Of a stretch of 64,000 bases of DNA, positions 1 to 64,000 are shown one piece after another. Source of the DNA: Chloroflexota bacterium (GTDB lineage: Bacteria; Chloroflexota; Anaerolineae; UBA1429). Every line of letters begins with the position of its first letter. Positions within the stretch are counted from its first letter, which is position 1. The notes below the pieces were generated by a model. The model worked only from the letters and a program-made list of their open reading frames with translations. It was not told the origin of the DNA and did no database searches. A program made the position numbers and the translations under genes. The stretch is taken from contig JAYENT010000043.1 in NCBI GenBank assembly GCA_034722245.1, positions 93 to 64,092 on the forward strand. Reading direction: 5' to 3'.

Positions 1-1
1 C

Positions 2-1024
2 CCTTTTGTGGGACTTACTGGGGTGACCACCAGCCGGGTGGCGCGCAAGAGGGGGCTTGCCAAGCGCCTCACGGCCCTTTCCTTGGCCCTTGACGCGGCC
101 GATGGCGCGGCGGTGGCGGGGCTGGGAATGTTCGACCAAGGGTTTTATAACTCCCTCGGTTTTGGTACGGGCAGCTATGAACATTTCTTTACCTTTGATC
201 CAGCTCATCTGCGCGTTGAGGTACCTCAGCGTGTGCCTTGCCGTCTCGCCAAGGAGGACTGGGCCGATGTCCACGCTGCGCGCCTTGGTCGCTTAAGGCG
301 ACACGGCGAGGTCAATCTGCGGCCCGCCGCCGCGACGCGCTCCGAGATGCTCTGGCAGAAGAAGGGGTTCGGTCTGGGCTATCGGGACGGGCCCGACGGA
401 GCCCTGTCACACTATATCTGGTGCGAAGATCGCGGCGGTGAAAACGGACCCTATGCAGTGCGTTGGTTCGTCTACCAGACGGACGAGCAATTCCGGGAGC
501 TGATGGGGCTGCTCAAGAGCCTTGGCGATCAGGTACATTGGATCGAGATGGCCGAGCCTCCCGGCATCCAGCTACAGGATCTGCTGGATCAGCCTTTCAA
601 GCAGCAGCGTATCACAAGACGATCCGCCCATCCTCTCGGAAGCAGATCGGCGGCTTGGTGGCAGATGCGCATCTGTGATGTGCCCACTTGCCTGAAGCGC
701 ACGCGGCTCAGTCAGGGTTCGTTGGCTTTTAATCTCTCTCTCTGGGATCCTATAGAAGAGTATCTTGACGAGGCGACTCCCTGGAAGAGCATCGGTGGCG
801 AGTACGTGGTCTCTTTGGGCTCTTCCTCCCAGGCAAGACGGGGAAGGGACGCTACTTTGCCCACCATGACGGCTACCGTCAATGCCTTTACGCGTCTCTG
901 GCTTGGGGTGCGTCCGGCGAGCAGCCTGGCCGTCACCGATGATCTGCAAGCTCCCCCCGGACTGTTGGGCGAACTGGATCGCGTTCTGTGTCTTCCGCAG
1001 CCGCACATGGGTTGGGATTTCTGA
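2..1024 (+). CDS. GNAT/Eis-like acetyltransferase, C-terminal portion with SCP2-like domain; 5' end lies outside the window
   Basis: The frame is open from the window edge. The overall sequence resembles Eis-type acetyltransferase central and C-terminal domains (GFGTGSYEHFFTFDP ... MRICDV ... VNAFTRLWLG). Recognised by eye only. Confidence 0.5.
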   Translation, partial: PFVGLTGVTTSRVARKRGLAKRLTALSLALDAADGAAVAGLGMFDQGFYNSLGFGTGSYEHFFTFDPAHLRVEVPQRVPCRLAKEDWADVHAARLGRLRRHGEVNLRPAAATRSEMLWQKKGFGLGYRDGPDGALSHYIWCEDRGGENGPYAVRWFVYQTDEQFRELMGLLKSLGDQVHWIEMAEPPGIQLQDLLDQPFKQQRITRRSAHPLGSRSAAWWQMRICDVPTCLKRTRLSQGSLAFNLSLWDPIEEYLDEATPWKSIGGEYVVSLGSSSQARRGRDATLPTMTATVNAFTRLWLGVRPASSLAVTDDLQAPPGLLGELDRVLCLPQPHMGWDF

Positions 1025-1053
1025 CGCTCATTATTCGAAAGTAACGAGCGTCA
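1022..1053. terminator. Hairpin between convergent genes (Eis-like / M20)
   Basis: 8-bp stem TGACGCTC / GAGCGTCA with a 16-nt loop. No clear U-tract. Confidence 0.3.
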
Positions 1054-1086
1054 GAGGCCGATGCCGTCGAAGAGAGGGGAGGGATG

Positions 1087-2463
1087 CTAGAGTTCCTGCT
1101 CTGCTAGGCGCTTCAGCATCAGGACGTAGGCCCTTTGCCCGCGGCGAAAGCTCTTTAGCCGGAAGAACTCGTTGGGCGAGTGCATGCGTTCGTCTGGCAG
1201 CCCGAAGGCAAAGCTTACCGAGTAGGCCTTAAGATGCTCCAGGAAGAGGGAGGTGATGGGCACGGTGCCGCCCGTCCGGATATAGTAAGGTTCGACGCCA
1301 TAAACTTCCTCCAGAACGTCAGCAGCGGCCTGGTTTCCTGGATGACCCGCGGGGACGGAATAAGGCTTGGCGCCTAGGCTCAGATTCACGGTCTCTATCG
1401 TGACGCCAGGGGGACGATGAGCTGCGATGTGCTGTTTGAGGCATTCACTTATCCTGTCCGGATCCTGATCGGGTACCAGGCGGCACGTTATCTTGGCGTG
1501 GGCCTCGCTAGGCAGCACGGTCTTGGTTCCCTCTCCTTGGAATCCGCCATAGATTCCGTTGATCTCCAGCGTGGGGCGTGTCCACGTTCTTTCTCGCGTG
1601 CTGTATCCCGGCTCGCCAAAGAGCTCCGCCACGCCGATCTCCTCTTTGTATTCCTCCTCGTCATAGGGTACGGCGGCGATCCTCTTTCGCTCCTCTTCCG
1701 TTAGGGGTCTCACGTTGTCGTAGAACCCATCGACGAGGATTCTACCATCCGGGGCCCGCATGGAACTGAGCAGTTGCACCAGAGCATGGATGGGGTTCTG
1801 GACTGCCCCGCCATAGGTGCCAGAGTGGAGATCGTGGTCCGGCCCCCGCACGTCTATCTGTAGGTCGCAGATGCCGCGAAGGCCGACGTGCAAGCCCGGA
1901 TGGTTCTCGCTGAACTGCCCGGCGTCCGCGTTGAGGACGAGGTCGCAGGCCAAGAGGTCTTTGTGGTTCGCAAGAAACTCGGGCAATTGGGGGCTGCCAA
2001 TCTCCTCCTGGCCCTCGAAGAAGAACTTGATATTCACTGGAAGCTTTCCTTCCGTCTCCAAAAGGGCCTCCGCGGCGAGGATGGGGATCAGCATGTTTCC
2101 CTTGTCGTCGGTGGCGCCACGGGCATAGATGCGGTCGTTCTTGATGGCCGGCTCAAAGGGCGGTTGATCCCAGAGCTCCAGAGGATCAACCGGTTGTGTG
2201 TCAAAGTGTCCGTAGATCAGAATAGTAGGTTCCTGCGGGGCGTGTAGCCATTCGCCATATACCACAGGATGGCCTCCTGTAGGCATCATTTCGACCTGTT
2301 CCATACCTGCCTCGCGCAGACGCGCCGCCACCCACTCGCCGGCCTGTTTGACGTCTGGCGCGTTTGCGGGTAGCGCGGATATGCTGGGAATACGTAGAAA
2401 CTCCTTCAGTTCCTCCAGGAATCGCGATTCGTTGTCCTGCAAAAAGTTACTCCACGCGGCCAT
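1087..2463 (-). CDS. M20 family metallopeptidase (dipeptidase-like)
   Basis: 458-aa ORF with M20 signatures: IYGHFDTQPV, ARGATDDKGN, EGQEEIGS. Confidence 0.85.
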   Translation of the reverse strand: MAAWSNFLQDNESRFLEELKEFLRIPSISALPANAPDVKQAGEWVAARLREAGMEQVEMMPTGGHPVVYGEWLHAPQEPTILIYGHFDTQPVDPLELWDQPPFEPAIKNDRIYARGATDDKGNMLIPILAAEALLETEGKLPVNIKFFFEGQEEIGSPQLPEFLANHKDLLACDLVLNADAGQFSENHPGLHVGLRGICDLQIDVRGPDHDLHSGTYGGAVQNPIHALVQLLSSMRAPDGRILVDGFYDNVRPLTEEERKRIAAVPYDEEEYKEEIGVAELFGEPGYSTRERTWTRPTLEINGIYGGFQGEGTKTVLPSEAHAKITCRLVPDQDPDRISECLKQHIAAHRPPGVTIETVNLSLGAKPYSVPAGHPGNQAAADVLEEVYGVEPYYIRTGGTVPITSLFLEHLKAYSVSFAFGLPDERMHSPNEFFRLKSFRRGQRAYVLMLKRLAEQEL

Positions 2464-2582
2464 CTTGCTGCTCCTCTGAATTATGCTATGTATGCAGTGT
2501 TAATCCTATGCTATTCATTGTAGTGACACCGTGGATAGATAGCAAGATGGTCACTGTCATCCCATGTGTGGTTTTCCCCGCT

Positions 2583-2610
2583 TTGCAGAAGGCGAGCAAT
2601 GGACTAGAAT
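2583..2610 (+). promoter_or_regulatory. Sigma-70-like promoter for uxuA
   Basis: TTGCAG, 16-nt spacer, TAGAAT. Lies about 65 nt upstream of the start. Confidence 0.4.
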
Positions 2611-2677
2611 CGCTGCAGGCTATTGCCGGCTTGCGGGTTGGTATGTTTCTAGGTGATATCAGATGGAGGAAAAGGTG

Positions 2678-3742
2678 ATGAGCGAGACAGTGAAGCAAGG
2701 CGAGTACCCCCTTTCGGTTGTCCCAGGCTACTATGCCAGCGAACCAGGAATCCAGATCGGCACCCAGCTCCCCGCGACGGCCAGCGAGGAAGATATGCAA
2801 CTCGCCAGGCAGCTGGGGGTGGAATGGGTCATGACTGCCGTGACCGATCCGGAGGGGCACACGGCAGAGAACTATGCTGCAGTGCGTAAGCGGTTTGAGG
2901 ATCACGGACTAAAGGTCTATCGCTTGGCCAACCATAACTGCCATAACATGGAAGAAGTAACGCTGAACCTTCCAGGCCGCGATGAAAAGATCGAGGAGTA
3001 TCTGCAGTACATCCGCAACCTGGGTGAGGCAGGCATCTACTATTCCACGTATGCCCACATGGGTAATGGTATTTGGAGCACGGGCCGCGAGCGGATTCGC
3101 GGCGGTGCTGAATCTAGGGCCTTTCACCTCGCTGAGGCCAAGGAGGGCCGATGGATAGACAAGACGTGGGAGGCCCCTCTTACTCACGGGCGCGAGTACA
3201 GCGAAGAGGAGATTTGGGACAACTATCGCTATTTCATCGAGAAGGTTGTTCCCGTGGCCGAGGACGCGGGCGTCTTTATTGGCGTCCATCCTGATGATCC
3301 GCCGGTGCCCATGTTGGGCGGCGTGCCTCGCTGTATCTTTGGCAGCTTTGAGGGCTACAAACGGGCCTTGGAGATGGCCGATAGCCCGAACATCGGCATC
3401 TGTCTCTGTGTCGGTTGTTGGCTGGAGGGCGGGGAATATATGGGGCGAGACGTTCTGGAGACGATCCGCTACTTTGGCGAGCAGGGGAAACTGTTCAAGG
3501 TGCATTTCAGAAACGTGACCGCCCCCATACCGGAGGGAGGCTTCACGGAGACCTTTATGGACGCGGGCTATATGAATATGTACCCCGTGATGCGCGCCTT
3601 GCAGGAGGTAGGCTTTGATGGCGCAGTGATATCGGATCATATGCCTCAGATGGTGGGCGGACGGCGTTTGGGCGAGGCTTACTCGGTAGGGTACATGAAG
3701 GCTTTGATCCAGGCGGCGAGTGACGAGGTCGGGGGCGCCTAA
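2678..3742 (+). CDS. uxuA: Mannonate dehydratase (UxuA family)
   Basis: Motifs HPDDPP and KLFKVHFRNV plus TIM-barrel UxuA-like length. The ATG at 2678 lies 7 nt after GGAGGA, so I prefer it to the track start at 2663. Confidence 0.7.
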   Translation: MSETVKQGEYPLSVVPGYYASEPGIQIGTQLPATASEEDMQLARQLGVEWVMTAVTDPEGHTAENYAAVRKRFEDHGLKVYRLANHNCHNMEEVTLNLPGRDEKIEEYLQYIRNLGEAGIYYSTYAHMGNGIWSTGRERIRGGAESRAFHLAEAKEGRWIDKTWEAPLTHGREYSEEEIWDNYRYFIEKVVPVAEDAGVFIGVHPDDPPVPMLGGVPRCIFGSFEGYKRALEMADSPNIGICLCVGCWLEGGEYMGRDVLETIRYFGEQGKLFKVHFRNVTAPIPEGGFTETFMDAGYMNMYPVMRALQEVGFDGAVISDHMPQMVGGRRLGEAYSVGYMKALIQAASDEVGGA

Positions 3743-3943
3743 TACCTCTGAGGCTGGCCTTACTCTGTATGGTTCGTCTAAACAGGGATCGTGTGAATTT
3801 GGGCTTTTGGGGTAGCATGGCACGTTCGCCTCATAGTGAGGGTTTGCTGTTTAGCAGGCGATCTATCCCGAGGCTCAGATGAGCGGGATCGGCTGACCAC
3901 CCGGTTTCCCCCTGCGATCTAGCGGGCTGACCTTGATGCTGTG

Positions 3944-3956
3944 ACGAAAGTCGTAA
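3944..3956. promoter_or_regulatory. Operator-like site 1 (ACGAAAGTCGTAA)
   Basis: Inverted arms ACGA/TCGT. Ends 16 nt (17th position) upstream of the -35 box. Near-identical to the site at 4007. Confidence 0.35.
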
Positions 3957-3972
3957 AAAAGTAACACGGATA

Positions 3973-4001
3973 TTGAGAATTACGTACTTATATGCTATGA
4001 T
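3973..4001 (+). promoter_or_regulatory. Sigma-70-like promoter for the CoADR-like gene
   Basis: TTGAGA, 17-nt spacer, TATGAT, in the only AT-rich patch of this intergenic region. Confidence 0.5.
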
Positions 4002-4006
4002 ATAGT

Positions 4007-4019
4007 ACGAAATTCGTAA
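4007..4019. promoter_or_regulatory. Operator-like site 2 (ACGAAATTCGTAA, within palindrome TACGAAATTCGTA)
   Basis: Perfect 6-1-6 palindrome immediately downstream of the -10 box. Centre-to-centre distance to site 1 is 63 bp. Confidence 0.4.
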
Positions 4020-4123
4020 CAGATGGGAGCGGAGCGCGTTGGTTGCGGCGGTTTCAGTAGGTATACAATGGCGCAGTCGCTTTCTGTCGGTGGAGTTAGC
4101 ATTGTGTAGAAGGAAGGCAAAAG

Positions 4124-5464
4124 GTGAGGAACTATGACGTAGTTGTGGTTGGGGGAAGCGCGGCGGGTATACCGGCTGCCATAACCAGCCGCAGGCACTA
4201 TCCGGATAAGAGCGTGCTTGTGATCCGGGAACAGGAGAAGGCGGTCATACCCTGTGGTATCCCTTACATATTCAGCGAGCTAGGGTCCTGTGATGAAGAC
4301 TTGATCCCCGACACGGTGCTCTCGTCCAACGAGATCGATCTTCTGATCGGCAAAGTTGTCGACGTTGATCCGCAGGAAAAGGTTGTTGAGGTGGCCGATG
4401 GGGAACGTATAGGTTACTCGAAGCTCGTGCTGGCGACGGGATCACTGCCCGTTGTGCCACCTATTCCCGGCGTCGATATGGAGGGTGTCTTTGCTATCGA
4501 GAAGTCGGCGCCATATCTGGAACAGATGGCAAAAGCCGTGGATGAGGCCAAGCACATTCTCATCGTGGGATGTGGATTCATAGGCGTGGAGATTGCCGAG
4601 GAATGCAAGAGGCGCCGGGATGTCGACATTCATATCGTAGAGATGCTCCGCCACTGCCTGCAGCTCACCTATGACGAAGAGTTCTCCATAAGGGTGGAAG
4701 AGGTGCTTGGTGAGCAGGGGATCATCATCTTGGGATCGGAGAAAGTGGAAGCTTTTGTGGGCAACGAGCGTGTGGAGGGGGTGCGGCTTTCCAGCGGGCA
4801 AGAGATCGCCACGGATATGGCTATTTTGGGTATTGGCTCCAGGGCGAATGTCGCGTTGGCCGAGAAGGCCGGTTTGGAGATCGGTCCCACGGGTGGGATT
4901 CAGGTGAATCGCTACATGCAGACCACCAATCCGGATATATACGCCTGCGGTGACTGTGCTGAGAAAGTGTCCTTCTACGACGGCATGCCCAGTAACCTGA
5001 AGCTGGCTTCCATCGCCAGTATGGAGGCCCGCGTTGCGGGAGCGAACCTCTTTAGGCTGCGGCGGGCGAACGAGGGCGTTATCGGCGTCTATTCTACTGT
5101 TTTGGGCGATACGGCCTTCGCTGCTGCTGGGCTGACAGAGGCCGGCGCTAGGGAGAAGGGCTATGAGGTGATCGTGGGAGCAGCCGAGGCGCCGAATCGT
5201 CATCCGAGTTCTATGCCAGGGATGGCCATGCTCAGGGTCAAGTTGGTCTTTGAGGCGGGCACGCGCGTCTTGTTGGGCGGCCAGGTTAGCGGCGCCAAGA
5301 GCGGCGGTGAGCTCATCAATGCCATCAGCGCCTGCATCCACAATCGTATGACAGCGGATGATATCGCCACCTTCCAGACGGGGACGCATCCCGGACTGAC
5401 GGCTTCCCCCATCTCCTACCAGCTCGTGAACGCCGCGGAGGTAGCCCTCGCTGCCTCAAGTTGA
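4124..5464 (+). CDS. FAD-dependent pyridine nucleotide-disulfide oxidoreductase (CoA-disulfide reductase / NADH oxidase type)
   Basis: VVVVGGSAAG FAD site, a single redox Cys in VIPCGIPY, a second Rossmann motif ILIVGCGFIGVE, and ACGDCA. Confidence 0.8.
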   Translation: MRNYDVVVVGGSAAGIPAAITSRRHYPDKSVLVIREQEKAVIPCGIPYIFSELGSCDEDLIPDTVLSSNEIDLLIGKVVDVDPQEKVVEVADGERIGYSKLVLATGSLPVVPPIPGVDMEGVFAIEKSAPYLEQMAKAVDEAKHILIVGCGFIGVEIAEECKRRRDVDIHIVEMLRHCLQLTYDEEFSIRVEEVLGEQGIIILGSEKVEAFVGNERVEGVRLSSGQEIATDMAILGIGSRANVALAEKAGLEIGPTGGIQVNRYMQTTNPDIYACGDCAEKVSFYDGMPSNLKLASIASMEARVAGANLFRLRRANEGVIGVYSTVLGDTAFAAAGLTEAGAREKGYEVIVGAAEAPNRHPSSMPGMAMLRVKLVFEAGTRVLLGGQVSGAKSGGELINAISACIHNRMTADDIATFQTGTHPGLTASPISYQLVNAAEVALAASS

Positions 5465-5493
5465 GGTGCGGCTCGTTCAATGCTGAACCTTTA

Positions 5494-5532
5494 CCCCTCT
5501 CCCGCATACGTGTAGGGAGAGGGGTTTTCGTT
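5494..5532 (+). terminator. Intrinsic terminator after the CoADR-like gene
   Basis: 10-bp stem CCCCTCTCCC / GGGAGAGGGG with an 11-nt loop, followed by TTTTCGTT. Confidence 0.75.
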
Positions 5533-5559
5533 GACAGGGTAAGAGCCCCCGACTATACT
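5531..5559 (+). promoter_or_regulatory. Sigma-70-like promoter for the HAD / LarA-like / gnd operon
   Basis: TTGACA, 17-nt spacer, TATACT. Directly abuts the upstream terminator. Confidence 0.55.
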
Positions 5560-5666
5560 AGGTGGCAAGTGAGGTGGTCATATGGGAGAGGATTCGGCTC
5601 CCGTGTGGTCCCTGTAGATGTGCATCCATATCTTGGGTTTGGCGCAGTGGTAGGAGGAAATTGCTC

Positions 5667-6566
5667 GTGGATGAGTATGCGGAGATCGTTCGTCCCCTCG
5701 TAGAGCTGGAGCCCCAGTTCGAGTTCTTTGTGGGAATCGACTCGGACGGTTGTGTTTTCGATACCATGGAGATCAAGCACAAAGAGTGTTTCATTCCCAA
5801 TATCATCAAGCATTGGGGCTTGCAGCCCATCTCCAAGTACGCACGGGAGGCGGCGGAATTTGTCAACCTCTACTCCAAATGGCGAGGGATAAACAGGTGG
5901 CCCGCGCTACTGAAGGTCTTTGAGCTGTTACGGGAGCGTCCAGAGGTGCAAAGGCGGCAGGCCACGATTCCTGACACGCCTCAAATTGAGGCGTTTGTCG
6001 CCTCGGATAGGCCTAAGAGCAACGATTCCCTGACTGAGTTGGTGGCAGAGACGCAGGATCCAGAGCTGATCAAGGCCCTGCGTTGGAGTGAGGCCGTCAA
6101 TGCCACCATCGCCGATATGGTGCATGGCGTGGCTCCGTTTCCCTATGCACGGGAGAGCATCGAGTTGATCTCGCGCTCTGCTGATGCCATCGTGGTCTCA
6201 CAGACGCCTGTAGAAGCCCTGGTCCGTGAGTGGAAGGAGCACGACATAAACGAGTATGTAGAGGTGATCGCGGGCCAGGAAATGGGCACCAAGGCTGAGC
6301 ATCTTCGCTTGGCGTCCGAGGGCAAGTACACGCCCGAACACAAGCTGATGATCGGCGATGCCCCTGGCGATCTGGCGGCCGCTCGGGCCAACGAGGCTTT
6401 CTTCTTCCCTGTGAATCCGGGGCACGAAGAGGAGAGTTGGCAACGTTTCTACGAGGAAGCCTTTGCGCAGTTTATTGCTGGAACCTATGGAGGGCAGTAC
6501 GAGGCCGCGCTGATCTCGGACTTTGAAAAGGCCTTACCTGAGACGCCCCCCTGGAAGAGGAGATAG
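5667..6566 (+). CDS. HAD superfamily hydrolase (phosphatase-like)
   Basis: DxD motif in FVGIDSDGCVFDT and a late GDAPGD motif. The GTG at 5667 lies 9 nt after AGGAGG. The track start at 5562 sits upstream of the predicted transcription start. Confidence 0.6.
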   Translation: MDEYAEIVRPLVELEPQFEFFVGIDSDGCVFDTMEIKHKECFIPNIIKHWGLQPISKYAREAAEFVNLYSKWRGINRWPALLKVFELLRERPEVQRRQATIPDTPQIEAFVASDRPKSNDSLTELVAETQDPELIKALRWSEAVNATIADMVHGVAPFPYARESIELISRSADAIVVSQTPVEALVREWKEHDINEYVEVIAGQEMGTKAEHLRLASEGKYTPEHKLMIGDAPGDLAAARANEAFFFPVNPGHEEESWQRFYEEAFAQFIAGTYGGQYEAALISDFEKALPETPPWKRR

Positions 6567-7814
6567 ATGGTTATTGGTAAAGGATATACGGATCGCTTTT
6601 TGACGGAACAAGAGGTCGAGGAAGTCTTCGAGAAGGGACTGGGCGAGATCGACGTTGACGGCAAGCGGGTTGTGGTGATCATGCCCGATGGCACACGCAG
6701 CGCGCCAGTGCCTCTTTGCTTTCGTCTATTCGTCGAACTGCTCGGGGGTAGAGTCGATACTCTAGATTTTTTGATCGCGCTGGGCACTCACCCCTCAATG
6801 GACGAGGAAGCCATATGCGAGCACTTTGGTATCACGCCTGAGGAGCGTCGGGAAGAATATGCGGAAGTTGGCATCTATAATCACGATTGGCAGGAGGGGC
6901 TGGAAGAGATTGGCGTCATTCCCGCAGCCAAAAGCCGGGCTCTGAGCGATGGTCTGCTGGAGCAGGACATAGTCGTGGAGATCAATGGTCGCCTCCTAGA
7001 CTATGATCACATCATTATCTGTGGCCCCGTCTTCCCCCACGAGATTGCCGGTTTCTCGGGCGGCAACAAGTACTTTTTTCCGGGTGTCAGCGGCCCCGAC
7101 ATCATCGATTTTACGCATTGGTTAGGTGCCTTGATTGGGAACGTCAATACCATCGGCCATCAGAATACGCCAGTACGTCGGGCGCTGGACGAAGCGGCGC
7201 GTTTTATCCACGTTCCCGCATCTTGTTTTAGTATGGTGGTCAAGGGAGACGAGGATTTGGCGGGACTGTATTTCGGTACGCCCGAGGCATCACAGGCCGA
7301 GGCGGCCAAGCTTTCGGCGAGGGTGAACGTGACCTATGTGGACCACACCTACGATACCGTGCTGGCCGTTATGCCCGATCTTTATGACGATATATGGACC
7401 GCTGGCAAGGGCATGTACAAAACGGAACCCATCGTGGCCGATGGAGGGAAAGTGATCATCTATGCTCCTCATATCGATGAGATCTCCTACACCCACGGGG
7501 CGATCCTTGATCGCATTGGCTATCATGTGCGTGACTATTTCTTGGCGCGCATGGACGAGTTCGCCGACGTCCCACGGATGGTCATGGCTCACGCGACGCA
7601 TGTAAAGGGCGCGGGGACGTACGAGGAGGGCGAGGAAAGACCGCGTGTCCACGTGGCCCTGGCTACGGGGGTGCCCAGGGAACGGTGTGAGCGCGTCGAT
7701 TTGGGCTATGTGGATCCGGAGACTATCGAACCGCGCGAATGGATGGGACGAGAAGAAGAGGGCATACTCGTGGTGCCTCGTGCGGGGGAAGTTCTGTACC
7801 GATTGAAGACATAG
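6567..7814 (+). CDS. LarA-like (DUF2088) nickel-pincer-dependent 2-hydroxyacid racemase/epimerase family protein
   Basis: VVVIMPDGTRSAP and PHEIAGFSGGNKYFFPG (the His ... GG-x-K region typical of LarA). Its start abuts the HAD stop codon. Confidence 0.7.
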   Translation: MVIGKGYTDRFLTEQEVEEVFEKGLGEIDVDGKRVVVIMPDGTRSAPVPLCFRLFVELLGGRVDTLDFLIALGTHPSMDEEAICEHFGITPEERREEYAEVGIYNHDWQEGLEEIGVIPAAKSRALSDGLLEQDIVVEINGRLLDYDHIIICGPVFPHEIAGFSGGNKYFFPGVSGPDIIDFTHWLGALIGNVNTIGHQNTPVRRALDEAARFIHVPASCFSMVVKGDEDLAGLYFGTPEASQAEAAKLSARVNVTYVDHTYDTVLAVMPDLYDDIWTAGKGMYKTEPIVADGGKVIIYAPHIDEISYTHGAILDRIGYHVRDYFLARMDEFADVPRMVMAHATHVKGAGTYEEGEERPRVHVALATGVPRERCERVDLGYVDPETIEPREWMGREEEGILVVPRAGEVLYRLKT

Positions 7815-7824
7815 GGGGGAGGAC

Positions 7825-9231
7825 ATGGCTAGCGATTTAGGACTGATCGGCTTGGCGGTGATGGGACAAAACCTGGTGCTGAACATGGAGCGCAACGGCT
7901 TCTCTGTTGCCGTGTACAATCGCACGCGGGCGCGAACCGAGGAGTTCGTTGCCGGCCCTGCGGAGGGAAAGAATATCACGCCCTGTTATTCCCTGGAGGA
8001 ACTCGTGGATGCCCTGGCGGCGCCACGAAAGGTGATGCTCATGGTCAAGGCGGGGTCTCCTGTGGATCAGGTCATCGCGCAGGTCAAGCCCCTGCTGTCG
8101 TCGGGGGATCTCATCATTGATGGGGGCAACTCTTTCTACAAAGATACGGAGCGGCGTGCTGCGGAGCTAGCCGAGGACGACATCAAGTACATCGGCACCG
8201 GGGTCTCGGGTGGAGAATATGGCGCCCTCTGGGGGCCTGCCATCATGCCCGGCGGCCAGCCAGAAGCCTATGCTATGGTGAAGCCCATCTTTGAGGCCAT
8301 CGCGGCCAAGGTAGATGGCGAGCCATGCGTCGCGTACATTGGTCCCCGTGGGGCAGGCCACTATGTGAAAATGGTGCACAACGGCATCGAGTACGGGGAT
8401 ATGCAGTTGATCGCCGAGTCCTATGATCTGATGCATCGGGCGCTGTCGCTTTCTGCTGAGGAACTGCACGATGTTTTTGACGATTGGAACGAAGGCGAGC
8501 TGCAGTCCTATCTCATTGAAATCACGAGGGACATCTTTGCTCAGAGGGACCAGGAAACGGGGGAGCCGTTGATCGATCTTATCCTGGATGAGGCTAAGCA
8601 GAAAGGAACGGGGAAGTGGATGTCTCAGGATGCGATGGACGTAGGGTCGCCCACGCCCACCATCAACGCGGCGGTGGAGTCACGCCTGATCTCAGCGCTA
8701 AAGGAGGAACGCGTGAGGGCCAGCGAGGTTCTCGAAGGGCCGGTCGCAGACTTTCGGGGAGACCGTGCACAGCTCGTCGAGGACACGCGGCGGGCGCTCT
8801 ATGCAGCCAAGATCTGCTCCTATGCCCAGGGGATGTCCTTGCTTCAGGCGGTGTCTGAGGAAAAAGCGTATGATCTCAGGCTGGGTGACATAGCCAGGGT
8901 ATGGCGTGGTGGCTGTATCATCCGCGCTCGCTTTTTGAATGACATTGCCGATGCCTATGAACGTAATCCAGCCCTAACGAATCTCATGCTCGATCCTTAT
9001 TTCACCGATGCCGTGGAGTCTGGGCAGGCGTCGCTGCGTCGAGTGATTCGTACGGCGGTCGATCTTGGCATCCCCTGTCCTGCATTCAGTTCGGCCTTAG
9101 CCTACTTTGATGCCTATCGCACCGCGAGGCTGCCGGCCAACTTGACCCAGGCGCAGCGTGACTACTTTGGGGCCCACACGTACCGTCGTCTTGACAGGGA
9201 GGGTTCCTTTCATACAGAATGGGGCGAATAG
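7825..9231 (+). CDS. gnd: 6-phosphogluconate dehydrogenase, decarboxylating
   Basis: IGLAVMGQNLVLNMERNGF, GGNSFY and HNGIEYGDMQLI, with typical length (468 aa). Confidence 0.95.
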   Translation: MASDLGLIGLAVMGQNLVLNMERNGFSVAVYNRTRARTEEFVAGPAEGKNITPCYSLEELVDALAAPRKVMLMVKAGSPVDQVIAQVKPLLSSGDLIIDGGNSFYKDTERRAAELAEDDIKYIGTGVSGGEYGALWGPAIMPGGQPEAYAMVKPIFEAIAAKVDGEPCVAYIGPRGAGHYVKMVHNGIEYGDMQLIAESYDLMHRALSLSAEELHDVFDDWNEGELQSYLIEITRDIFAQRDQETGEPLIDLILDEAKQKGTGKWMSQDAMDVGSPTPTINAAVESRLISALKEERVRASEVLEGPVADFRGDRAQLVEDTRRALYAAKICSYAQGMSLLQAVSEEKAYDLRLGDIARVWRGGCIIRARFLNDIADAYERNPALTNLMLDPYFTDAVESGQASLRRVIRTAVDLGIPCPAFSSALAYFDAYRTARLPANLTQAQRDYFGAHTYRRLDREGSFHTEWGE

Positions 9232-9365
9232 CGCAGACGATGGTATGAAAGAATAAAGGGTGGGTCGTCATATTCCTCTCCAATAGTGTTCAAGGGAGTT
9301 CGGGGTTGTGATCCTCTTGTCGCAGACAAATATCGCCCCCTTTGGGGGCGGTCGGTGAACTGACC

Positions 9366-12161
9366 ATGCCCAGGGAAGCGCCCCAGTCTGAACCCCTTGA
9401 CCTGAATATCCTGCCAGAAAAGTACAGGCCTCAGGCTATCCCTCCCATCATCGTGATGCTTGGCGTCACGGCAGTGGTCTTTCTCCTTCTGGCCGTGGTA
9501 TCCTTTGTCCTGTTGCACCGCAACCGGGCCTCAATGGCGGAACTGAGCCACGACCTAGAGGTAGCGCAGAGCACGCTGCAGGCTCTACGTACGCCACCTC
9601 CCACTGTCATGGCGCTGAGGCAGGAGTTGAGCAGGACGCAACAAGCCCTGGAGGTGATACGGGAAGTGTATCCGACGATGGCGGCTGGCCGTCGGGATTG
9701 GGGGGGAATCTTTGAGGCCATTCTCTCCTACGATGGCGAAAGAATGCGCCTTACCGAGCTCTACCAGGATGGGTTGTATCTTACGCTTGCCGGGGTTGCT
9801 CTGAGTCGCGAGGACATCCTGACGTATGCGAGAAGGCTGGAGCATGCTGACGTTTTTGAGGAGGTCATGGTCGAGTCCTTGGAGGGTTCGGATAGACCCA
9901 TAGAGCCAGCTACCCCCACGCCGTCCCTGACCGCCACGGCTACACCTGCAACGCCGACAGCGACGCCTACGGCTGTGCGTTACGACAAGTATGAAGTGGA
10001 TGATTTTATCCCCAGCCCTATTGCCTTGGGGGAAGTGCAGTGGCATAACTTTAATCCCGTGCGCGATATGGACCAGATGTTCTTCACAGCCAAAGGCGGG
10101 AGGCGATATTGCGTTGAGGCCATCCCCCAGGTTGCGGGCGTGGATACGTTGCTTCAGGTGAGCGTGGGCGGTGTGGGATACGTGAACGACGATTGTGTCT
10201 CCCGGCAGGGCGAGTATCTGACGTGCGAGTGTCCTGTAAGCACCATGACGGGCAGCCTGGCCTCTCTCGTGGAGTTCCAGATTCCCGAGCAGGAGGAGGA
10301 CCAGCGCGTGGTGATCAAGGTGACCAACAACGGCCAGTATGGCCCCAGTATGTGGTACGTGGTGCGCGTTTACCAGGCCGAGGTTAGTGACTTCTACGAG
10401 AATGATGACGCTTCGCCCAGACCCATTGCCGTTGGGGAGACGCAGCACCGTGCCTTTTATCCCACGGGGGACGTCGATCGCGTTCAGTTCCCCGTCAAGG
10501 CGGATCGCACATATCGGCTACAGACGGCCAACCTGGCGGTGGGGGTTGACACGGTCCTTTCCGTTTTCGTCGGCGATCAAGGCTATTCCAGCGACGATGT
10601 GAGCCTCGATGATCTTTCCTCTCTTGTAGAATTTCGCCCCCGGACCGACGGCGTAGCCAGCGCGCTGATCACCAACAAGGGAGAGTTCGGCCCGCACATG
10701 ACCTACGATATCACTCTGAGCCAGGCGGGGGGCGATGCCTATGAGCCTGATGACCTCGTTCCCAGTCTTATATCGCCTGGGGAGCAGCAACGCCGCACCT
10801 TTTTCCCGGAGAATGACATAGACCGCGTAGAGTTTAACGTGAAGGCGGGGCGGATATATGAACTCAGGACCTACAGTCTGACGGTGGGGGTGGATACGGT
10901 CTTGACTGTGCTGTTCGGGGGCGTCTCTTATACGGACGACGACGTGGGTCCCGGAGATCGTTCCTCACGCGTGGTGTTCAAAGCGCCGGCTGATGGTCAA
11001 GCCGGTGTCACCGTCAGGAATCGGGAACGGTTCGGCCCCGATATGGTCTACTGGCTTACATTAAATGAGCTCTCGGCCACGCCCACACCCACTGGTACCC
11101 CCGAGCCCGGTTGCGAGGATATCTATGAGCCGGATGACGTGGTGCCCCGGCTCATGGCTGTCGGCGAAGAGCAGAACCACACCTTCTGTCCACAGGGTGA
11201 CGTGGATCGTGCCGTGTTTACAGCCAAGGCAGGCTACGCCTATGAAGTGGAGACAGATGACTTGTCCTTGGGTGTCGATACGTACATTTCGGTGCAGATC
11301 GGGGATGTCACCCTGACCAACGACGATCGCGCTCCCCAGGAATTGAGCTCCAGGGTGCAGATATCTAATATCTTGGATACAGATTTGCCCGCTTTCGTCA
11401 CTATCAGGAATAAGGGCCTTTTTGGTTTTGATTCCTCGGGCAATACGCGAGGATATACGCTGAGAGTCAAGAATGTGAATCTGAGCGAGGGCGACGATTT
11501 TGAGCCCGACATGGAGGTCAAGCGATACCTCTCGGTGAACGAGGTGCAGCGCCACACCTTTTCCCCAGATGGAGACATGGACCGCTTGTACCTGCGTGTC
11601 AAGGCGGGACGTAAGTACGTCGTAGCGACCTGTGGTTCAGAGCTCTCCTCGTCCGTTTCAGCTGTGGATACGGGCATTATAACGGGGTGTGAAAAGCTTT
11701 TGCCGGGCGTCGACAGCGTCTTGGTGGTGGCGGGGCCCGTTCGCAACTGCTATCCGCAGAGTTGCCAGAGCGATGATGCCTGGCCAGGGACGGGGTACCT
11801 GAACTCCCGCGTCACTTTCGAGGCCCAGACGGACGGCGAGGTTACGGTTACCATTTACAATAAGGGCCTGTTCGGCCCGGATAGGGAATATTATGTGTTT
11901 GTTTGGGAGGTCGCGGCTGCCACGCCGACCAGTTCGCCCACCCTTGCGCCTTCCGTATCACCCACGCCTACGTTGACGCCACCGCCTTATCCTCTCTCTT
12001 CGCGGAGCAGTTTACCCGCAGCGCGCAGTGAAAAGGGTATGGTTTGGGATTTCTCGCTACTCTCCCCGCGTTCGCTGCCTAAACTGGCCCTGCAAGCAGC
12101 CGATGGAGATGGGAATGTGGAGTTTGTGCTTGTTCTAAAGATGCGGTCTGTACAACAATGA
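9366..12161 (+). CDS. PilN-like type IV pilus assembly protein fused to five PPC-like (pre-peptidase C-terminal) domains
   Basis: The N-terminus has LNILPEKYR, one TM helix and a PilN-type region. Pro/Thr linkers and five divergent modules follow. Confidence 0.7.
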   Translation: MPREAPQSEPLDLNILPEKYRPQAIPPIIVMLGVTAVVFLLLAVVSFVLLHRNRASMAELSHDLEVAQSTLQALRTPPPTVMALRQELSRTQQALEVIREVYPTMAAGRRDWGGIFEAILSYDGERMRLTELYQDGLYLTLAGVALSREDILTYARRLEHADVFEEVMVESLEGSDRPIEPATPTPSLTATATPATPTATPTAVRYDKYEVDDFIPSPIALGEVQWHNFNPVRDMDQMFFTAKGGRRYCVEAIPQVAGVDTLLQVSVGGVGYVNDDCVSRQGEYLTCECPVSTMTGSLASLVEFQIPEQEEDQRVVIKVTNNGQYGPSMWYVVRVYQAEVSDFYENDDASPRPIAVGETQHRAFYPTGDVDRVQFPVKADRTYRLQTANLAVGVDTVLSVFVGDQGYSSDDVSLDDLSSLVEFRPRTDGVASALITNKGEFGPHMTYDITLSQAGGDAYEPDDLVPSLISPGEQQRRTFFPENDIDRVEFNVKAGRIYELRTYSLTVGVDTVLTVLFGGVSYTDDDVGPGDRSSRVVFKAPADGQAGVTVRNRERFGPDMVYWLTLNELSATPTPTGTPEPGCEDIYEPDDVVPRLMAVGEEQNHTFCPQGDVDRAVFTAKAGYAYEVETDDLSLGVDTYISVQIGDVTLTNDDRAPQELSSRVQISNILDTDLPAFVTIRNKGLFGFDSSGNTRGYTLRVKNVNLSEGDDFEPDMEVKRYLSVNEVQRHTFSPDGDMDRLYLRVKAGRKYVVATCGSELSSSVSAVDTGIITGCEKLLPGVDSVLVVAGPVRNCYPQSCQSDDAWPGTGYLNSRVTFEAQTDGEVTVTIYNKGLFGPDREYYVFVWEVAAATPTSSPTLAPSVSPTPTLTPPPYPLSSRSSLPAARSEKGMVWDFSLLSPRSLPKLALQAADGDGNVEFVLVLKMRSVQQ
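9981..11912 (+). repeat. Five tandem, divergent protein-level modules (PPC-like) inside the pilN-like gene
   Basis: Module boundaries are roughly 9981-10379, 10392-10727, 10737-11069, 11121-11477 and 11496-11912. Each begins [YF]E[PNV]DD (variant FEPDME in the fifth) and shares GD[VIM]DR..F.VKAG..Y, GVDT.L, DD and FGP.M.Y. Confidence 0.7.
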
Positions 12162-13267
12162 ATATGGACATTGGAGAAGTGGCTGGGCATCTCGAGGTCA
12201 AGAATTCTATCAGTATTGGTATTGTGGCCGGATTGATCGCGTCCATGGTGCTCTTTGGTGTGGCTTTGACCTCTTTGATAAGTGCCAGACAAGAGCGGGC
12301 TGTGTTTGAAGGGGCGTATGAATCCACTATCTCCTCCATCGAGCATATTCGCGCGGCGCAGCAGAGTCCGGAGGCGCTACGTCAGCGCATCGCGGAGGCT
12401 GAAGGGGATTTGGAGGCCTTACTGGCGACTGTGCCGACGCGAAGAGAAGTCCGTGCGGAAATCGTAAGATACTATACGTACGCGAGTAACGTGGACGCTG
12501 AGCTTGTGCGTATAGGCAAGGTAGCCACGAGTTCCAAGGAGAAAGTGGAGGGGATCTACGAGAGGCAGCGTTTTCTCCTGGAAGCGCAGGGGATGCCAGA
12601 TAATTTGATGCGCTTTCTTGCTCGTGTGGGAAGTGGGCCTTACAGCACTTTCATTCTTGCTAACATACGGATAAGGCCCAATGGGCCGGCGACGGCCGAC
12701 GCCGATCTGGAGGTCTTTTCCTCGGAGCTCTCTGGGGTTGCGTCCCCGTTCGCACCCTCCGCGGTGCGCATGTCCTCAAAGGAGGGGAACTTGGGGCTAG
12801 AAGACGAGGCGGTAGTGGCGTTGAGCGACGATCTTCAGGAAGCCATCATCGCAGGACGTTGGGAGGATGTCGTGTCGCTGGGTGAGAGATTCCTGGGACT
12901 GGGCATGGGTTCTGAGGACGTCAAAGCCGCCATATATCAAGGCTATGTGAGGGTGGGATACGATCTCTTGTCCCAGGGTGCGTTTGCAGAGGCCGGGGAG
13001 CATTTCCAGAGGGCGCTGGATATCGTGCCGCACGGCCAGGAAGCACAGGAAGGTCTGGAGGCTTTGGGGGGCGTGGGAGGAACGGAAGAGGGGGATCCCG
13101 GCAGTGATATGCTGTCTGATTCCAAGGTGCACGTCGTGCGCCGGGGCGAGTCGCTCTCGGTTCTCGCGCAACGTTACAATACGACGGTTCAGGAGATCAT
13201 GGAATTGAACGATCTGCATCGCACCACCATCTATGTCGGTCAGCAAATCCTTGTGCCTGCACGCTGA
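12158..13267 (+). CDS. PilO-like membrane protein fused to a TPR-like region and a C-terminal LysM domain
   Basis: TM helix, coiled coil and an alpha/beta region reminiscent of PilO. The C-terminal LysM reads HVVRRGESLSVLAQRYNTTVQEIMELNDL. Its ATG overlaps the upstream stop codon (ATGA). Confidence 0.55.
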   Translation: MNMDIGEVAGHLEVKNSISIGIVAGLIASMVLFGVALTSLISARQERAVFEGAYESTISSIEHIRAAQQSPEALRQRIAEAEGDLEALLATVPTRREVRAEIVRYYTYASNVDAELVRIGKVATSSKEKVEGIYERQRFLLEAQGMPDNLMRFLARVGSGPYSTFILANIRIRPNGPATADADLEVFSSELSGVASPFAPSAVRMSSKEGNLGLEDEAVVALSDDLQEAIIAGRWEDVVSLGERFLGLGMGSEDVKAAIYQGYVRVGYDLLSQGAFAEAGEHFQRALDIVPHGQEAQEGLEALGGVGGTEEGDPGSDMLSDSKVHVVRRGESLSVLAQRYNTTVQEIMELNDLHRTTIYVGQQILVPAR

Positions 13268-13276
13268 GGGAATACT

Positions 13277-14542
13277 ATGAGGTCGCATCTGTGGTCGTTG
13301 CGGGAGGTGGGGCTAGTGAGGGCGAAAAAGAGGCTCTTTTGTTTGTTGTTGGTGTTTCTTGTCACGGCGGGCGCTACCGTACCTCAATGTGCGGCGGCGC
13401 GCGCGCGCCCTGTCGAGGAGCCTGCTTCCCGGGTTGGGAGCTATGGGGTGGAGGGAACGCCTCCCCCCTCTTCTTACCTACTGCGGGCGCAACAGGCGGA
13501 TGCAACACCCACGCTCACAGAGGAAGAGAGATTGCAGGAACTCGTCGAGGAACTGGACGCTGCTTGGGATGCGCTCGACTGGGAGGAGGTACTGCGCCTC
13601 ATAGACGAGATCATGGCCATTGACCCTGACTATGAAGATATAGAAGAGAGAAAATACGATGCCCATATAGGCTATGGCTATCAGTTGTTCACTGAGGGGG
13701 ACTGTTCCGGTGCTTTGGAACAATTTCGCGCGGCGCTGGAGTTGGAGCCAGAGGGAGAGGAGGCCCTGTCGGGATTGGAACTTTTGGAGCGTTACTGTGC
13801 TACTCCCCTCCCTCCGACCGCCACGCCCACCGCGGGCCCCACGTTGGCGCCGACAGGAACGCCTCAGGCCATCACCTCCCCCATCACCTATACAGTGCAG
13901 CCCGGAGACACCCTCTATAGCCTGGCGAAGCGATATGATACCACGGTGCAGGCCATCATGCAGGCAAACGGTATGATGAGTTACCTGATATATGTGGACG
14001 AGGTGATCTGGATTCCGCCCAGTGGTGCGGCTCCCCCCGGCCCCATTGTGCACATCGTGCAGCCGGGGGAGACGCTCTATTCCATAGCGCAGCAGTACGG
14101 AACCACCGTCTGGGCCATTAGGATGGCCAATAATCTCCCGGGATATACTATTTGGGCCTATAGAGCCCTATTCATTCCCACCACCGCCCAGCCCGGCGCC
14201 ATCATACATATTGTACAGCCGGGAGAGACTCTCTATTCCATCGCCAATCGATACGACACGACGGTTCCTCTGCTCATGATGGCGAACGGCCTTCGCACTT
14301 ATGAGATCCGTGTCTATCAGCGGCTGTTGATTCCCTCGGAGGATTGGGCTACCTGGCCGCCTGCTTGGCTTCCGGGACATCCTGTCACGCCACCGTACGG
14401 TCCCGCCACATACGTAGTGAAGCGGGGAGATACGCTGTACAGCATAGCGCGGCGTTTCGGGACCACGGTGGAGGCCCTCATGGCGGCAAATGGCCTATCC
14501 AGTTCTCGTATCCTGGCGGGCATGCGGCTGCGGATACCATAA
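13277..14542 (+). CDS. Secreted TPR-like protein with four LysM peptidoglycan-binding domains
   Basis: Signal-peptide-like N-terminus and a Pro/Thr linker. Four LysM units: YTVQPGDTLYSLAKRY, HIVQPGETLYSIAQQY, HIVQPGETLYSIANRY and YVVKRGDTLYSIARRF. Confidence 0.75.
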   Translation: MRSHLWSLREVGLVRAKKRLFCLLLVFLVTAGATVPQCAAARARPVEEPASRVGSYGVEGTPPPSSYLLRAQQADATPTLTEEERLQELVEELDAAWDALDWEEVLRLIDEIMAIDPDYEDIEERKYDAHIGYGYQLFTEGDCSGALEQFRAALELEPEGEEALSGLELLERYCATPLPPTATPTAGPTLAPTGTPQAITSPITYTVQPGDTLYSLAKRYDTTVQAIMQANGMMSYLIYVDEVIWIPPSGAAPPGPIVHIVQPGETLYSIAQQYGTTVWAIRMANNLPGYTIWAYRALFIPTTAQPGAIIHIVQPGETLYSIANRYDTTVPLLMMANGLRTYEIRVYQRLLIPSEDWATWPPAWLPGHPVTPPYGPATYVVKRGDTLYSIARRFGTTVEALMAANGLSSSRILAGMRLRIP

Positions 14543-14551
14543 GGGAGCACG

Positions 14552-15445
14552 GTGCGGCTATTTGGTGGATTGGGCGTTCGGGGCGTGGTGACCGTGGCCT
14601 TTGAGGCGGAGGAACTGCGCTTCCTGACCACGCAGCGCAACCGCGTGCGCAAGTGGGGGAAGGTGCCTCTGCCCACGGGCCTGGTTTCCAACGGGCTCGT
14701 TACAAGTGCCGTCGAGATGGGCAAGATATTGGACGATCTCTTTGAGGAGCAGAGGCTGGATCGCAAGCGCGTTATCACCAGTGTGAGCGCCCTACGTTAC
14801 GCGTCGCGCATGATTACCATCCCCCGTGTGCAAGCCGCTGTACTGCAAGAGGCTATCGTGCGGGAGGCCAAGAAAGAGCTGCCCATCCCCCTGGATGATC
14901 TGTATCTGTCCTGGGCGCCTCTTCCCAGTGCAGGAGAGCAGCAGCGGGTGCACCTGCTGGGGGTGCGCCGCGAGTTCATCGACGCCCAGGTGCAATCCCT
15001 GGAGGCGGCGGGCATTCGTCCCTTTGTCATGGATCTGAAACCCCTGGCCCTGGTGCGCGCTGTGGGGGAGTCGAAGGCCATCATCGTCAATCTTGAGACA
15101 CACACTTTGGATATCGTGCTCGTCGTAGATTATCTGCCAGCCATCATACGCACCTTTTCCTTCGTGGGGGAAGACGTGGGACGACAGGGCAAGCGCGATC
15201 GGTTGCGCCACGAATTGGCACAGACGATCCGCTTCTACAACGATGGACACGGCAGTGCTCCCGTCAGACCCACCACCCCTGTGTATGTCATGGGCAACCT
15301 TTTGGGCAGCCCCGAGGCGGTCAGCTATATGAAGGGTGTCCTCGATAGGCCAGTGAGACTTCCCCGGCCCCCCATAGGTTGTCCGCAAGGACTGCCTGTA
15401 CCAGAATACATGGCAAATTTCGGTCTAGCACTCAAAAAGGTGTAG
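14552..15445 (+). CDS. pilM: Type IV pilus assembly protein PilM (actin-like ATPase fold)
   Basis: PilM-like sequence throughout (VVTVAFEAEELRFL ... LDDLYLSW ... FVMDLKPLAL). GTG start follows AAGGGAG. Confidence 0.8.
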   Translation: MRLFGGLGVRGVVTVAFEAEELRFLTTQRNRVRKWGKVPLPTGLVSNGLVTSAVEMGKILDDLFEEQRLDRKRVITSVSALRYASRMITIPRVQAAVLQEAIVREAKKELPIPLDDLYLSWAPLPSAGEQQRVHLLGVRREFIDAQVQSLEAAGIRPFVMDLKPLALVRAVGESKAIIVNLETHTLDIVLVVDYLPAIIRTFSFVGEDVGRQGKRDRLRHELAQTIRFYNDGHGSAPVRPTTPVYVMGNLLGSPEAVSYMKGVLDRPVRLPRPPIGCPQGLPVPEYMANFGLALKKV

Positions 15446-15451
15446 CGGCCG

Positions 15452-16291
15452 ATGTACGGGTATCTGGCCTTTGCTTATGGTGTGGTGGGCCTTGTAATAG
15501 GGAGCTTTCTCAACGTGGTCATCGATCGTGTGCCGCTGGGGAAATCCCTTCTTCGCCCGCCCTCGCATTGCCCTTTCTGCGGTCGGAAGCTATCTCCCCT
15601 GGAATTGGTGCCCGTGCTCAGTTATCTCGCGTTGGGCGGTCGCTGTCGGACGTGTGGCGCTTCCATTCCTGTGCGCGTGCCGATCGTGGAGGGGTTGACG
15701 GGGCTGTTGTTCACTTTCCTTTACGGGATCTATGGTGCTACTCCGCAGTTGCTTCTGGTTACAGTGTATACATGCGTGCTTCTCGCAGTGACGTTCATCG
15801 ATCTGGAACATATGTTGATCCCCAATGTCATCATTCTGCCCGCAGTAGTTTTTGCTCTGCTAACGATACCGTTCCAGCCGTTGCCCTCTGGGAGCCGCTC
15901 AGGGGGTGTCCTACTGCGGCTGTTACAGAATGCCAGGGCCCATAGCGGGCTGTCCCTCTTGGAGTTGAATGGGCTGAGTCACCTCGCCGGTGGCATGGCG
16001 GGGTTTCTCATCGTCCTGAGCATCTGGTTCGTCAGCCTGAGGCTAGTGGGCGTCGATGCTATAGGTTTTGGTGACGTGAAGTTGGCGGCTTTTTGCGGTC
16101 TCATTGTCGCGTTTCCGGGTATCCTTGTCGTCGTCCTCGGCTCCTTTATCTTGGCTGGATTGGGAGGGGTCTTGCTGCTCACCGCCGGCGTGGTAGATCG
16201 CAAGACCCCCGTTCCCTTCGCCCCGTTCTTGGTTGCTGCAACCTTCATCTTCATGGTGTGGACAGAGTCCTTGCTGGGCCTTTTTGTCTGA
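15452..16291 (+). CDS. pilD: Prepilin peptidase (A24 family) PilD
   Basis: Cys motifs CPFCGRKL ... CRTCGASI, multiple TM helices, and the active-site motif GFGDVKL. Confidence 0.9.
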   Translation: MYGYLAFAYGVVGLVIGSFLNVVIDRVPLGKSLLRPPSHCPFCGRKLSPLELVPVLSYLALGGRCRTCGASIPVRVPIVEGLTGLLFTFLYGIYGATPQLLLVTVYTCVLLAVTFIDLEHMLIPNVIILPAVVFALLTIPFQPLPSGSRSGGVLLRLLQNARAHSGLSLLELNGLSHLAGGMAGFLIVLSIWFVSLRLVGVDAIGFGDVKLAAFCGLIVAFPGILVVVLGSFILAGLGGVLLLTAGVVDRKTPVPFAPFLVAATFIFMVWTESLLGLFV

Positions 16292-16425
16292 TTGCGGCGG
16301 GAACGCAGCAAATTTATGTGATTTTTACTCCCCAGAGACGGCGAGTGCCTCTCATGGCTTGACGACAACACCTTTCCTTCTTTATCATCAATTTGTCCCT
16401 GTGAAGAAGATCTTGGAGGGTTGCT

Positions 16426-17580
16426 GTGACAGATGCCCGTGTTGCTGAGGGGCAGAATGTGCGAAAGCAAACTGGAGATGGTAAGCCGTGCCAGCAGATT
16501 GACGAACTGTTGCGCTTGTCGGCACGGGAGGAGGCATCCGATATTCATCTCAAGGTGGGTAGTGCCCCTGTGCTACGCATCAACGGTGAGCTCGTGCAGC
16601 AGTCCCAGTATGGTGGTCTTTCTATAAAGGACATAGAGGGCTTTTACTATCAGCTTACCACGCCCGAACAGCGGGCGCGTTTTGATAGGGAATTGGAGTT
16701 GGATCTGTCGTATGGCCTACCCGGGGTGGCGCGGTTTCGCGTCAATGTCGCCAGTCAGCGCAACACACTGGCCATCGCTATACGCCGCCTGAGCTCAGAG
16801 GTGCCGGACATAGACGCATTAGGGTTGCCCGAGGCCTGCAGGGAACTGGTCCTCCGGCGTCGGGGCTTGATCCTGGTCACCGGGCCCACGGGAAGCGGCA
16901 AATCCACCACGCTGGCTTCGATGATAGACTACCTCAATCAGCGCGAGGTACGGCGTATTATCACCATTGAGGACCCCATCGAGTATCTCTTTCCCGACAA
17001 GCGGAGCTTTATCACCCAGCGGGAGCTAGGAGGCGATACCAAGAGCTTTGCCAGGGCCCTGAGGCATGCCCTGCGTCAGGATCCGGACGTGATTCTCGTC
17101 GGGGAGATGCGCGACCAGGAAACCATCGCGGCGGCCATCACGGCGGCAGAGACCGGCCATCTAGTGCTTTCCAGCCTCCATACGATGGGGGCGGCGCCCA
17201 CCGTGGATCGCATAGTGGATGTTTTTCCTCCCCACCAACAGGAGCAAGTGCGGCTCCAGCTGGCCAACATCCTGGAGGGCGTACTTTCCCAGGTCCTGGT
17301 ACCCACGGTGGACGGCGAGGGGCGGGTGGCGGCTGTCGAGGTGATGATGGCGACCTCGGCGGTGCGCAACATGATCCGTGAGGGTAGGACCCACCAGCTT
17401 CCGGGAGTGATAGAGACGGGCCAGCGCGCGGGCATGCAAACGCTGGATCAGGCCTTGGTTGCCCTCCTTCGGCGGGGACTAATAACCCCAGACACGGTAC
17501 TGGCGCGGGCCAGTAACCCCGACTACCTGCGCTCGCGCATGGTGCAGAATAGTGTCGGCGGTAGCCCACGGAGACGGTGA
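16426..17580 (+). CDS. pilT: Type IV pilus retraction ATPase PilT
   Basis: ASDIHLKVGSAPVLRING, Walker A GPTGSGKST, Walker B ILVGEMRD, and a GHLVLSSLHT His box. Confidence 0.9.
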   Translation: MTDARVAEGQNVRKQTGDGKPCQQIDELLRLSAREEASDIHLKVGSAPVLRINGELVQQSQYGGLSIKDIEGFYYQLTTPEQRARFDRELELDLSYGLPGVARFRVNVASQRNTLAIAIRRLSSEVPDIDALGLPEACRELVLRRRGLILVTGPTGSGKSTTLASMIDYLNQREVRRIITIEDPIEYLFPDKRSFITQRELGGDTKSFARALRHALRQDPDVILVGEMRDQETIAAAITAAETGHLVLSSLHTMGAAPTVDRIVDVFPPHQQEQVRLQLANILEGVLSQVLVPTVDGEGRVAAVEVMMATSAVRNMIREGRTHQLPGVIETGQRAGMQTLDQALVALLRRGLITPDTVLARASNPDYLRSRMVQNSVGGSPRRR

Positions 17581-17747
17581 AAAGCCCTTTAGATCCGTTT
17601 TGAGGCTTTGCCCCGCCCATTCACGGCTTGACCCATGGTCAGACAGGCCTTTCCCTCACCACGTGCGGTAAGCGTTCTCCCCTTGCGTGATTCGGCATCT
17701 CGGTGATCGTAACCCTTTGCGCCATCGCGTGTTGTGGTTCTCTGAAC

Positions 17748-17776
17748 TTGCGAGTGGTGGCCTGCCTAGGTATAAT
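17748..17776 (+). promoter_or_regulatory. Sigma-70-like promoter for acpP
   Basis: TTGCGA, 17-nt spacer, TATAAT. Lies about 58 nt upstream of the acpP ATG. Confidence 0.55.
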
Positions 17777-17834
17777 GCAGGGCGGTATCGTGTGAGGATT
17801 TGTTACAGCACATCGAAAAGAGGGGGATCATTTT

Positions 17835-18068
17835 ATGGACGTCTTTGATCGGGTTAAGAACATCATTGTGGAGCAGTTGGGCGTGGACGAGTCGAAGGTC
17901 ACAGAGGACGCGCGGTTCCGGGAGGACCTGGAGGCCGATTCGCTGGACCTCGTGGAGCTGATCATGGAGTTCGAGGATGAGTTCGGCGGCCAGATCTCGG
18001 ACGAGGATGCGCAAAGCATAGAGACGGTGGGCGATGCGGTAGAATATATCGAGGAGAACCTCGCCTAG
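17835..18068 (+). CDS. acpP: Acyl carrier protein
   Basis: 77 aa with the phosphopantetheine site [16 protein letters not shown]. Confidence 0.95.
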
Positions 18069-18431
18069 GAATACTTTTGACCCTCTTGTGAGAGAACGGG
18101 GATGCCAAAGAGATCGTTTCTTTGCGTCGCTGGTCTCTTTTTATATGCCTGGCCTGGGGGGCGCACTTGCGTCTTGGCCATGGTGACGGATAGCATGGCG
18201 AACCTTCCCTTTGCATATGCGTCGTGGATAGATAGGTACAGCATGCCTGTAGACCACAACTGGGCCGTCCTGTGCGGTGGGCGGAGCGGCGTGGAAGCGT
18301 TTTCGGCAGGTAGAAGGACTGAGCCTTCCTGTAAAGATGCTTCATTGCGGCCTCTTAGGTGCTGATCGTAGATCCCGGGCTGGGCATAATGAGTTTGTGC
18401 TGCGTCCTGAAGGTCGTGTTGAGATATGGGG

Positions 18432-19382
18432 CTAGAGAGCACCTTCGGCCAGCTTTTGGATGACGGGTAGAGTGTCCGTCCAGGCGATCTCGGAAAGTCC
18501 CAAGCGCTTTCGCAGCCGCTCCTCGTCCATGCCCTCGCGATAGTCTCTGGCCGCGCACGTCCAACGCAGCATCTCAAAGGTGATGTTGCGCCGTAGGTTG
18601 GCCAGGTCGGATACCTTGTGCAGCACGTATTCCAGGTTGCGGGGCGTACACTCGAAGAGCTTCTCTTTGGGCTGGTAGCGCCTGAGGTATATCTCCAACG
18701 TGTCGATCCATTCCTTCGGCAGGGCCAGACGCCGTCGCTTAAAGAGTAGGCGGGGCTCATCGTAATGGATGTACACCGAAGGCACCGCGCCGGGTCCACC
18801 CGCGTCGATGTGCTCAAGGGCGATATCCATGCACTCGCCTTTCTTTATCCCTGTGGAGAGGATTAGCGTGATTAGCAGGTGGGGGCGAGCATCGGGTGCC
18901 TCCTCGGCGTCGCGCATGGTCCGGGTAATAGAGAGGGTGGATTCGATCTGGGCCTCGTTCAGAATGTGGGGCAGGGGGGAGCGCGCCCGGCGGTATTCCA
19001 GGGACTCTGCGGGATCGTGAGGCAGGACGTCATAGTGTGCCAGCCACTCGAAAAAGACCTTCAGCGTGGTGATACGGCGATCCAGGGATTTCGGCGAGCA
19101 GGGGGCATCCCGCTCCTCCTGTAGATAGTGGAGAAAGTCGCGCAGTTTCTTCGTGGAACATTCCTCCAGCGGTGTCGTGGGGCCGGCGAACTCGACAAAG
19201 AGCCGTACGTCGCTGAGGAAACACTTGATGGTGTTCTCGGCGAACTCCTTCTGCTCCATATATTCCTGAAAAGGGGCATAGGTATCCTCAAGGGCGGATG
19301 ATGCGGATAGTTCAGGCCCTTGGGGTAGATCCAGTTCTTTTAGGTTTTCGAGAGGGAACAGTTCGAACTGTTTCGCTGACAT
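18432..19382 (-). CDS. Tyrosine-recombinase-fold protein (XerC/D-like), apparently lacking the Tyr nucleophile
   Basis: SAM-like N-terminal core-binding domain and box I ARPHLLITLILSTGIKKGE. Box II is degenerate (EMLRW, RLGLSEIAWTDTL). GGGAGG RBS. Confidence 0.65.
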   Translation of the reverse strand: MSAKQFELFPLENLKELDLPQGPELSASSALEDTYAPFQEYMEQKEFAENTIKCFLSDVRLFVEFAGPTTPLEECSTKKLRDFLHYLQEERDAPCSPKSLDRRITTLKVFFEWLAHYDVLPHDPAESLEYRRARSPLPHILNEAQIESTLSITRTMRDAEEAPDARPHLLITLILSTGIKKGECMDIALEHIDAGGPGAVPSVYIHYDEPRLLFKRRRLALPKEWIDTLEIYLRRYQPKEKLFECTPRNLEYVLHKVSDLANLRRNITFEMLRWTCAARDYREGMDEERLRKRLGLSEIAWTDTLPVIQKLAEGAL

Positions 19383-19634
19383 GAGACGCCTCCCTTGTGG
19401 CCTAGATTCAACATAAACCTATCGCGAGAGGGGAGTTTTGTCAAAAAGAAAGAGTAGTCGCAATCGTGCCGCGGATATTCGGTAGGACAGGGTGATCGAT
19501 GGCGGATAGGTAGCCTCCTCTCCGGATCATCGGCCCTATACGTTCTGCGTGCCTGTTTGACCCTCTCATCGTCTGAAGGTGGGAAAATCTCCCTTTCGCC
19601 AAAGGATTCTGTAGTGGTAGGCAGATGCCCTCGA

Positions 19635-19663
19635 TTGCTTTCTTACTCGCTCTGGATTAGAAT
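19635..19663 (+). promoter_or_regulatory. Sigma-70-like promoter for URO-D paralog 1
   Basis: TTGCTT, 17-nt spacer, TAGAAT. Confidence 0.45.
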
Positions 19664-19702
19664 GGATGTTGTGCTTAGGATTCGCTTTGCTTGGGAGGTG
19701 AG

Positions 19703-20977
19703 ATGATGACTACATCGCGCGAGCGGGTAGCGGCGGCCCTTAATCACGAGGTTCCGGACTGTGTACCCCTCGATTTGGGCTCAACCGCTGTGACAGGGAT
19801 CGCTGCTTCTGCTTTATATCGTTTACGTGAAGCCTATGATCTGGAAGAGAGGCGCATCAAGGTTCACGAGCCGTACCAGATGTTAGGGGAAGTGGACGAT
19901 GACGTCCTCAATACTTTGGGGATTGATGTCGTGGGCCTTTCTGACGATAGCACGTTCTTTGGTTTCCCTCAACGCGATTGGAAGCCTTTTACCTTGTTCG
20001 ATGGCACACCCGTTCTGGTGCCGGGAGGTTTCAATACGGAAATATCCGCGGACGGCAGTCTCTACCAGTATCCCCGGGGAGATCGCTCTCTGGCACCATC
20101 GGGGCGCATGCCCGCCGATGGGTTCTATCATGATGCCATCGAGCGACAGGAGCCTTATGACCCAGAGTCCCTTGACCCCGAGGAATGGGTTCGGGACATG
20201 TATCATGTCTACACTGATGAGGACCTGCGCTTGTTGGAGGAGCGCGTCACGTCGCTATATGAGAACACGACGCGGGCCATCATCGGCAATTTCGGGCAGG
20301 GAGGATTCGGTGATATCGCCTATGTCCCAGGTACCGCCGTTCCCGAGCCAAAGGGTATCAGAAGTGTGGCCGATTGGTACATGGCCACGCTTCTCTATCC
20401 GGACTATGTGCGGGGCATCTTTGAGCGACAGCTCGAGATCGTCATGCAGAACCTGGAGCTTTACAAAGAGGCCGTAGGGGAAAAGATAGTCGCTATCTTT
20501 ATCAGCGGTACCGATTTCGGCGCGCAGAAGGGCTCTTTTATCTCGCCTAAGGCGTATCGTGATCTTTTCAAACCCTTTCACAAGGCAATCAATGACTGGA
20601 TTCACGAACATACCCATTGGAAGACGTTCTATCATAGCTGTGGCTCTATGGTCGAGCTCTACGATGATTTTGTGGAGGCCGGAGCGGATATCGTAAACCC
20701 CGTACAGATTTCGGCTGCGGGCATGTCCCCTCGCGTGCTAAAGGATCGCTGGGGAGACGATCTCGTCTTCTGGGGAGGAGGCATTGATACGCAGTACGTG
20801 CTGCCCTTTGGTTCGCCAGAGGAGATAGAGGAGCAGGTCAAGGAGAATCTGGAGATCTTTGGCGAGGGCGGCGGCTTTGTTTTCAATACCGTCCACAATA
20901 TCCAGGCCGGGATTCCCAAGGAGAATCTCAAAGCGTTATTTGATGCTTTTGCCAAGTACCGTTGTGGGGTGCAGTAG
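19703..20977 (+). CDS. Uroporphyrinogen decarboxylase (URO-D) family protein, paralog 1
   Basis: C-terminal FYHSCGSMVELYDDFVEAGADIVNPVQ ... NTVHNIQ, typical of the URO-D/MtaA-like fold. The ATG follows GGGAGG. Confidence 0.75.
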   Translation: MMTTSRERVAAALNHEVPDCVPLDLGSTAVTGIAASALYRLREAYDLEERRIKVHEPYQMLGEVDDDVLNTLGIDVVGLSDDSTFFGFPQRDWKPFTLFDGTPVLVPGGFNTEISADGSLYQYPRGDRSLAPSGRMPADGFYHDAIERQEPYDPESLDPEEWVRDMYHVYTDEDLRLLEERVTSLYENTTRAIIGNFGQGGFGDIAYVPGTAVPEPKGIRSVADWYMATLLYPDYVRGIFERQLEIVMQNLELYKEAVGEKIVAIFISGTDFGAQKGSFISPKAYRDLFKPFHKAINDWIHEHTHWKTFYHSCGSMVELYDDFVEAGADIVNPVQISAAGMSPRVLKDRWGDDLVFWGGGIDTQYVLPFGSPEEIEEQVKENLEIFGEGGGFVFNTVHNIQAGIPKENLKALFDAFAKYRCGVQ

Positions 20978-21074
20978 GGAAGGCACTTTCCGATACAAGA
21001 TCAGCATCCATGTCCGCTCGATGAGGGGTGTTGTGTGCGTGGGGGAGATAAACTCGGCTTCCCTTTCGTCTCTC

Positions 21075-21103
21075 TTGACCTTGACGAGTCGCCAATATAG
21101 AAT
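21075..21103 (+). promoter_or_regulatory. Sigma-70-like promoter for the DUF362 gene
   Basis: TTGACC, 17-nt spacer, TAGAAT. Confidence 0.5.
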
Positions 21104-21198
21104 TGGGCCCGCAAAGCCCTTCATGAATGGGGGGGCTATATGGTTCCAGTTCCCGTGTTTCGCGGCGCGATCTGGAGTCCAACTTAGGAGGCCTGTAA

Positions 21199-22305
21199 AT
21201 GACAACGAAAGCGAAGGTAGCCGTCTTGAGGACCCGTCCGGAGACGATTCTGGAGGATTACGATCGGTTGTTGGAACTGGCCGAGGTGGAGCGATTCCTG
21301 CCGCCTGACAAGACGGTTATTCTGAAGGACAATATCTCCTGGCACTATCCCTTTCCCGGCGCCAATACCACGCCCTGGCAATTGGAGGGGACGACGCTTG
21401 CGCTTCGAGGGCGTGGTTATGAGAAGCTCGTCTGCGTGCAGAATAGGACGGTAGTCATCGACACCTTCAAAGGCGAGGATCTGAACAACTATGTTCCCAT
21501 CTTTCGCCGTTACAATATTCCCGTGCTGTACAATTTCAAGGGCTGTGACATGGACTGGGTGGTATACGAGCCCAAGGCGGAAATGAACATCCTGCCGCAT
21601 ATCTATCCAGAAGGTATTCGTGTCCCAGATTACTTTTTCGGTAAGAGCATCGTTCACCTGCCTACGATCAAATGTCACATCTATAGCACGACGACGGGGG
21701 CCATGAAGAACGCTTTTGGCGGCCTGCTGAACACGAAGCGCCACTATACGCATACCTGGATTCATCAGACGCTGGTCGACCTGTTGCATATTCAGAAGGA
21801 GATCCATTCGGGGATATTTGCCGTGATGGACGGCACCACGGCGGGCAACGGCACGGGGCCTCGCATCATGCAGCCTGTGGTCAAGAACGTGATACTGGCC
21901 AGCGGCGATCAGGTGGCCATAGACGCCGTGGCAGCCAAGATGATGGGCTTCGATCCCATGGAGATCGGCTACATTCGCTTGGCCCACGAGCAAGGGCTAG
22001 GCGTGGGCGATGTCCGTAAGATTGAGATGGTCGGGGACGACGTCTCTGATGAGAACTGGGACTTTCACATTGGTTGGAACTTTCACCGCGTCCTGGGCTG
22101 GCTGTCTTGGTTTGGTCCCACCAAGGTCTTGCAGAAGCTGCTTTTCCATAGCCCTTTTGTTCACGTGGCTTCTTTTGTCTCTGAAGCGTACCACGATTAC
22201 TATCGCTGGCCTCTGAAGGAGCGACACGTGTACGAGCGCTGGCGAGAGGAGACGTCGTGGGGGCAGCTATTCAGCCGGTATCTTGAGCAGGGGACCATGC
22301 GTTAG
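21199..22305 (+). CDS. DUF362 domain-containing protein
   Basis: VAVLRTRPETILEDY ... LPTIKCHIYSTTTGAMKNAFGGLL ... MDGTTAGNGTGP. AGGAGG RBS. Confidence 0.7.
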   Translation: MTTKAKVAVLRTRPETILEDYDRLLELAEVERFLPPDKTVILKDNISWHYPFPGANTTPWQLEGTTLALRGRGYEKLVCVQNRTVVIDTFKGEDLNNYVPIFRRYNIPVLYNFKGCDMDWVVYEPKAEMNILPHIYPEGIRVPDYFFGKSIVHLPTIKCHIYSTTTGAMKNAFGGLLNTKRHYTHTWIHQTLVDLLHIQKEIHSGIFAVMDGTTAGNGTGPRIMQPVVKNVILASGDQVAIDAVAAKMMGFDPMEIGYIRLAHEQGLGVGDVRKIEMVGDDVSDENWDFHIGWNFHRVLGWLSWFGPTKVLQKLLFHSPFVHVASFVSEAYHDYYRWPLKERHVYERWREETSWGQLFSRYLEQGTMR

Positions 22306-22424
22306 CCGTTTTCTCTGCGGTTCTGCAGAAGCATCGGATGCGCAGGTGCCGGCCGCTTGGATTATCAAGTATGAGGCACCTCGGCAAGTTAAATCCAGTT
22401 CTATAAGGCAAAGGGAGGTCCTTT

Positions 22425-23468
22425 GTGTCGGAAGTGCGTGTGGCTAAGGAAGTGTTACAGGATTTCACCGAGAAGCTCTTCGTCCAGATGGGTATGCCAC
22501 CTGAGGATGCGAGGATCGAAGCGCAAGTTCTGGTGTGGGCGAACTTGAGGGGGATCGATTCCCATGGGGTGCTCAGGGTTCCTCAGTATCTAGCCAGCGT
22601 GGAAAAGGGGGGTATGAACCCCACGCCTGATATCCAGGTGCTGAAAGAGACGCCAGCCGTGATTTTTGTCGATGGCGATCACGCGTTTGGCCCCGTGGTG
22701 ACGACCTTTACCATGGAGCGGGTGATGGAAAAAGCCAGAGAAGTGGGTGTTGGCTGGGGGCTCATTCGCAATACGACGCATCAAGGAGCCATGGGGTACT
22801 ATGCTCTGATGGCCGCTGAGGAGGGTATGGCCGGGATCGCCCTCGTGAGCAACCCTCCCAATATGGCGCCTTATGGTGCCAAGGCCGCTGGCGTACATAA
22901 TAGCCCCATAGCCATTAGCGTGCCCGCCAAGGAGCATCGGCCGTTGGTTCTGGACATGGCCACAAGTGTCGCTGCTGGCGGCAAGGTCAATCTGGCCGTT
23001 GATAAAGGCGTGCCCATTCCCGAGGGATGGGCCCTGGACGCAGACGGAAATCCCACCACCGATCCCAAAGAGGCGGGCATCCTCTTGCCCTTTGGCGCTT
23101 ACAAGGGCTCCAATCTGGCCATCATGTTTGCTTGTCTGTCAAATATCATGGCCGGCAACCCGCTGGTGGCCCCCACCTTGGCAGGGGAACAGATCAGGCC
23201 GGGCACGCAGAACAGCGTGGTGGCAGCCGTGGATATCGGTACCTTCAGCGATCTGCAGACGTTCGAGGAGAACGTGGACGATCTCATAGACGGGATCAAG
23301 TCCTTGCCCAAGGCCGAGGGCTTTGAGGAGATCCTGGTGCCCGGCGAACTCGAGGATCGCGTTCACGCGAAGCGGGTGAAGCAAGGCATCCCCTTGCCCG
23401 ACGGAACCGTCCGAAACCTACGAGAGGCCGCCGAGAAGCTGGGTGTAGAGATACCACAGGGACTGTAG
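22425..23468 (+). CDS. Ldh_2 family (malate/L-lactate/sulfolactate dehydrogenase type 2) oxidoreductase
   Basis: GIDSHGVLRVPQY, HQGAMGYY and a GGKVNLA-type region. GTG start after GGGAGG. Confidence 0.8.
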   Translation: MSEVRVAKEVLQDFTEKLFVQMGMPPEDARIEAQVLVWANLRGIDSHGVLRVPQYLASVEKGGMNPTPDIQVLKETPAVIFVDGDHAFGPVVTTFTMERVMEKAREVGVGWGLIRNTTHQGAMGYYALMAAEEGMAGIALVSNPPNMAPYGAKAAGVHNSPIAISVPAKEHRPLVLDMATSVAAGGKVNLAVDKGVPIPEGWALDADGNPTTDPKEAGILLPFGAYKGSNLAIMFACLSNIMAGNPLVAPTLAGEQIRPGTQNSVVAAVDIGTFSDLQTFEENVDDLIDGIKSLPKAEGFEEILVPGELEDRVHAKRVKQGIPLPDGTVRNLREAAEKLGVEIPQGL

Positions 23469-23498
23469 TCATCGGCGTGTCTTGAACGCTTTGCTTCT

Positions 23499-23527
23499 GG
23501 CCGCTATGGTTCCATAGCGGCCTTTTG
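23499..23527. terminator. Bidirectional terminator between convergent Ldh_2 and GH-like genes
   Basis: GGCCGCTATGG-TT-CCATAGCGGCC followed by TTTT. Confidence 0.65.
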
Positions 23528-23562
23528 CGTGGAGAGTGCTCGACAGGCAGGCTGCGGCGATT

Positions 23563-24549
23563 CTAGATTCGCAAGCGATTGAGCCGCAGTTCGTGGGAGC
23601 CATCGGGGCGGCAGAATTCATAGTAGAGATAGAGCTCCCCATCGAGCGCGATGGCGTCGACGTAGCGTAGGCCGCCGCTGCCATAGGGGGACACGATACT
23701 GGGCCCCTGTTGGCTGAGGCGATAAAAGTGGGTCAGATCCCACGATTGGACCATGCCCGTGCGCTCCTCGTAATTCTCCTCCACAGAGGCGGCCCCGTCA
23801 TAGTATCCCAGCCATCCACTCTCCGTGGGTATCAGACAGCCAAGACGTGCGGCGTAGGCGTCCCAGGCACCCTGGCGTGGAGGGAATATATCCCCCTTCC
23901 ATTCATAGTGTCGGCCATCGCCGCTCACAGCCAGCGCCGTGCTGGAGAGCGTAAGCCCGGTGTTATAGATATCGGCCGTGGCATGCATCTTTTCTCGATC
24001 CTCCGGGGAGGTGATGTCGAGGCTCATAGCGTAACTGATGAGCATGTAGTAGAGGCCATTGACGATCATCACCCAGGGGTCTTTCACGCCCTGTACTCCC
24101 ACCTCTTTGGCGCTGAATAACTCTTGGCACTGGGATAGATCGAAAGCGTCCGGGCTCTCGGCCTCCACGACGTCGATGCGCCAGCGATTGGTCTGCGGAT
24201 CGACATAGCTGGGATACAGCAGCCATTTGCCGTCCAGGCTCTTGGTCAAACTGAAGCGTTCCACGGAGGGTGAATCCAGATCCTCCTTTGTGGCATTCCA
24301 TATATCGTGGAAGGTGACGCCATCATCCGATGCGGCGATGTGGCATTCGCCGCCCCGCACGGGGCGTGGCTTCCGGATGCGGTAGTACAAATAGAATTTC
24401 TTTGTCTCATCATCGTAGAGAACGCTGGGCGCCCCCACCCAGTAGCCACGGCCCTCTCCCGGTGGCTCCTTGATGGTCTGCCCTTGAAGGGGATCGAAAA
24501 CGAGGGGGGCGCCGTAGCATTTGCGCGCCGCTCCAGAGCTGGGCTTCAT
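23563..24549 (-). CDS. Beta-propeller glycoside hydrolase-like protein (GH32/43/68/130 superfamily; family not resolved)
   Basis: Repeated blade-like segments (WVGAPSVLYDDETKKFYLYYR, KDPWVMIVNGLYYML, GWLGYYDG, GELYLYYE). Fold call made by eye only. Confidence 0.45.
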   Translation of the reverse strand: MKPSSGAARKCYGAPLVFDPLQGQTIKEPPGEGRGYWVGAPSVLYDDETKKFYLYYRIRKPRPVRGGECHIAASDDGVTFHDIWNATKEDLDSPSVERFSLTKSLDGKWLLYPSYVDPQTNRWRIDVVEAESPDAFDLSQCQELFSAKEVGVQGVKDPWVMIVNGLYYMLISYAMSLDITSPEDREKMHATADIYNTGLTLSSTALAVSGDGRHYEWKGDIFPPRQGAWDAYAARLGCLIPTESGWLGYYDGAASVEENYEERTGMVQSWDLTHFYRLSQQGPSIVSPYGSGGLRYVDAIALDGELYLYYEFCRPDGSHELRLNRLRI

Positions 24550-24617
24550 CGTGTGCGCTCCTTTCTTCTATTCAGCCTTTTTGCGAATTGCCTTTGTCAC
24601 TGCACACATCAGAGTCG

Positions 24618-25748
24618 CTAGGTGTTGCCGTCCAGTGCCCGCTGGTACACAGCAAGGGTCTGTCTTGCCGTGCTCTCCCAGGAAAAATCCCTTGCGCGTG
24701 CCAGCCCCTTATCCGCCATCTCCTGACGCAGGTCAGGGTCACGCAGGATTTGGCTTATACAATGCGTCATCTCCTCGGTGTTCAGGGGGTCAAAGTAGCG
24801 TGCAGCGTCCGCGCCGACCTCTGGCAGGCTAGAGGCATCGCTGGCGCAGACCGGACAGCCGCAGGCCATGGCCTCAAGCACGGGCAAGCCAAAGCCCTCG
24901 TATAAAGATGGCTGCACCGTCAAAAGGGCCCCACCATATATGGCAGGTAGATCCTCCTCCGGTACGAATCCTGTGTGCAGAACCTCTTTCCGCCAGGGAA
25001 GGGTCTCAAGATGCTGAAAGAAATCCTCGTACAGCCACCCCTTGCTGCCCACCAAGACCAGGGCATCGGCCAGGTCGTCGACGAACAGGGGACCACAGGC
25101 GTCCACCAGGCGTCTGAGATTCTTGCGTGGCTCAATGGTTCCCACGACGAGGATATATCGGGGCGGCAGGCCGTAGCGCCGTCGAATGGCCTCTACCCTT
25201 TCTGCTGGCTGCTGGCGGAAATTGGGGGCCGCGGCCTCGGGGATGACGGTGATCTTCTTTGGGGCGATGTCGTATAGGTCAACGATATCCCCTCGCGTGG
25301 ATTCGGAGACGGCGATGATGGCCGTGGCGCGCCTGCAATAGAGGGGCATGGCGGCTTTGAGATACAGATAGTTCTTGATCTTGTGGTACTTGGGATAGCG
25401 CTCAAAGATCAGGTCGTGTACCGTGAGCACCGTAGGAATATCTTTTAGGGGCGGCAGCAGGTGCTCTGTGGCGTGAAAGAGCGAGGCGCCCGGCAACAGG
25501 GCATTCATGGGCCAGTGAAGGGCCTGCCGCAGCAGGACCAACGCGCGCCACACCCTGTATCCATACCGCACGCCGACAGTGGGATGATCCTCCCAGCCGG
25601 TGAGGGGACCACGGCGTCCTAGACTGTTCTGAAAGAGACGCAGACGCTCTCCCAGCAGCGGTTCAAGCGCGCGAACCAAGTTCTCGGCGTAGCGCTTCAA
25701 TCCGGCCTTGGCATGGACGGCGCTGGAGACGTCAACGTAGATGGTCAC
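24618..25748 (-). CDS. Glycosyltransferase family 4 (GT-B, retaining)
   Basis: PSLYEGFGLPVLEAMACGCPV (E-x7-E region). 376 aa. Confidence 0.85.
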   Translation of the reverse strand: MTIYVDVSSAVHAKAGLKRYAENLVRALEPLLGERLRLFQNSLGRRGPLTGWEDHPTVGVRYGYRVWRALVLLRQALHWPMNALLPGASLFHATEHLLPPLKDIPTVLTVHDLIFERYPKYHKIKNYLYLKAAMPLYCRRATAIIAVSESTRGDIVDLYDIAPKKITVIPEAAAPNFRQQPAERVEAIRRRYGLPPRYILVVGTIEPRKNLRRLVDACGPLFVDDLADALVLVGSKGWLYEDFFQHLETLPWRKEVLHTGFVPEEDLPAIYGGALLTVQPSLYEGFGLPVLEAMACGCPVCASDASSLPEVGADAARYFDPLNTEEMTHCISQILRDPDLRQEMADKGLARARDFSWESTARQTLAVYQRALDGNT

Positions 25749-26548
25749 GCGCCCTCTCCCTGCCAGCGAGGCTCTGGGTTAAGGGCTACGTCACCGGCCT
25801 TGACGCCTCGCAGGACGAACCGTTCAGCGGCGCGTTGGTCCCCCCGCTTATAGGCTGTTGCCAGCGCCTTGAGATCCTCGTTCAGTATCTGTTGTTGCGT
25901 GTCATGGTCGACCACGCGAGAAGCCATGGTGTGCACGGCCTTTACTGTCTCCTCCAGCCATTCCTGTGTCAATGGAGGGCCGGGCAATATGGATATGGCC
26001 AGATCGTCGAACCCTGCAGAGCGCACGGCCCTGGCCGCACGCCGGATATTTACAGAGACCGCCGTTGGCTCGTTAAGCGCCTGTCCCAGCTTGCGCACGA
26101 TGGCATTCCGCTGAGCCCAGGCTTGGGTGTGCTCGGCCTCTGGTGGTTCGAGGATATCAGAGATGCGCAGTTGCCCGCCAGGCACGAGAATGCGCCACAG
26201 CTCGTTAAAGATGGCGTTGATTTTGGCCTCCGGCACCTGGCGCAATACGCCGCTCATCACCAAGAGATCCACCGTCTGGTCGAGAAGAGGCATAGCCCCT
26301 GGGTGAGTCTGCATCGGTGCCAAAGGGCCCGATTCTCTCAGAGACAGAATCTCTTTCAGGCTTGACATTCTTTCGCTGGCGACGATGAGGTGTCCCTGGG
26401 CGGCTGCCACGCGCTCGTTGAGCAGCTTCACCAGGCGCCCGCTGCCCACGCCTATAACGAGGGTGACGCCAGAAAAATCGATCCTGCGCCATAGGGCATT
26501 CTCGCCGTTTTCTTTGGCCGATCCTCTCTCGGTCATCCTTTTCTCCAA
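25745..26548 (-). CDS. Class I SAM-dependent methyltransferase
   Basis: Motif I VIGVGSGRL and a Rossmann-like layout. Its stop overlaps the GT4 start by 4 nt. Confidence 0.65.
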   Translation of the reverse strand: MEKRMTERGSAKENGENALWRRIDFSGVTLVIGVGSGRLVKLLNERVAAAQGHLIVASERMSSLKEILSLRESGPLAPMQTHPGAMPLLDQTVDLLVMSGVLRQVPEAKINAIFNELWRILVPGGQLRISDILEPPEAEHTQAWAQRNAIVRKLGQALNEPTAVSVNIRRAARAVRSAGFDDLAISILPGPPLTQEWLEETVKAVHTMASRVVDHDTQQQILNEDLKALATAYKRGDQRAAERFVLRGVKAGDVALNPEPRWQGEGA

Positions 26549-26631
26549 GGATAGGTGTTGATCTCGTCAACGCTCGTACTCTATGTATGGCCCGTTCCCA
26601 CGATTGGGAAACGTTCCGCGGAGCCAATATG

Positions 26632-27441
26632 TCATACCTCGACGACCAGCCCATCGTAGGCAAAATCTGCCCATCCGGGAAGCTTTTTCCCCTCGACTTG
26701 ATAGTCTATATCGTGCGTCATGTGTGTGAACAGGCAGCGAGTGGGAGCCAGTTGCCGTGCGTAAGCCAGACTCTCCTTCAGACAAAGGTGGCTGCCGTGA
26801 GGACGTAGGCGCAGACAATTGAGGATGAGCAGATCCAGCCCCTCTAGTTTGTCCAGCGTATCCTCGGGAATGCGCTTGGCGTCGGGGATGTAGGCCACGT
26901 CATCCATACGATACCCTTGGCACCCTTCCAGTGGACCGTGTTCTACGGGCAGAGGGATTATCGCGGCCTTCCCAATTTCAATGGGTGCGTCGAGCACGTG
27001 AGGGATCACCTTGGGGATACCACCTCCCACGTAATCCGGTGGATCGAAAATATACTGAAAGGCTCCACGCAATATGCGCAGCGTCTCTGCAGAGCCGTAT
27101 ATGTCGATGGGCCCCTCCTGTTGGCGGCAGTAGGAGCGTATGTCCGGCAGGCCATAGATGTGATCGGCGTGTCCATGTGTATAAAGTACGGCATCAATGC
27201 GCCGCACGCGATTGCTCAGCACCTGCTGCCGAAAGTCCTGGGACGTGTCGAAGAGAATAGCCGCCTCTTCCGTCTCTACCAGAATCGATGCCCGAGTGCG
27301 TCTGTAGCGTGGATTCGTCGCCGCCTTCAGGCAGACCTTTCGTGGGCAACTTTCGTAGTTGTCCAGCATACAATCGATGGTGGGCACGCCATGCGAGGTG
27401 CCAGTGCCCAGAAACGTTATGCGCATTCTCTCCCATTTCAA
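26632..27441 (-). CDS. MBL-fold metallo-hydrolase (PhnP/GPDQ-like)
   Basis: FLGTGTSHGVP and YTHGHADH motifs. The true start may be the ATG at 27426 (MRITFLG). Confidence 0.8.
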   Translation of the reverse strand: MKWERMRITFLGTGTSHGVPTIDCMLDNYESCPRKVCLKAATNPRYRRTRASILVETEEAAILFDTSQDFRQQVLSNRVRRIDAVLYTHGHADHIYGLPDIRSYCRQQEGPIDIYGSAETLRILRGAFQYIFDPPDYVGGGIPKVIPHVLDAPIEIGKAAIIPLPVEHGPLEGCQGYRMDDVAYIPDAKRIPEDTLDKLEGLDLLILNCLRLRPHGSHLCLKESLAYARQLAPTRCLFTHMTHDIDYQVEGKKLPGWADFAYDGLVVEV

Positions 27442-27632
27442 CTTGGCGTGGCTCGGTCACAGAACTCCGATAGAGGCCCTTCCCATCACTGGGATTTTCA
27501 GGGCACCCTGTCCCTCATTATACGCTCCCAGCCGCTTTGCGACCAATCGCTGCTCCTGGCGATTGAGACCGCCCTTTACCCTCCCCGTGCTTGGAATTAT
27601 AATAGGGGCGCATTCGGAGAAGGGAAGGCTTT

Positions 27633-29159
27633 GTGGTGACATCTACCTGTCTCTTGGGTATCGACGTAGGGGGCACGGCGGTAAAGGTGGGATTGTTCCA
27701 GGCGACGGGCGAATTCCTCGCCTTGAAACAGGTGGCCATTCCCGTACAGTCGCCGAGACCTGGTTGGGCGGAGATCGACCCCGAACGCTGGTTGGAAGCC
27801 GTCACACAGGGAGTTCATTCCGTGTTGGACGAGGCGGGTGTGTCCGCCGACTGTGTGGCGGCCATAGGGTTGAGCAATATGATCGGCACCGTCACGCCCC
27901 TGGATGCGTCGGGTTCGCCCCTGCGACCTGCCATCACCTACTTTGATAACCGCAGCGCGCGGGAGGCTTCCTGGATATTGCGAAAAGCGCCCGATATCGA
28001 GGAGATCACGGGCAATCGCATCGTCTCGGGTAACACGAGCCTCACGTCCATCCTCTGGCTCCGCGCGCATGAGCGTGGCATATATGAGGCGACGACCTTG
28101 TTCGCTCAAGTGGGGACCCTCCTCTTTCGTTGGCTTACAGGCGAGACGCGGGTCGACTGGACCAACGCCAGTTTCATGGGGCTCTATGACTATCGAACGA
28201 AGGGTTGGGATCCGGAGGTGGCCGACGCATTGGGGGTCGACCTCAATCTGCTGGCCCCTGTCGCGGCTCCTGACACGGCTTTTCCTCTGCTGAGGCGGCG
28301 GGCAGAGGCCTTGGGCCTGCGGTCCGGGACACCGGTGGTGCTGGGAGGGATCGATGGCGCCATGGCCTCAGTGGGAGTGGGAGCCATACATCCAGGGGAT
28401 GTTTTTGACGTGAGCGGCACGTCGGAAATGGTGGCCGCCTGTCTGCCCGAACCGTCCATCTGTCCACAACTGCTGGGCCGCTGGCACGTGGTACCCGGCA
28501 TCTGGGTCCTCATCGGGGCCATGAGCACGTCTGGGGCGGCGTTGCAGTGGTTTGGGCGGGAATTGTGGGGTGACGCGGGCACGGAGCCTGATCAGGCGCT
28601 TTACCAGGAGATGACGGCGGCGGCTTCCGCTTCGCCTCCTGGGGCCAACGGTGTGGTCTTTTTGCCGCACATGATGGGCGAGCGCGCGCCCCTTTGGGAT
28701 CCCCACGCGCGGGGCATCTTTTTCGGGCTCTCGTTGAGCACGGAACGTGGGGATATGGTCCGCGCTATCATGGAGGGGACGGCCTTCGCCATGCGTCATC
28801 TATTGGAACTCATTGAGGGGCAAAGCGGCGTGTCGCTGACCCGCGTTGTCACCGTGGGAGGGGCGGCACGGAACGCCCTTTGGCGTCAGATCAAAGCCGA
28901 CGTATGGGGCGTGGAGGTTGTCACCTTGAAGGTACGTGAGGCGACGGCCCTTGGCGCCGCCATAACGGCGGGCGTGGGCGCTGGCGTTTATGAGAATTAT
29001 GATGAGGCCATCCAACGCGCCCTCCCAGCGATTGATGAGGTCATTTCGCCGGACGCTTCGCGCCACCGTGCCTATGAGAAGCCATATCAAGTGTATAGAA
29101 CGCTGTATCCCGCTCTCGCGAATAGTATGTACTTTGCCGCGACGGGCGAGAGGCACTGA
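27633..29159 (+). CDS. FGGY family carbohydrate kinase (xylulokinase/glycerol kinase-like)
   Basis: LLGIDVGGTAVK, HMMGERAP and VGGAARNALWRQIKADV. Confidence 0.85.
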   Translation: MVTSTCLLGIDVGGTAVKVGLFQATGEFLALKQVAIPVQSPRPGWAEIDPERWLEAVTQGVHSVLDEAGVSADCVAAIGLSNMIGTVTPLDASGSPLRPAITYFDNRSAREASWILRKAPDIEEITGNRIVSGNTSLTSILWLRAHERGIYEATTLFAQVGTLLFRWLTGETRVDWTNASFMGLYDYRTKGWDPEVADALGVDLNLLAPVAAPDTAFPLLRRRAEALGLRSGTPVVLGGIDGAMASVGVGAIHPGDVFDVSGTSEMVAACLPEPSICPQLLGRWHVVPGIWVLIGAMSTSGAALQWFGRELWGDAGTEPDQALYQEMTAAASASPPGANGVVFLPHMMGERAPLWDPHARGIFFGLSLSTERGDMVRAIMEGTAFAMRHLLELIEGQSGVSLTRVVTVGGAARNALWRQIKADVWGVEVVTLKVREATALGAAITAGVGAGVYENYDEAIQRALPAIDEVISPDASRHRAYEKPYQVYRTLYPALANSMYFAATGERH

Positions 29160-29235
29160 GTTTTGGGGACCAATCGCCTTTTGGGCGTCTAACGGACTCC
29201 AATGGGGCAGGAATGAGGGATAAGGAGGCAGTTTG

Positions 29236-30036
29236 ATGCGTGATGATCTGTTCAGAGTAGCGACTTTCAATGCCAATTCGATTCGGGTGCGTTTGGATCA
29301 AATACTTGCATGGATGGAAAAGGAATCGGCGGATGTGGTCTGTGTGCAGGAGACCAAGGTGCAGGATGCGGACTTTCCCCGGGAGACCGTTGAGGAAGCG
29401 GGCTATCAGGTGGTTTTTCGGGGCCAAAAAGGCTACTCCGGTGTGGCCGTGATCAGCAGGGAAGCCTCCCAGGACGTGCACTATGGTTTTGATGGTGGCG
29501 GCGAGGAAGAGCAGGATGAACCGCGCTTGATTCGGGTGGTGGTACAGGGCATTCCCATTGTGAACACGTACGTGCCTCAGGGGCGCTCCGCCGACGCCCC
29601 CGAGTTTCAGTACAAACTGGAATGGTTCGACCGTCTGCGCGATCTCTTTGAGCGGAACTATTCGCCGGATGAACCTCTCCTTTGGGTGGGCGACTTTAAC
29701 GTGGCTCCCGAGCCCATCGATATTCACGACCCTGACCGTTTGAAGAATCATGTGGATTTTCACCCCAAAGCCAGGGCCGCTCTGGCACGCGTGCGCGCAT
29801 GGGGCTTTGTGGATCTGTTTCGACATCATCACCCAGATGAGGTGCAATATACGTATTGGGACTATCGCACGCGGAATGCCCTGGAGCGGGGATTGGGATG
29901 GCGCGTGGATCATATTTGGGCCACGGAGCCGCTGGTCGAGAAGTCGCGGGATGTGTGGGTGGACGAGGAGGCCAGAAGGGCCGAACGTCCCTCGGATCAC
30001 ACCTTCGTGGTGGCCGAGTTTGAGTTGGGTGTCTGA
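29236..30036 (+). CDS. xth: Exodeoxyribonuclease III
   Basis: VVCVQETK, GDFNVAP and a C-terminal PSDHTFVVAEF. The ATG lies 7 nt after AAGGAGG. Confidence 0.9.
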   Translation: MRDDLFRVATFNANSIRVRLDQILAWMEKESADVVCVQETKVQDADFPRETVEEAGYQVVFRGQKGYSGVAVISREASQDVHYGFDGGGEEEQDEPRLIRVVVQGIPIVNTYVPQGRSADAPEFQYKLEWFDRLRDLFERNYSPDEPLLWVGDFNVAPEPIDIHDPDRLKNHVDFHPKARAALARVRAWGFVDLFRHHHPDEVQYTYWDYRTRNALERGLGWRVDHIWATEPLVEKSRDVWVDEEARRAERPSDHTFVVAEFELGV

Positions 30037-30067
30037 AGGGGACGCCACAGATCAGACGGTGAGGGGA

Positions 30068-30739
30068 TCAGGCCGCCTCGCTCCCGGCGATGAGGAGCAC
30101 ATACTCCCCGCGAATCTCCTTCCCCGTCATCTGCTCCAGGATTTCCGATAGGGTGCCCCTGATGACCGTTTCATGTAACTTGGTCAGTTCGTGCCCCAGC
30201 GCCGCTTGTCTATCCCCGAACACCGCCAGGGCGTCTTTCAGTGAGCGTATGAGACGATAGGGGCTTTCGTAATAGATCAGGGTGTAAGGGGAATCGCGGT
30301 CGGCCTCAAAGAACTTTTTTCGTGCCACCGTTTTTCGGGGCGTAAAACCGCGGAAGGTGAAACTGTGGAGCGGAAGGTTGGAGAGAACGAGGGCCACCAC
30401 AAAGGCGGTCGGGCCGGGGATCATGGTCACATCGACGTTCTCTTGGATGGCGGCACGTACCAACGTGAACCCCGGATCCGCTATGCCGGGGGTTCCGGCG
30501 CTGGTCACCAGGGCTACCGATTTCCCGCCCTGCAGCAGCGCCATGATGCGCTCTGTGGCACGCTCCTTGTTGTGTTCATGGAACGATATCTGGCGCTTTT
30601 CGATGTCAAAGTGCTTTAGCAGGCGCCCCGTCTTGCGCGTGTCCTCGCTGGCCACAACGTCCACCTCTTTGAGGGTCTCCAGGGCGCGCAGCGTGATATC
30701 ATCCAGGTTCCCGATGGGTGTGGCGACCAGGTAGAGCAT
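30068..30739 (-). CDS. rsmI: 16S rRNA (cytidine1402-2'-O)-methyltransferase
   Basis: [26 protein letters not shown] and [11 protein letters not shown]. Confidence 0.9.
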
Positions 30740-30778
30740 AGGCCGTTGTTCTCCCTATCTGTCGAACGAGTTGCTCGC

Positions 30779-32254
30779 TTATGCCTCCGTGCCTTCTTCC
30801 TTCTGCCAACGCAGTACCAAGTTGCGGGCTGCCCAGACCTCGTCCAGGCGGCGCACCGGCGCGTTGACGGGGGCATTGTGGAGAAGCTCTGGTTTCTCGC
30901 GCGCCTCCTTGGCGATCTGCTCCATGGTGTCCGCAAAATAGTCTAACATGCGCTTGCTTTCCGTTTCTGTCGGCTCGATCATCAGAGCCTCGGGCACGAT
31001 GAGAGGGAAGTAGTTGGTGGGGGGATGGATGCCAAAATCGATGAGGCGTTTGCATATGTCGAGGGCCTGGACATCCGGTGCTTCCTCTATCCTCCCCTCC
31101 AACACGAATTCGTGCATACAGAGGCGTTCGAAAGGCAGCGGATAGACCTCTTTGAGTATCGCCTGCAAATAGTTGGCGTTGAGCACGGCGCCTTTGCTCG
31201 TTTCCAGTAACCCCTTTGCCCCCAGCATGCGAATGTAGGTGTAAGCCTTGATTATGACGCCAAACTGCCCGTAGAAAGCCTTGACGCGACCGATGGATTT
31301 GGCCGGCATCTCCAGTCTGTAAGTTGGTGTAAGATCTTTTTCTGTTTTCCTTCCTTCGAGGACAACCACCGGTCCAGGGAGGAAATCGGCGAGCACCTTC
31401 GACGCGCCTACGGGCCCCGATCCCGGCCCACCGCCGCCGTGGGGGGTGGAGAAGGTTTTATGTAGGTTGAAGTGCATCACGTCGAAGCCAAGATCGGCGG
31501 GCTTGGTCACGCCCATCAGGGCGTTAAAGTTGGCGCCGTCGCCGTACATGAGTCCTCCGGCCTCGTGCACCAGGCGGGTGATCTCTAGGACGTTCTCGTC
31601 AAACAGCCCCAGTGTGTTGGGGTTTGTGAGCATCATGCCCGCTAGTTGGTCATTCACGTGTTTGCGCAGGTCGTTCACGTCCACGTTGCCGCGCTCATCG
31701 GATTCCAACTCCACCATCTCAAAGCCGGCCATGCTGGTGGAGGCCGGATTCGTGCCGTGAGCAGAGTCGGGGATGAGCATAATCTTGCGGTCCGTATCGC
31801 CCCGGCTTTCGTGGTAACTGCGGATCATCAGCACGCCCGCCAGTTCACCGTGGGCTCCCGCGGCCGGCTGTAGGCTTACGGCCTGGAATCCACTGAGGGC
31901 TTTTAGGAATTCCTGCAATTCGTACATGAGACGCAGGTTGCCCTGGACAGAGGCCTCGGGCTGGTAGGGATGTGTCTCGACAAAGCCCGGCAGCCGGGCG
32001 GCGTCCTCGTTCACTTTGGGATTGTACTTCATGGTGCACGATCCCAGCGGGTAGAACCCTATGTCCACGCCATGGTTCATCTGCGAAAGGTGGACGTAAT
32101 GGCGCATGACGTCGGATTCGCTCACCTCAGGCAAGTCCAGGTCGTCTCGCAGGAGTTCCTGTGGCGGCAGATCGCTGGGAGGCACGTCTAGATCGGGCAG
32201 ATGTGCTCCGCAACGTCCCGACACGCTCAGCTCGTAGATGATGGGTTCCGTCAT
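30779..32254 (-). CDS. gcvPB: Glycine dehydrogenase (decarboxylating) subunit 2
   Basis: PLP lysine region FNLHKTFSTPHGGGGPG. Overlaps the gcvPA stop by 4 nt. Confidence 0.95.
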   Translation of the reverse strand: MTEPIIYELSVSGRCGAHLPDLDVPPSDLPPQELLRDDLDLPEVSESDVMRHYVHLSQMNHGVDIGFYPLGSCTMKYNPKVNEDAARLPGFVETHPYQPEASVQGNLRLMYELQEFLKALSGFQAVSLQPAAGAHGELAGVLMIRSYHESRGDTDRKIMLIPDSAHGTNPASTSMAGFEMVELESDERGNVDVNDLRKHVNDQLAGMMLTNPNTLGLFDENVLEITRLVHEAGGLMYGDGANFNALMGVTKPADLGFDVMHFNLHKTFSTPHGGGGPGSGPVGASKVLADFLPGPVVVLEGRKTEKDLTPTYRLEMPAKSIGRVKAFYGQFGVIIKAYTYIRMLGAKGLLETSKGAVLNANYLQAILKEVYPLPFERLCMHEFVLEGRIEEAPDVQALDICKRLIDFGIHPPTNYFPLIVPEALMIEPTETESKRMLDYFADTMEQIAKEAREKPELLHNAPVNAPVRRLDEVWAARNLVLRWQKEEGTEA

Positions 32255-33597
32255 GATCGTCCTACCTCCTCCAATGCCGAGACAAGGTCATCAATCTGTT
32301 GAGCGGAATTCATCTCCGTCACGCACACCAGCATGTGGTTCTGCAGTTTCGGGTATGCCCGTCCCAGGTCGTATCCGCCCAGAATATCATAGTCCTGTAA
32401 GAGCCTCTCATTGATCTCGGCTACCGAGGTGGGACAGCGCACGACGAACTCTTTGAAAAAGGGCATATCGAAATCGACGCTATAGTCGGCGAGTCTGTCG
32501 ATAGCCTTGGCAGCATAGTGAGCCCTGTGATAGCAGAGCTCGGCCACTTGTTTGAGTCCACACTTACCAAGGGCGGCCAGATAAACGGCGGCCGCCAGCG
32601 CGTTAAGCCCTTCGTTGGTGCAGATATTGGAGGTGGCGCGCTCGCGTCGAATGTGCTGTTCCCTCGTGGCCAGGGTCAGGACGTATCCTCGTCTGCCCTC
32701 CACGTCGGTCGTCTGGCCCACCAACCGGCCAGCCATGCGCCGTACGAAATTCTTCTTGCAGGTGAAAAAGCCCAGATACGGCCCCCCGTAGTTGAGGGGA
32801 TTGCCCAAGGGCTGCCCCTCGCCCAGGGCGATGTCGGCGTCCATATCTCCGGGGGGCTTGAGCAGACCCAATGAGATGGGATCGCAGGCAACCACGAGTA
32901 GCGCACCGTGCGCATGTACTTTTTCTGCCACGTCGTTCAGATCATGGATGCGCCCAAGAAAATCGGGATTCTGTACAATAAGGCAGGCCGTGTTCTCATC
33001 AACCTGGTCAATGAGCCAATCCAAGTCGGCGGATGGGTCCCTGGGGGCGACGATGTCCATCTCCATCCCTTGCATGTAGGTTCTGACGGTCGCCAGGTAT
33101 TCGGGATGAACGGTTGGTGATATTATGACTTTGTTCCGTCGTCCTCGGGAGACGTTGTAGGCCATGATCACCGATTCAGCCATGGCCGTGGCTCCATCAT
33201 AGTGGGAAGCGTTGCTGACCTCCATGCTCGTCAGGTCACAAATCATGCTCTGGTATTCAAAGATGGATTGCAGGGTTCCCTGGCTGATCTCTGGTTGATA
33301 GGGGGTATAGGCCGTGTAGAACTCGGAGCGGCTCACGACGTGATCCACCACGCTGGGCACGTAATGATGGTAGGCGCCCGCGCCTAAAAAGCAGCTTACG
33401 TGTTGGAGATCCGCGTTGCTCTCGGCCACCTCCCGTAGTTCCCGCATGATCTCAATCTCCGAAACGGGCTCAGGGAGCTCAACCGAGGGGAAGCGATAGT
33501 CGGGGGGAACGGATTCAAAGAGAGCCTCGACATTCTCTACGCCGATTCTATCCAGCATCTCCTCTTCTTGCGCTTTTGTATGGGGAACATAGTTCAT
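32251..33597 (-). CDS. gcvPA: Glycine dehydrogenase (decarboxylating) subunit 1
   Basis: YTPYQPEISQGTLQ and position between gcvH and gcvPB. Confidence 0.95.
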   Translation of the reverse strand: MNYVPHTKAQEEEMLDRIGVENVEALFESVPPDYRFPSVELPEPVSEIEIMRELREVAESNADLQHVSCFLGAGAYHHYVPSVVDHVVSRSEFYTAYTPYQPEISQGTLQSIFEYQSMICDLTSMEVSNASHYDGATAMAESVIMAYNVSRGRRNKVIISPTVHPEYLATVRTYMQGMEMDIVAPRDPSADLDWLIDQVDENTACLIVQNPDFLGRIHDLNDVAEKVHAHGALLVVACDPISLGLLKPPGDMDADIALGEGQPLGNPLNYGGPYLGFFTCKKNFVRRMAGRLVGQTTDVEGRRGYVLTLATREQHIRRERATSNICTNEGLNALAAAVYLAALGKCGLKQVAELCYHRAHYAAKAIDRLADYSVDFDMPFFKEFVVRCPTSVAEINERLLQDYDILGGYDLGRAYPKLQNHMLVCVTEMNSAQQIDDLVSALEEVGRS

Positions 33598-34005
33598 CTA
33601 GTGTGTTCCCTCCTCCTGAGCTTTTTCGGCGTATTCCTTGTAGGTATCGGGATCCATCAGATCGTTGATCTGATCGGGATCCTCGATTTTAAACCTGACG
33701 AACCATCCCTCTCCATAAGGATCCTCGTTCACCAACTCGGGGCTGACCTCCAGTTCCTCATTCACCTCCAGGATCTCGCCCGCGAGGGGCAAATAGCAAT
33801 CCGAGGCCGCTTTTACGGACTCTATGACACCGTACGGCTCGCCCTGTTCGAACGTATCACCGACGTCGGGCAGCTCGACGTAGACAACGTCGCTCAAGCT
33901 GTCCTGGGCAAAGTCCGTGATGCCCGTGTAAGCCTCTTCTCCTTCTATGCGGAGCCACTCGTGGCTTTCCGTGTACAGGCAGTTCTCGTCAACTTGAACG
34001 GGCAT
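33598..34005 (-). CDS. gcvH: Glycine cleavage system H protein (lipoyl carrier)
   Basis: 135 aa with the lipoyl-lysine motif IESVKAASD. Confidence 0.95.
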   Translation of the reverse strand: MPVQVDENCLYTESHEWLRIEGEEAYTGITDFAQDSLSDVVYVELPDVGDTFEQGEPYGVIESVKAASDCYLPLAGEILEVNEELEVSPELVNEDPYGEGWFVRFKIEDPDQINDLMDPDTYKEYAEKAQEEGTH

Positions 34006-34032
34006 TTTGCAACTCCTTTCCCTCGATAGTGC

Positions 34033-35130
34033 TTATCCTCTGTAGGTGGGTGTGTAAAACGGTTTGTTCACGATGACGGCCGGCCTGACGCTGCCGTGGA
34101 TATCTATACCGATTTCCTGCCCAACGCTCGCGTGTTCGCTGGGAACGTAGGCCAGTCCGACGAACTTTTCCAGGGTGGGGGAGTACATACCGCTGGTCAC
34201 GTGACCGCGTACGGTGCCCTCTACATGCACCGCATAGTCGTGCCTGGGGACCCCTCGTTCGATCATCTCAAAGGCCACGAGCTTTCGGGAGGGGCCCTCC
34301 AGGTGCGTCTTGAGCAGGGCATAGCGACCGATAAGCGTTTCTTTGTCCAGGGATACGGCCCATCCCAAGCCCGCCTCGAAGGGGGTTATGTTGGCCGATA
34401 TCTCTTGGCCATAGAGGGGCATACAGGGCTCCAAGCGAAGCGAATCGCGGGCGGCGAGGCCGATAGGTAGGAGACCATATTCCTCGCCCGCTTCCATCAG
34501 CGCGTCCCAGACGTGGATGGCTTCGTTCGCCGGGAAGTAGATCTCGAATCCATCCTCTCCCGTATATCCCGTTCGGCCCAGGAGGGTGGGTACGCCCGCC
34601 ACGTTTGTATCTACCGCTTCGTGGTAGGCCAGTTCGTCTAGATCGTATGCGCACAGGTCTTGCAGCGTGGGTTGTGAGAGGGGACCCTGCAGCGCCAGCA
34701 TATACGTCTCCTGGGAAACGTTTTCAACGCTTACGTTGAAATGGGACCGATGATAGTTTACCCAGGATGTGTCCTTAGCGTTGTTGGCGGCGTTGACAGT
34801 GATAAAGTATCTATCGGGCATATGATAGATGAATACGTCGTCTACGATGCCCCCATCGTCATAGCACATCATCGAGTAGTTGGCGCGTCCCACGGAGAAC
34901 CGGCTGACGTCGGCGGTCATGATTCTCTGCAGATATGGTACAGCATCTGGGCCCGTAACGACGATCTGCCCCATATGATCAATGTCAAAGAGGCCCACCG
35001 CCTCGCGCACGTGGAGGTGTTCGGCTTTGGGACCCGTGGGATATTGCACCGGCAGGGCCCACCCCGCATAGGTTGTCATGCGCGCTCCCAGGGCGACGTG
35101 TCTCTCGTAAAGCGCTGTCTTCTTGGCCAT
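34033..35130 (-). CDS. gcvT: Aminomethyltransferase (glycine cleavage T protein)
   Basis: MAKKTALYERHVALGARM and GYTGEDGFEI. I use the internal ATG at 35130. The 55-aa N-terminal extension in the ORF track is Arg/Thr-rich and unlike GcvT. Confidence 0.9.
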   Translation of the reverse strand: MAKKTALYERHVALGARMTTYAGWALPVQYPTGPKAEHLHVREAVGLFDIDHMGQIVVTGPDAVPYLQRIMTADVSRFSVGRANYSMMCYDDGGIVDDVFIYHMPDRYFITVNAANNAKDTSWVNYHRSHFNVSVENVSQETYMLALQGPLSQPTLQDLCAYDLDELAYHEAVDTNVAGVPTLLGRTGYTGEDGFEIYFPANEAIHVWDALMEAGEEYGLLPIGLAARDSLRLEPCMPLYGQEISANITPFEAGLGWAVSLDKETLIGRYALLKTHLEGPSRKLVAFEMIERGVPRHDYAVHVEGTVRGHVTSGMYSPTLEKFVGLAYVPSEHASVGQEIGIDIHGSVRPAVIVNKPFYTPTYRG

Positions 35131-35159
35131 CTTTTCTGTGCCCTTTTCCAATGGCGTTT

Positions 35160-36185
35160 TCAGATGATACCATCTATGCTCACGTCTAGTTCTTTCAGTG
35201 CTTGCTCGACCTCCCCGGGTGTCAGAGGTCGGGGGTAATTGTAGAGGATCCCGCCTGGCCGTTCGTTGTAGTAAGGCCGGTTGCAGTCCGGACATCCCGC
35301 TGTGCGAAAAGCCTCGCCACGGGCGAGCAGGCGCGGAAGCGCCGCTGTCGTGGGGCCGTAACTTCTGATTCGTCCCTCGCTATCATAGCAAAAGTCGGAG
35401 GAACGCGCCACTCTTGTGGCAATCAGCCAACGGGCCACCTGCACGCGTCGGTAATTTGAGAGCGGTAGTGGCGGTTCATTTTCCAGGCGCGTGCCCTTGA
35501 TGGGGGTGAGAGCGAAAAGCCCGACTGTCACCTGAAGGTCCACCATATCCTGAATACGTTCTACCATGTCTCGTTCGCTTTCGCCCAAGCCTACGATGAG
35601 GTGCGTGCCGACGTGGCCAGGGTATCGGTAGGCGGAGGCCTGTAGAAGCTGCAGGGTCTTCTTCCATGTCCCTCCCTTGACCTGCCGATATACGCGGGGG
35701 GATGCCGCGTCCAGTGCGATGGTGACCCGTTCGGCTCCCGATTGAAGGAACATGGTCACGTCGTCCACGTTGCGGGGAACCACAGAGGTCGAGATCGGTA
35801 TGTCACACGTTCGGCTTACCATCTCTATGGCTTGCGCGGTCTGTTCAAGGTATCCTGCACTCACCGTTACCTGGAAGCATGCCCTGCCAATCTCTTCCTC
35901 CTGGTAGGCGTGCTGGAGGCTTTCAAGGACATCTTGCGGCGGGAAGGGAGGCCACACCACCCGCGACAGTGCGTTCTCTTTGGCCTCACTGCCGCGTGCC
36001 TGGGCACAGAAGGCGCAATTCCGCTGACACCGTTCGCCCAGCATCAGGTAGGCCGTGGTGGGGGGCGCGTCCATTTGGAGATCACAAAGGCCCAGAACGG
36101 CGGCTGTTCCCACAGACACTCTCCAAGACCAATCTTCTTTTTCCCGTACCTTGTGGGTTTGCTTTTCTAGTCCAGGGCGCAGCAT
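35160..36185 (-). CDS. Radical SAM protein, candidate LipS1/LipS2-type lipoyl synthase subunit
   Basis: CxxxCxxC motif (CQRNCAFC), further Cys residues including CPDC, and a BioB/LipA-like length. Lies directly upstream of gcvT on the same strand. Start codon uncertain. Confidence 0.6.
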   Translation of the reverse strand: MLRPGLEKQTHKVREKEDWSWRVSVGTAAVLGLCDLQMDAPPTTAYLMLGERCQRNCAFCAQARGSEAKENALSRVVWPPFPPQDVLESLQHAYQEEEIGRACFQVTVSAGYLEQTAQAIEMVSRTCDIPISTSVVPRNVDDVTMFLQSGAERVTIALDAASPRVYRQVKGGTWKKTLQLLQASAYRYPGHVGTHLIVGLGESERDMVERIQDMVDLQVTVGLFALTPIKGTRLENEPPLPLSNYRRVQVARWLIATRVARSSDFCYDSEGRIRSYGPTTAALPRLLARGEAFRTAGCPDCNRPYYNERPGGILYNYPRPLTPGEVEQALKELDVSIDGII

Positions 36186-37177
36186 TCGTCCCCCCAGACG
36201 ATCTGCAGGCCTCTTTTGGCGGCCATGTCCTCCGCTGCTTGGGTGGGGTTGACGATGCAGTTCAGCCCGGCGCGGATGGCCAGTTCATCAACGCGCTGGC
36301 GGTAGTCCCCGTGGGGGCGCATGCAGCCGAGGTAGATATCAGTGTCCGGCAAAAGCATGCGCGCATCCAAAAAGAGTTCGGCCACCTGCTGTAGGGGTGG
36401 GGGAGAGCAGTGAGCGTAGGCTGTGCCTTCGGTGGGGATCAGGATGATAAAGATGAGCTTCTCCAGGGCTCTATCTTGCAGAGCCTCCAACACAGCGCGT
36501 TCACCACTCAGTTTGCCGCAGCGCAGGCCGATAATGATATGGGGAACAACGGGGGCATACTGTTGCACCATGTCGAAGGTGCGCACATAGTCATCCAGCG
36601 TCGCATCAAGCCCGTAGACCTCCCGTACCGTTTCGGCGTCTCCCACCATGTCAAAGGATATCACGTCGACATAGGGGGCGATGGCTTGCATTTCTTCCTC
36701 GTCGATGAACCCCACGTGCCAGACCAGCCGGTGCTCTTTGCTCAAGGCGGCTATCCTGTCCAGGTGGGGCATCACCGGCACACGTCCTTCTTTATCGCAG
36801 CCTCCCGATATGAGACATGTCGTGGCCCCCTTCGGTTCCACGTCCCAGATCGGATGCATATGGCGCAAATAGTATCCGCCGCAATGTGCGCAGTTCAGCG
36901 CGCAGGCATCCCCCGTGACGCTCACGGGCAGGACATTGAGGGGGCGGTCAAAGTGGATAGTGGGATCATGATGCTCCATGCGTACCTGCCATGCTTGCTC
37001 CCACCGCTCGGCGGCGATAGACAAGGCTTGTTCGAATTGGTGTTCGATACGCGTAGTTGATAGGACAGAATGCTCTTTCGTTTTTTCCATACGTTCCCTT
37101 TGTTTCGCTTTCTCCAACGCAGTATAGGCACGAAGGGGGCTATCGTCAAAGTGAAGAGGCATATGCGGGACGCGCAT
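36167..37177 (-). CDS. Radical SAM protein, candidate LipS1/LipS2-type lipoyl synthase subunit
   Basis: CxxxCxxC motif (CALNCAHC) plus extra Cys residues (ISGGCDKEG, GCMRPHG, ECC). Overlaps the next radical SAM gene by 19 nt. The start may be the ATG at 37090. Confidence 0.6.
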   Translation of the reverse strand: MRVPHMPLHFDDSPLRAYTALEKAKQRERMEKTKEHSVLSTTRIEHQFEQALSIAAERWEQAWQVRMEHHDPTIHFDRPLNVLPVSVTGDACALNCAHCGGYYLRHMHPIWDVEPKGATTCLISGGCDKEGRVPVMPHLDRIAALSKEHRLVWHVGFIDEEEMQAIAPYVDVISFDMVGDAETVREVYGLDATLDDYVRTFDMVQQYAPVVPHIIIGLRCGKLSGERAVLEALQDRALEKLIFIILIPTEGTAYAHCSPPPLQQVAELFLDARMLLPDTDIYLGCMRPHGDYRQRVDELAIRAGLNCIVNPTQAAEDMAAKRGLQIVWGDECCALD

Positions 37178-37180
37178 GGG

Positions 37181-37208
37181 TTGAAGCAGACCGGGTTCGA
37201 AGTATAAT
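37181..37208 (+). promoter_or_regulatory. Sigma-70-like promoter for the NAPRT gene
   Basis: TTGAAG, 16-nt spacer, TATAAT. Implies a leader of about 120 nt before the ATG at 37338. Confidence 0.45.
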
Positions 37209-37337
37209 AGATGGCACGGGTTGTTGCTCGCATTCTATGAGGACGGAGATGATCGAGGCATGGGCGCATGCTGATCTGTGAGGAGGCGCCATAGAGCCAT
37301 TTTGATGATAGCAATCGTTAAGTGCAAGGGGGACGCG

Positions 37338-38507
37338 ATGACGAAACGTAGATTCCACATTGCTACAGAGGATGAGATCCGTGGGGGCCAGGTGACGGAT
37401 ATTTACTTTGAGAGGGCGCGCGCGGCGATCAGGGCCCGCGACGCGGACAAGGTGGTAGTGGGCGAGGTGCGGGCGCGGAACTTGCCCGGCGACCTGCCCT
37501 GGGCTGTCCTTACGGGCATTGAAGAGGTGGCCAATCTATTGGAGGGACTGGATATTCAGGTGTGGTCCCTGCCAGAGGGGACCGTCTTTCGGGCTGGCGA
37601 TCCCGTGCTGACCATCAAGGGGCCTTATACAGCCTTCGGTCACTTTGAGACAGCGTTTCTGGGGTTGATGTGCCAGGCATCGGGTATAGCGACTAGGGCA
37701 GCACGCTGTCGTCTTGCCGCCGGTGACCGCATCTTGCTTAGTTTTGGCGCGCGGAGGATGCATCCCGCTCTGGCGCCCATGATAGAGCGGGCCTGCTACG
37801 TGGGTGGCTGTGACGGGGTGTCCACTGTAGCGGCCGCGGACGTCATGGGCATTGAACCCACGGGCACTATGCCCCATGCCTTGATCCTCATTCTTGGCGA
37901 CACCCTGGAGGCGGCGCGGGCCTTTGATGAGGTGGTGCCCCCTGAGGTGACGCGTATCGTGCTGATCGATACCTTCAAGGATGAGAAATTCGAGGCGCTG
38001 CGCTTGGCGGAGGCCATGGGCGATGCGCTCTTTGGCGTACGTTTCGATACGCCCTCCTCGCGACGTGGCGACCTATATGACCTGATGGAGGAGACGCGCT
38101 GGGAGCTCGACATCCGCGGATATGAATCGGTCAAGTTCTTTGCCAGTGGGGGCTTGGATGAATACAACATCCCCAGGCTGAATCCAATCTGCGATGGCTA
38201 TGGCGTGGGCACATCGTTGTCCAATGCGCCCACGATCAATTTCGCTTTCGACATTGTGGAGATAGAGGGAGAGCCCTTTACCAAACGGGGCAAGAAGGGG
38301 GGCGGCAAGTTCCTAGCCCGCTGCCCGGCCTGTGGTGCTTCCGAAGTCGTGTACTGGAAGCGGGATCCGGGACGCTGTGCATGCGGGGAGGAACGCGAGT
38401 TTCTAAACGAGCGCCTGATAGAGGATGGACGGATCGTGGCTGATCTGCCGTCGGCTACCGATATTCGCGAGTATGTCCTGGAGCAACTCAAAGGGTTGAG
38501 CCTGTAA
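37338..38507 (+). CDS. Nicotinate phosphoribosyltransferase, archaeal type with C-terminal Cys4 zinc knuckle
   Basis: DIYFERA, FGARRMHP and GTMPHALI. C-terminal CPACG ... CACG. The ATG at 37338 follows AGGGGGA. Confidence 0.8.
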   Translation: MTKRRFHIATEDEIRGGQVTDIYFERARAAIRARDADKVVVGEVRARNLPGDLPWAVLTGIEEVANLLEGLDIQVWSLPEGTVFRAGDPVLTIKGPYTAFGHFETAFLGLMCQASGIATRAARCRLAAGDRILLSFGARRMHPALAPMIERACYVGGCDGVSTVAAADVMGIEPTGTMPHALILILGDTLEAARAFDEVVPPEVTRIVLIDTFKDEKFEALRLAEAMGDALFGVRFDTPSSRRGDLYDLMEETRWELDIRGYESVKFFASGGLDEYNIPRLNPICDGYGVGTSLSNAPTINFAFDIVEIEGEPFTKRGKKGGGKFLARCPACGASEVVYWKRDPGRCACGEEREFLNERLIEDGRIVADLPSATDIREYVLEQLKGLSL

Positions 38508-38612
38508 GGGCAGTTCGTCTCTATGCCGTTTCTTTTCACAGACGTTCTCAGGTGGCTCATGCGGTGCCAAGTCCCCAGGCGAGTTTTGGCGCCGCATGTG
38601 GCGTAGCATACG

Positions 38613-39221
38613 TTATTCTGCCGTACGCGCGGCCATGCGCAGTTCGCCGTCCTGAAACATGGTGACTAGGGCGGCTACGGGGTGCTCATATTCGCATTCG
38701 AGAATCTCTTTGCAGAGAGCTTCCGCCGTGTCGCTATCCAGATCGATGGGGGTGGGAGAGGTGTGTTCGTAGGTGGCGATAAGAAAGGCCTCGCCCGGCG
38801 CCACCTCTATACTTTTCACCGTCAATTGGTCGTCAGCGACGATGCCCAGGTAGCCTTGGTCGGCCTTGCCATCCAATCCAGCGGCTATGCGGGGAGTATG
38901 GTAGCTATCGTGCTCATAGTCCATGGCCAGAAGGGAGAGGGCCATGGCGTCGCGCAGGCCATAACCGATCTTGACCTTGTCGATGATGGGATCCACGTGG
39001 GTGCCGTTCGATACGATCAGCACGTCTTGGTACGTGCGCACGCAATTGTAAGAGATGTAGGGATTGTCCGATGGAGGCGCGTCCTCCGTGGGGATGACTA
39101 CAGCGCGATCCTCCCCCGTACGAATGGTGCGGTTGGGAAAGGAGCGTGATGAGACCCGATATCCCAGGTACCATTCTCCCGTGCCCGTCTTGCCCAAAAT
39201 GACGAATCTGCCGATGTACAT
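38613..39221 (-). CDS. purO: IMP cyclohydrolase, archaeal PurO type
   Basis: MYIGRFVILGK ... YRVSSRSFPNR ... NPYISYNCVR. 202 aa. Confidence 0.75.
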   Translation of the reverse strand: MYIGRFVILGKTGTGEWYLGYRVSSRSFPNRTIRTGEDRAVVIPTEDAPPSDNPYISYNCVRTYQDVLIVSNGTHVDPIIDKVKIGYGLRDAMALSLLAMDYEHDSYHTPRIAAGLDGKADQGYLGIVADDQLTVKSIEVAPGEAFLIATYEHTSPTPIDLDSDTAEALCKEILECEYEHPVAALVTMFQDGELRMAARTAE

Positions 39222-39247
39222 TGTCCCTCCGTTTTGTCGTAAGTATC

Positions 39248-40306
39248 CTAAACCCAGCCGTGCTGATAGCAGGTATCATACATGGCAACCACGTTCTCTG
39301 GCGGACTGACGGCCTGAATATTATGGCACGGCGCCAGGATATAGCCGCCATCGGTATCAAGGAAGCGCAGGTTGTCTAGGACTTCCTGGCGCACCTCTTT
39401 CACGCTCCCAAAGGCCAGCGTATACTGGTTGTCCATGGCCCCATGGAAGATGATGTCGTCGCCAAAGTCGCGTTTGAGTCCCTCTCGTTCCATGCCCGTG
39501 CAGCGCCACTGGACGGGATTGAGCACGTCTATGCCTGCCTCGATCATATCGGGAAGGATCTTGCGCACAGCGCCATCGCTATGAAAGAAGACGAAGGCGC
39601 CCGCCTCGTGGGCTAGGTCCATCATGCGCTTCATGCGCGGGATGAGGAACTCGTGAATCTGTTCCGGCGAGAAAAGAAGCCCCTCCTGGCTGCCCATATC
39701 CTCTGCTATATACGTAATCATCACCTCTCCAGGGATCGCTTCGTAAATGCGCAGCGTATTCTGATAGGCTAGCTCAAAGAGCTTGTCCAGACAATAGTGT
39801 ACCATCTCCGGATGGAGCACGAGGTCCATAAAGGCGAGTTCCTGACCGCGGAGATCCTTGTATATCAGGAACGGTTCAGATCCTCCGCCTCGGATGGGGT
39901 ACTCCTCCCAGCCCTCGATCTGCTGTTCAAGGTCCGAGTAGTCGTACCAGTCAGGGCTAGGCCAGCGATAGTTCGCCTCGATCTCTTCCACGCTTTCGTA
40001 TTCGGCTAGAGGATGATACACAGCTTCGCGATACGCGCCGGTACCATAATCTATATCGCGGTACCCGATCCCATAGACGTCCTCATTCTCGGGGCAAGGG
40101 GGGCCGATGTAGCGAGGTCTCACAGTAAAGGGCCTGTCGATGTGTAGCCGTTCGAGCAACTCTCGTTCGCTATCAACTCCCAGGTGGGCCAGCAGTTTCT
40201 CTTCCGCTTCGTCTGTCGTCCAGTAATCCATGGGCACGCGATCCGGCTTTTTGCGTTCCAGCACGGCTCGCCATCGTTCACGGGGCGTCATCGTTTCTTT
40301 AGGCAT
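39248..40306 (-). CDS. Uroporphyrinogen decarboxylase (URO-D) family protein, paralog 2
   Basis: FFHSDGAVRKILPDMIEAGIDVLNPVQ ... PCHNIQ. The ATG at 40306 follows GAGGAAGGA. Confidence 0.75.
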   Translation of the reverse strand: MPKETMTPRERWRAVLERKKPDRVPMDYWTTDEAEEKLLAHLGVDSERELLERLHIDRPFTVRPRYIGPPCPENEDVYGIGYRDIDYGTGAYREAVYHPLAEYESVEEIEANYRWPSPDWYDYSDLEQQIEGWEEYPIRGGGSEPFLIYKDLRGQELAFMDLVLHPEMVHYCLDKLFELAYQNTLRIYEAIPGEVMITYIAEDMGSQEGLLFSPEQIHEFLIPRMKRMMDLAHEAGAFVFFHSDGAVRKILPDMIEAGIDVLNPVQWRCTGMEREGLKRDFGDDIIFHGAMDNQYTLAFGSVKEVRQEVLDNLRFLDTDGGYILAPCHNIQAVSPPENVVAMYDTCYQHGWV

Positions 40307-40346
40307 GATCCTTCCTCTTATAGTACACTTTGCTCTGCGTTTCGAG

Positions 40347-42017
40347 TTACATCCTTTCGGGGGCACTCATCCCCATGATTTCCAGCGCCCGTGCCAGGGC
40401 GATCTTGCAGGCCCTGACGAGCTTGAGGCGCGCTTTGGTCAGCTCCTCGTCCTCTGGATCGGAACTCAGCACGCGGCAGTCACGGTAGAAGGTATGAAAG
40501 GCACCCGCCAAGTCATAGGCGTAGTAGGTCAAGTGGTGAGGCGCCAAGAGGTCCGCAGAAAGGCGCACCACCTCTGGCAGGCGCAGCATCTGACGGATGA
40601 GGGCCAGCTCTGGCTCGCTGGTCAACAATGCCACATCGCCGTCCGCGTGGTCTATACGGCTGGCGCGGCGAAGAATGGAGCAGATGCGCGCATGGGCATA
40701 CTGGATATAGTAGACGGGGTTGTCCTGCGACCGCTCCTTGGCCAGATCGATATCGAACTCCATCTGGCTGTCCGCCGAGCGGGAGAGAAGAAAGTAACGC
40801 ATGGCGTCGCTGCCCACTTCGTCCAGCACCTCGCGCAATGTTACGATGTCCCCCGTGCGTTTGGATAGACGCACTATTTCCCCGCCCCGCTTGAGCGTCA
40901 CCAGTTGGTAGATGATGATCTCCAGACGATCCGGGTCCAATGAGAGCGCCTTCATCATGGCCTTCATGCGGGGCACGTGTCCCTGATGGTCGGCTCCCCA
41001 GATGTCGACCACGCGCTCAAACCCGCGCTGGACGAACTTGTTATAGTGGTAGGCTATGTCCGAGGCGAAATAGCCAGGAGTGCCATCGGAACGGATCACC
41101 ACTTCGTCCTTTTCGCCGCCCAGCGCCGTCGCTTTGAGCCACGTGGCGCCCTCGTGCTCGTAAAGGTAGCCACCTTCCTTCAATATGGTCATGACCTGCT
41201 CGAACTGCCCATTTTCGTACAGGCTTTTCTCGGAGAACCAGCGATCGTATTCGATGCCCAGGAGACCCAGATCTTCTCTTGCTCCTTCGATGACGTACTC
41301 AAGCCCAATAGCCCCAATCTGCTCCAGGGCCTTCTGTTTTGGCATCTCCAAGAAGCGTTTTCCATGCTTGGCGGCAATCTCCTCGCCAATATCCACCACG
41401 TAGGGTCCATGGTAGCCATCCTCTGGGACAGCGGCGTTTTCCCCCAGAGCCTGGGCATAGCGCGCATAGAGGGTCTCGTAGAAGACTTGCATGCGGCTTC
41501 CGGCGTCATTGACATAATACTCACGCTGTACATCGTATCCTGCCGTTTCCAATACGGAGGCGAGAGCGTCTCCCAGGACGGCGTTCCGTGCAGATCCCAT
41601 GTGCAGAGGGCCGGTAGGGTTGGCGCTGACGTATTCAACTTGCACCTGGCGTCCTTCTCCCAGGTCGATCTTGCCATAGTCTCCGGCTGTGTTCAGGATC
41701 GCCTCTACCTGGGATGTGAGCCACGATTCGCTGAGCCGAAAGTTGATGAATCCTGGGGGAGCGACCTCCACGGTGCCGAGAAAGGGCAAATCGGGCAGAT
41801 GCTCCGCCACGATCTCGGCGATTCTCAGGGGGGGCATGTGGAACTCACCTGCAAGCTTCATGCACATGGGCGTGGCAAAATCGCCCAAGGTCTCATCCTT
41901 GGGGTGCTCAACGGCTATGTCTTCGGGCAAGCCGGAGGCGGGGAGGGTTTCCGCTTTCTGCGACGCGTGCAGGGCTTCGATAAGGGCTTTACGGAGTTCA
42001 ACGTCCAAGAGTACCAC
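40347..42017 (-). CDS. argS: Arginine--tRNA ligase
   Basis: ANPTGPLHMGSARN (HIGH-like), RLSKRTG (KMSK-like), and the C-terminal anticodon-binding domain ending in M. Confidence 0.95.
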   Translation of the reverse strand: MVLLDVELRKALIEALHASQKAETLPASGLPEDIAVEHPKDETLGDFATPMCMKLAGEFHMPPLRIAEIVAEHLPDLPFLGTVEVAPPGFINFRLSESWLTSQVEAILNTAGDYGKIDLGEGRQVQVEYVSANPTGPLHMGSARNAVLGDALASVLETAGYDVQREYYVNDAGSRMQVFYETLYARYAQALGENAAVPEDGYHGPYVVDIGEEIAAKHGKRFLEMPKQKALEQIGAIGLEYVIEGAREDLGLLGIEYDRWFSEKSLYENGQFEQVMTILKEGGYLYEHEGATWLKATALGGEKDEVVIRSDGTPGYFASDIAYHYNKFVQRGFERVVDIWGADHQGHVPRMKAMMKALSLDPDRLEIIIYQLVTLKRGGEIVRLSKRTGDIVTLREVLDEVGSDAMRYFLLSRSADSQMEFDIDLAKERSQDNPVYYIQYAHARICSILRRASRIDHADGDVALLTSEPELALIRQMLRLPEVVRLSADLLAPHHLTYYAYDLAGAFHTFYRDCRVLSSDPEDEELTKARLKLVRACKIALARALEIMGMSAPERM

Positions 42018-44758
42018 TACTTCATCTCCATCCAGTTCCTTCCCACGGCAGCATCCACTTTGAGGGGCACATCCAGGGTGTAGGCGTTTTCCATGGTGTC
42101 CACCACCAGTTCCTGCGTTCTGGCCAGCTCATCCTCTGGCACCTCCAGCACCAGTTCGTCATGTATCTGTAGAATCAAACGCCCCGCCAGCTCTCTTTCC
42201 CGCAGCAAATCGTAGAGGCGAATCATGGCGATTTTGAGTATATCCGCCGCGCTCCCTTGGATGGGCATGTTGATGGCTGCCCTCTCCGCAGCCCGTTGTG
42301 CGCGGCTGTTGCCGGCGTCCGTCGCCTTGAGCATGGGAAAGTAGCGGCGACGGCCCATGATTGTCTCCACGTATCCGTGCTCGCGGGCAAAGGCGAGGGT
42401 TTCTTCAAAGTAGGTTTCCACTTGGCTGAAGCGCTGGAAATATGTCTCTATGAACTGACGCGCTTCGTCGATGGATAGCCCCGTACGGGATGCGAGCCCA
42501 TAGGCCGACATGCCGTACATCAGCCCAAAGTTGATGGTCTTGGCCAAGCCCCGCTGTTCCTTGGTCACCTCTGACAGGGGGATATCATGGATCGCCGCTG
42601 CCGTGGTGGCATGAATGTCCTCACCACGGTGAAAAGCGGCTATCATCTCCGGGTCTGCTGAAAAGTGGGCCAATAGACGCAATTCGACCTGGGAGTAATC
42701 GCAGCCAAGCAACACGTGTCCTGGGGGCGCGACAAAGGCGGCCCGCACATGGCGCCCCAGTTCCGTCCGTACGGGAATGTTCTGCAGGTTGGGGTCACTG
42801 GAGGACAGCCTACCGGTGCTCGTGCCCGTCTGATTATATGAGGTGTGAATCCGCCCTGTGGAGGGATTCACGAGATCGGGCAAGGTGTCTATATAGGTGC
42901 TTTTTAGCTTCTCAAGCTTTCTATATTCCAGAATCAAGTTTACGATGGGGTGCTCTTCTGCCAAGTCCGACAGCACGTCCTTGGCCGTGGAGTAGCCCGT
43001 CTTGGTCCGGCGGATGATGGGCAGTTCCAGTTCCTCGAACAACACGCTGCCAAGTTGTTGTGTCGATCGCACGTTGAACGGGTGGCCAGCGTATGCATGA
43101 ATTTGCTCCTCGAGTTGTTCAAGTTGCTCTTCGATCCTGTGGGACATGGTTTCCAGAGCCCGGGGATCCACGGCCACACCGTGTCGTTCCATGCTCACCA
43201 GTACGGGAATCAGAGGCATCTCCATCTCTACAAAGAGGTCCCACTGCTCCCGTTCCTTAAGTTTGGCCTCCAGAACCTCAGCAAGCCGCAAGGTCATATC
43301 TGCGTCGGCACAAGCATAGGGGGCTGCCTCGGCGATGCTGACCTGGGCCATGGTGCGTTCCTGCTGGCCTTTCTTGATCAGCTCCTCGATGGGCGTCATC
43401 TCGATGCCCAGGCGCTGCCAGACCTGTTCCTTGAGACCGATGCCCCGCCCCGAGGGATTTAACAACCACGCCGCGATCATGGTATCGATACAGGGGCCCT
43501 TGACGGGGAGGCCGTGGCGTTCCAGGACGATTATGTCGAACTTGGCATTGTGGAACACCTTGCAGTTCTCGTTCAACAGTACCGGCCTCAGTCGCTCGCG
43601 TACAAGTTCAAGGGGCAACTGCTCTCCCTGTCTTTCCTCGTGGCCCACGGGTATATAGTACGCCTCACCAGAGGATGTGGAGACAGAGATGCCCACCAGA
43701 TCTGCCGTGAGAATATCGAGGCCCGTCGTCTCTGTGTCGATGGCAAAGCGCGGTGCCGCTTTGAGTTCCTCGGTCAGCCGTGCTAGATCGTCCTCAGAGT
43801 CAACCACCGCATATCGCTCTGACGTCTTTTCAGAAACGACCGCCGCCTCGACGCTCTCAAAAAGCGGAAGCTGACCGGGGTCCGACTTTTTCTTACCGGG
43901 GACGCGGTCCGTGAGAGAATGAAAGCCCAGCTCACGGAACAGTTCCATTACTTTGTCGTGGTCAAAAGTTCCCCACTCGCTGTCTTTCAGACGCAAGTCA
44001 ACGTCCACGTCGCGTTCGATAGTGACCAGATGCTTGCTCAACGTGGCAGACTCGTGCCCGTCTTCGAGGGCACTGCGAAACCTCGTTTGCTTCACGTCAT
44101 TCAGGTGTTCATAGACGGCCTCGACCGAGCCATATTCTTTGAGGAGGCGGGTGGCTGTCTTGATGCCCACGCCACGTACGCCGGGTATGTTGTCTGAAGA
44201 ATCGCCCATAAGGGCCTTGAGGTCGATCAACTGGTCCGGCGTTAACCCATATCGTTCCTTCACAGCGTCGACGTCATAGAGCTTGGTATCTCCCAGCGAT
44301 CGCCGTGGCGTCAGCACTTTGACGTCCTCGGAGACAAGCTGAAGGGCATCACTGTCTCCGGTGACGATAACGGTTTCCAACCCCTCTTGCGTGGCTTGCT
44401 TTGACAGGGTTCCCAAGAGATCATCGGCCTCGTAGCCTTCTTTTGTGTAACAAGGGATGCCTAGGGCATCCGCCAGTTTCTTGATGTGGTTGATTTGAGG
44501 GCTCAGATCATCTGGCATCTTGGCGCGGTGGGCCTTGTACTCCTCATATTCGTCGTGGCGGAAGGTACGGCCGCTGTCAAAGGTGGCGATAATGTAGTCT
44601 GGTGACAGGTCGTCAATGGCCTTAAGCAGCATATTCATGAAGCCAAAACTGGCATTCGTGGGTTCCCCAGAAGGACTTGTTAGCGGGGGGATGGCATGAT
44701 ACGCACGATATGCCAGTGCGTGTGCGTCGATCAACATTAGGCGTTTCTTAGAGTTCAT
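42017..44758 (-). CDS. polA: DNA polymerase I
   Basis: 5'-nuclease N-terminus (LMLIDAHALAYRAYHA), exonuclease region FAIDTETTGLD, and polymerase motifs DYSQVELRLLAH, KTINFGLMYGMSAYGL and QIHDELVLEV. Confidence 0.97.
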   Translation of the reverse strand: MNSKKRLMLIDAHALAYRAYHAIPPLTSPSGEPTNASFGFMNMLLKAIDDLSPDYIIATFDSGRTFRHDEYEEYKAHRAKMPDDLSPQINHIKKLADALGIPCYTKEGYEADDLLGTLSKQATQEGLETVIVTGDSDALQLVSEDVKVLTPRRSLGDTKLYDVDAVKERYGLTPDQLIDLKALMGDSSDNIPGVRGVGIKTATRLLKEYGSVEAVYEHLNDVKQTRFRSALEDGHESATLSKHLVTIERDVDVDLRLKDSEWGTFDHDKVMELFRELGFHSLTDRVPGKKKSDPGQLPLFESVEAAVVSEKTSERYAVVDSEDDLARLTEELKAAPRFAIDTETTGLDILTADLVGISVSTSSGEAYYIPVGHEERQGEQLPLELVRERLRPVLLNENCKVFHNAKFDIIVLERHGLPVKGPCIDTMIAAWLLNPSGRGIGLKEQVWQRLGIEMTPIEELIKKGQQERTMAQVSIAEAAPYACADADMTLRLAEVLEAKLKEREQWDLFVEMEMPLIPVLVSMERHGVAVDPRALETMSHRIEEQLEQLEEQIHAYAGHPFNVRSTQQLGSVLFEELELPIIRRTKTGYSTAKDVLSDLAEEHPIVNLILEYRKLEKLKSTYIDTLPDLVNPSTGRIHTSYNQTGTSTGRLSSSDPNLQNIPVRTELGRHVRAAFVAPPGHVLLGCDYSQVELRLLAHFSADPEMIAAFHRGEDIHATTAAAIHDIPLSEVTKEQRGLAKTINFGLMYGMSAYGLASRTGLSIDEARQFIETYFQRFSQVETYFEETLAFAREHGYVETIMGRRRYFPMLKATDAGNSRAQRAAERAAINMPIQGSAADILKIAMIRLYDLLRERELAGRLILQIHDELVLEVPEDELARTQELVVDTMENAYTLDVPLKVDAAVGRNWMEMK

Positions 44759-44810
44759 CTTTGTCTAACCTCCCGCGCCTGATTATACCACAAGTGTGCG
44801 AGACTACAAC

Positions 44811-44861
44811 GTGGAATATGCTACGCATATTCCTTGGGAGAATCGCCTTGCGATTCTCCAC
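44811..44861 (-). repeat. 51-nt twin-hairpin palindromic element, full copy, intergenic
   Basis: GTGGAATATGC-TAC-GCATATTCC-TTG-GGAGAATCGC-CTT-GCGATTCTCC-AC. Reverse complement of the copies at 51696 and 54646. Starts 53 nt upstream of the polA start. Confidence 0.85.
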
Positions 44862-45001
44862 AGAGATTTGTGCTTGGGGCAGGCAGGTGCTATGGATGCC
44901 AACCCATTCCTCATGCGCGCAGCGTGCAATGGCCCACTTCTACTGCTCTTGCCTCGTCTGATCGTTTTGGCAGGCTTCATGTCCCCGGCGCTTCCATCTG
45001 C

Positions 45002-45032
45002 TTGACAGGATGTATCCAAGGATATATATAAT
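45002..45032 (+). promoter_or_regulatory. Sigma-70-like promoter for the Zn-ADH gene
   Basis: TTGACA, 17-nt spacer, TATATA (TATAAT occurs 2 nt further on). Confidence 0.55.
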
Positions 45033-45076
45033 CAGATGCCGTAGAGGGATTGGAATGGCGCTTAGGAGAGGATTTC

Positions 45077-46153
45077 ATGAGTGGTAGTGAGATGCTTTGT
45101 GCAGTAATGTACGGTGTGGGTGATGTACGTATAGAAAGCCGCCCCGTGCCACAACCTGCCCCGAATGAAGTATTGGTGCGCATCAGGCGCGTGGGGGTTT
45201 GTGGAAGCGACGTGCACTATTTTACCCATGGGCACATCGGCGACTTTGTCGTAGAAGATCCCTTGCTCCTGGGCCATGAGAGCGCCGGCGTGGTGGAGGA
45301 GGTAGGGAGCGCGGCAGAGAAGTTTGCTCCGGGTGACCGCGTGACCATTGAGCCGGGCTATACGTGTGGCCAGTGCTTTTACTGCAAGACGGGCCATTAC
45401 AATCTGTGCCCCGATGTGGTGTTCATGGCCACGCCTCCCATCGATGGCGCCTTTTGTGAGTACGTGGTCTGGCCTGAGGATTTTGTATTTGCCTTGCCGG
45501 ATAGCATGACATTTGAGGAGGGGGCCATGATGGAACCCCTCTCTGTAGGGCTGTGGGCCGCGAAGCGCGGCGAGGTGAAGCCCGGCGATAGCGTGGCCAT
45601 CTTTGGATGTGGCCCCATCGGCCTGCTAACCTTGCAGGCAGCCAAGGCGGCAGGGGCTACCACCCTGATCGCTGTGGATATCGAGGAGTATCGCCTGCAG
45701 CATGCGCGCCGTCTGGGGGCAACGCATGTGGTGAACGACCGCCAAGGGGATGCGGTCGACCATATAAGAGAGGTTACCAGCGGGCTGCGTGGTTTTAGGC
45801 CAGATTATAGTGGCGTGGACGTGGCTTTTGAGACGGCGGGGGCCGCCGCTGCGACGCGGAATACCTTGGCCGCCGTGCGACCCGGCGGCGTGGCCGTTCT
45901 CGTAGGGCTACCGCCCGAGGCCATGGTGGAGATCGACCTGGCGGCCGCATCGAGCAAGGAGATCGACATCCGGGGACAGTTCCGCTATGCCAACCGCTAT
46001 CCTCCTGCCATCGCCCTGACTGTGGATGGCAGAATCGACGTCGCCTCCTTGGTGACCCACCATTTTCCCCTGGAGGAAGCGGCAGATGCCCTGCGTTTCT
46101 CCGACGAGCACAAGGCAGAGTGTCTCAAGGTGATGGTGGACGTAAGTGACTAA
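45077..46153 (+). CDS. Zinc-dependent alcohol/polyol dehydrogenase (sorbitol/threonine dehydrogenase-like)
   Basis: GVCGSDVHY, GHESAGVVEEVG and GCGPIGL. The ATG at 45077 follows GGAGAGG. Confidence 0.85.
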   Translation: MSGSEMLCAVMYGVGDVRIESRPVPQPAPNEVLVRIRRVGVCGSDVHYFTHGHIGDFVVEDPLLLGHESAGVVEEVGSAAEKFAPGDRVTIEPGYTCGQCFYCKTGHYNLCPDVVFMATPPIDGAFCEYVVWPEDFVFALPDSMTFEEGAMMEPLSVGLWAAKRGEVKPGDSVAIFGCGPIGLLTLQAAKAAGATTLIAVDIEEYRLQHARRLGATHVVNDRQGDAVDHIREVTSGLRGFRPDYSGVDVAFETAGAAAATRNTLAAVRPGGVAVLVGLPPEAMVEIDLAAASSKEIDIRGQFRYANRYPPAIALTVDGRIDVASLVTHHFPLEEAADALRFSDEHKAECLKVMVDVSD

Positions 46154-46209
46154 TTTGGGTGGTTGTGAGGGCCTGCTGTGGTCCGGCGTATCCTCAACGT
46201 CCAGCCCCG

Positions 46210-46247
46210 AGAAGCCCTACTTGATGGTAAGGCTTCTTTCTGATTTT
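46210..46247 (+). terminator. Possible terminator after the Zn-ADH gene
   Basis: 7-bp stem AGAAGCC / GGCTTCT with a 14-nt loop, then TTCTGATTTT. Confidence 0.35.
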
Positions 46248-46294
46248 GGAACCCGTTTCCTGTTCCAGCATCCTTTGTTCAGGGGGTGAGCGGT

Positions 46295-47731
46295 ATGAAT
46301 TTCATCTTTTTCTTTCCCGACGAGATGCGGGCGGAGAGCGTCTCCTGTTACGGGCACCCGCTAGTCAAGATGCCCAACTATGACCGGCTGGCGGAGGAAG
46401 GCGTGCGATTTGACCAGTGTCACGTCCAGCATCCCGTCTGCTCCCCTTCGCGCTGTAGCCTGATGACGGGGTGGTATCCTCACGTGCGAGGCCATCGCAC
46501 CCTGTGGTATCTGCTGCGGACGGATGAGCCCAGCCTGTTTCGCTATCTGAAAGAGGACGGCTACCACATAGAGTGGCATGGTAAGAACGACGTCTATGCT
46601 CCCGACTATTTCCCCTTGGCCGTCGATCATTGGGACGCCTCGGAGGGCGGCCATGCGGGCATCAATCCCTATGAACAGGATGAGGCTGCCTATTACAGCT
46701 TTCTTTGCGAGCCCTTTTCAGGGGGAGCGTATGACACCCGCGACATGCGCAACGTCCAGGATGGGCTGGGATTTCTGTGTTCTCGTCATAGGGGCGATAG
46801 GCCTTTCTTTCTGTATTTCCCCCTCTCCATGCCACATCCCATGTACTCCGCGCCTGAACCGTATCATAACATGTATGATCCTGACGATCTATCCCCTCTG
46901 CGCCCGGCCGATCTGGAGGACAAGCCGGATTTCCATCGTCTGATAAGGGAATACCGCCGCCTGGACAGCCTTCCAGAAAGTTTCATGAAAAGGATTCAGG
47001 CCGTCTATTTGGGCATGAACAGCTATGTGGACTGGATGCTGGGGCAGGTGTTAGATGCCCTGGATGAGACGGGGCTGGCAGAGGAGACCACCGTCTTTGT
47101 CTCCTCGGATCATGGTGACTGGGCAGGAGATTACGGTCTGGTGGAAAAGTGGCCCAGCGCCCTCGACGATACGCTGACGCGGGTGCCTCTCTTGGTGCGC
47201 ATGCCGGGTAACAAGGCGGGACACGTGATCCAGGAGCCGGTCGAGTTGTTCGACGTCATGGCCACCGTGCTGGAGTTGGCGGGGATAGAGGCGCGGCATA
47301 CCCATTTTGCGCACTCGTTGCTACCACAACTGCGGGGGGCAGCGGGGGACCCAAAGCGTGTGGTATTTGCGGAAGGAGGCTATGATCCCCATCAACCCCA
47401 CTGTTTCGAGGGGCGATGGGGCGACTATGGCATCCCCCGTTCGCCAGCGCATATCTACTGGCCCAAGGGATTGCAGCAGCAGGAGCATCCGGAAAGCGTC
47501 TCTCGTGCCACCATGATGCGCACGATGGACTATAAGCTGATTTATCGTCCCACGGGCATGAGTGAACTCTACGATCTGCAGAACGATCCGCGCGAGTTAC
47601 ACAACACCTATTACGATCCGGGATATGCAGCGGTGCGCAGGGATATGGAGTCTCGCCTGCTGGACTGGTACGTTCACACGGCGGACGTGACGGCCTGGGA
47701 CGAGAATCCGAGAGGCTTGCCTATAGCATGA
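46295..47731 (+). CDS. Sulfatase (Cys-type, formylglycine-dependent)
   Basis: CSPSRCSLMTGWYPH (C-x-P-x-R) and SSDHGDW. Confidence 0.85.
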   Translation: MNFIFFFPDEMRAESVSCYGHPLVKMPNYDRLAEEGVRFDQCHVQHPVCSPSRCSLMTGWYPHVRGHRTLWYLLRTDEPSLFRYLKEDGYHIEWHGKNDVYAPDYFPLAVDHWDASEGGHAGINPYEQDEAAYYSFLCEPFSGGAYDTRDMRNVQDGLGFLCSRHRGDRPFFLYFPLSMPHPMYSAPEPYHNMYDPDDLSPLRPADLEDKPDFHRLIREYRRLDSLPESFMKRIQAVYLGMNSYVDWMLGQVLDALDETGLAEETTVFVSSDHGDWAGDYGLVEKWPSALDDTLTRVPLLVRMPGNKAGHVIQEPVELFDVMATVLELAGIEARHTHFAHSLLPQLRGAAGDPKRVVFAEGGYDPHQPHCFEGRWGDYGIPRSPAHIYWPKGLQQQEHPESVSRATMMRTMDYKLIYRPTGMSELYDLQNDPRELHNTYYDPGYAAVRRDMESRLLDWYVHTADVTAWDENPRGLPIA

Positions 47732-47748
47732 GGTATCCCGCAGGGTGG

Positions 47749-48264
47749 TCAACTCTCTTTGGTATAGTAGTCTGGTTCATAGCGCAGGGCTTTGCCAGAT
47801 AGGGGGCACACTTCCACGCAAAGTGGCCCCTCTTCCCGTTCGTTGCAGAGGTCGCACTTGATGGCCAGCCTCTTATGCGGATGCCTTTTAGGTATGTCCC
47901 AAGGGCATGCATCCCGGCACTGCATGCAGCCCACGCAGAGCTCCTCATCTATGATCACCGCACCGGTGCGCGCATCGCGTGACATGGCGTCAAGGGGACA
48001 GGCCTCGATACATGGGGCCTCCTCACATTGGGAGCAGATGGTCGCCGAGATGGGATCGGTTTCCTTGAACTCGTCGAAGTGGATATTGATACGGGCCATG
48101 GAAGCGCCGGCTTTCCCCTCGTGGTATATAGAGCACGCAATCTCGCAGACCTTGCATGTACGACACGATTGGGGATCAAAGATGATTCGTCCCCTGGCGA
48201 TCGATCCGACGGCATCGGATTCTACAGAGCCTCGTTGCTTGCTATTGGGATATTCTGTCATCAT
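47749..48264 (-). CDS. 4Fe-4S ferredoxin-type protein, DmsB/NrfC-like with four cluster motifs
   Basis: CRTCKVCEIAC, CSQCEEAPCIEACP, CVGCMQCRDACP and CDLCNEREEGPLCVEVCP. Confidence 0.8.
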   Translation of the reverse strand: MMTEYPNSKQRGSVESDAVGSIARGRIIFDPQSCRTCKVCEIACSIYHEGKAGASMARINIHFDEFKETDPISATICSQCEEAPCIEACPLDAMSRDARTGAVIIDEELCVGCMQCRDACPWDIPKRHPHKRLAIKCDLCNEREEGPLCVEVCPLSGKALRYEPDYYTKES

Positions 48265-48289
48265 CCTCTCTTTTCATAAAGGGCTGTCC

Positions 48290-48317
48290 GTGGGAGAATC
48301 GCAAAGCGATTCTCCAC
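48290..48317 (+). repeat. Solo half-element (GGAGAATCGC-AAA-GCGATTCTCC hairpin only), intergenic
   Basis: GTGGGAGAATCGCAAAGCGATTCTCCAC lies between the ferredoxin start and the GNAT stop. Confidence 0.75.
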
Positions 48318-48321
48318 TTAC

Positions 48322-49458
48322 TCAAACGGCTTTGCTATAAACCTGCCAGCGCTTGTATATGCGCGCTCCCAAGCGCTGCGCCAGTCTTGGCGTCATGGGA
48401 TTATCAGCCCCCGTGATGGACATGTCCAGCCAGCGATAGCCCTTGGCCAGGGCGCGTTGACACATCTCGTGGAGCATAAGAGCCGCCACGCCGCGTCCCC
48501 AGTACCAGGGAAGGACGAGGATGCTCTTGATGCAGAGACACTCGGGGCGTCTGCGCATGGCGCACCAGGCCCGAAGCTTGTCCCAGGGATACCGCAACCC
48601 GTTGGCGTGTATTAGGACCTCGTTAAAGTTGGGTAGCCCGAGCAAAAAGCCCACCTCGCGGCCGTCTATTGTGCCGAAAAGCACCAATTCGGGATCAATG
48701 ATCTCCTCTATACCCCTTGCCAGGGACTCCAGTCTGTCGCGATCCCATGCCACGTGATCGGGGAGTACCCTTAAGGTCTGGTTGAGCAGATGCACCACGC
48801 GGCTCACTTCGCCGTCCCAGTCGTCCGCATCCGCACCGCGAACGGACGCTCGCCCACGCTCGCGTACCTTGTTAGCCACACGGTGGAGTTTGGCTGCTGG
48901 GCCCTCTGGGTCGGTAGCTGCTTCCAGAGACGCTTCGAAGGCGATGTTTTGCTCTCTGCCAGGCACGAACCCGTAGCGGTCAACGAATTCTCGATAGTAG
49001 GGCGGCGTGTGTCCGCAAAAGAGCGTCGGCGGACGGTCGTACCCCTCGAGGAGGATGCCGTATCCGTCCTCATAGTCAAGGTTGAAAGGACCATAGAGGT
49101 TGTCCAACCCGTGACGGCGGGCCCACGTCGCAGCATGGTCCCACAGGGCGGCGGCGACCTCATACTCCCGAACGTAGTGATTGAAACCGAAGATGCAGTC
49201 GCGGCCCCCCAGTTGCTGGTTCCGTGCATCATCTTTGGCGCAGCAGATCGTCCCCACAGGCTGGTTCCCTTCCCAGGCGATGAAAAGCTCTGCCGTGGCG
49301 TGTTGGAACCACGGGCCGTGCTCAGGATCCAGGCGCTTGTCCCACTCGCTGAGTATGGGGGGGACCCACAGCGGGTCGCCACGAAAGACGCGCCAGGCAA
49401 AGGTCAGGAAAAGTCGACGCTCCCGCGGCGTATTGACTGGTCGAACCGCCAAAGGCAT
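48322..49458 (-). CDS. GNAT family N-acetyltransferase (large, about 378 aa)
   Basis: Acetyl-CoA loop-like WYWGRGVAALM near the C-terminus. Overall GNAT-type call made by eye. Confidence 0.55.
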   Translation of the reverse strand: MPLAVRPVNTPRERRLFLTFAWRVFRGDPLWVPPILSEWDKRLDPEHGPWFQHATAELFIAWEGNQPVGTICCAKDDARNQQLGGRDCIFGFNHYVREYEVAAALWDHAATWARRHGLDNLYGPFNLDYEDGYGILLEGYDRPPTLFCGHTPPYYREFVDRYGFVPGREQNIAFEASLEAATDPEGPAAKLHRVANKVRERGRASVRGADADDWDGEVSRVVHLLNQTLRVLPDHVAWDRDRLESLARGIEEIIDPELVLFGTIDGREVGFLLGLPNFNEVLIHANGLRYPWDKLRAWCAMRRRPECLCIKSILVLPWYWGRGVAALMLHEMCQRALAKGYRWLDMSITGADNPMTPRLAQRLGARIYKRWQVYSKAV

Positions 49459-49463
49459 TCTGC

Positions 49464-50840
49464 CTATTCTCCCTCAACTTGCTGCCGGAGGCGGCGTTGC
49501 GCGAGGGCTCGGCGCACGGCGAGGTGCTCCTCCCTGCTGATGGGATACGCGATAGCGAAGGCGATGCCACCGCAAAGGAGCAATGCAGGCATTGGTCCCG
49601 TAAAGGCACGAATCATCGTCAAAGCCCTTTTGCCCTGGGAGGCCGCATTGGGCACATAGCCGGACCAGTCTAGGGCTATGCCAAGAAGGAACAGTGCTAG
49701 GCCTGTGGCCGCTTTCTGCATAAGCATAAGCAGGCTATAGAACATGCCCTCGTGTCGCTGCCCCGTCAGGAGTTCATCCCACTCGATAGCATCGGGGATG
49801 ATGGCCCAGGGTAGCACATGAGCTGCGCTCACACCGATGCCCGCCAGAGCCGCCAGGGCAAAGATGACGAGTGGAGGGGTCTCCGGGCTCGTGAGAACGA
49901 GAACTATTTGCACAAAGCACCAAAAGGCGATCCCCCCTATATAGGCCAGGCGTTTGTTGCTATGACGCGATATCCAGTCCCAGAGGGGAAGAACGAGGAG
50001 CGCCGTGACAAAGACGACGGCAAAGATGGCGTCGCTTTGGTTTTCCATGTGCAGCCAATATTTGAGAAAGTACAGAAGAACCGCCTGGATCACGTTCACA
50101 GCCAACCACGTGAGAAGGAACAGTCCGATGCTCAGCAGGAAGGGACGATTGGCGAGGATAGCCTTCAAGGACTCTCGCAAGGATGGCGAGCCCACCGCTT
50201 CCGGCTCATGACGCTCTTGGGTGCCCAGAAAGGTCACCAACAGGGGCGTTGCGCTTGCCAATGCAAAGACGACGCCATTGAGCCAGACGCGGGAGCTGTT
50301 CTCTGGTCGAAATGACCCGATGATCAACCAAGGCACGGTAAAGGCTATCAGGCTTCCCAGGATCGAGAAAGCCATGCGGTACGTCGTCAGCGTCGTGCGT
50401 TCATCGTAGTCTGGCGTCAATTCAGGGGTGAGGGCAAAGTAAGGCATGTAGACGAACGTGGCCGCCACGTCGTAGAGCACGTAGGCGCCGACATAGAAGG
50501 CAGTGAGCCCTAGTTGGCTCCGAAAAAAAGGTTTCCACCAAAGCAAGGTAAAGGTAACGCCAAAAGGGATGAACCCAAAGAGCAGAAAGGGCCTGCGTCT
50601 CCCCCATCGGCTGGACGTGCGGTCGGAGATGTGTCCGATGATGGGGTCGTTGATCCAATCCCACTGCTTGGCGATCATCATCGCCATCCCCGCCAGGGCG
50701 GGGCGCAGCCCCACTACATCAGTGAGAAACAGCAAATAGTATACACCTATCAGGGTGCTTGTGAGGCTAAAGCCTATGTCACCCAAACCATATAGGAGTT
50801 TGCTTCGCCGAGAGAGATAACTGCGTGTGGGCTCAGACAA
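49464..50840 (-). CDS. MFS transporter, glycoside-pentoside-hexuronide (GPH) cation symporter family
   Basis: LLYGLGDIGF, DRTSSRWGRRRPF and about 12 TM segments. TTG start at 50840 preceded by AAAAGGGGGG. Start uncertain. Confidence 0.8.
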   Translation of the reverse strand: MSEPTRSYLSRRSKLLYGLGDIGFSLTSTLIGVYYLLFLTDVVGLRPALAGMAMMIAKQWDWINDPIIGHISDRTSSRWGRRRPFLLFGFIPFGVTFTLLWWKPFFRSQLGLTAFYVGAYVLYDVAATFVYMPYFALTPELTPDYDERTTLTTYRMAFSILGSLIAFTVPWLIIGSFRPENSSRVWLNGVVFALASATPLLVTFLGTQERHEPEAVGSPSLRESLKAILANRPFLLSIGLFLLTWLAVNVIQAVLLYFLKYWLHMENQSDAIFAVVFVTALLVLPLWDWISRHSNKRLAYIGGIAFWCFVQIVLVLTSPETPPLVIFALAALAGIGVSAAHVLPWAIIPDAIEWDELLTGQRHEGMFYSLLMLMQKAATGLALFLLGIALDWSGYVPNAASQGKRALTMIRAFTGPMPALLLCGGIAFAIAYPISREEHLAVRRALAQRRLRQQVEGE

Positions 50841-50990
50841 AGAAGCCCCCCTTTTCGACCACCATACCTTGATGCATTGACCGTATTTTAACGACTTGCC
50901 GTGACAACCGCAACTGGCGGTGTCGCTCTGACGCCAAGACGGTGGAATTGTGCTACAATGCACATGGTGCTGGGAGGGGGGAGAGAGACG

Positions 50991-52004
50991 ATGAAAAAAT
51001 CGTGTCTGTTTCAGGTTTTTCTATTCGCCGTTCTTGTCTTCGTGGCGACTATGTTTCTGCGTGGCTACATCAGGGGCTGTCGCGGCTCACAGGAAGATGC
51101 GGCGGTCGTCGGCCGTCGCGTTGGGGGCTCGGTTTCCTCGCAGGACGGGCAAGGAGAGGACGCCGATGAATCAAGAGCCAGGGGAACGGGCATAGAGGGC
51201 CTTTCCTCGCTTCCGGTCAGTAGTCTTATGATTGATGCGGCCCGGGTGCGGGGCCTGGCGGTCAGCGAACGCTTCTTTTTTGTTTCATCCTTCGATCCCA
51301 ATCGGCGTGTGGGCTATTTGTACAAAATCGACCGTGAAAGTCGCGGCGTGGCCCAAATTCGTACAGTGAAAGAGGATGGGCGATATCAACTGGGGGGACT
51401 CTATGTCAGCGCTGATTCCCTGCTGGTCCCCCTGGCCGGTGACGAGACCGATCCCGTTAGCTCCATCCTCACCTTGGATACCCGCTACTTGGAGATTCAA
51501 GATGCGTTCAGCGTCGGTTGTCGTATACAGGCTGTGGCTCGGGGGGCAGATGGTTTGATCTATGGCTATAGTCCCGATGCGAGCGTTTTCTATGCCTGGA
51601 CGCCCACTGGAGAGGAGGTGCGCAAAAGGACAATCTATACCGAGGCGGAATACCATGATGTGGAGTTTTTGCAGGGCAGCCTCGTCTGTGCGGGGGTGGA
51701 GAATCGCAAAGCGACTCTCCCAGGGAATATGCGTAGTATATTCCACGTGGACGGGCAAGGCGGGGTCATAGACGTCATCGATCCCCAGACTTTCACTTTG
51801 CTCGTTCGCCACCGGTGCTACACCCGCACGCCGGACCAGCAGTGGGTCACCAGCCGGGGGTTCGCCTTCTTCGACGGCATGTTCTACTTTGTGCCCGACG
51901 AAGGCCACTTTCCTACATTAATGACGTATGTGCTGGACGGGGTCACCCTTTCCGAGTACGTTCCCAGCGTGGGTCAGGGAGTCGAGTCTCTGGGAGTTCA
52001 GTGA
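50991..52004 (+). CDS. Hypothetical membrane-anchored protein, possibly beta-propeller; carries an in-frame 51-nt palindromic element
   Basis: ATG after GGGAGGGGGGAGAGAG, and an N-terminal TM helix (LFQVFLFAVLVFVATMFL). No family recognised. Confidence 0.5.
   Translation: MKKSCLFQVFLFAVLVFVATMFLRGYIRGCRGSQEDAAVVGRRVGGSVSSQDGQGEDADESRARGTGIEGLSSLPVSSLMIDAARVRGLAVSERFFFVSSFDPNRRVGYLYKIDRESRGVAQIRTVKEDGRYQLGGLYVSADSLLVPLAGDETDPVSSILTLDTRYLEIQDAFSVGCRIQAVARGADGLIYGYSPDASVFYAWTPTGEEVRKRTIYTEAEYHDVEFLQGSLVCAGVENRKATLPGNMRSIFHVDGQGGVIDVIDPQTFTLLVRHRCYTRTPDQQWVTSRGFAFFDGMFYFVPDEGHFPTLMTYVLDGVTLSEYVPSVGQGVESLGVQ
51696..51746 (+). repeat. 51-nt twin-hairpin palindromic element, full copy, in-frame inside the hypothetical CDS
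   Basis: GT-GGAGAATCGC-AAA-GCGACTCTCC-CAG-GGAATATGC-GTA-GTATATTCC-AC. Translated as VENRKATLPGNMRSIFH. Confidence 0.85.
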
Positions 52005-53176
52005 TCGTGCGGGCCACGCCATATCCCCTTTTCCGTGTCCCAGTCCCATCCCGGCGCATCGACGTGAGCCTCCAACCTGGGCCACCCGGCCTGAATGCGG
52101 GCTTGTGTAACATCCCACGGGCGAACGCCGCTGGTGGCATCGGCCGTCTCCACGTTGCACGCTCCGACGGCCACCGCCGAGGTGGCGGCTCCCTCGGGCG
52201 TCTGGCCGCGCAGTAATCCGCCTAGAAAACCAGCGATGGTCGTGTCTCCAGCGCCTACAGTGCCTGCGACCTCCACCTTGAAGCAAGGAGCCCACAACTC
52301 GCGCTCCCGCCAGTTCTTGAGAGACGTTGGTGTCCCGCGCCCAAGGTCGTCTTCAATCTTGCCGCTTCGCATATAGAGCCCCCTGTGTCCCAGTTTCAGC
52401 ATAACTATCGCTGCCCCCAGGGAGAGCGCTTCTTGCGCTAGGGAGGCGATGCGCCCGGGTGCCAAGGCCTCGATCAAGCCGTCCTGCCCGATGGAATTGA
52501 CCATCTCGTTATATTCATTCTTGTGCAGCATATAGAACAGTTCTTCGACGCTGGGGGCAAAGATGTCCACATAGGGTAGGGTGCGAGCGAGTATGGAACG
52601 CCAATCTGCCCTGCCACTTGGCCGGCTGGGATCGGGCATGGCCATATCCAGCGAGGTGGTTGTTCCGTGCTCCTTGGCATCTCGAAAGATGGTGGCCAGC
52701 GCACGTCCTCCATCCACATACATGCGGCGCATGGCCGGCGGATAGCCAAAATGGAAGAGCCTAGTCGTATCCAGAAGAGGCACTGGGATGTCGTCGGGGC
52801 CAAATGTGTCGTTCGGACCGGGGTAGTGCAGGAAGGTGCGGTCCACACCGGGAGGATTGATGACCAGCGTGTAGGAGCCGCCCTCGCCCTGCGCAATGGC
52901 CAGGTCTTGTACCAGTTTCTCGCTCCTCGCTTCCAAGATGCGATAGGGCAACTGTCCTATGTGGTCGTCGCCGATACGGGCCACGAGGCGCACGTCCAGG
53001 CCGAGCCTGTGCAGCGCCAGACCGGTATTGGAGACGGCGCCCCCGGTGGAGATCACCGCGGCGCCCACCTCTGTGAGGTGTCCAGGTGCGAGAAAGCTAT
53101 CCGATCGCGCCGAGGCGGGCGGTATCTCTGGAATGATGTCTACGCATAGATGGCCCGCTACAAGCACGTCGAACAT
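51998..53176 (-). CDS. PfkB/ribokinase family carbohydrate kinase
   Basis: DVLVAGHLCVD, NTGLAL and TVGAGDTTIAGFL. Confidence 0.8.
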   Translation of the reverse strand: MFDVLVAGHLCVDIIPEIPPASARSDSFLAPGHLTEVGAAVISTGGAVSNTGLALHRLGLDVRLVARIGDDHIGQLPYRILEARSEKLVQDLAIAQGEGGSYTLVINPPGVDRTFLHYPGPNDTFGPDDIPVPLLDTTRLFHFGYPPAMRRMYVDGGRALATIFRDAKEHGTTTSLDMAMPDPSRPSGRADWRSILARTLPYVDIFAPSVEELFYMLHKNEYNEMVNSIGQDGLIEALAPGRIASLAQEALSLGAAIVMLKLGHRGLYMRSGKIEDDLGRGTPTSLKNWRERELWAPCFKVEVAGTVGAGDTTIAGFLGGLLRGQTPEGAATSAVAVGACNVETADATSGVRPWDVTQARIQAGWPRLEAHVDAPGWDWDTEKGIWRGPHDH

Positions 53177-53363
53177 GGTTGCCCTCCTCGGTAGTGTGTG
53201 CGTCTTCCTCTATTATGTAGCGGGTGTGGAATCCTGGCAAAGGGCTATAAGCTGTCGTCGCTTTCAGATTGTAATGGTCGGTGGTTGCTGTTATGCTAGA
53301 TTTCAGGATGTTCACTGTTGTCACGATGATTGATCCATACCGCATTACGTGAGGAGGACGCAT

Positions 53364-55343
53364 ATGTCTGCGAGAGAGCTTACGCCCCTGTCGCTGGATA
53401 GAGTAGAGATCAATGGCCCGTTCTGGGGCCACCGGCAGGCCGTCAACCGGGAGGTGACGCTTCGCGCCGAATACCAGCACTGTAAAGAGACGGGGCGCAT
53501 TGACGCCTGGAAGCTGGATTGGGAGCCAGGGATGCCCAACCCGCCGCACCACTTTTGGGATTCCGACGTGGCCAAGTGGCTGGAGGCCGTGGGCTATACC
53601 CTGGCGACGCATCCGGACGAGGAACTGAAAGCACGCGCCGACGAGGTCATTGATATGATCGCTGAGGCACAGCAGGACGATGGCTATCTCAATATTCACT
53701 TCACTACCGTAGAACCCAGGAATCGCTGGGCGAATCTGCGCGACATGCACGAATTATATTGTGCCGGCCACCTGATGGAGGCCGCCGTGGCCTACTATGA
53801 GGGCACGGGAGATCGCCAGTTGCTGGACGTGCTTTGCCGCTACGCCGATTATATCGACTCGGTGTTTGGGCCCGGAGAGGGCCAAAAGCGAGGCTACCCT
53901 GGTCACGAGGAGATCGAACTGGCGCTGGTCAAGCTTTATCGTGCCACAGGCAAGGCCCGCTATCTCGATCTGGCTACGTTCTTCATCGATGAGCGGGGAC
54001 GTCAGCCCCACTATTTTGATATAGAGGCCAGAAGGCGCGGCGAGGGTCCGGGCGACTACCGCTTTGGAACTTACGACTATGCCCAGGCCCATCTGCCCGT
54101 TCGTGAGCAGACCACGGCGGAGGGCCATGCGGTCAGGGCCATGTATCTTTATAGTGGTATGGCCGACGTGGCGGCCGAGACCGGGGATGATAGCCTGCTG
54201 GCCGCCTGCGAACGTCTGTGGGAGAACGTGACGCAGCGCCGTATGTACGTCACCGGCGGCGTCGGTTCGTCCTCTCACGGGGAGCGCTTCACCATCGATT
54301 ACGACCTGCCCAACGATCTGGCCTATGCAGAGACTTGTGCGGCCATCGGCCTCGTATTCTGGGCGCATCGCATGCTGCAGTTTGAGGGCGATGGGAGGTA
54401 CGCTGACGTCATGGAGCGCGCTCTGTACAATGGCGTCCTGAGCGGCGTGTCCCTCAAAGGCGACAAATTCTTTTACGCCAATCCGCTGGAGGCGATTCCC
54501 GCGCTATACGAGGCGCGCCCCGATCTCTTTGGCAGGGATGCCATCTCTTACACGCGACAGGGCTGGTTCAGCTGTGCGTGCTGCCCGCCCAACCTGGCGC
54601 GCCTCATCGCCTCCCTCGGACAATATATCTACTCGGAAAGCGAGGGTGGAGAATCGCAAAGCGATTCTCCCAAGGAATATGCTGCGCATATTCCCGAGGG
54701 GATATACGTGCACCTGTACGTCGGGGGCAGCGGAACCTTTGACGTCGACGGACGGGAGGTTGTCCTCTCCCAGGAGACGCGTTATCCATGGGAAGGTGAG
54801 GTGACGATTACCGTGCAGCCCGAGGCGCGGGTGCGCTTCCCTTTGGCTCTGCGCATACCGGGGTGGAGCCGGGGGGCGACGCTGCAGGTCAACGGCCAAC
54901 CCGTGGACGTGGCGTCACAGTTGGAGCGGGGCTATGTGAAGCTCGAGCGCGTGTGGGAGCCGGGCGACCGCGTCGTGCTCGATCTCCCCATGCCCGTGGA
55001 GCGTGTGGAGGCGCACCCATCGGTTGCTGAGGATTGTGGACGTGTGGCCATCCAAAGGGGCCCCCTCGTCTACTGCCTGGAGCAGGTGGACAATGGTCCC
55101 AACCTGCGCGGTATCGTCCTTCCTGCCGATGCCGAACTGCAGGCGACCTTTAAGGAGGGTCTTCTCGGCGGGGTAGTGGCCATCGAGGGCGAGGCCAAGA
55201 GGCGAGACCGGGGGCAATGGGACAACGCTCTGTATAGGACAGTACCGTCCGCGTCGGAGACAGTGCCCATCAGGGCCATCCCCTACTATGCCTGGGCCAA
55301 CCGAGAGCCTGGTGAGATGCTGGTGTGGATTCGGCAGGGGTAG
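53364..55343 (+). CDS. Glycoside hydrolase family 127 (DUF1680, beta-L-arabinofuranosidase-like)
   Basis: Typical GH127 sequence with the conserved CACCPPN cysteine motif. The ATG at 53364 lies 7 nt after GAGGAGG. Confidence 0.85.
   Translation: MSARELTPLSLDRVEINGPFWGHRQAVNREVTLRAEYQHCKETGRIDAWKLDWEPGMPNPPHHFWDSDVAKWLEAVGYTLATHPDEELKARADEVIDMIAEAQQDDGYLNIHFTTVEPRNRWANLRDMHELYCAGHLMEAAVAYYEGTGDRQLLDVLCRYADYIDSVFGPGEGQKRGYPGHEEIELALVKLYRATGKARYLDLATFFIDERGRQPHYFDIEARRRGEGPGDYRFGTYDYAQAHLPVREQTTAEGHAVRAMYLYSGMADVAAETGDDSLLAACERLWENVTQRRMYVTGGVGSSSHGERFTIDYDLPNDLAYAETCAAIGLVFWAHRMLQFEGDGRYADVMERALYNGVLSGVSLKGDKFFYANPLEAIPALYEARPDLFGRDAISYTRQGWFSCACCPPNLARLIASLGQYIYSESEGGESQSDSPKEYAAHIPEGIYVHLYVGGSGTFDVDGREVVLSQETRYPWEGEVTITVQPEARVRFPLALRIPGWSRGATLQVNGQPVDVASQLERGYVKLERVWEPGDRVVLDLPMPVERVEAHPSVAEDCGRVAIQRGPLVYCLEQVDNGPNLRGIVLPADAELQATFKEGLLGGVVAIEGEAKRRDRGQWDNALYRTVPSASETVPIRAIPYYAWANREPGEMLVWIRQG
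54646..54696 (+). repeat. 51-nt twin-hairpin palindromic element, full copy, in-frame inside the GH127 CDS
   Basis: GT-GGAGAATCGC-AAA-GCGATTCTCC-CAA-GGAATATGC-TGC-GCATATTCC-CG. Contributes GGESQSDSPKEYAAHIP. Confidence 0.85.
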
Positions 55344-55355
55344 CGGGTTGGATAT

Positions 55356-55385
55356 GGCACAGGGAGAACGTCCACTCCCTGTGCC
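55356..55385. terminator. Hairpin between convergent GH127 and isomerase genes
   Basis: Perfect 10-bp stem GGCACAGGGA / TCCCTGTGCC with a 10-nt loop. Weak U-tract. Confidence 0.45.
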
Positions 55386-55395
55386 ACGCGTGTTC

Positions 55396-56370
55396 TCACG
55401 CTTCCAGCAGCTTGGCGCTGAGGTAATCGAGCACTTTTAGCTGGCTGTCTTCTTCTTCGATCATAGTTTCTATGCTGTCCAGATCCGTTTGCTCCAGGAA
55501 GGCCATCATGCGCTTCAGCATGGTCGTGTTGGCCTGGAATGCGGGCACGGGATCCAGTTGATGAGCCGCGATGTCGGCCCCCAGCCATCCCTCATAGCCG
55601 ATGCGGTCCAGCGTATACAGTAACTCCAGCCACTCCCAGAGGTGAACACTGCCCGAGACCATGTCCCAGTCGCCGCCATCTCCCGGGTTGTCGTTGCTGT
55701 GCATGTAGAACAGCCTGTCCTTCCTGGCCAGCAAGGTCGCCGCCTCGGCGGGCGATTCCTGTGCGGCAAAGGAATGCCCTATGTCCAGATTTGCCCCCAT
55801 GTTGGGTTTGTCCACTTCGGAGCACACGAAGAGCATCTTGCCCACGCTATTGAGCAGGGGCTTGGCCTCCATGTCATGGGGTTGGTATTCCAGTGCGAGT
55901 CGCACGTCATCACGATAGGTGGCCACCTCTTTCACCGTCTCGATGAACCGCTGCCAGGCGGCCCCATGGTCGATCTCGAAGGCATACTGGTATCCTTCGG
56001 CCAAGGGGCACGTGGTGACCAGGTTGGCGCCCAGTTCTGCGGCAATGTCCATCCCCGTGCATAGACGTTCCATGGCTTTCTCTCGCGCTTGCGCCGAGCG
56101 CGCCGAGAGGGCGCCATAGCGAAAGTACGTGGCATCCTTGATGTCCACGTTGACGGCGGAAAGTTCCAGGTCGTGCGCTTTTAGAAGGCGCTCTGCCAGT
56201 GCGACGGCCTCCAGATCGAAGGGGTATTTGAGCTCGATGCCGTCGAGCCCGTCGATCTGGGACACAAGGTCGAACTTTTGCTCCAGCGTGCGGTCGGGCT
56301 GGTACGTCGTATAGCCATCGTTTTGAGCGCCAAAGAAGGCGGCGTTTGCGGATAATTTCCAACGTCTCAT
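55396..56370 (-). CDS. Sugar phosphate isomerase/epimerase (xylose isomerase-like TIM barrel)
   Basis: LEYQPHD, DIGHS and HSNDNPGDGGDWDM metal-site-like motifs. Confidence 0.8.
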   Translation of the reverse strand: MRRWKLSANAAFFGAQNDGYTTYQPDRTLEQKFDLVSQIDGLDGIELKYPFDLEAVALAERLLKAHDLELSAVNVDIKDATYFRYGALSARSAQAREKAMERLCTGMDIAAELGANLVTTCPLAEGYQYAFEIDHGAAWQRFIETVKEVATYRDDVRLALEYQPHDMEAKPLLNSVGKMLFVCSEVDKPNMGANLDIGHSFAAQESPAEAATLLARKDRLFYMHSNDNPGDGGDWDMVSGSVHLWEWLELLYTLDRIGYEGWLGADIAAHQLDPVPAFQANTTMLKRMMAFLEQTDLDSIETMIEEEDSQLKVLDYLSAKLLEA

Positions 56371-56422
56371 GTTTTCACCTCGAGTAGTCTTCTGAGATTG
56401 TTGCCGATTCGTGAATGGCGGT

Positions 56423-57379
56423 CTAGATCAGGGAGTACAGGTAAGGGACGATGCGGGATGGGTCGCGCGCTCCCATCATCGCTTCCATCTCGTCCTCGTC
56501 GATGCGGTCCGTTATCTCTTCCAGTTTCCGCGTCATGTGAGTTACGGCGTTGAAATTGGCCACGGTGTCGATTTCCTTGGGGAAGACGTCAAAGCCGTAC
56601 CAGTCGTCGTCATAGCCCACCTTGCGCAGCGTGTAAAAGAACTCCACGAACTCCCACAGGTGGTAGGCGCCCGGTATCATGTCCCAGTCCCAGCGCCCAT
56701 CGTTGTCGTTCAGGTGAACGTAGAACAAGCGATTGGCGCGGGCCAACAGGGCAGCCGATTGGGCAGGGCGCTCTCCGCCATATAGCGCGTGACCGATATC
56801 CAGGGTGACACCCAAGTTGTCGGCGTCGACTACCTGGCAAAAGGCCGCCGTCTCGCCAGCCGTCCCAAAGAGACAGCGCGCACGGGGATCGCTCCGCTTG
56901 TATTCGATGCAGATCTTGACGGCAGGATTATAGGCGCAGATCTCGGAGAAGGACTGGGCCGCATAGTCGTAGGCGCGAATATAGTCCATCTCGAAGGGGT
57001 AGTCCGTGCCGTCGTTCAACGGGCAGGTGGTGATGCGATAGCAGCCCAACTCCGCCGCTAGGTCCACGGCCCGCTTCAGATCGTCCACGACTTCCCCTCG
57101 CTCCGCGGCAGATTCAGCGCTGAAGGAGCCGCGCCACCATTTGCCCGTGCGCCGCGAGCGAAAGTTGATGGCCGATACGCCAAAGCCGTATTCGTTCAAG
57201 AGGATCTTTAGCTCCTGGATATCGCCAAAGTCTCGCGGATAGGCCAGTTCCAGCCCATCGACCCCCTCTATCTGAGAGGCCATCCCGAATTTCTTTTCCA
57301 GATCGCGATCCTCCTGGTAGGTCATGTAGCGGTTCTTGCAGGCACCTAAAAAGGAACTGATGATGGCCAGTCTGTTCAT
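56423..57379 (-). CDS. Sugar phosphate isomerase/epimerase (xylose isomerase-like TIM barrel), paralog of the adjacent gene
   Basis: IEYKRSDP, DIGHAL and HLNDNDGRWDWDM. Collinear with 55396-56370. Confidence 0.8.
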   Translation of the reverse strand: MNRLAIISSFLGACKNRYMTYQEDRDLEKKFGMASQIEGVDGLELAYPRDFGDIQELKILLNEYGFGVSAINFRSRRTGKWWRGSFSAESAAERGEVVDDLKRAVDLAAELGCYRITTCPLNDGTDYPFEMDYIRAYDYAAQSFSEICAYNPAVKICIEYKRSDPRARCLFGTAGETAAFCQVVDADNLGVTLDIGHALYGGERPAQSAALLARANRLFYVHLNDNDGRWDWDMIPGAYHLWEFVEFFYTLRKVGYDDDWYGFDVFPKEIDTVANFNAVTHMTRKLEEITDRIDEDEMEAMMGARDPSRIVPYLYSLI

Positions 57380-57501
57380 AGCGTGGTTCCTCCTCTATCC
57401 TAGCGTTCTGTCTTTCCCTCTCGTTGTGGGCATTATGTCATAAATGGGGGAGCCTCACAAGTACGAAATGCTGTTACGTCTTATTTGCGGCATCATTTTC
57501 C

Positions 57502-57530
57502 TTGTGCTGTTCTCGCTATGCTGCTAGAAT
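57502..57530 (+). promoter_or_regulatory. Sigma-70-like promoter for the SMP-30 / Gfo / URO-D / sulfatase gene string
   Basis: TTGTGC, 17-nt spacer, TAGAAT. Confidence 0.4.
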
Positions 57531-57533
57531 AGG

Positions 57534-57566
57534 GTGGAATATAATCCTTGTGGAGATTGAGACGCG
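57534..57566 (-). repeat. Possible decayed copy of the palindromic element
   Basis: GTGGAATAT-AA-TCCTTGTGGAGATTGAGACGCG aligns with the 44811 copy if half of each hairpin is deleted. Weak. Confidence 0.25.
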
Positions 57567-57605
57567 GGAACGATGATTCAGAATTGACGATGGGGAGGAA
57601 TTGGC

Positions 57606-58469
57606 ATGGCCGTACAACCTGAATTGATCGCAGATTATGAGTGTTTGACGGGCGAGGGGGTCATATGGCACCCTGGCGAACAGCGCGTCTACTGGCTCGA
57701 CATACCGCGCGGTCGGATGTTCCGCTATGATCCGGCCACCGAGGAGCACGAGATGTGCTTCGAGGGCGGCATGGTAGGGGGGCTCACCGTTCAGGCGGAT
57801 GGTGCGCTGCTCCTTTTCATGGAGAAAGGTGCCGTGAAGCGGTGGGACGAGGGCGAGGTGATGACCATCATAGACGAGGTTCCGGAGGAACAGGGGTCGC
57901 GCTTCAACGACGTGATCGCCGATCCGGAGGGGCGCGTCTTCTGCGGCACCATGCCCACGGAGGAGCGGCTTGGGCGCCTGTACCGCATCGATCCCGACGG
58001 CAGCGTGACAGTGGTTTTGGAGGATATAGGCGTCTCCAACGGCATGGGATTCACCCCGGATCGGCAGCGCATGTACTATACCGATTCGGCCAAGCGCGAG
58101 ATCTATCTCTTTGATTACGATCGGGAGACGGGCGAGATCAGCAATCAGAGGGTCTTTGTCAGGACGCCGGAGGGAGAGGGCATTCCCGATGGCATGACTG
58201 TCGACGCCGAGGGTTATGTCTGGTCGGCGCGCTGGGGCGGTGGCTGCGTGGTGCGTTTCGCTCCCGATGGCACCGAGGACATGCGCCTCGAATTTCCGGC
58301 CAAAAAGGTGTCCTGCGTGGCCTTTGGCGGCGGGGACTATACGGATATCTATGTGACCACGGCCGGAGGGGACAACAAGGCCGAGGAGGGGGAAGGGGCT
58401 GGAGCCCTGTTCAAGGTGAACGTGGGCATTGAGGGGGTCCCCGAGTTCGAGTCGCGCATCGGTCTCTGA
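57606..58469 (+). CDS. SMP-30/gluconolactonase/LRE family protein
   Basis: GEGVIWHP, FNDVIADPEGRVF, SNGMGFTPD and PDGMTVDAEGYVWSA. Confidence 0.85.
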   Translation: MAVQPELIADYECLTGEGVIWHPGEQRVYWLDIPRGRMFRYDPATEEHEMCFEGGMVGGLTVQADGALLLFMEKGAVKRWDEGEVMTIIDEVPEEQGSRFNDVIADPEGRVFCGTMPTEERLGRLYRIDPDGSVTVVLEDIGVSNGMGFTPDRQRMYYTDSAKREIYLFDYDRETGEISNQRVFVRTPEGEGIPDGMTVDAEGYVWSARWGGGCVVRFAPDGTEDMRLEFPAKKVSCVAFGGGDYTDIYVTTAGGDNKAEEGEGAGALFKVNVGIEGVPEFESRIGL

Positions 58470-58505
58470 TGCGCGGGAATCGCTGCGGAGGGAGAGGGGG
58501 CGGCG

Positions 58506-59618
58506 TTGGCGATTGTGGAAAGCTTAAAGGTCGGCGTGGTGGGCTCTGGCGGCCGTGGAGGGAGCTTTAAGCGGGCCTTTGAATTGCAGGAGAAGGCGCA
58601 CATCCACGCTGTATGCGACATCGACCGTGAGGCGTTGCGTGAGTCTCAAGTTCGTCTAGGAGCGGACGAAGGCTACGCGGACTATGAGGAGATGCTGGAA
58701 TTGGCTGATGTGGATGCCGTCATTATTGGCACGCCCATGCCCCTTCACGTGCCACAGGCCATCGCCGCATTAGAGAGGGACATTCACGTCCTAAGCGAAG
58801 TGCCGGCGGGCGTATCCATCGAGGAATGCCATGAACTTGTGGCTGCCTGTCAATGTAGCGAGGCTGTGTATATGATGGCCGAGAACTATATCTATAGTAA
58901 GGCCAACATGATGGTCACAGAGCTCGTTCGTCAGGGTTTCTTTGGCACCACCTACTATGCCGAGGGGGAGTACATTCACGAACTCAAAGCGCTGAACGAG
59001 GAGACGCCCTGGCGGCGCAAATGGCAGACGGGCATAAACGGTATAACGTACGGCACCCACAGCCTGGGGCCCATACTGCAGTGGATGCCGGGTGACCGCG
59101 TGGTCTCCGTGTGCTGCGCCGGCTCTGGACATCATTATCGCGATCCCCGGGACGATCTTTATGAGAACGAGGATAGCTGCGTGATGCTGTGCAAGATGGC
59201 CAGTGGCGGCCTGGTAAAGATTCGGGTGGATATGCTGTCCGACCGGCCCCACGCCATGCACAACCACTCCCTTCAGGGGACCGATGGATGCTACGAATCG
59301 GCCCGGGCGCCGGGGGAGCGCGACCGCATCTGGCTGCGAGCCAAATCCGAGGATCCCAACACGTGGATTGACCTAGAAGCTTTGGACACCTTTGTGCCTC
59401 AGGAGTGGCGGGAGTCGGAGTCGGTCATCTCCCAGTTGGGGCATGGTGGGGGAGACTACTTTGTGATCAAGGATTTTGTGGAGGCGGTAGCAGAGGGCAA
59501 GCCGTCCCGCGTGGGCATTCATGAGGCTATGGATATGACCCTGCCTGGCCTGGTCAGCCAGCAGTCCATCGCTCAGGGCGGGAAATGGTTGCCGGTGCCC
59601 GATTCGCGTAACTGGTAG
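58506..59618 (+). CDS. Gfo/Idh/MocA family oxidoreductase
   Basis: KVGVVGSGGRGGS Rossmann N-terminus, a VLSEVP (EKP-like) motif, and a C-terminal alpha/beta domain. Confidence 0.85.
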   Translation: MAIVESLKVGVVGSGGRGGSFKRAFELQEKAHIHAVCDIDREALRESQVRLGADEGYADYEEMLELADVDAVIIGTPMPLHVPQAIAALERDIHVLSEVPAGVSIEECHELVAACQCSEAVYMMAENYIYSKANMMVTELVRQGFFGTTYYAEGEYIHELKALNEETPWRRKWQTGINGITYGTHSLGPILQWMPGDRVVSVCCAGSGHHYRDPRDDLYENEDSCVMLCKMASGGLVKIRVDMLSDRPHAMHNHSLQGTDGCYESARAPGERDRIWLRAKSEDPNTWIDLEALDTFVPQEWRESESVISQLGHGGGDYFVIKDFVEAVAEGKPSRVGIHEAMDMTLPGLVSQQSIAQGGKWLPVPDSRNW

Positions 59619-59649
59619 GGCGGGGTGCAAAAACTGCGGGGAAGAGGGG

Positions 59650-60741
59650 ATGAGATACAATTCGTTTGATGAAAGCATAGAACCGGATTGGGAGGCCTTT
59701 GTCGACTGCATATTGCGCAGGGGCACGCCGGAGCGCGTGCATCACATAGAGCTCTTTTTGGATGCGGAGGTTCAGGAAGCCGTCTGCGACAGGTTCGATC
59801 TGCTGGATGGACTCGATATGGACGATCCTTTCTTTGAGCAGAAACGACAGATAGAGATTCAGCGCTTTCTGGGCTATGACTATGTGCGGTGTGGCCTGGG
59901 TAACCTTGAGATGCCTCTCAAACGCACCACGCTGGAGGACACGGCCGACCTTAAGCGCGAGGGGGGACGCCGGTACATGGAGGAGCATCGGGGTCCCATA
60001 ACGAGTTGGGAGGATTTCGAGACTTATCCCTGGCCCGATCCGGAGGAGGCCACTACGCGCTCTCTGGAATGGTATAACGAGAACCTTCCCGAAGGCATGT
60101 GCATCATCGCCAGCGGCGGTTTTGCCCACTTTGCCGAGTACTTGACCTGGTTGATGGGCTATGAAACCCTCTGCTACGCCCTCTATGATCAACGCGACCT
60201 TGTGGCTGCCATCAGCGAGCGCCTTCTGGATATGTTCCGCGTGTCGCTTGAGCGCATGTTGGCCTTTGACCGCGTCAAGATCGTCTGGGGCAGCGACGAT
60301 ATGGGATTTCGTTCCGCCACGCTGATCAGTCCCGACGACCTTCGCGAGTTCGTTCTGCCCGGCCACAAGCTCATGGCGCAGATGTCCCATGACGCGGGGC
60401 GACCCTATCTGCTCCATTCCTGTGGGAATCTGACGGAGATCATGGATGATCTGATCTATGACGTGGGCATCGATGCCCGGCACTCTTTTGAGGATACCAT
60501 CGAGCCGGTGACCGAAGCCTATGAAAAGTACGGCGATCGTATAGCTATATTGGGCGGCATCGACGTCGATTTTCTGTGCCGCGCCGATGAGGAGGCCATT
60601 CGCCGTCGGGTGCGCCATACGCTTGATGAATGTCTGCCTGGCGGTGGATATTGTCTGGGAACGGGCAATAGCGTGGCCAACTATATCCCCCTGGAGAATT
60701 ATCTCGCCATGGTGGATGAAGGAAGAAAATACACGCCCTGA
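59650..60741 (+). CDS. Uroporphyrinogen decarboxylase (URO-D) family protein, paralog 3
   Basis: LLHSCGNLTEIMDDLIYDVGIDARHSFED ... GGYCLGTGNSV. Confidence 0.7.
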   Translation: MRYNSFDESIEPDWEAFVDCILRRGTPERVHHIELFLDAEVQEAVCDRFDLLDGLDMDDPFFEQKRQIEIQRFLGYDYVRCGLGNLEMPLKRTTLEDTADLKREGGRRYMEEHRGPITSWEDFETYPWPDPEEATTRSLEWYNENLPEGMCIIASGGFAHFAEYLTWLMGYETLCYALYDQRDLVAAISERLLDMFRVSLERMLAFDRVKIVWGSDDMGFRSATLISPDDLREFVLPGHKLMAQMSHDAGRPYLLHSCGNLTEIMDDLIYDVGIDARHSFEDTIEPVTEAYEKYGDRIAILGGIDVDFLCRADEEAIRRRVRHTLDECLPGGGYCLGTGNSVANYIPLENYLAMVDEGRKYTP

Positions 60742-60771
60742 TGGGCCAGAAGCGAGGAAAGGAAGAGGGAC

Positions 60772-62079
60772 ATGCCAAAAAGGCCAAATATCCTGTACAT
60801 TCATTCCCACGACACGGGACGCTACATTCAACCCTACGGCTATAATGTGCCCGCACCTCACGTTCAGCAGCTTGCAGAGGAGGGGGTGGTGTTTCGTCAG
60901 GCTTTTTCCGTGGCCCCCACGTGCTCGCCCAGTCGGGCGGGGCTGCTGACCGGGCAATGTGCTCACAGCTCTGGCATGATCGGTTTAGCGCATCGGGGTT
61001 TTTCCCTGCACGACTATAGCCAGCACATCATTCATACCCTAGATCCTCTGGGCTACGAATCCACGCTGATAGGACTGCAGCACATCGCAGAGGAGACAAG
61101 CACCATCGGATATCACCGTGTGGTGGACGTGGAAAGCCGCCACGTGCGCGATGTGACGCCTGCCGCTGTCGAGTTCTTGCATAGTGGGCCTCAAGAGCCC
61201 TTCTTTCTGTCCGTGGGGTTCATAGAGACGCATCGTGAGTATCACGAGCCGGGCCCGGCGGAAGACTGGCGATACTGCCAACCTCCAAGGCCCATTCCCG
61301 ATACGCCAAGGACGCGAAAGGACATGGCCGCCTACAAAGCCAGCGTACGTGTGCTGGATGAGGGCGTGGGAGCCGTTCTCGAAGCCCTCGACGGCGCGGG
61401 CCTGGGCGAGGACACCCTGGTGATTTGCACCACGGATCATGGTATCGCCTTCCCGGCCATGAAGTGCAATCTCACCGATCACGGCATCGGCGTCATGCTC
61501 ATCATGCGGGGTCCCGAAGGACTTCATGGTGGGAAGGTGATCGATGGTATGGTCTCACACATCGACATCTTTCCCACGATCTGCGAGTTGCTGGAGATCG
61601 AGATGCCCACGTGGTTGCAGGGCACGTCGCTGATGCCGCTCATTCGGGGCGAGGCAGAGGAGATCAACGAGGCGATATTTGCCGACGTGACCTATCACGC
61701 GGCCTATGAGCCCAAGCGTTGTGTGCGCACCAAGCGCTGGAAGTACATCCGTCGGTTCGATCATCGGGAGAAACCCGTATTGCCGAATTGCGACGACAGC
61801 TTGAGCAAGGACGTGTGGCTAGAGCACGGGTGGGGCGAGCGGGAAGTGGCCGCGGAAGCGCTCTACGATCTCGTGTTTGACCCGAACGAGGCGCACAACC
61901 TGGCGGACGATCCAGACAAGGCCTCGGTTCTGGAGGCGATGCGGCAGCGGCTGCAGGATTGGATGGAACGTACCGACGATCCTTTGCTGAAAGGGCCCGT
62001 GCCGGCTCCTCGCGGCGCGCGTGTGAACGATCCCACGGGGCTCTCTCCCAGAGAGGATACGTACATACCAGAAACGTAA
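60772..62079 (+). CDS. Sulfatase (Cys-type, formylglycine-dependent)
   Basis: NILYIHSHDTG, CSPSRAGLLTGQCAHSSG and TTDHGIAFP. Confidence 0.9.
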   Translation: MPKRPNILYIHSHDTGRYIQPYGYNVPAPHVQQLAEEGVVFRQAFSVAPTCSPSRAGLLTGQCAHSSGMIGLAHRGFSLHDYSQHIIHTLDPLGYESTLIGLQHIAEETSTIGYHRVVDVESRHVRDVTPAAVEFLHSGPQEPFFLSVGFIETHREYHEPGPAEDWRYCQPPRPIPDTPRTRKDMAAYKASVRVLDEGVGAVLEALDGAGLGEDTLVICTTDHGIAFPAMKCNLTDHGIGVMLIMRGPEGLHGGKVIDGMVSHIDIFPTICELLEIEMPTWLQGTSLMPLIRGEAEEINEAIFADVTYHAAYEPKRCVRTKRWKYIRRFDHREKPVLPNCDDSLSKDVWLEHGWGEREVAAEALYDLVFDPNEAHNLADDPDKASVLEAMRQRLQDWMERTDDPLLKGPVPAPRGARVNDPTGLSPREDTYIPET

Positions 62080-62168
62080 AGGATACGCGCCCTGGGCGTT
62101 CGGCATTCGCGGTTCCAGCGTGCGCTTGGTCCAAAAAGATTCCACTATTGTATTGAAGGAGATATCCT

Positions 62169-62610
62169 TTGATGTCATCGAAGCTTTCTTTTGCCGTCAT
62201 TGGCTGTGGTGACGCCGGCGCAGAGATGTGGCAGGGCATCGACGCGGCTTCTCCTGCGGAGCTGGTCATGTTGATGGACGAGCATGCCGGTTTGCTGGAC
62301 GATCTTTACCAGGTGTATACCGTGCCCACGACGACGGTTGTGGAGAAGGCGCTGAGCCATGGTGACGTGGATGCCGTGTACATCTCGGCCCCCATGGAGC
62401 AACGGGTGTCTCTGGGGATAAGAGCCGCTCAGGTGGGCAAGCAGGTCTTCGTGGAGAACCCTGTGGCCGACAATCTTGCAGACTTGGACGCCCTGATGGA
62501 TGGATGTCTGTCAGACTAACGGCGTCAGTTTGGGTGTCGCACTGGGAGCCCAGGTGGATGCGGGTGCGGCGGAAGGCGGCGAACCGCGGACGCTGCCTCT
62601 GGAAGACTGA
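62169..62610 (+). pseudogene. Decayed Gfo/Idh/MocA oxidoreductase: Rossmann N-terminal domain only, then frameshift and truncation
   Basis: The 116-aa ORF (FAVIGCGDAG ... VFVENP) stops at 62519. A Gfo-like continuation (GVSLGVALGAQ...) appears in another frame and ends at 62610. The C-terminal domain is absent. Confidence 0.5.
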
Positions 62611-62645
62611 GCCCCTCGCCTTCCAGTTGAGTGGCAGAATACAAA

Positions 62646-62677
62646 AATCCTTCCCGTCGTTGGCTGCGGGAAGGATT
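62646..62677. terminator. Bidirectional terminator between the decayed Gfo gene and the DUF4038-type GH
   Basis: 11-bp stem AATCCTTCCCG / CGGGAAGGATT with a 10-nt loop. An A-run lies upstream and T-rich sequence downstream. Confidence 0.65.
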
Positions 62678-62705
62678 CTGCCTCTCTTTATTCCTTATGG
62701 GACTT

Positions 62706-64000
62706 CTAAGACTCTTTTCTCAGACGCACGGCCATATAGGGCTTTCCTGGCAGGTCGATGCTGAATTCCCCAGAGAAAGTCCCTTCTACTTCCGTCATGC
62801 GCATTTCCCAGGTATCGATCACGTCCGCCTTGTATGTATGCTCTTCCGGCATGGAGAAGGGAATAGCCGCAGGTTGAAGCACGCCGCAGTAGGTCAAATA
62901 GTATTCCTTTCCTTTACTAGCGCAAGGAAAGCCCGTATCCACGATCCCCTGCACGGGATCCAGGCCACAGGCGGGTCCTGCCTCAAGGATCTCTTTCAGG
63001 AAGGCGATCCGAGGAGGGCTCTGGCCATGAAGCGTACCGCCCTTTGACCACCAGAGTATGTCCTCAGGATGTAGATACGTCTCTCCATGGCCCACATAGC
63101 CTCCGCGTACCGTGCCCTCCCAGCACTTGCGCACCATCTCTTGGGGCGGCATGTTGCCCCAGCGATTGGGGATGTTGCCCTCGTATTTGCATTCGTCGAC
63201 AACCACCGGCTTCTTATATTGGGCCCGCCAGGTGTCAGTCTTTTCGAGATCACTGCTCTGCACGCTCAGATGCGTGACCCAGGGCTTGCTGTGATCGTAG
63301 AATGTCCTGCAGTTGTGTACGGAGCGTAGGTGCTGATAGGGATCGCTTTCCTGGACGATGCGGAAGAAGCGGTCCCAGTCGCGCATACTCTTGTCTTCCA
63401 TGAGGTCGTACTCGTTGGCCATGGACCACCATACGTTTCGGTAGGCTGCCAGACGCGCCACCACGTAGCGTAGGTAGCGTTCGTCGATTTCTGGAGCGAG
63501 ATGGGCGTAGCCCCATCGGTCATAGGGATGAAAGAGGATGATATCGGCCTCGATCCCCAGATCCCTCAGATTCTGCACCCTCTGCTCCAGATGCTGGAAG
63601 AATGCAGGATTGAAACGCGCAAAATCCCACTCTCCCGACCCAGCGCGCTGGAAGGGATGGTACACGGGTTCATTCCTGTTGTACCTGTAATGTTTGGGGA
63701 AAACGCACATGCGCAGCTTGTTGAAGGGCGTCTCCTGGAGTGTATCTAGGGTTTGCTCCTCCAGTTCCTTGCCTTGATGGTTCCATACGTAACACGTCGT
63801 GCCCACGGGATAGTAGGGCGTGCCATCGGCATAGGCGAAATGGTACGTATCGGCGACGCTCACGGGACCGTGGTTATCCGGTGAAGGGGGCGTGCAAACG
63901 AACTCCCCACTGATGCCATCCAACGCCGGGTGGTTGCTTCTCGTGGTGTAACGCCACTCACCTACCGTGTCAGGCATGAAGCGGACGCGATAGACGCCCT
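62706..64000 (-). CDS. DUF5060/DUF4038-type glycoside hydrolase (TIM barrel); N-terminus runs off the window
   Basis: [10 protein letters not shown] ... [11 protein letters not shown] ... [11 protein letters not shown]. The frame stays open upstream of the M at 63977 to the window end. Confidence 0.65.

Follow-up and report, generated by a model that had tools for sequence, protein, structure and literature searches.

Precisely inserted 51-nt twin-hairpin elements between and within genes of Anaerolineales (Chloroflexota)

Introduction

How does a 51-nt sequence that folds into two hairpins come to lie both between and inside the genes of an Anaerolineales genome, and what kind of element is it? 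The question is raised by the stretch of 64,000 nt analyzed here (termed the window), in which an earlier note, made from the letters alone, had described a dispersed family of palindromic elements and labeled it REP- or RPE-like. We examined the copies in the window, their orthologous sites in sister genomes and further copies in related metagenome-assembled genomes (MAGs). We propose that the family consists of very small nonautonomous mobile elements akin to REP/BIME (REPIN) sequences and that an HUH-Y1 transposase presumably moves them in trans, and we put the probability of this reading at about 0.6.

Results

We found three full copies of the 51-nt element in the window, at positions 44811 to 44861 (minus strand), 51696 to 51746 (plus strand) and 54646 to 54696 (plus strand), and a single hairpin at positions 48290 to 48317 (minus strand). 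Pattern matches agreed with the earlier note on all four sites, and the architecture that it had described was seen in the copies: each begins with GT and ends with AC, and in between lie a first hairpin (10-bp stem, 3-nt loop) and a second hairpin (9-bp stem, 3-nt loop), set apart by a linker of 3 nt. The ends are inverted repeats (GTGGA...TCCAC). Hairpin 1, GGAGAATCGC-NNN-GCGATTCTCC, is located at 44837 to 44859, 48293 to 48315, 51698 to 51720 (with one stem mismatch) and 54648 to 54670, for an expectation of 0.00 matches in shuffled window sequence. Hairpin 2, GGAATATGC-NNN-GCATATTCC, is located at 44813 to 44833, 51724 to 51744 and 54674 to 54694, with 0.03 matches expected by chance. The basic unit of the family is a hairpin of 23 to 28 nt (stems of 9 to 10 bp, loops of 3 nt), and the 51-nt element joins hairpins 1 and 2 in an inverted heterodimer, with the GTGG feet pointing outward and a joint of 3 nt.

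Both stems are perfect in the copies at 44811 (which reads hairpin 2, then hairpin 1) and 54646, and the two intact copies fold as single-stranded DNA with energies of −18.4 and −18.2 kcal/mol (z = −7.8 and −6.1). The copy at 51696 carries one mismatch per stem, and its fold is weakened to −11.4 kcal/mol. In agreement with the earlier note, the 54646 copy is free of stop codons in all six frames; each of the other full copies has one, a TAG in frame +3. The element thus amounts to 17 largely stop-free codons, and its commonest frame in genes encodes a hydrophilic peptide rich in Gly, Ser, Asp and Pro. The four window copies have one orientation relative to local transcription. They all lie within 9.9 kb, and a profile search found none in the other 54 kb; because of this packing, a density of four to five copies per 64 kb cannot be extrapolated. 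A fifth site, at 57534 to 57566, had been put forward as a possible decayed copy. It is colinear with the orthologous promoter region of two relatives, without any indel, and was also missed by a profile built from six copies, so that we discarded it.

We then compared the sites with sister genomes. The copy at 44811 to 44861 is intergenic, in the spacer between the divergent polA (42017 to 44758, minus strand) and ADH (45050 to 46153, plus strand) genes, and begins 53 nt from the polA start at 44758, as had been stated before. Compared with the empty site in L040 and L041, which reads ACAAC before and AGAGATTT after the insertion point, it adds exactly 51 nt, and the ambiguity at the junction is limited to 2 nt. 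The single hairpin-1 unit at 48290 to 48317 reads GT GGAGAATCGC TTT GCGATTCTCC CAC on the minus strand and is intercistronic, between the stop codon of a GNAT gene (48322) and the start of a ferredoxin gene (48264). Its position is the exact end of the homology to L040 and L041, where the GNAT gene, absent from both, begins.

The two other full copies are inside genes and in frame, a point that the earlier note had not made. A gene for a DUF6454-like protein that has a membrane or signal segment at its N terminus (50991 to 52004, plus strand), kept in sister MAGs, contains the copy at 51696 to 51746, read in frame +1 as VENRKATLPGNMRSIFH. This copy is an exact insertion of 17 aa (51 nt) that is missing from the orthologues in L040 (which has a precomputed PF20055 assignment), L041 and L042, and the native target begins with GT(A/G)GAC right after the insertion point, compared with GTGGAG at the start of the element. 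Codon-position identities of 0.77/0.83/0.56 indicate that this gene is under coding constraint.

The copy at 54646 to 54696, read in frame +3 as GESQSDSPKEYAAHIP(E), lies in a gene for a GH127 beta-L-arabinofuranosidase of 659 aa (53364 to 55343, plus strand), identified by Pfam and by a match to PDB entry 4qjy (E = 6e-231). Pfam placed the catalytic domain at residues 19 to 424 and the middle domain at residues 451 to 548 of the 664-aa open reading frame (ORF), and the insert sits in the linker that separates the catalytic domain from the middle beta-sandwich domain. It appears as a 17-residue gap in the alignment with 4qjy and as coil in an AF2 model (pLDDT of <50 at residues 429 to 442). 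The site is empty in L041, contains hairpin 1 only (27 nt) in L040 and L043 and has both hairpins in the window; the insert is also absent from 17 more distant homologues. Across the three species with hairpin 1, 19 of 20 stem positions are identical, including all six third-codon positions, and given a gene-wide three-way third-position identity of 0.50, the probability of such conservation is ∼0.015 to 0.02.

In related MAGs of Anaerolineales, we found at least 10 further sites in six assemblies, and two sister MAGs scanned whole contained 5 and 2 exact hairpin-1 sites. All six verified full 51-nt copies in relatives are in long reading frames, five of them in Pfam-confirmed genes, compared with two of three in the window. 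Intragenic copies occur in L005, L006, L027, L031 and L080, and the genes hit include those for GH106, an FGGY kinase and a PEP-synthase-like protein, whose insert corresponds to an 18-residue gap relative to PDB entry 5hv2. Three different reading frames are used by the intragenic copies, and orientation is not constant, with antisense copies in L005 and L030. The GH106 gene has been hit at four places across six relatives, and orthologous GH106 genes carry two different 17-aa insertions, each gene being the empty site for the insertion of the other. Site 2 carries the insert in L027 and L080 but not in L006, L077 or L079; its native sequence is CG(C/T) before and ATGGA(G/A)G after the insertion point, compared with GTGGAG at the element start. 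An old remnant in GH106 retains both termini in L006 and shows differing in-frame deletions in four relatives. Old copies erode by point mutation and in-frame internal deletion.

Single units were found as well. Hairpin 1 stands alone at 48290, in L040 and in L043, and hairpin 2 stands alone in L077 and in L080, where it occupies the loop of a terminator-like palindrome. Units thus stand by themselves, beside a second unit or within the loop of a hairpin that was already there. A Dus gene from another phylum contains hairpin 1 with up to 18 nt of the neighboring native coding sequence repeated after it in inverted orientation.

These comparisons demonstrate that the 51-nt element has inserted repeatedly since the Anaerolineales species diverged, both between and inside genes, with precise ends and no target-site duplication. 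None of the outcomes that the earlier note had named as refuting it was obtained: the ends are discrete, the difference from otherwise colinear sister genomes amounting to exactly 51 nt, no longer duplication encloses the shared sequence, and further copies occur in related MAGs. The empty sites also match, independently, the length given in the earlier note.

At junctions with empty sites, we detected no target-site duplication of fixed length. The homology between the element start and the following flank is one-sided and measures 0, 2, 5 or 9 nt. No target tetranucleotide is shared among the five usable junctions, and in these five, the flank beside the hairpin-1 end tends toward the element's own terminus (GTGGA, ATGGAG). 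GTGG forms the outer foot of both hairpins in the window copies and is replaced by GTAG in hairpin 2 of L006 and in a variant in L036; in some relatives, the foot is degenerate (GC, TC or AT preceding GGAG). GT[AG]G is the published guide consensus of REPs (PMC6006769). The stem of hairpin 2 is retained through compensatory changes: both partners have changed in 6 of 10 pairs, pairing is kept in 93.8% of cells, and none of 500 shuffles scored as high. L080 adds one more compensatory variant.

We also searched for a mobilizing enzyme. Pfam detected no transposase (Y1 or DDE) among 50 of the 52 long ORFs of the window. A phmmer search with E. coli RayT, a single divergent seed, found no RAYT among 4,666 ORFs of at least 60 aa from all six frames of the window and ∼0.6 Mb of related loci, which is weak negative evidence. 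Both searches agree with the earlier statement that the window lacks a transposase or RAYT-like gene. Since neither RAYT nor IS200/IS605 TnpA was found in the window or in the ∼0.6 Mb of related DNA, we can only infer the enzyme.

Discussion

The REP-like label fits the family by its units of 23 to 28 nt, its GT[G/A]G foot, its inverted dimer and its lack of target-site duplication. We propose that an HUH-Y1 single-strand DNA transposase, RAYT- or TnpA-REP-like, moves the element in trans. Such an enzyme would recognize the folded hairpin together with the GT[AG]G guide and would insert it into single-stranded DNA beside sequences that resemble the element's own terminus. Within genes, purifying selection would act as a filter, so that only in-frame, stop-free inserts at surface loops and inter-domain linkers persist; with 17 codons, few stops and a hydrophilic peptide, inserts at such places would be tolerated. 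The GH127 insert, in its inter-domain linker, and the PEP-synthase-like insert, in its alignment gap, illustrate this tolerance. The element would require no host function. Several observations count against the REP/BIME reading: no Y1 or RAYT gene was found, the two hairpins of the dimer differ, intact copies are few, the five usable junctions have no consistent target tetranucleotide, and template switching, too, would leave up to 9 nt of homology at a junction.

Copying by template switching would dispense with a transposase, in line with the negative searches (window Pfam, RayT phmmer). A nascent strand would stall at or near a hairpin, switch by microhomology to another copy as the template and then switch back, strong hairpins both causing the stall and offering the annealing surface. 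The variable junction homology, the native targets that resemble the element terminus and the addition of units beside existing units or inside existing hairpin loops all agree with this, and the inverted copy in the Dus gene is the type of product that fold-back synthesis yields. However, two of the five junctions have only 0 to 2 nt of homology, and each event delivered the same 51-nt unit with the same ends (GT...AC), where ragged, variable segments would be expected. Moreover, the GT[AG]G foot, which is conserved, is known to serve in enzyme-guided cleavage (PMC6006769). We consider this explanation unlikely.

A host function, in which the hairpins act as RNA or DNA structures (mRNA stabilizer, translational pause or protein-binding palindrome) or as a useful peptide loop and spread by selection, appears improbable to us. 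The stem conservation at the GH127 site, the common orientation of the window copies and the covariation of hairpin 2 would suit it, but a hairpin required for mobility should covary just as much, and orientation is reversed in the antisense copies of L005 and L030. Host genes and sites have nothing in common, ranging from an enzyme linker and a beta-rich protein to a promoter region and an intercistronic spacer; sister species manage without the insert at each site, and old copies decay and shrink. Since three reading frames are in use, no single peptide is selected.

We give very little credence to a more radical idea, in which hairpin 1 would be an ultra-minimal selfish hairpin of 23 nt without a transposase of its own. 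Guided by hairpins and microhomology, it would spread through templated insertion at replication forks. Fold-back copying of nearby host sequence, as in the Dus gene, would give rise to new palindromes, such a dimer in turn becoming mobile as a unit, and the presence of the same 10-bp stem in Anaerolineales, Spirochaetales, Lachnospiraceae and other phyla would be due to descent or transfer and not to chance. Least probable of all is a conventional MITE moved by a DDE transposase recognizing the GTGGA...TCCAC terminal inverted repeats: the termini and the noncoding, dispersed nature of the element would agree with it, but the fixed-length target-site duplication is absent, 51 nt is below the usual MITE range of 70 to 300 nt (PMC3733652), units of 25 to 28 nt also stand alone, and no DDE transposase was found by Pfam among 50 of the 52 long ORFs of the window.

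The REP/BIME reading can be set against known systems. REP, BIME and REPIN elements mobilized by RAYT (PMC3733652, PMC6006769) share with the family hairpin units of 20 to 40 nt, the GT[AG]G foot, outward-facing inverted dimers, several unit types per genome, the lack of target-site duplication, clustering beside other hairpins and an intercistronic location, as for the 48290 unit. REPs are mainly extragenic, although intragenic REPs are documented (PMC3733652), whereas two of the three full window copies and those in five related loci are intragenic. Our family also differs in that searches of the window and ∼0.6 Mb of related loci found neither a RAYT nor a REPtron, that the dimer partners, separated by a 3-nt joint, are unlike in sequence, and that intact copies are apparently few in relatives. 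A classical REPIN pairs a REP with a second copy of itself, whereas E. coli BIMEs bring together different REP types, and classical REP families comprise hundreds of copies.

IS200/IS605 elements, which transpose as single strands by peel and paste, and their gene-less derivatives (PMC6006769) likewise have a hairpin at each end, cause no duplication and leave seamless empty sites, and their target resembles the element's own end, as expected if one guide reads both. In contrast, our five junctions show no conserved one-sided target of 4 to 5 nt, no tnpA or tnpB was found, and our element is far smaller than the derivatives described.

A likeness in gene colonization is found in Opitutus terrae, whose GTGG-tagged, tightly spaced REP dimers are often intragenic (PMC3733652). 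In its GTAG-17, -19 and -20 families, the tag is degenerate to GTGG, the dimers are 1 to 2 bp apart, many in-frame copies add short peptides to proteins, and some genes are hit repeatedly, as is GH106 here (PMC3733652). O. terrae belongs to the Verrucomicrobiota, its stem sequences probably differ from ours, and its intragenic dimers encode 20 to 30 residues instead of 17.

The RPE-like label fits better than had been thought, because in-frame insertion into protein-coding genes accounts for two of the three full copies. Like Rickettsia palindromic elements (RPE-1 to RPE-8; see also PMC3733652), the copies are palindromic, lie in frame in functional genes at surface positions where they are tolerated and vary in presence from one sister species to the next; we found 17-codon in-frame inserts with empty orthologous sites in host genes that are still under coding constraint. 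RPE-1 measures ∼100 to 150 nt, RPE-4 and RPE-6 carry a CGTC tag, and their hosts are Rickettsiales. Our element differs in its 51 nt, its GT[G/A]G tag and its Anaerolineales host. The RPE host is an obligate intracellular parasite with a reduced genome, whereas the lineage studied here is free-living and carbohydrate degrading, as judged from the window genes.

The in-frame colonization of genes by REP-type hairpins, best known from Rickettsia and Opitutus, thus extends to free-living Anaerolineales (Chloroflexota). Such inserts make proteins look more diverse than they are and can lead the alignment-based annotation of MAGs astray. Orthologous sites in empty, half-filled, filled and decayed states form an unusually clean comparative record, a natural series for studying how the elements choose their targets and how enzymes gain, and then lose, loops of 9 to 17 residues.

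Architecture of the element and its copies in the window

Two stem-loop units recur in the window far beyond expectation. Hairpin 1, GGAGAATCGC-NNN-GCGATTCTCC, is found at four sites (44837-44859, 48293-48315, 51698-51720 with one stem mismatch, and 54648-54670) against 0.00 expected from dinucleotide shuffles, and hairpin 2, GGAATATGC-NNN-GCATATTCC, at three sites against 0.03 expected, so the twin-hairpin family proposed in the earlier note is real. Wherever hairpin 2 occurs, it is spaced 3 nt from hairpin 1. Together they form three full copies, at 44811-44861 (minus strand), 51696-51746 (plus strand), and 54646-54696 (plus strand), each 51 nt long and organized as GT-hairpin 1-CAA/CAG-hairpin 2-AC; the segment at 48290-48317 (minus strand) is a lone hairpin-1 unit, GT-hairpin 1-CAC. 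Folding energies for single-stranded DNA are -18.4 and -18.2 kcal/mol in the intact dimers (z = -7.8 and -6.1) and -11.4 kcal/mol in the copy at 51696, which has one mismatch per stem. None of the six frames of the 54646 copy contains a stop codon, exactly as first read, and the other two full copies contain one TAG each, in frame +3.

A profile built from six copies detected no further site in the window, which places all four copies within 9.9 kb. The segment at 57534-57566, formerly listed as a possible decayed copy, had to be withdrawn: it was not detected by the profile, and two sister genomes have an orthologous promoter region that aligns to it base for base, without indels. An Rfam scan of the whole window at the gathering threshold gave no match, and a literature search for the hairpin-1 stem sequence returned only unrelated primers. 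We rejected a local origin of hairpin 2 in the window family, since the same hairpin 2 is present at three unrelated sites whose flanks are unlike it, and also an assembly artefact, since the element recurs in assemblies made independently by different projects, where it bears substitutions and compensatory changes.

The source contig belongs to an Anaerolineales MAG, and its genes serve mostly carbohydrate use and housekeeping. Its other repeats include a five-copy 74-nt direct-repeat family (13115-14469), which is explained by two adjacent genes (12158-14542) that encode LysM repeats, the first with a single LysM domain at its end and the second with four; type IV pilus genes follow at 14552-17580 (PilM-like, prepilin peptidase, and T2SSE ATPase). 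Outside the hairpin family, a hairpin with a perfect 10-bp stem and a 4-nt loop (GGCCGCTATG GTTC CATAGCGGCC, 23499-23522) lies between convergent genes ending at 23468 and 23563 and is probably a bidirectional terminator.

Empty and filled sites in sister genomes

We compared the host sites with syntenic contigs from sister genomes, L040 (GCA_964567975.1), L041 with its Logan twin L042 (GCA_046538105.1), and L043 (GCA_041685395.1); four-fold synonymous identity among these genomes is 0.60-0.69. The copy at 44811 is intergenic, between the divergent polA and alcohol dehydrogenase genes, and starts 53 nt from the polA start. This site is empty in L040 and L041 (...ACAAC|AGAGATTT...), and the window adds exactly 51 nt between the two halves. 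The copy at 51696 lies within a DUF6454-like gene (50991-52004), where it reads in frame as VENRKATLPGNMRSIFH, and exactly 17 codons are missing from this gene in L040, L041, and L042. The length of 51 nt and the discrete ends described earlier are thus confirmed by presence and absence in the sister genomes.

The third full copy, at 54646, is within a GH127 beta-L-arabinofuranosidase gene (53364-55343) and uses a frame other than that of the DUF6454 copy, reading GESQSDSPKEYAAHIP(E); predicted peptides of the inserted element include GESQSDSPKEYAAHIPE and VENRKATLPGNMRSIFH. The GH127 insert falls exactly at the junction of the Pfam catalytic and middle domains, aligns to a gap of 17 residues in the solved structure of a Geobacillus GH127 (4qjy, match E = 6e-231), and appears in an AlphaFold model (mean pLDDT 72) as coil with pLDDT below 50, flanked by two strands. 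The site is empty in L041 and in 17 more distant homologues, and in L040 and L043 it contains hairpin 1 alone (27 nt, 9 codons, one stem mismatch each), compared with both hairpins in the window. The GH127 phylogeny of the four genomes, which would polarize gain versus loss of hairpin 1, is near-star (quartet support at most 53%), and the states therefore fit both repeated insertion at one site and a single insertion after which the second unit was gained or lost. At the level of sequence comparison, the sister genomes prove that insertion into genes has been repeated, exact, and in frame.

The lone hairpin-1 unit at 48290-48317 occupies the spacer that separates a GNAT acetyltransferase stop from a ferredoxin start. 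The GNAT gene (48322-49458, minus strand; window region 48264-49463) is missing in L040 and L041, whose syntenic contigs have the ferredoxin and MFS genes side by side. Homology of the window to both contigs ends exactly at the hairpin unit, so the unit delimits the gain or loss of the GNAT gene on one side. Near the 44811 copy, L040 and L041 have an aldo-keto reductase gene between polA and the alcohol dehydrogenase gene (L040 1855-2874) that is absent from the window; about 210 nt of unrelated sequence (44862-45075) takes its place, with a breakpoint about 10 nt past the copy.

Junctions and target choice

No flanking duplication was found at any insertion event examined. One-sided homology between the element start and the following flank amounts to 2 nt at polA, 5 nt (GTGGA) at DUF6454, 9 nt (ATGGAGAAT) at site 2 of the L027 GH106 rhamnosidase gene, and 0 nt in L006. 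This resemblance is largely native, because the empty sites already look like the element start (CG(C/T)|ATGGA(G/A)G at GH106 site 2 and |GT(A/G)GAC at DUF6454). In the GH127 gene of the window, hairpin 2 comes after ...TCTCCCAAG and has its own end, ...ATTCCCGAG. From these junctions, insertion tends to adjoin sequence similar to the end of the element itself, the foot of a unit already in place being one example, in a sample (n=5) too small to define a target. Native sequence in the L041 GH127 gene (10353-10385, residues ~118-128; GAACCGGAGAATCGCTGG, EPENRW) holds a full 10-nt hairpin-1 arm by chance and carries no insertion; judged from this sequence, arm-like sequence by itself is evidently not a sufficient target.

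The family in related genomes

A scan for exact hairpin 1, with one genome per species, revealed five sites in the L040 MAG, two in the L041 MAG, and further occurrence in another Anaerolineae MAG. Dimers with a hairpin 2 of the window type have the hairpin-2 arms GGGATATGC/GCATATCCC in L005, GGAACATGC/GCATGTTC in L006, and GGAATGTGC/GCACATTCC in L080, with compensatory changes. In an alignment of eight dimers, both sides were changed in 6 of the 10 hairpin-2 pairs, and the observed covariation was reached in 0 of 500 shuffles. Hairpin 1 also has unrelated partner hairpins, twice in L008 and in L030 and L031, and hairpin-2 units stand alone between genes in L077.

Copies in relatives are mostly intragenic, as in the N-domain of an FGGY kinase (L005), a PEP-synthase-like protein (L031, an 18-residue gap against PDB 5hv2), and GH106 rhamnosidases (L006 and L027). 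The FGGY kinase of the window was unusable as an empty-site control for L005, as the two are paralogues with 28% identity. Just past the GH106 stop in L080 (2605-2660), a single hairpin-2 unit, GTGGAATATGCTACACATATTCCAC, is nested in the loop of the terminator-like palindrome GGGGTGCCC...GGGCACCCC; their joint stem of ~22 bp folds at -43 kcal/mol as RNA.

Hairpin 1 outside the clade

Many phyla contributed further exact hairpin-1 matches, at 39 genome and 31 metagenome loci, in 596 Gb for which the chance rate is uncalibrated. These sites are mostly intergenic; examples precede hicA and an EamA gene. A search of viral contigs gave 0 matches for hairpin 1 and likewise for each of two control hairpins of matched composition, which does not calibrate chance in bacterial genomes, and we therefore treat the cross-phylum matches as unexplained, not as one family. 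Several represent families of their own. Lachnospiraceae (L001, L010, L017, L029, L034, L038, and others) have a separate multi-hairpin repeat of 110-150 nt (...GTGAGAAGAACTTCTA...AAGAAGTTCTACGG...CTTTCTCAC...) that ends in the hairpin-1 stem; a single MAG holds up to 4 copies, most of which precede genes.

An intragenic case is the tRNA-dihydrouridine synthase (Dus) gene of one Spirochaetales MAG and two metagenome contigs (L035 3340-3420; L051 2640-2720; L061), in which an in-frame hairpin 1 (GES..DSP) precedes a stem of up to 18 bp (perfect over 18 bp in L051). The 3' arm of this stem overlaps native coding sequence (RPFLIAQIWG), of which at least the IAQ codons align to solved Dus structures. 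By its sequence, the Dus case looks like host sequence duplicated in inverted orientation beside hairpin 1.

A probable REP/BIME-type family and its possible mobilization

The Anaerolineales element shares with REP/BIME palindromes its unit size (23-28 nt), a GT[G/A]G foot, outward-facing inverted dimers, several unit types per genome, seamless empty sites free of duplication, and clustering at other hairpins. The GT[AG]G foot guides cleavage by the REP-associated tyrosine transposase (PMC6006769). In Opitutus terrae, the tag is degenerate to GTGG, spacers are 1-2 bp, and in-frame intragenic copies are frequent, and Rickettsia RPEs also have in-frame copies (PMC3733652); the GTGG tag, short dimer spacing, and in-frame intragenic copies are likewise features of our element. 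We therefore read it as a new REP/BIME-type family in Anaerolineales with RPE-like behavior, in support of the REP/RPE-like assignment of the earlier note.

For its mobilization we infer a Y1 transposase. As already remarked from the sequence, the window has no such gene: Pfam scans of 50 of the 52 long ORFs found no Y1 transposase, and a phmmer search seeded with E. coli RayT found no homologue among 4,666 six-frame ORFs from the window and related loci. The sole recombinase-type gene in the window, an Xer-like tyrosine recombinase gene (18432-19382, minus strand) of which only the N-terminal SAM-like domain passes 1e-6 in Pfam, shows no sign of linkage to the hairpin elements.

Copying by template switching, with no transposase involved, would explain part of the data, namely the junction homology and the Dus stem arm that overlaps native coding sequence, but it leaves the constant ends of the element and the GT[AG]G foot unexplained. 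There are also hints of a host function for the hairpins: at the GH127 site, the hairpin-1 stems of three species are identical at 19 of 20 positions, including 6 of 6 third-codon positions (P ~0.015-0.02 from gene-wide rates). However, three reading frames are in use, the host sites are unrelated to each other, every site lacks the insert in sister species, and old copies erode. A DDE-type MITE is contradicted by the lack of target duplication and by the occurrence of free single units.

Successive insertions in a GH106 gene

The hairpin family has visited one GH106 gene repeatedly. The L006 and L027 genes are orthologues (81% identity) with 17-residue inserts at different places, so each provides the empty site of the other, and the addition of further orthologues gave four insertion sites across six relatives. 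One dimer is present in L006 only, and the site 2 dimer is common to L027 and L080 and missing in L006, L077, and L079. A 51-nt in-frame palindrome, EFVPLHVDKDQMVTQRK, with 9-bp arms TTCCTTTGC/GCAAAGGAA, is found in L079 (3632-3689) and in the further relative P0125; it is unrelated to the hairpin family, absent from the remaining relatives, and had no second copy in any sequence examined. An older remnant is shared by all five close relatives (L006, L027, L077, L079, and L080; alignment columns 281-290). It retains both termini in L006 (GTGGAGA...CATATTCCAC) and has differing in-frame internal deletions in the others, which leave 5-10 residues. This remnant provides a decay series for intragenic copies of the element.

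Follow-up and report, generated by a model that had tools for sequence, protein, structure and literature searches.

The window (the whole stretch of DNA that was analysed, with a length of 64 kb) originates from a brine metagenome (runs X1-X4). Within it, a gene coding for a DUF6454 protein carries one of four copies of a short element, three of which are full copies and one a half copy. The genes and features concerned are the following:

50991..52004, + strand: host gene, DUF6454 protein, ATG start, 337 aa (from homologues, an alignment and an AlphaFold model)
51696..51746, + strand: full copy of the element, inserted as 17 codons in the DUF6454 gene (70.5 bits with the covariance model)
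51698..51720, + strand: hairpin 1 of this copy, GGAGAATCGC-AAA-GCGACTCTCC, with a 10-bp stem that has one A:C mismatch (51703:51715)
51724..51744, + strand: hairpin 2 of this copy, GGAATATGC-GTA-GTATATTCC, with a 9-bp stem that has one G:U pair (51731:51737)
44811..44861, - strand: full copy, intergenic, between polA and an alcohol dehydrogenase (ADH) gene (a clean 51-nt insertion when compared with genome L068, see below)
48287..48317, - strand: half copy, hairpin 1 only, intergenic, between a ferredoxin (Fer4) and a GNAT gene (38 bits)
54646..54696, + strand: full copy in the GH127 gene (ORF 53349-55343; 72.8 bits)

The host ORF has 22 homologues, several of them with PF20055 (DUF6454), and all of these are from Chloroflexota or Anaerolineales metagenome bins. 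The gene order around it (polA, ADH, sulfatase, ferredoxin, MFS transporter, DUF6454, PfkB kinase, GH127 and two AP-endonuclease-2 genes) is common to the window and to MAG CAZMOW01 (L068). The DUF6454 proteins from the window and from L068 are 68% identical, with 56% identity at third codon positions. This faster divergence at third codon positions is the pattern of a gene under purifying selection. An AlphaFold model of the DUF6454 protein, computed from the alignment, has a mean pLDDT of 85 and a pTM of 0.76. In this model, a membrane helix at the N-terminus (residues 3-30) is connected by a disordered linker (31-63) to an all-beta domain, which is a beta-propeller. The nearest solved folds are those of the beta-propeller glutaminyl cyclases 2iwa and 3nol. 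As judged from the sequence, the host ORF is a real, intact gene and not a pseudogene. The decorated gene still encodes a predicted full-length protein with 17 extra residues. The original prediction had conceded that the copy would be just another intergenic one if the host ORF were not a gene; homologues, synteny, codon-position divergence and the confident beta-propeller model settle this in favour of a gene.

The copy in the DUF6454 gene has the sequence GTGGAGAATCGCAAAGCGACTCTCCCAGGGAATATGCGTAGTATATTCCAC. The element is built from GT, a hairpin with a 10-bp stem, a 3-nt linker, a hairpin with a 9-bp stem, and AC. Its inverted termini are 5 bp long (GTGGA...TCCAC). Hairpin 1 has 23 nt and hairpin 2 has 21 nt, which is within the size range of a REP stem-loop unit (20-40 nt). 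When compared with the other copies, the one in the DUF6454 gene has two stem substitutions: T>C at 51715, which results in the A51703:C51715 mismatch in hairpin 1, and C>T at 51737, which results in the G51731:U51737 wobble in hairpin 2. For this copy, an RNA folding energy of -21.9 kcal/mol is predicted, as compared to -27.4 and -27.9 kcal/mol for the two intact copies. Five of the six reading frames of the element are free of stop codons; across ten family copies, 51 of 60 frames are open.

The element begins at a codon boundary of the DUF6454 gene, as its offset from the gene start is a multiple of three (51696-50991 = 705 = 3x235). This copy is translated as VENRKATLPGNMRSIFH. The copy in the GH127 gene, in contrast, begins with the second position of a codon, at an offset of 1297; its translation is GESQSDSPKEYAAHIPE, in a frame unlike that used in the DUF6454 gene. 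The original prediction is reproduced in all of these details, namely the start on a codon boundary, the frame shift relative to GH127, and the two stem substitutions, one leading to A:C and the other to G:U. In the model of the DUF6454 protein, the insert corresponds to residues 236-252 and lengthens the turn between the strands 230-237 and 258-263. Residues 246-253 have a pLDDT below 50, and the insert is the sole low-confidence stretch inside the propeller.

A comparison of the 17 codons with orthologues had already been suggested in the original prediction. In an alignment of 16 proteins, the 17 residues are missing in 14 of the 15 homologues, including that from the syntenic L068. In those 14 homologues, ...GSLVC(A/S)G is directly joined to (V/A)D..GG(V/I)IDV, and the window protein has VENRKATLPGNMRSIFH between these two blocks. 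The site of the syntenic orthologue from L068 is also empty at the DNA level, reading TCG GGC | GTA GAC where the window reads GCG GGG [51 nt] GTG GAC. The exception is P0007 (L067), which has 27 nt at the identical codon (GCAGAGAATACGCGTACCATATTCCAG). This remnant equals the window copy minus the 24 nt between GAGAAT and GGGAAT, repeats which start the two hairpins. It is unfolded (-0.5 kcal/mol, as compared to -21.9 kcal/mol for the window copy). Both flanks are also present in a low-depth contig from the same metagenome, with a gap of exactly 51 nt in the alignment; since the degree of its divergence would fit an L068-like lineage, this contig is not counted as independent evidence. The copy is followed by GTGGA, which repeats the start of the element. 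From these alignments, the 17 codons of the DUF6454 gene are a lineage-specific insertion.

In the GH127 protein, the insert is flanked by the catalytic domain (Pfam match up to residue 424) and the middle domain (from residue 451 on). The consensus GTA loop of hairpin 2 would give rise to a TAG in the GH127 frame, but the loop of this copy is TGC, so that there is no stop codon. Four states of this site were encountered. It is full in the window, decayed but full-length in L070 (22.7 bits as compared to 72.8 bits in the window), reduced to hairpin 1 in L068 (24 nt are gone between CCCAAGG and CCCGAGG), and empty in L069 (AGC GAG GGG GGG ATA TAC). All more distant GH127 proteins are likewise empty. 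In the tree, the four GH127 genes form a clade with 100% support. The lineage with the empty site, L069, is probably nested within this clade according to the sequence tree, with weak resolution (bootstrap 66%, versus 9.5% for a basal position). The empty site of L069 could be due to a precise loss or to a second insertion, or the lineage could be basal after all.

The intergenic copy between polA and the ADH gene is found at the cleanest of the insertion sites. The sequence of L068 is ...GACGACAAC|AGAGATTTT..., and that of the window is ...GACTACAAC[51 nt]AGAGATTTG.... The empty site in L068 is ACAAC|AGAGATTT, and the insertion occurred without target-site duplication. The junction is ambiguous by at most 2 nt, and downstream of the copy, homology with L068 resumes at a shared promoter-like sequence. 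Because this clean 51-nt unit is intergenic, the length belongs to the element and is not merely a consequence of selection in coding regions. Empty sites were matched at five places (DUF6454, GH127, the intergenic site, and GH106 twice, see below), and at five independent sites, distributed over three genomes, the unit has exactly the same 51-nt extent. To its left it is preceded by GCGGGG, GCGAGG, CCGAGG, TATCGC or ATCTCT; three of these flanks are similar (GCGRGG or CCGAGG) and two differ. A simple target-site-duplication model was considered and rejected, as there is no duplication at the cleanest site, and the CGAGGG repeat that flanks the GH127 copy has a spacing of 54 nt, not 51.

A covariance model was built from ten family members and was run over the 64 kb of the window. 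Bit scores are 70-76 for the three full copies (E about 1e-18) and 38 for the half copy; besides these four copies, nothing was found below E = 0.1. The hairpin-1 pattern has four matches in the window, versus 0.00 expected (100 shuffles), and there are very few perfect hairpins elsewhere in the window. The four copies have a common neighbourhood, a single 10-kb carbohydrate-gene cluster (ADH, sulfatase, MFS transporter, PfkB kinase, GH127), and all of them are oriented along local transcription. They diverge from each other by 8-13%, which counts against recent activity being evident. Copies with this type of hairpin 2 at the read depth of the organism are all found within 10 kb, and a search of the contigs of run X1 at 85% identity or above yielded no further copies at that depth. 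This confinement of the subtype to 10 kb resembles local copying more than genome-wide transposition. Searches against other resources gave the following results. There are no Rfam matches in the window at the gathering score, and none at E <= 10 for positions 51600-51850. No terminator-like T-run was found 3' of the hairpins. Viral contigs from IMG/VR do not contain an exact hairpin 1. A literature search with the 10-mer stem retrieved only unrelated primers, and the stem was not found as a repeat.

An exact hairpin 1 occurs at 36 genome loci and 30 metagenome loci, among which cross-phylum matches may be due to chance convergence. The arrangement in Anaerolineales MAGs, and also in part of the high-GC metagenome contigs, matches that in the window: hairpin 1 is followed by a linker of 2-3 nt and a second hairpin with a 9-10 bp stem and a 3-nt loop, and then usually by AC. 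The sequence of the second hairpin varies between genomes, with pairing being kept. Compensatory changes are found in seven of the nine hairpin-2 pairs, and the covariation score was unmatched in 500 shuffles; this count is partly circular because sequences were chosen for having a second hairpin. Hairpin 1 appears invariant because it was used as the search query, but variants do exist (L033, L041). In the translated peptides, each 5-residue word that is otherwise conserved is interrupted by the variable loop.

Additional coding copies were found in these genomes. The GH106 orthologues from L006 and L025 are 81% identical and have one 51-nt insert each, at different sites, each of which is empty in the other orthologue. 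The insert in L006 is GESQSDSPKEHATHVLQ and that in L025 is MENREAILPGNGPSTSH, the latter being read in the same frame as the DUF6454 copy from the window. The copy in L025 is followed by the 9 nt ATGGAGAAT, which repeat the start of the element. A copy in L005 is located within a long ORF that matches FGGY kinase and is read as ...RRIAERFS..., and a copy in L028 is located within a long ORF that matches a PEP-synthase-like protein; PDB alignments did not demonstrate an insertion in either of these two ORFs. Those in GH127, in DUF6454 and at the two GH106 sites are counted as verified coding insertions. When the ORFs from L005 and L028 are included, all three frames are used across the set of copies.

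We interpret the sequence at 51696-51746 as a copy of a small non-coding repeated DNA element of a REP/RPE-like type, which was copied into the DUF6454 gene (probability roughly 0.85). The co-occurrence of intergenic and coding copies, the use of three frames, the five empty sites, the conserved hairpins and the decay of coding copies support a selfish nucleotide element that is mobile, or at least copied. The original prediction of a mobile nucleotide element rather than a protein motif is thus borne out by the empty sites in DUF6454, GH127, the intergenic region and GH106, together with the three frames.

An alternative is that the copies arose locally and without a dedicated enzyme: the hairpins would favour stalling and strand switching, and the element would be copied between neighbouring loci by template switching, gene conversion or microhomology-mediated repair. 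This would fit the confinement of subtype copies to 10 kb, the short repeats at coding junctions (GTGGA in DUF6454, ATGGAGAAT in the GH106 gene of L025, CGAGGG in GH127) and the GCGRGG or CCGAGG left flanks at three of the five sites. Slippage between internal repeats would also explain the half copies. Against it stand the identical 51-nt boundaries of the five independent insertions in the three genomes, the junction ambiguity of no more than 2 nt at the intergenic site, and the spacing of the CGAGGG repeats in GH127, which is 54 nt rather than 51. Moreover, several MAGs share the architecture but have other second hairpins, and this requires spread over long distances. We consider local copying to be an unlikely, but live, alternative.

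It could also be argued that the hairpins are functional cis-elements which coordinate the sugar-utilisation cluster, acting as the operator of a dimeric regulator, as an mRNA-stabilising or attenuating stem-loop, or as a translational pause site, and that the coding copies are kept for that role. We regard this as very improbable. In its favour, the four copies are found in a single 10-kb carbohydrate cluster and follow the direction of local transcription, the 10-bp palindrome of hairpin 1 is perfect, hairpin 2 shows covariation across genomes, and several of the hosts in other MAGs are also sugar enzymes (GH106, FGGY kinase). Against it, the syntenic cluster of L068 is devoid of three of the four copies and has only a half copy in GH127, and the orthologous coding copies decay without compensation (22.7 bits in L070; -0.5 kcal/mol in L067). 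There is no T-run which would support termination and no Rfam match even at E = 10, and where the element has inserted within a gene, its position bears no relation to the gene start. A regulatory role is unlikely for the coding copies because their orthologues decay and because the L068 cluster does without them.

That the 17 residues are a conserved peptide module common to GH127 and DUF6454, for which one might invoke that both copies are in frame and stop-free, is refuted by their different frames without shared residues (VENRKATLPGNMRSIFH versus GESQSDSPKEYAAHIPE) and by intergenic copies of the identical DNA, and it is further opposed by the use of a third frame in other MAGs, by the lack of the peptide in nearly all homologues and by the low confidence of the model at the insert.

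Under the preferred reading, that of a copied nucleotide element, a brine Anaerolineales bacterium has acquired a copy in its DUF6454 gene. The insertion is tolerated because its length of 3x17 nt avoids a frameshift, because it is mostly free of stop codons, and because it landed in a surface loop of the propeller. Coding copies are retained only where they land in loops or linkers. Since orthologous coding copies decay, the hairpins are not maintained in coding DNA, and the coding copies behave as passengers which lose their hairpins by point changes. Half copies are accounted for by 24-nt slippage deletions between short internal direct repeats, which remove one hairpin at a time. Loss of the whole element by the same type of slippage is plausible where the flank repeats the start of the element (GTGGA in DUF6454, ATGGAGAAT in L025).

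Spread as DNA may be mediated in trans by an enzyme which recognises the hairpins. The likeliest candidate for this mobiliser, although we hold this specific mechanism to be less probable than not, is a HUH/Y1 single-strand transposase of the RAYT or IS200/IS605 TnpA kind, which is suggested by hairpin ends, precise boundaries and the absence of target-site duplications. A scan of 18 of the 52 candidate ORFs of the window (eight that adjoin copies and ten small ones) did not reveal a Y1 transposase or another mobilising gene. This result, the lack of a GTAG or CGTC tag, the occurrence of all subtype copies at the organism's read depth within 10 kb, and the short repeats at several junctions count against the HUH/Y1 mechanism.

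The best-documented examples of palindromic repeats that have settled in frame within genes come from Rickettsia and from a few REP-rich proteobacteria. RPEs are described as palindromic elements that are present in frame within unrelated functional genes and also in intergenic regions (Ogata et al. 2000, as summarised in PMC10969869 and PMC3733652). RPE-1 is about 150 bp long, and its copies encode a conserved peptide in one frame (PMC10969869, PMC3733652). Compared with RPEs, the element from the window is similar in being a short palindromic sequence that adds an in-frame peptide to unrelated genes, in having intergenic copies, and in being apparently compatible with the protein fold. It differs from RPEs by its length (51 nt rather than about 100-150 nt), by the use of three frames rather than one, and by the lack of sequence similarity. 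Also, the hosts differ, which are free-living brine Chloroflexota in one case and an obligate intracellular alphaproteobacterium in the other. The combination that characterises RPEs, in-frame insertion with orthologues that are devoid of the insert, was found for DUF6454, for GH127 and twice for GH106.

Intragenic REP dimers that encode about 20-30 residues have been reported from Opitutus, Thauera and Rickettsia (Di Nocera et al. 2013, PMC3733652). A conserved tetranucleotide, GTAG or CGTC, tags one end of the REP palindrome, and the GTAG type is known in Chloroflexi (PMC3733652). REPs are mobilised by RAYT tyrosine transposases, and they are characterised by many copies per genome and by a RAYT gene that has the repeats on its flanks. 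As in REP/BIME sequences, stem-loop units of 20-25 nt occur here singly or as dimers, with a species-specific sequence and a preserved hairpin (PMC3733652). Unlike a REP, the element ends with GT|GGAG and CC|AC and thus lacks a GTAG or CGTC end tag; where GTAG does occur, in some copies, it is confined to the loop of hairpin 2, and the copy from L005 is the only one with CGTC in front of hairpin 1. The copy number is apparently low for a REP (four in one 64-kb contig), and no RAYT was found among the 18 ORFs that were scanned. While a REPIN consists of two inverted copies of one REP, the element has two dissimilar hairpins in tandem.

PATEs are miniature derivatives of IS200/IS605 elements, which are usually 100 nt or longer and originate from a recognisable parent IS; this parent has TnpA and shares their ends, and they insert 3' of a fixed tetra- or pentanucleotide. 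The element resembles PATEs in having hairpins at both ends, precise ends and no target-site duplication, but it has only 51 nt. No parent IS or TnpA came to light among the 18 window ORFs that were scanned, and a conserved 5' target tetranucleotide is not evident from the left flanks, of which three are alike and two are not. Bacterial MITEs (Correia/NEMIS, RUP, ERIC) have a length of 70-300 bp, with terminal inverted repeats of 15-30 bp and target-site duplications. Like MITEs, the element is non-autonomous, short, repeated and occasionally intragenic with in-frame fusions; unlike MITEs, it has 51 nt and terminal repeats of 5 bp, and there is no duplication at the cleanest site. While the phenomenon as such has been known since 2000, the element is outside the RPE and REP families with respect to sequence, tag and size.

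The window represents an unusually clean case from an uncultured member of the Chloroflexota, with five empty sites, a 17-codon unit, the use of three frames, and intermediate states of decay. In genome annotation, the host gene should be treated as intact and not as a pseudogene. Lineage-specific loops of 17 residues can mislead the annotation of orthology, domains and structure. The insertions also mark surface positions which are tolerant of added residues, and the family may be of use in a search for the enzyme that recognises the hairpins and moves the element.

It is tempting to speculate, although we rate this as rather unlikely in its entirety, that hypersaline Anaerolineales carry a family of 51-nt double-hairpin elements which is adapted to genes. 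Such elements would correspond to 17 codons, be almost stop-free in every frame, have precise ends, and insert and excise without a footprint, thus routinely adding and removing 17-residue loops of enzymes; hairpin 1 would perhaps be shared far beyond the Chloroflexota. If true, this would make the element the equivalent of RPEs in free-living bacteria, and a natural mutagen that feeds protein evolution by inserting loops.

The window's two copies of the 51-nt element within coding sequence have similar bases on their left side, the adjoining 6 nt being GCGGGG (51690-51695) in the DUF6454 gene and GCGAGG (54640-54645) in the GH127 gene. Both of these left flanks pre-exist in the empty sites of relatives, and CCGAGG is found at the corresponding position of the copy at L006. 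This similarity may indicate a target preference, a reading with too few sites behind it. L006 and L025 are loci from two Anaerolineales MAGs, with GH106 orthologues that share 81% amino acid identity. Each gene carries one copy, and the sites differ:

L006:2258-2308, 51-nt element in GH106; this site is empty in the L025 gene
L025:3994-4044, 51-nt element in GH106; this site is empty in the L006 gene

In the L025 copy, the first 9 nt of the element, ATGGAGAAT, are repeated directly after it. At another locus, L027, FmdE and TrmO_N domains are encoded in a single open frame (6093-7253, minus strand). An element copy is located between the two domains, around residue 217, and may sit in, or bridge, two formerly separate genes.

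The syntenic MAG locus (L068:120-330 and L068:4410-4495) served as the comparison for the two intergenic copies, at window positions 44811-44861 and 48287-48317. Gene content differs in two places, and both intergenic copies sit there. The polA-ADH interval has an additional aldo-keto reductase gene in L068, and the ferredoxin-MFS interval has an additional GNAT gene (48322-49458) in the window.

The DUF6454 protein (50991-52004) is predicted from modelling to be a membrane-anchored beta-propeller. Among solved structures, glutaminyl cyclases from plants and bacteria (2iwa, 3nol) come closest to it in fold, with 12-16% identity and, on the target, a TM-score of 0.68-0.73. Elsewhere in the window (13115-14469), coding sequence contains five direct repeats of ~74 nt each (62-74% identical, spaced by 156-759 nt), which look like repeated protein-domain units.

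About seven different hairpin modules of 10-11 bp are found inside 1.8 kb of a metagenome contig (L041:93-1843). Several are connected by the linker CCTAGCAA, and hairpin 1 variants are among them. These related modules are BIME-like clusters.

Exact hairpin 1, GGAGAATCGC-N3-GCGATTCTCC, is also present in MAGs from several further phyla (among L001-L066), for example at the following loci:

Lachnospiraceae: L001, L009, L026, L031
Spirochaetes: L003, L023, L037, L047
'Thermotogae' MAG: L022, L051, L064

It is multi-copy in some MAGs, with four loci in each of two Lachnospiraceae MAGs, for instance. Its neighbours in these other-phylum MAGs are almost always other hairpins. Hairpin 1 across phyla may represent either chance convergence or a widely shared module.

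Follow-up and report, generated by a model that had tools for sequence, protein, structure and literature searches.

The window analysed here, a 64-kb stretch of a Chloroflexota contig, contains an intact GH127 gene whose coding sequence is interrupted, in frame, by a 51-nt element made of two hairpins, termed H1 and H2. The element is not unique to this gene. Four copies, labelled A to D (Table 1), were found in the 64 kb of host sequence surveyed, and all of them fall inside 10 kb. The two other full copies mentioned in the initial annotation are indeed full elements; the third related copy consists of H1 only.

Table 1. Positions of the palindromic element and of its host genes in the window.
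Feature	Position	Strand	Description
Copy A	44811-44861	-	Complete element of 51 nt, in the intergenic region that separates polA from a divergent alcohol-dehydrogenase gene; loop 2 GTA
Copy B	48290-48317	-	H1-only singleton, GT-H1-CAC; follows a GNAT stop codon directly and lies upstream of a 4Fe-4S ferredoxin gene
DUF6454-family gene	50991-52004		Host gene of copy C
Copy C	51696-51746	+	Full 51-nt element, in frame in the DUF6454-family gene; two stem mismatches; loop 2 GTA
GH127 gene	53364-55343	+	Beta-L-arabinofuranosidase-like, 659 aa, intact (Pfam, orthologs, model)
Copy D	54646-54696	+	51-nt two-hairpin element, in frame in the GH127 gene
Copy D, H1	54648-54670	+	First hairpin
Copy D, H2	54674-54694	+	Second hairpin

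The GH127 gene and its insert

Membership of the host gene in GH127 is indicated by three Pfam domains (PF07944, E = 6e-123; PF20736, E = 3e-27; PF20737, E = 8e-28), by the Cys/Glu catalytic and Zn residues and by the GH127 fold, all of which are present. The columns of these residues (E323, C325, C406 and C407) are invariant in the GH127 alignment. An AlphaFold model of the protein has a pLDDT of 91.6, and its comparison with the crystal structure 4QK0 gives TM values of 0.92-0.96 and an r.m.s.d. of 1.5 Å. The pseudogene alternative was checked as well; the open reading frame is full length, and dN/dS is 0.10-0.12. The fold, the catalytic residues and purifying selection are thus intact despite the insert.

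Copy D adds the 17 residues GGESQSDSPKEYAAHIP, at positions 428-444 of the protein. They fall in the linker that joins the catalytic barrel to the first β-sandwich, and the model places here a low-confidence loop between two β-strands, with residues 436-441 forming the sole segment below a pLDDT of 50. This is in line with the earlier expectation of an insert near the junction of the catalytic and β-sandwich domains. The insert had also been described as starting 20 codons after the conserved CACCPPN motif and as being followed by a glycine. It does lie downstream of the motif, but at a distance of 17 codons from the end of the motif and 24 from its start, and the residue directly after it is in fact a glutamate (HIP-EGIYVH). 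A tblastn comparison places the indel at 54648-54698. Predictions of intrinsic terminators and promoters returned none at copies C or D.

Anatomy of the element and its reading frames

The sequence of copy D, GTGGAGAATCGCAAAGCGATTCTCCCAAGGAATATGCTGCGCATATTCCCG, is laid out as GT, H1 with a 10-bp stem and a 3-nt loop (GGAGAATCGC-AAA-GCGATTCTCC), a CAA spacer, H2 with a 9-bp stem and a 3-nt loop (GGAATATGC-TGC-GCATATTCC) and two final nucleotides. The hairpins are adjacent and both stems are perfect, and the claim of a 51-nt palindromic element inserted in frame in the GH127 coding sequence was borne out in its sequence, its two hairpins and its preserved frame. The predicted RNA fold of copy D has an energy of -27.1 kcal/mol (z = -3.4 relative to shuffles) and that of copy A an energy of -28.8 kcal/mol (z = -5.5), hairpin pairs as a whole ranging from -27 to -29 kcal/mol. 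Matches to the H1 pattern number four in the window, against 0.00 expected, and those to the H2 pattern three, against 0.03 expected.

The element exists either as a 27-28 nt H1 singleton or as a 51-nt dimer, and the window holds three dimers and one singleton. The consensus dimer, 5'-GT-H1-CAA-H2-AC-3', is a head-out heterodimer with outer ends GTGGA...TCCAC. In all four copies H1 bears a GTGG tag at its outer end, as does H2 in copies A and C; copy D ends in CG instead of AC, and the outer end of its H2 reads CGGG. In a related copy, L006, the H2 tag is GTAG. Enrichment of the 5' RT tag across other phyla is no more than weak (P = 0.014, without correction for orthologous loci), and we do not claim a pan-bacterial tagged family.

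None of the six frames of H1 contains a stop codon, and in the consensus dimer only one of the six does. The GH127 copy is read in that sixth frame, and has the stop-free loop TGC. As stated in the initial annotation, the loop-2 GTA of both other full copies would read GCG TAG in the GH127 frame, where copy D reads GCT GCG. That annotation had left the choice between selection after insertion and survival of stop-free variants. The L006 copy, which is read in the same frame as the GH127 copy, has the loop TAC, a flipped GTA that is stop-free and one transition away from TGC. Because of this loop, survival of only stop-free variants fits better than removal of a stop by selection, and repair after insertion is not needed. 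Copy C is read in a different frame from copy D and encodes VENRKATLPGNMRSIFH. The idea that the element is designed to be open in all frames was rejected, since by a back-of-envelope estimate a 23-nt palindrome with six open frames, or a 51-mer with five of six, is not rare by chance.

Occurrence in related genomes and insertion sites

Of the 60 closest GH127 orthologs in the alignment, about 57 lack the 17-residue insert, among them one that is 83% identical, and so do both solved GH127 structures (4QJY and 3WKW), which agrees with the proposal of a lineage-specific insertion. Three syntenic Anaerolineales MAGs allow a comparison at the very same bond of the protein. The site is empty in L039, holds H1 alone (+27 nt) in L037 and L038, and holds H1 and H2 (+51 nt) in the window, so that palindromic DNA is found at this site in two of the three relatives. 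All intragenic states that we observed (+27, +24 and +51) are divisible by three. In the gene tree, the genome with the empty site falls inside the H1-bearing clade with weak support (75-79% bootstrap), a placement that calls for either a precise loss or more than one insertion at the same position.

Divergence between the GH127-bearing genomes is considerable, with a dS of 0.7-0.9, yet both stems of copy D are perfect. Synonymous sites of H1 are identical in six of six cases among the three genomes, compared to 47% gene-wide (P = 0.011), although about 10% of all 9-codon windows in the gene are as conserved. This over-conservation would be compatible with a function or with conversion. The same Ser codon has been changed to Phe or Tyr in both L037 and L038.

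The element is multi-copy, and orthologous sites of related genomes differ in whether they hold it. Copy C, for instance, is missing from the L037 and L039 orthologs of its host gene, the former of which matches PF20055 (DUF6454 family). In relatives the same H1 is combined with changing partners, and in-frame insertions occur in genes of the GH106, PPDK-like, FGGY and FmdE (FmdE-TrmO) types. Some of them lie inside the PPDK_N and FGGY_N domains, and one GH106-like gene displays reciprocal insertions at two sites in two MAGs. At least five copies were found in loci of the CAZMOW MAG and two in those of JBKHJO. Of 13 copies in the Anaerolineales clade, about eight lie in frame within Pfam-supported genes. 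In-frame tolerance had been proposed as a general behaviour, and the second in-frame copy of the window (in the DUF6454-family gene), together with five in genes of related MAGs, supports this.

H1 has several copies each in a number of Anaerolineales species and, beyond the clade, is also multi-copy, with different neighbouring modules, in at least two Lachnospiraceae MAGs. A scan of a metagenome collection for the H1-H2 junction gave no matches, and the window's own lineage is thus not represented in that collection. H1 is absent from viral contigs, and a lone H2-like hairpin there lies in AT-rich DNA and was judged to be a chance match. A search of Rfam returned no match at any window copy (E ≤ 1) or in 17 related loci (gathering score).

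The ends of the element were defined by comparing filled and empty versions of site A. Relatives with an empty site read CAAC|AGAG, and the filled site reads CAAC|51 nt|AGAG. At this one unambiguous site, insertion occurred without target-site duplication. Boundaries are ambiguous at copy C and at L025, where the first 5-9 nt of the element recur in the host DNA on the 3' side of the insert. Copy C starts with GTGGA, and the host bases right after it are also GTGGA; at L025 the 9-nt sequence ATGGAGAAT is present at both ends of the insert, compared with ATGCAGGAA in the empty ortholog. In L039 the unoccupied GH127 site has the sequence GCGG-GAAT, and site 1 of L006 shows little homology between target and element. 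Five junctions in all were resolved.

Relation to known repeats and mode of spread

The closest parallels are found among REPs. Like the window element, these are short stem-loops (about 20-25 nt, tagged by 4 nt at the outer end) that occur as dispersed multi-copy singletons and as head-head heterodimers spaced by 1-5 bp, also inside genes; a GTRG/GTGG tag is common to both. Di Nocera et al. 2013 list a GTGG tag variant for O. terrae GTAG-20, and the closest families are GTAG-17 to GTAG-20; GTAG REPs have also been reported in Chloroflexi (PMC3733652). In the GTAG superfamily, an intragenic single contributes 7-8 aa to the protein and a dimer about 20-30 aa, and mobilisation by RAYTs is presumed (PMC3733652). 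REPs are, however, mostly extragenic, whereas about 8 of 13 copies are intragenic here, and the window element differs further in its constant H1 with a variable partner and in its Anaerolineales host. Its stem sequence has no match in the supplementary tables of PMC3733652 or in any paper text, apart from unrelated primer matches.

The initial annotation had likened the insert to Rickettsia palindromic elements (RPEs; Ogata et al. 2000, as summarised in PMC10969869 and PMC3733652). The likeness in behaviour holds, since RPEs are in-frame palindromes in unrelated housekeeping and metabolic genes, at fold-compatible positions of functional reading frames, and decay after insertion (PMC10969869). 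Confinement of such behaviour to Rickettsia does not hold, as REP singletons and dimers, GTGG-tagged ones included, are located inside genes of Opitutus terrae, Thauera and other free-living bacteria (PMC3733652). When compared by their descriptions, the two also differ. RPE-1 is about 100-150 bp long, encodes 30-50 aa and resides in the reduced genomes of obligate intracellular hosts (PMC10969869, PMC3733652), and RPE-4 and RPE-6 carry a CGTC tag (PMC3733652). The window element has 51 nt, a GTGG tag and no CGTC end, and its Chloroflexota host is of a free-living, glycan-degrading type. We found no description of intragenic palindromic elements in Anaerolineales in the literature.

Other small mobile repeats share some of these properties. 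IS200/IS605 elements have hairpin-bearing ends, and non-autonomous derivatives of them exist. By analogy, the hairpin ends of the window element, the lack of a duplication at the clean site and a presence/absence pattern that would fit precise excision and insertion are reminiscent of this family; the element, however, has only hairpins internally, no conserved target tetranucleotide could be established and no transposase was found. Cyanobacterial small dispersed repeats and MITEs, as well as coding palindromes of Methanocaldococcus and Wolbachia, are tiny mobile repeats that sometimes lie in reading frames without disrupting them, but their sequences and hosts differ from those of the window element.

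Taken together, copy D most probably belongs to a family of small, dispersed palindromes of the REP/RPE kind in an uncultured member of the Anaerolineales (Chloroflexota). Such an element would spread as selfish DNA through single-stranded hairpin intermediates, which are probably handled in trans by a Y1/HUH transposase of the RAYT or IS200/IS605 type. Copies would survive only if they keep the frame, contain no stop and fall in a loop that tolerates them, and the inserted peptide would most likely be a neutral passenger. In about 560 kb of examined DNA, approximate IS200 TnpA and E. coli RAYT queries found no Y1/HUH reading frame below E = 1. Cognate RAYT genes typically have REPs on both sides. 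A pair of copies at L007 was considered as a REPtron and rejected; the two are 790 bp apart, with non-coding DNA and no RAYT reading frame between them.

It is unlikely, but deserves consideration, that the element spreads without a transposase, via recombination or template switching at short homologies (from a small circle or by copy-choice replication) into targets resembling its 5' end, RTGGAGAAT. Three observations point in this direction, namely the flanking repeats of copy C and L025, the sequence of the empty GH127 site in L039 and the occupation of the same GH127 bond in three lineages. The clean 51-nt insertion at site A shows no such homology, however, L006 site 1 shows little, and with five resolved junctions the homologies may reflect chance or the target preference of an enzyme. 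The same flanks can be read as 5-9 bp duplications, and the short terminal inverted repeats GTGGA...TCCAC would suit a conventional, IS-derived MITE moved by a DDE transposase. We regard this as very improbable, given the missing duplication at site A, flanking repeats of unequal length (5 nt at copy C and 9 nt at L025), a size at or under that of known MITEs, and a body that consists of two independent hairpins throughout with inverted ends of only 5 nt. Moreover, H1 is found alone and with many different partners, and no IS with these ends was seen.

A selected function of the hairpins, be it as an mRNA structure that pauses translation at the domain boundary or stabilises the transcript, or through a role of the loop peptide in the enzyme, would account for an insert at the very boundary of the Pfam catalytic and middle domains, for the perfect stems of copy D, for the synonymous conservation of H1 and for the parallel change of one Ser codon. 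We nevertheless find it improbable and favour passive selfish DNA. The element is also intergenic and, in genes that have nothing to do with each other, sits at positions that do not correspond, among them the interior of the PPDK_N and FGGY_N domains; nearly all GH127 orthologs do without the insert, where confidence in the model is lowest, and about 10% of the 9-codon windows of the gene are conserved to the same degree as H1. Finally, the window derives from a metagenomic contig and the exact GH127 protein is known from one contig, which could raise suspicion of an assembly or binning artefact or of a dead pseudogene. This is hardly credible, as H1 occupies the same bond in the independent assemblies L037 and L038, the length of every state is divisible by three, and the full-length reading frame retains every domain and catalytic residue with a dN/dS of about 0.1.

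Selfish palindromes inside genes are already known, and the REP/RPE-like element described here extends them to the Anaerolineales, an abundant, mostly uncultured and glycan-degrading group. It provides an unusually clear allelic series (empty, one hairpin, hairpin pair) at one codon of a conserved enzyme, and shows how insertions of this type can extend the loops of a protein by 8-9 residues at a time with the fold unharmed. The constant H1 offers a handle for finding the mobilising enzyme. A bolder reading, which we put forward as speculation with a low chance of being correct, is that H1 (GGAGAATCGC-NNN-GCGATTCTCC) is a cross-phylum hairpin module and the recognised mobile unit, with fast-evolving partners in Anaerolineales, a codon-compatible and largely stop-free make-up (27 + 24 = 51 nt), coding sequence as its main niche and precise stepwise gain and removal, which the empty, H1 and H1+H2 states of the GH127 site would illustrate. 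If so, it would act as a regular generator of protein loop-length variation in a free-living phylum. In-frame indels of 27 and 51 nt in Anaerolineales proteins should be checked for hairpins before they are called adaptive loops. Between the window and two relatives, every indel of at least 8 aa along about 20 kb of synteny is this element.

Anatomy of the element and its copies

The initial annotation described a 51-nt palindromic element lying in frame within a GH127 coding sequence, and this is borne out. The copy in question (copy D) consists of two adjoining hairpins, H1 and H2, both perfect, with a predicted fold of -27.1 kcal/mol for the pair (z = -3.4 against dinucleotide shuffles), and the reading frame is kept. 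The H1 pattern matches the window four times (0.00 expected) and the H2 pattern three times (0.03 expected), far above expectation. All four element copies, A to D, lie within 44.8-54.7 kb, and perfect hairpins are otherwise few in the window. Copies A, C and D are 51 nt each and share the layout GT-H1-CAA/CAG-H2-AC, with CG in place of AC at the 3' end of copy D; the outer ends of the element are short inverted repeats (GTGGA...TCCAC). No Rfam family matches the element.

Element copies, insertion-site states and host genes (a slash marks the insertion point)
Feature	Location	Strand	Description
GH127 ORF	window 53364-55343	+	annotated product 659 aa
Copy A	window 44811-44861	-	intergenic; divergent polA and alcohol dehydrogenase on either side
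Copy B	window 48290-48317	-	H1 only; immediately 3' of GNAT gene stop codon
Copy C	window 51696-51746	+	within 337-aa gene
Copy D	window 54646-54696	+	within GH127; GTGGAGAATCGCAAAGCGATTCTCCCAAGGAATATGCTGCGCATATTCCCG
H1 of copy D	window 54648-54670		GGAGAATCGC-AAA-GCGATTCTCC
H2 of copy D	window 54674-54694		GGAATATGC-TGC-GCATATTCC
GH127 site	window (reference)		H1 + H2, +51 nt
GH127 site	L037 11283-11309		H1 alone, +27 nt: GTGGAGAATCGCATAGCGATTTTCCCA; 84% identity to window
GH127 site	L038 2328-2354		H1 alone, +27 nt: ATGGAGAATCGCGGAGCGATTATCCCA; 82% identity to window
GH127 site	L039		empty: GAGG/CGGGAATAT; 83% identity to window
GH106-like gene (alpha-L-rhamnosidase family)	L006 3-2570	-	51-nt insert, residue 88
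Same GH106-like gene	L025 3136-6303	-	51-nt insert, residue 753
PPDK_N/PEP-utilising enzyme	L028		element within gene
FGGY kinase	L005		element within gene
FmdE-TrmO fusion	L027		element within gene

The GH127 host protein and its insertion site

A Pfam search with the 664-aa ORF placed the GH127 catalytic domain at residues 19-424, the middle domain at 451-548 and the C-terminal domain at 550-662. Copy D encodes GGESQSDSPKEYAAHIP, exactly between the first two. The insert begins 17 codons after the end of the CACCPPN motif, not 20 as initially counted, and an E precedes the GIYVH sequence that had been placed directly after it; the remainder of that description was correct. An alignment of the 60 closest of 8000 homologs, together with solved GH127 structures (gap against 4QJY), identifies the 17 residues as a lineage-specific insertion, absent from about 57 of the 60. 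A few homologs show unrelated indels of 2-7 aa at the insert point, which indicates that this loop tolerates length change generally. Among more distant orthologs, P0051, P0015, P0023, P0032, P0036 and P0048 carry such indels at or beside the same loop.

The AlphaFold2 model, built with 75 sequences as input, has a mean pLDDT of 91.6 and a pTM of 0.93, and superimposes on Geobacillus Ara127N (4QK0) with a TM-score of 0.92-0.96 and an r.m.s.d. of 1.5 Å. The insert (residues 428-444) is modelled as a loop joining strands 423-426 and 446-449 at the domain junction, and pLDDT falls below 50 solely at residues 436-441 within it. Pairwise dN/dS among the four genes (window, L037, L038 and L039) is 0.10-0.12 at dS 0.56-0.88, the catalytic and Zn-binding columns show no variation, and no terminator-like site was called at copies C or D. 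Taken together with the model, these observations indicate that the insert is tolerated in a functional enzyme, as a junction loop that is probably disordered.

The three closest GH127 relatives lie on syntenic contigs of Anaerolineales MAGs (L037, L038 and L039). Across the four loci, a single phosphodiester bond is found in empty, H1 and H1 + H2 states, every length a multiple of three. This allelic series at a single codon illustrates well how palindromic elements are tolerated in frame. The H1 + H2 state could reflect either gain of H2 in the window lineage or its deletion in the others, where the near-repeats TCCCAAGG and TCCCGAGG could have bounded the lost stretch. The gene tree, (window,(L037,(L038,L039))), has support of just 75-79%; taken as is, it would imply that L039 lost H1 precisely or that one site was occupied more than once. 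Synonymous sites in H1 are identical in three genomes (6/6 versus 47% gene-wide, P = 0.011), a level of conservation matched by about 10% of the gene's 9-codon segments. The H1 copies of L037 and L038 have one stem mismatch apiece. In both, the same stem codon TCT (Ser) is changed, to TTT (Phe) in L037 and to TAT (Tyr) in L038, each disrupting one stem pair; this shared change to an aromatic residue could be inherited from a common ancestor or reflect selection on the inserted loop at the amino-acid level.

Other intragenic copies and loop variants

Copy C is likewise an exact 17-codon insertion (VENRKATLPGNMRSIFH), in a reading frame different from that of copy D, and its host is a conserved DUF6454-family gene whose two syntenic orthologs carry no insertion. 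When every syntenic gene from L037 and L039 was compared with the window by tblastn, these elements were the only indels of at least 8 aa. A scan of the genome collection for H1 returned three Anaerolineales or Anaerolineae MAGs, each with an adjacent second, variable hairpin. Several MAG copies are read through by long ORFs of genes that are real by Pfam, and the two GH106-like insertions are reciprocal, L006 being empty at the L025 site and vice versa. Apparent coding insertions at L033 and L045 were not genuine. Within the clade, about 8 of 13 copies are intragenic, using three frames and both orientations. H1 is constant and its partner varies, with stems still perfect: each of the partner 5' arms GGAATATGC, GGGATATGC and GAACATGC has its matching 3' arm. 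These copies are evidence that the element is tolerated in frame generally across this Anaerolineales clade.

Read by eye, the consensus dimer is free of stop codons in five of its six frames, and the closed one is the GH127 frame. As initially noted, a GTA loop 2 would read GCG TAG there, and copy D carries TGC instead. When loop 2 is read relative to the outer GT tag, copies A and C and L027 have TAC, and L005 and L006 have GTA; in the H1-to-H2 direction the assignments are GTA and TAC, respectively. Since both are seen relative to the tag, the family contains loop 2 in either orientation. H1 loops are highly variable (AAA, AAG, TTT, GAA, GGA, TCT, CCT). The stop-free loop had been attributed either to selection after insertion or to survival of stop-free variants. 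The L006 copy shares the GES frame of copy D, and its TAC loop is stop-free there and one transition from TGC. The simplest reading is therefore a filter, by which solely stop-free loop states can persist in the GH127 frame, and a three-substitution repair of loop 2 after insertion is unnecessary.

Relation to known palindromic elements, and mobility

REP families are tagged GTAG or CGTC and occur as head-head, tail-tail or heterodimer arrangements with spacers down to 1-2 bp; in GTAG-20 of Opitutus terrae the tag is mutated to GTGG (Di Nocera et al. 2013, PMC3733652). Intragenic REPs are reported in several species; O. terrae has them in about 70 ORFs, to which a single REP adds 7-8 aa and a dimer about 24 aa (PMC3733652). 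The classic in-frame elements are RPEs (PMC10969869). In anatomy and behaviour our element belongs with these. Its distinctive points are its sequence, with no match in the supplementary tables of Di Nocera et al. or in literature text, its host group, its unusually high intragenic share and its design of a constant H1 with a variable partner. The likeness to RPEs drawn in the initial annotation holds, and no earlier description for Anaerolineales was found in the literature; GTAG REPs have been reported in another member of the Chloroflexi, Thermomicrobium roseum (PMC3733652). The element is thus a REP/RPE-like palindrome tolerated in frame, a known phenomenon in a new sequence and host group: real and cleanly documented, and unsurprising to a specialist.

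Orthologous sites differ in whether they carry the element. Site A is empty in L037 and L039 (CAAC/AGAG), and the window has exactly 51 nt more, without duplication. The absence of duplication, the hairpin ends, the GTGG outer tag, the singleton and dimer forms, and the position of copy B directly 3' of a stop codon point to REP-type mobilisation, in which a Y1/HUH transposase would act in trans on single-stranded DNA. No such transposase was found with approximate query sequences in the roughly 560 kb of DNA searched, and the element shows no association with viral contigs. At copy C (junction 51746/51747) the next host bases, GTGGA, repeat the first 5 nt of the element, and at L025 the host bases 3' of the insert, ATGGAGAAT, repeat its first 9 nt, so that these boundaries are ambiguous by 5-9 nt. 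A resemblance to the 5' end of the element is seen at the empty GH127 site too; site A has no such host repeat. Judged from these junctions, the element may prefer certain targets or may move by recombination. The intergenic copies A and B both lie at gene-content differences from L037 and L039 (window 44811-45050 and 48264-49458) and may mark rearrangement points: an aldo-keto reductase gene lies between polA and the dehydrogenase in L037 and L039 and is absent from the window, and copy B adjoins a GNAT acetyltransferase gene (48322-49458) with no counterpart in either locus.

Outside the clade, at least two Lachnospiraceae MAGs carry multiple copies of H1 with its exact 10-bp stem, at four loci each (L001, L018, L026, L035; L009, L016, L020, L031), usually in intergenic DNA beside another conserved module (…AAGAAGTTCTACGG-hairpin-CTTTCTCAC…). 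Matches also occur in Spirochaetes, Latescibacterota and other loci. In Spirochaete-like contigs a 5S rRNA gene (L041 6326-6436) is separated from H1 (L041 6257-6279) by about 50 nt, and this locus is conserved in several assemblies (L003, L023, L041, L051, L052, L069). A common 5' RT tag is weakly enriched across H1 loci, and no Rfam family matches those of other phyla. Hairpins being abundant, single copies there may match by chance. We consider it unlikely that H1 is a mobile hairpin module shared across phyla and specialised for coding sequence. At L007, direct copies of a composite (GGCAATCAGG hairpin + H1; 195-243 and 985-1034) flank about 750 nt upstream of a UvrD/PcrA-type helicase gene; this stretch has no Rfam match and no convincing ORF, and its reading as a gene for a REP-associated transposase (RAYT) was rejected on the latter ground.

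Two further features of the window were noted. A five-copy 74-nt direct-repeat family (13115-14469) encodes LysM domains, one at the end of gene 12158-13267 and four in gene 13277-14542, and is an ordinary protein-domain repeat. A perfect 10-bp/4-nt hairpin at 23499-23522, GGCCGCTATG-GTTC-CATAGCGGCC followed by TTTTG, lies between convergent genes 22425-23468 (+) and 23563-24549 (-) and looks like an ordinary intrinsic terminator with no relation to the element family.
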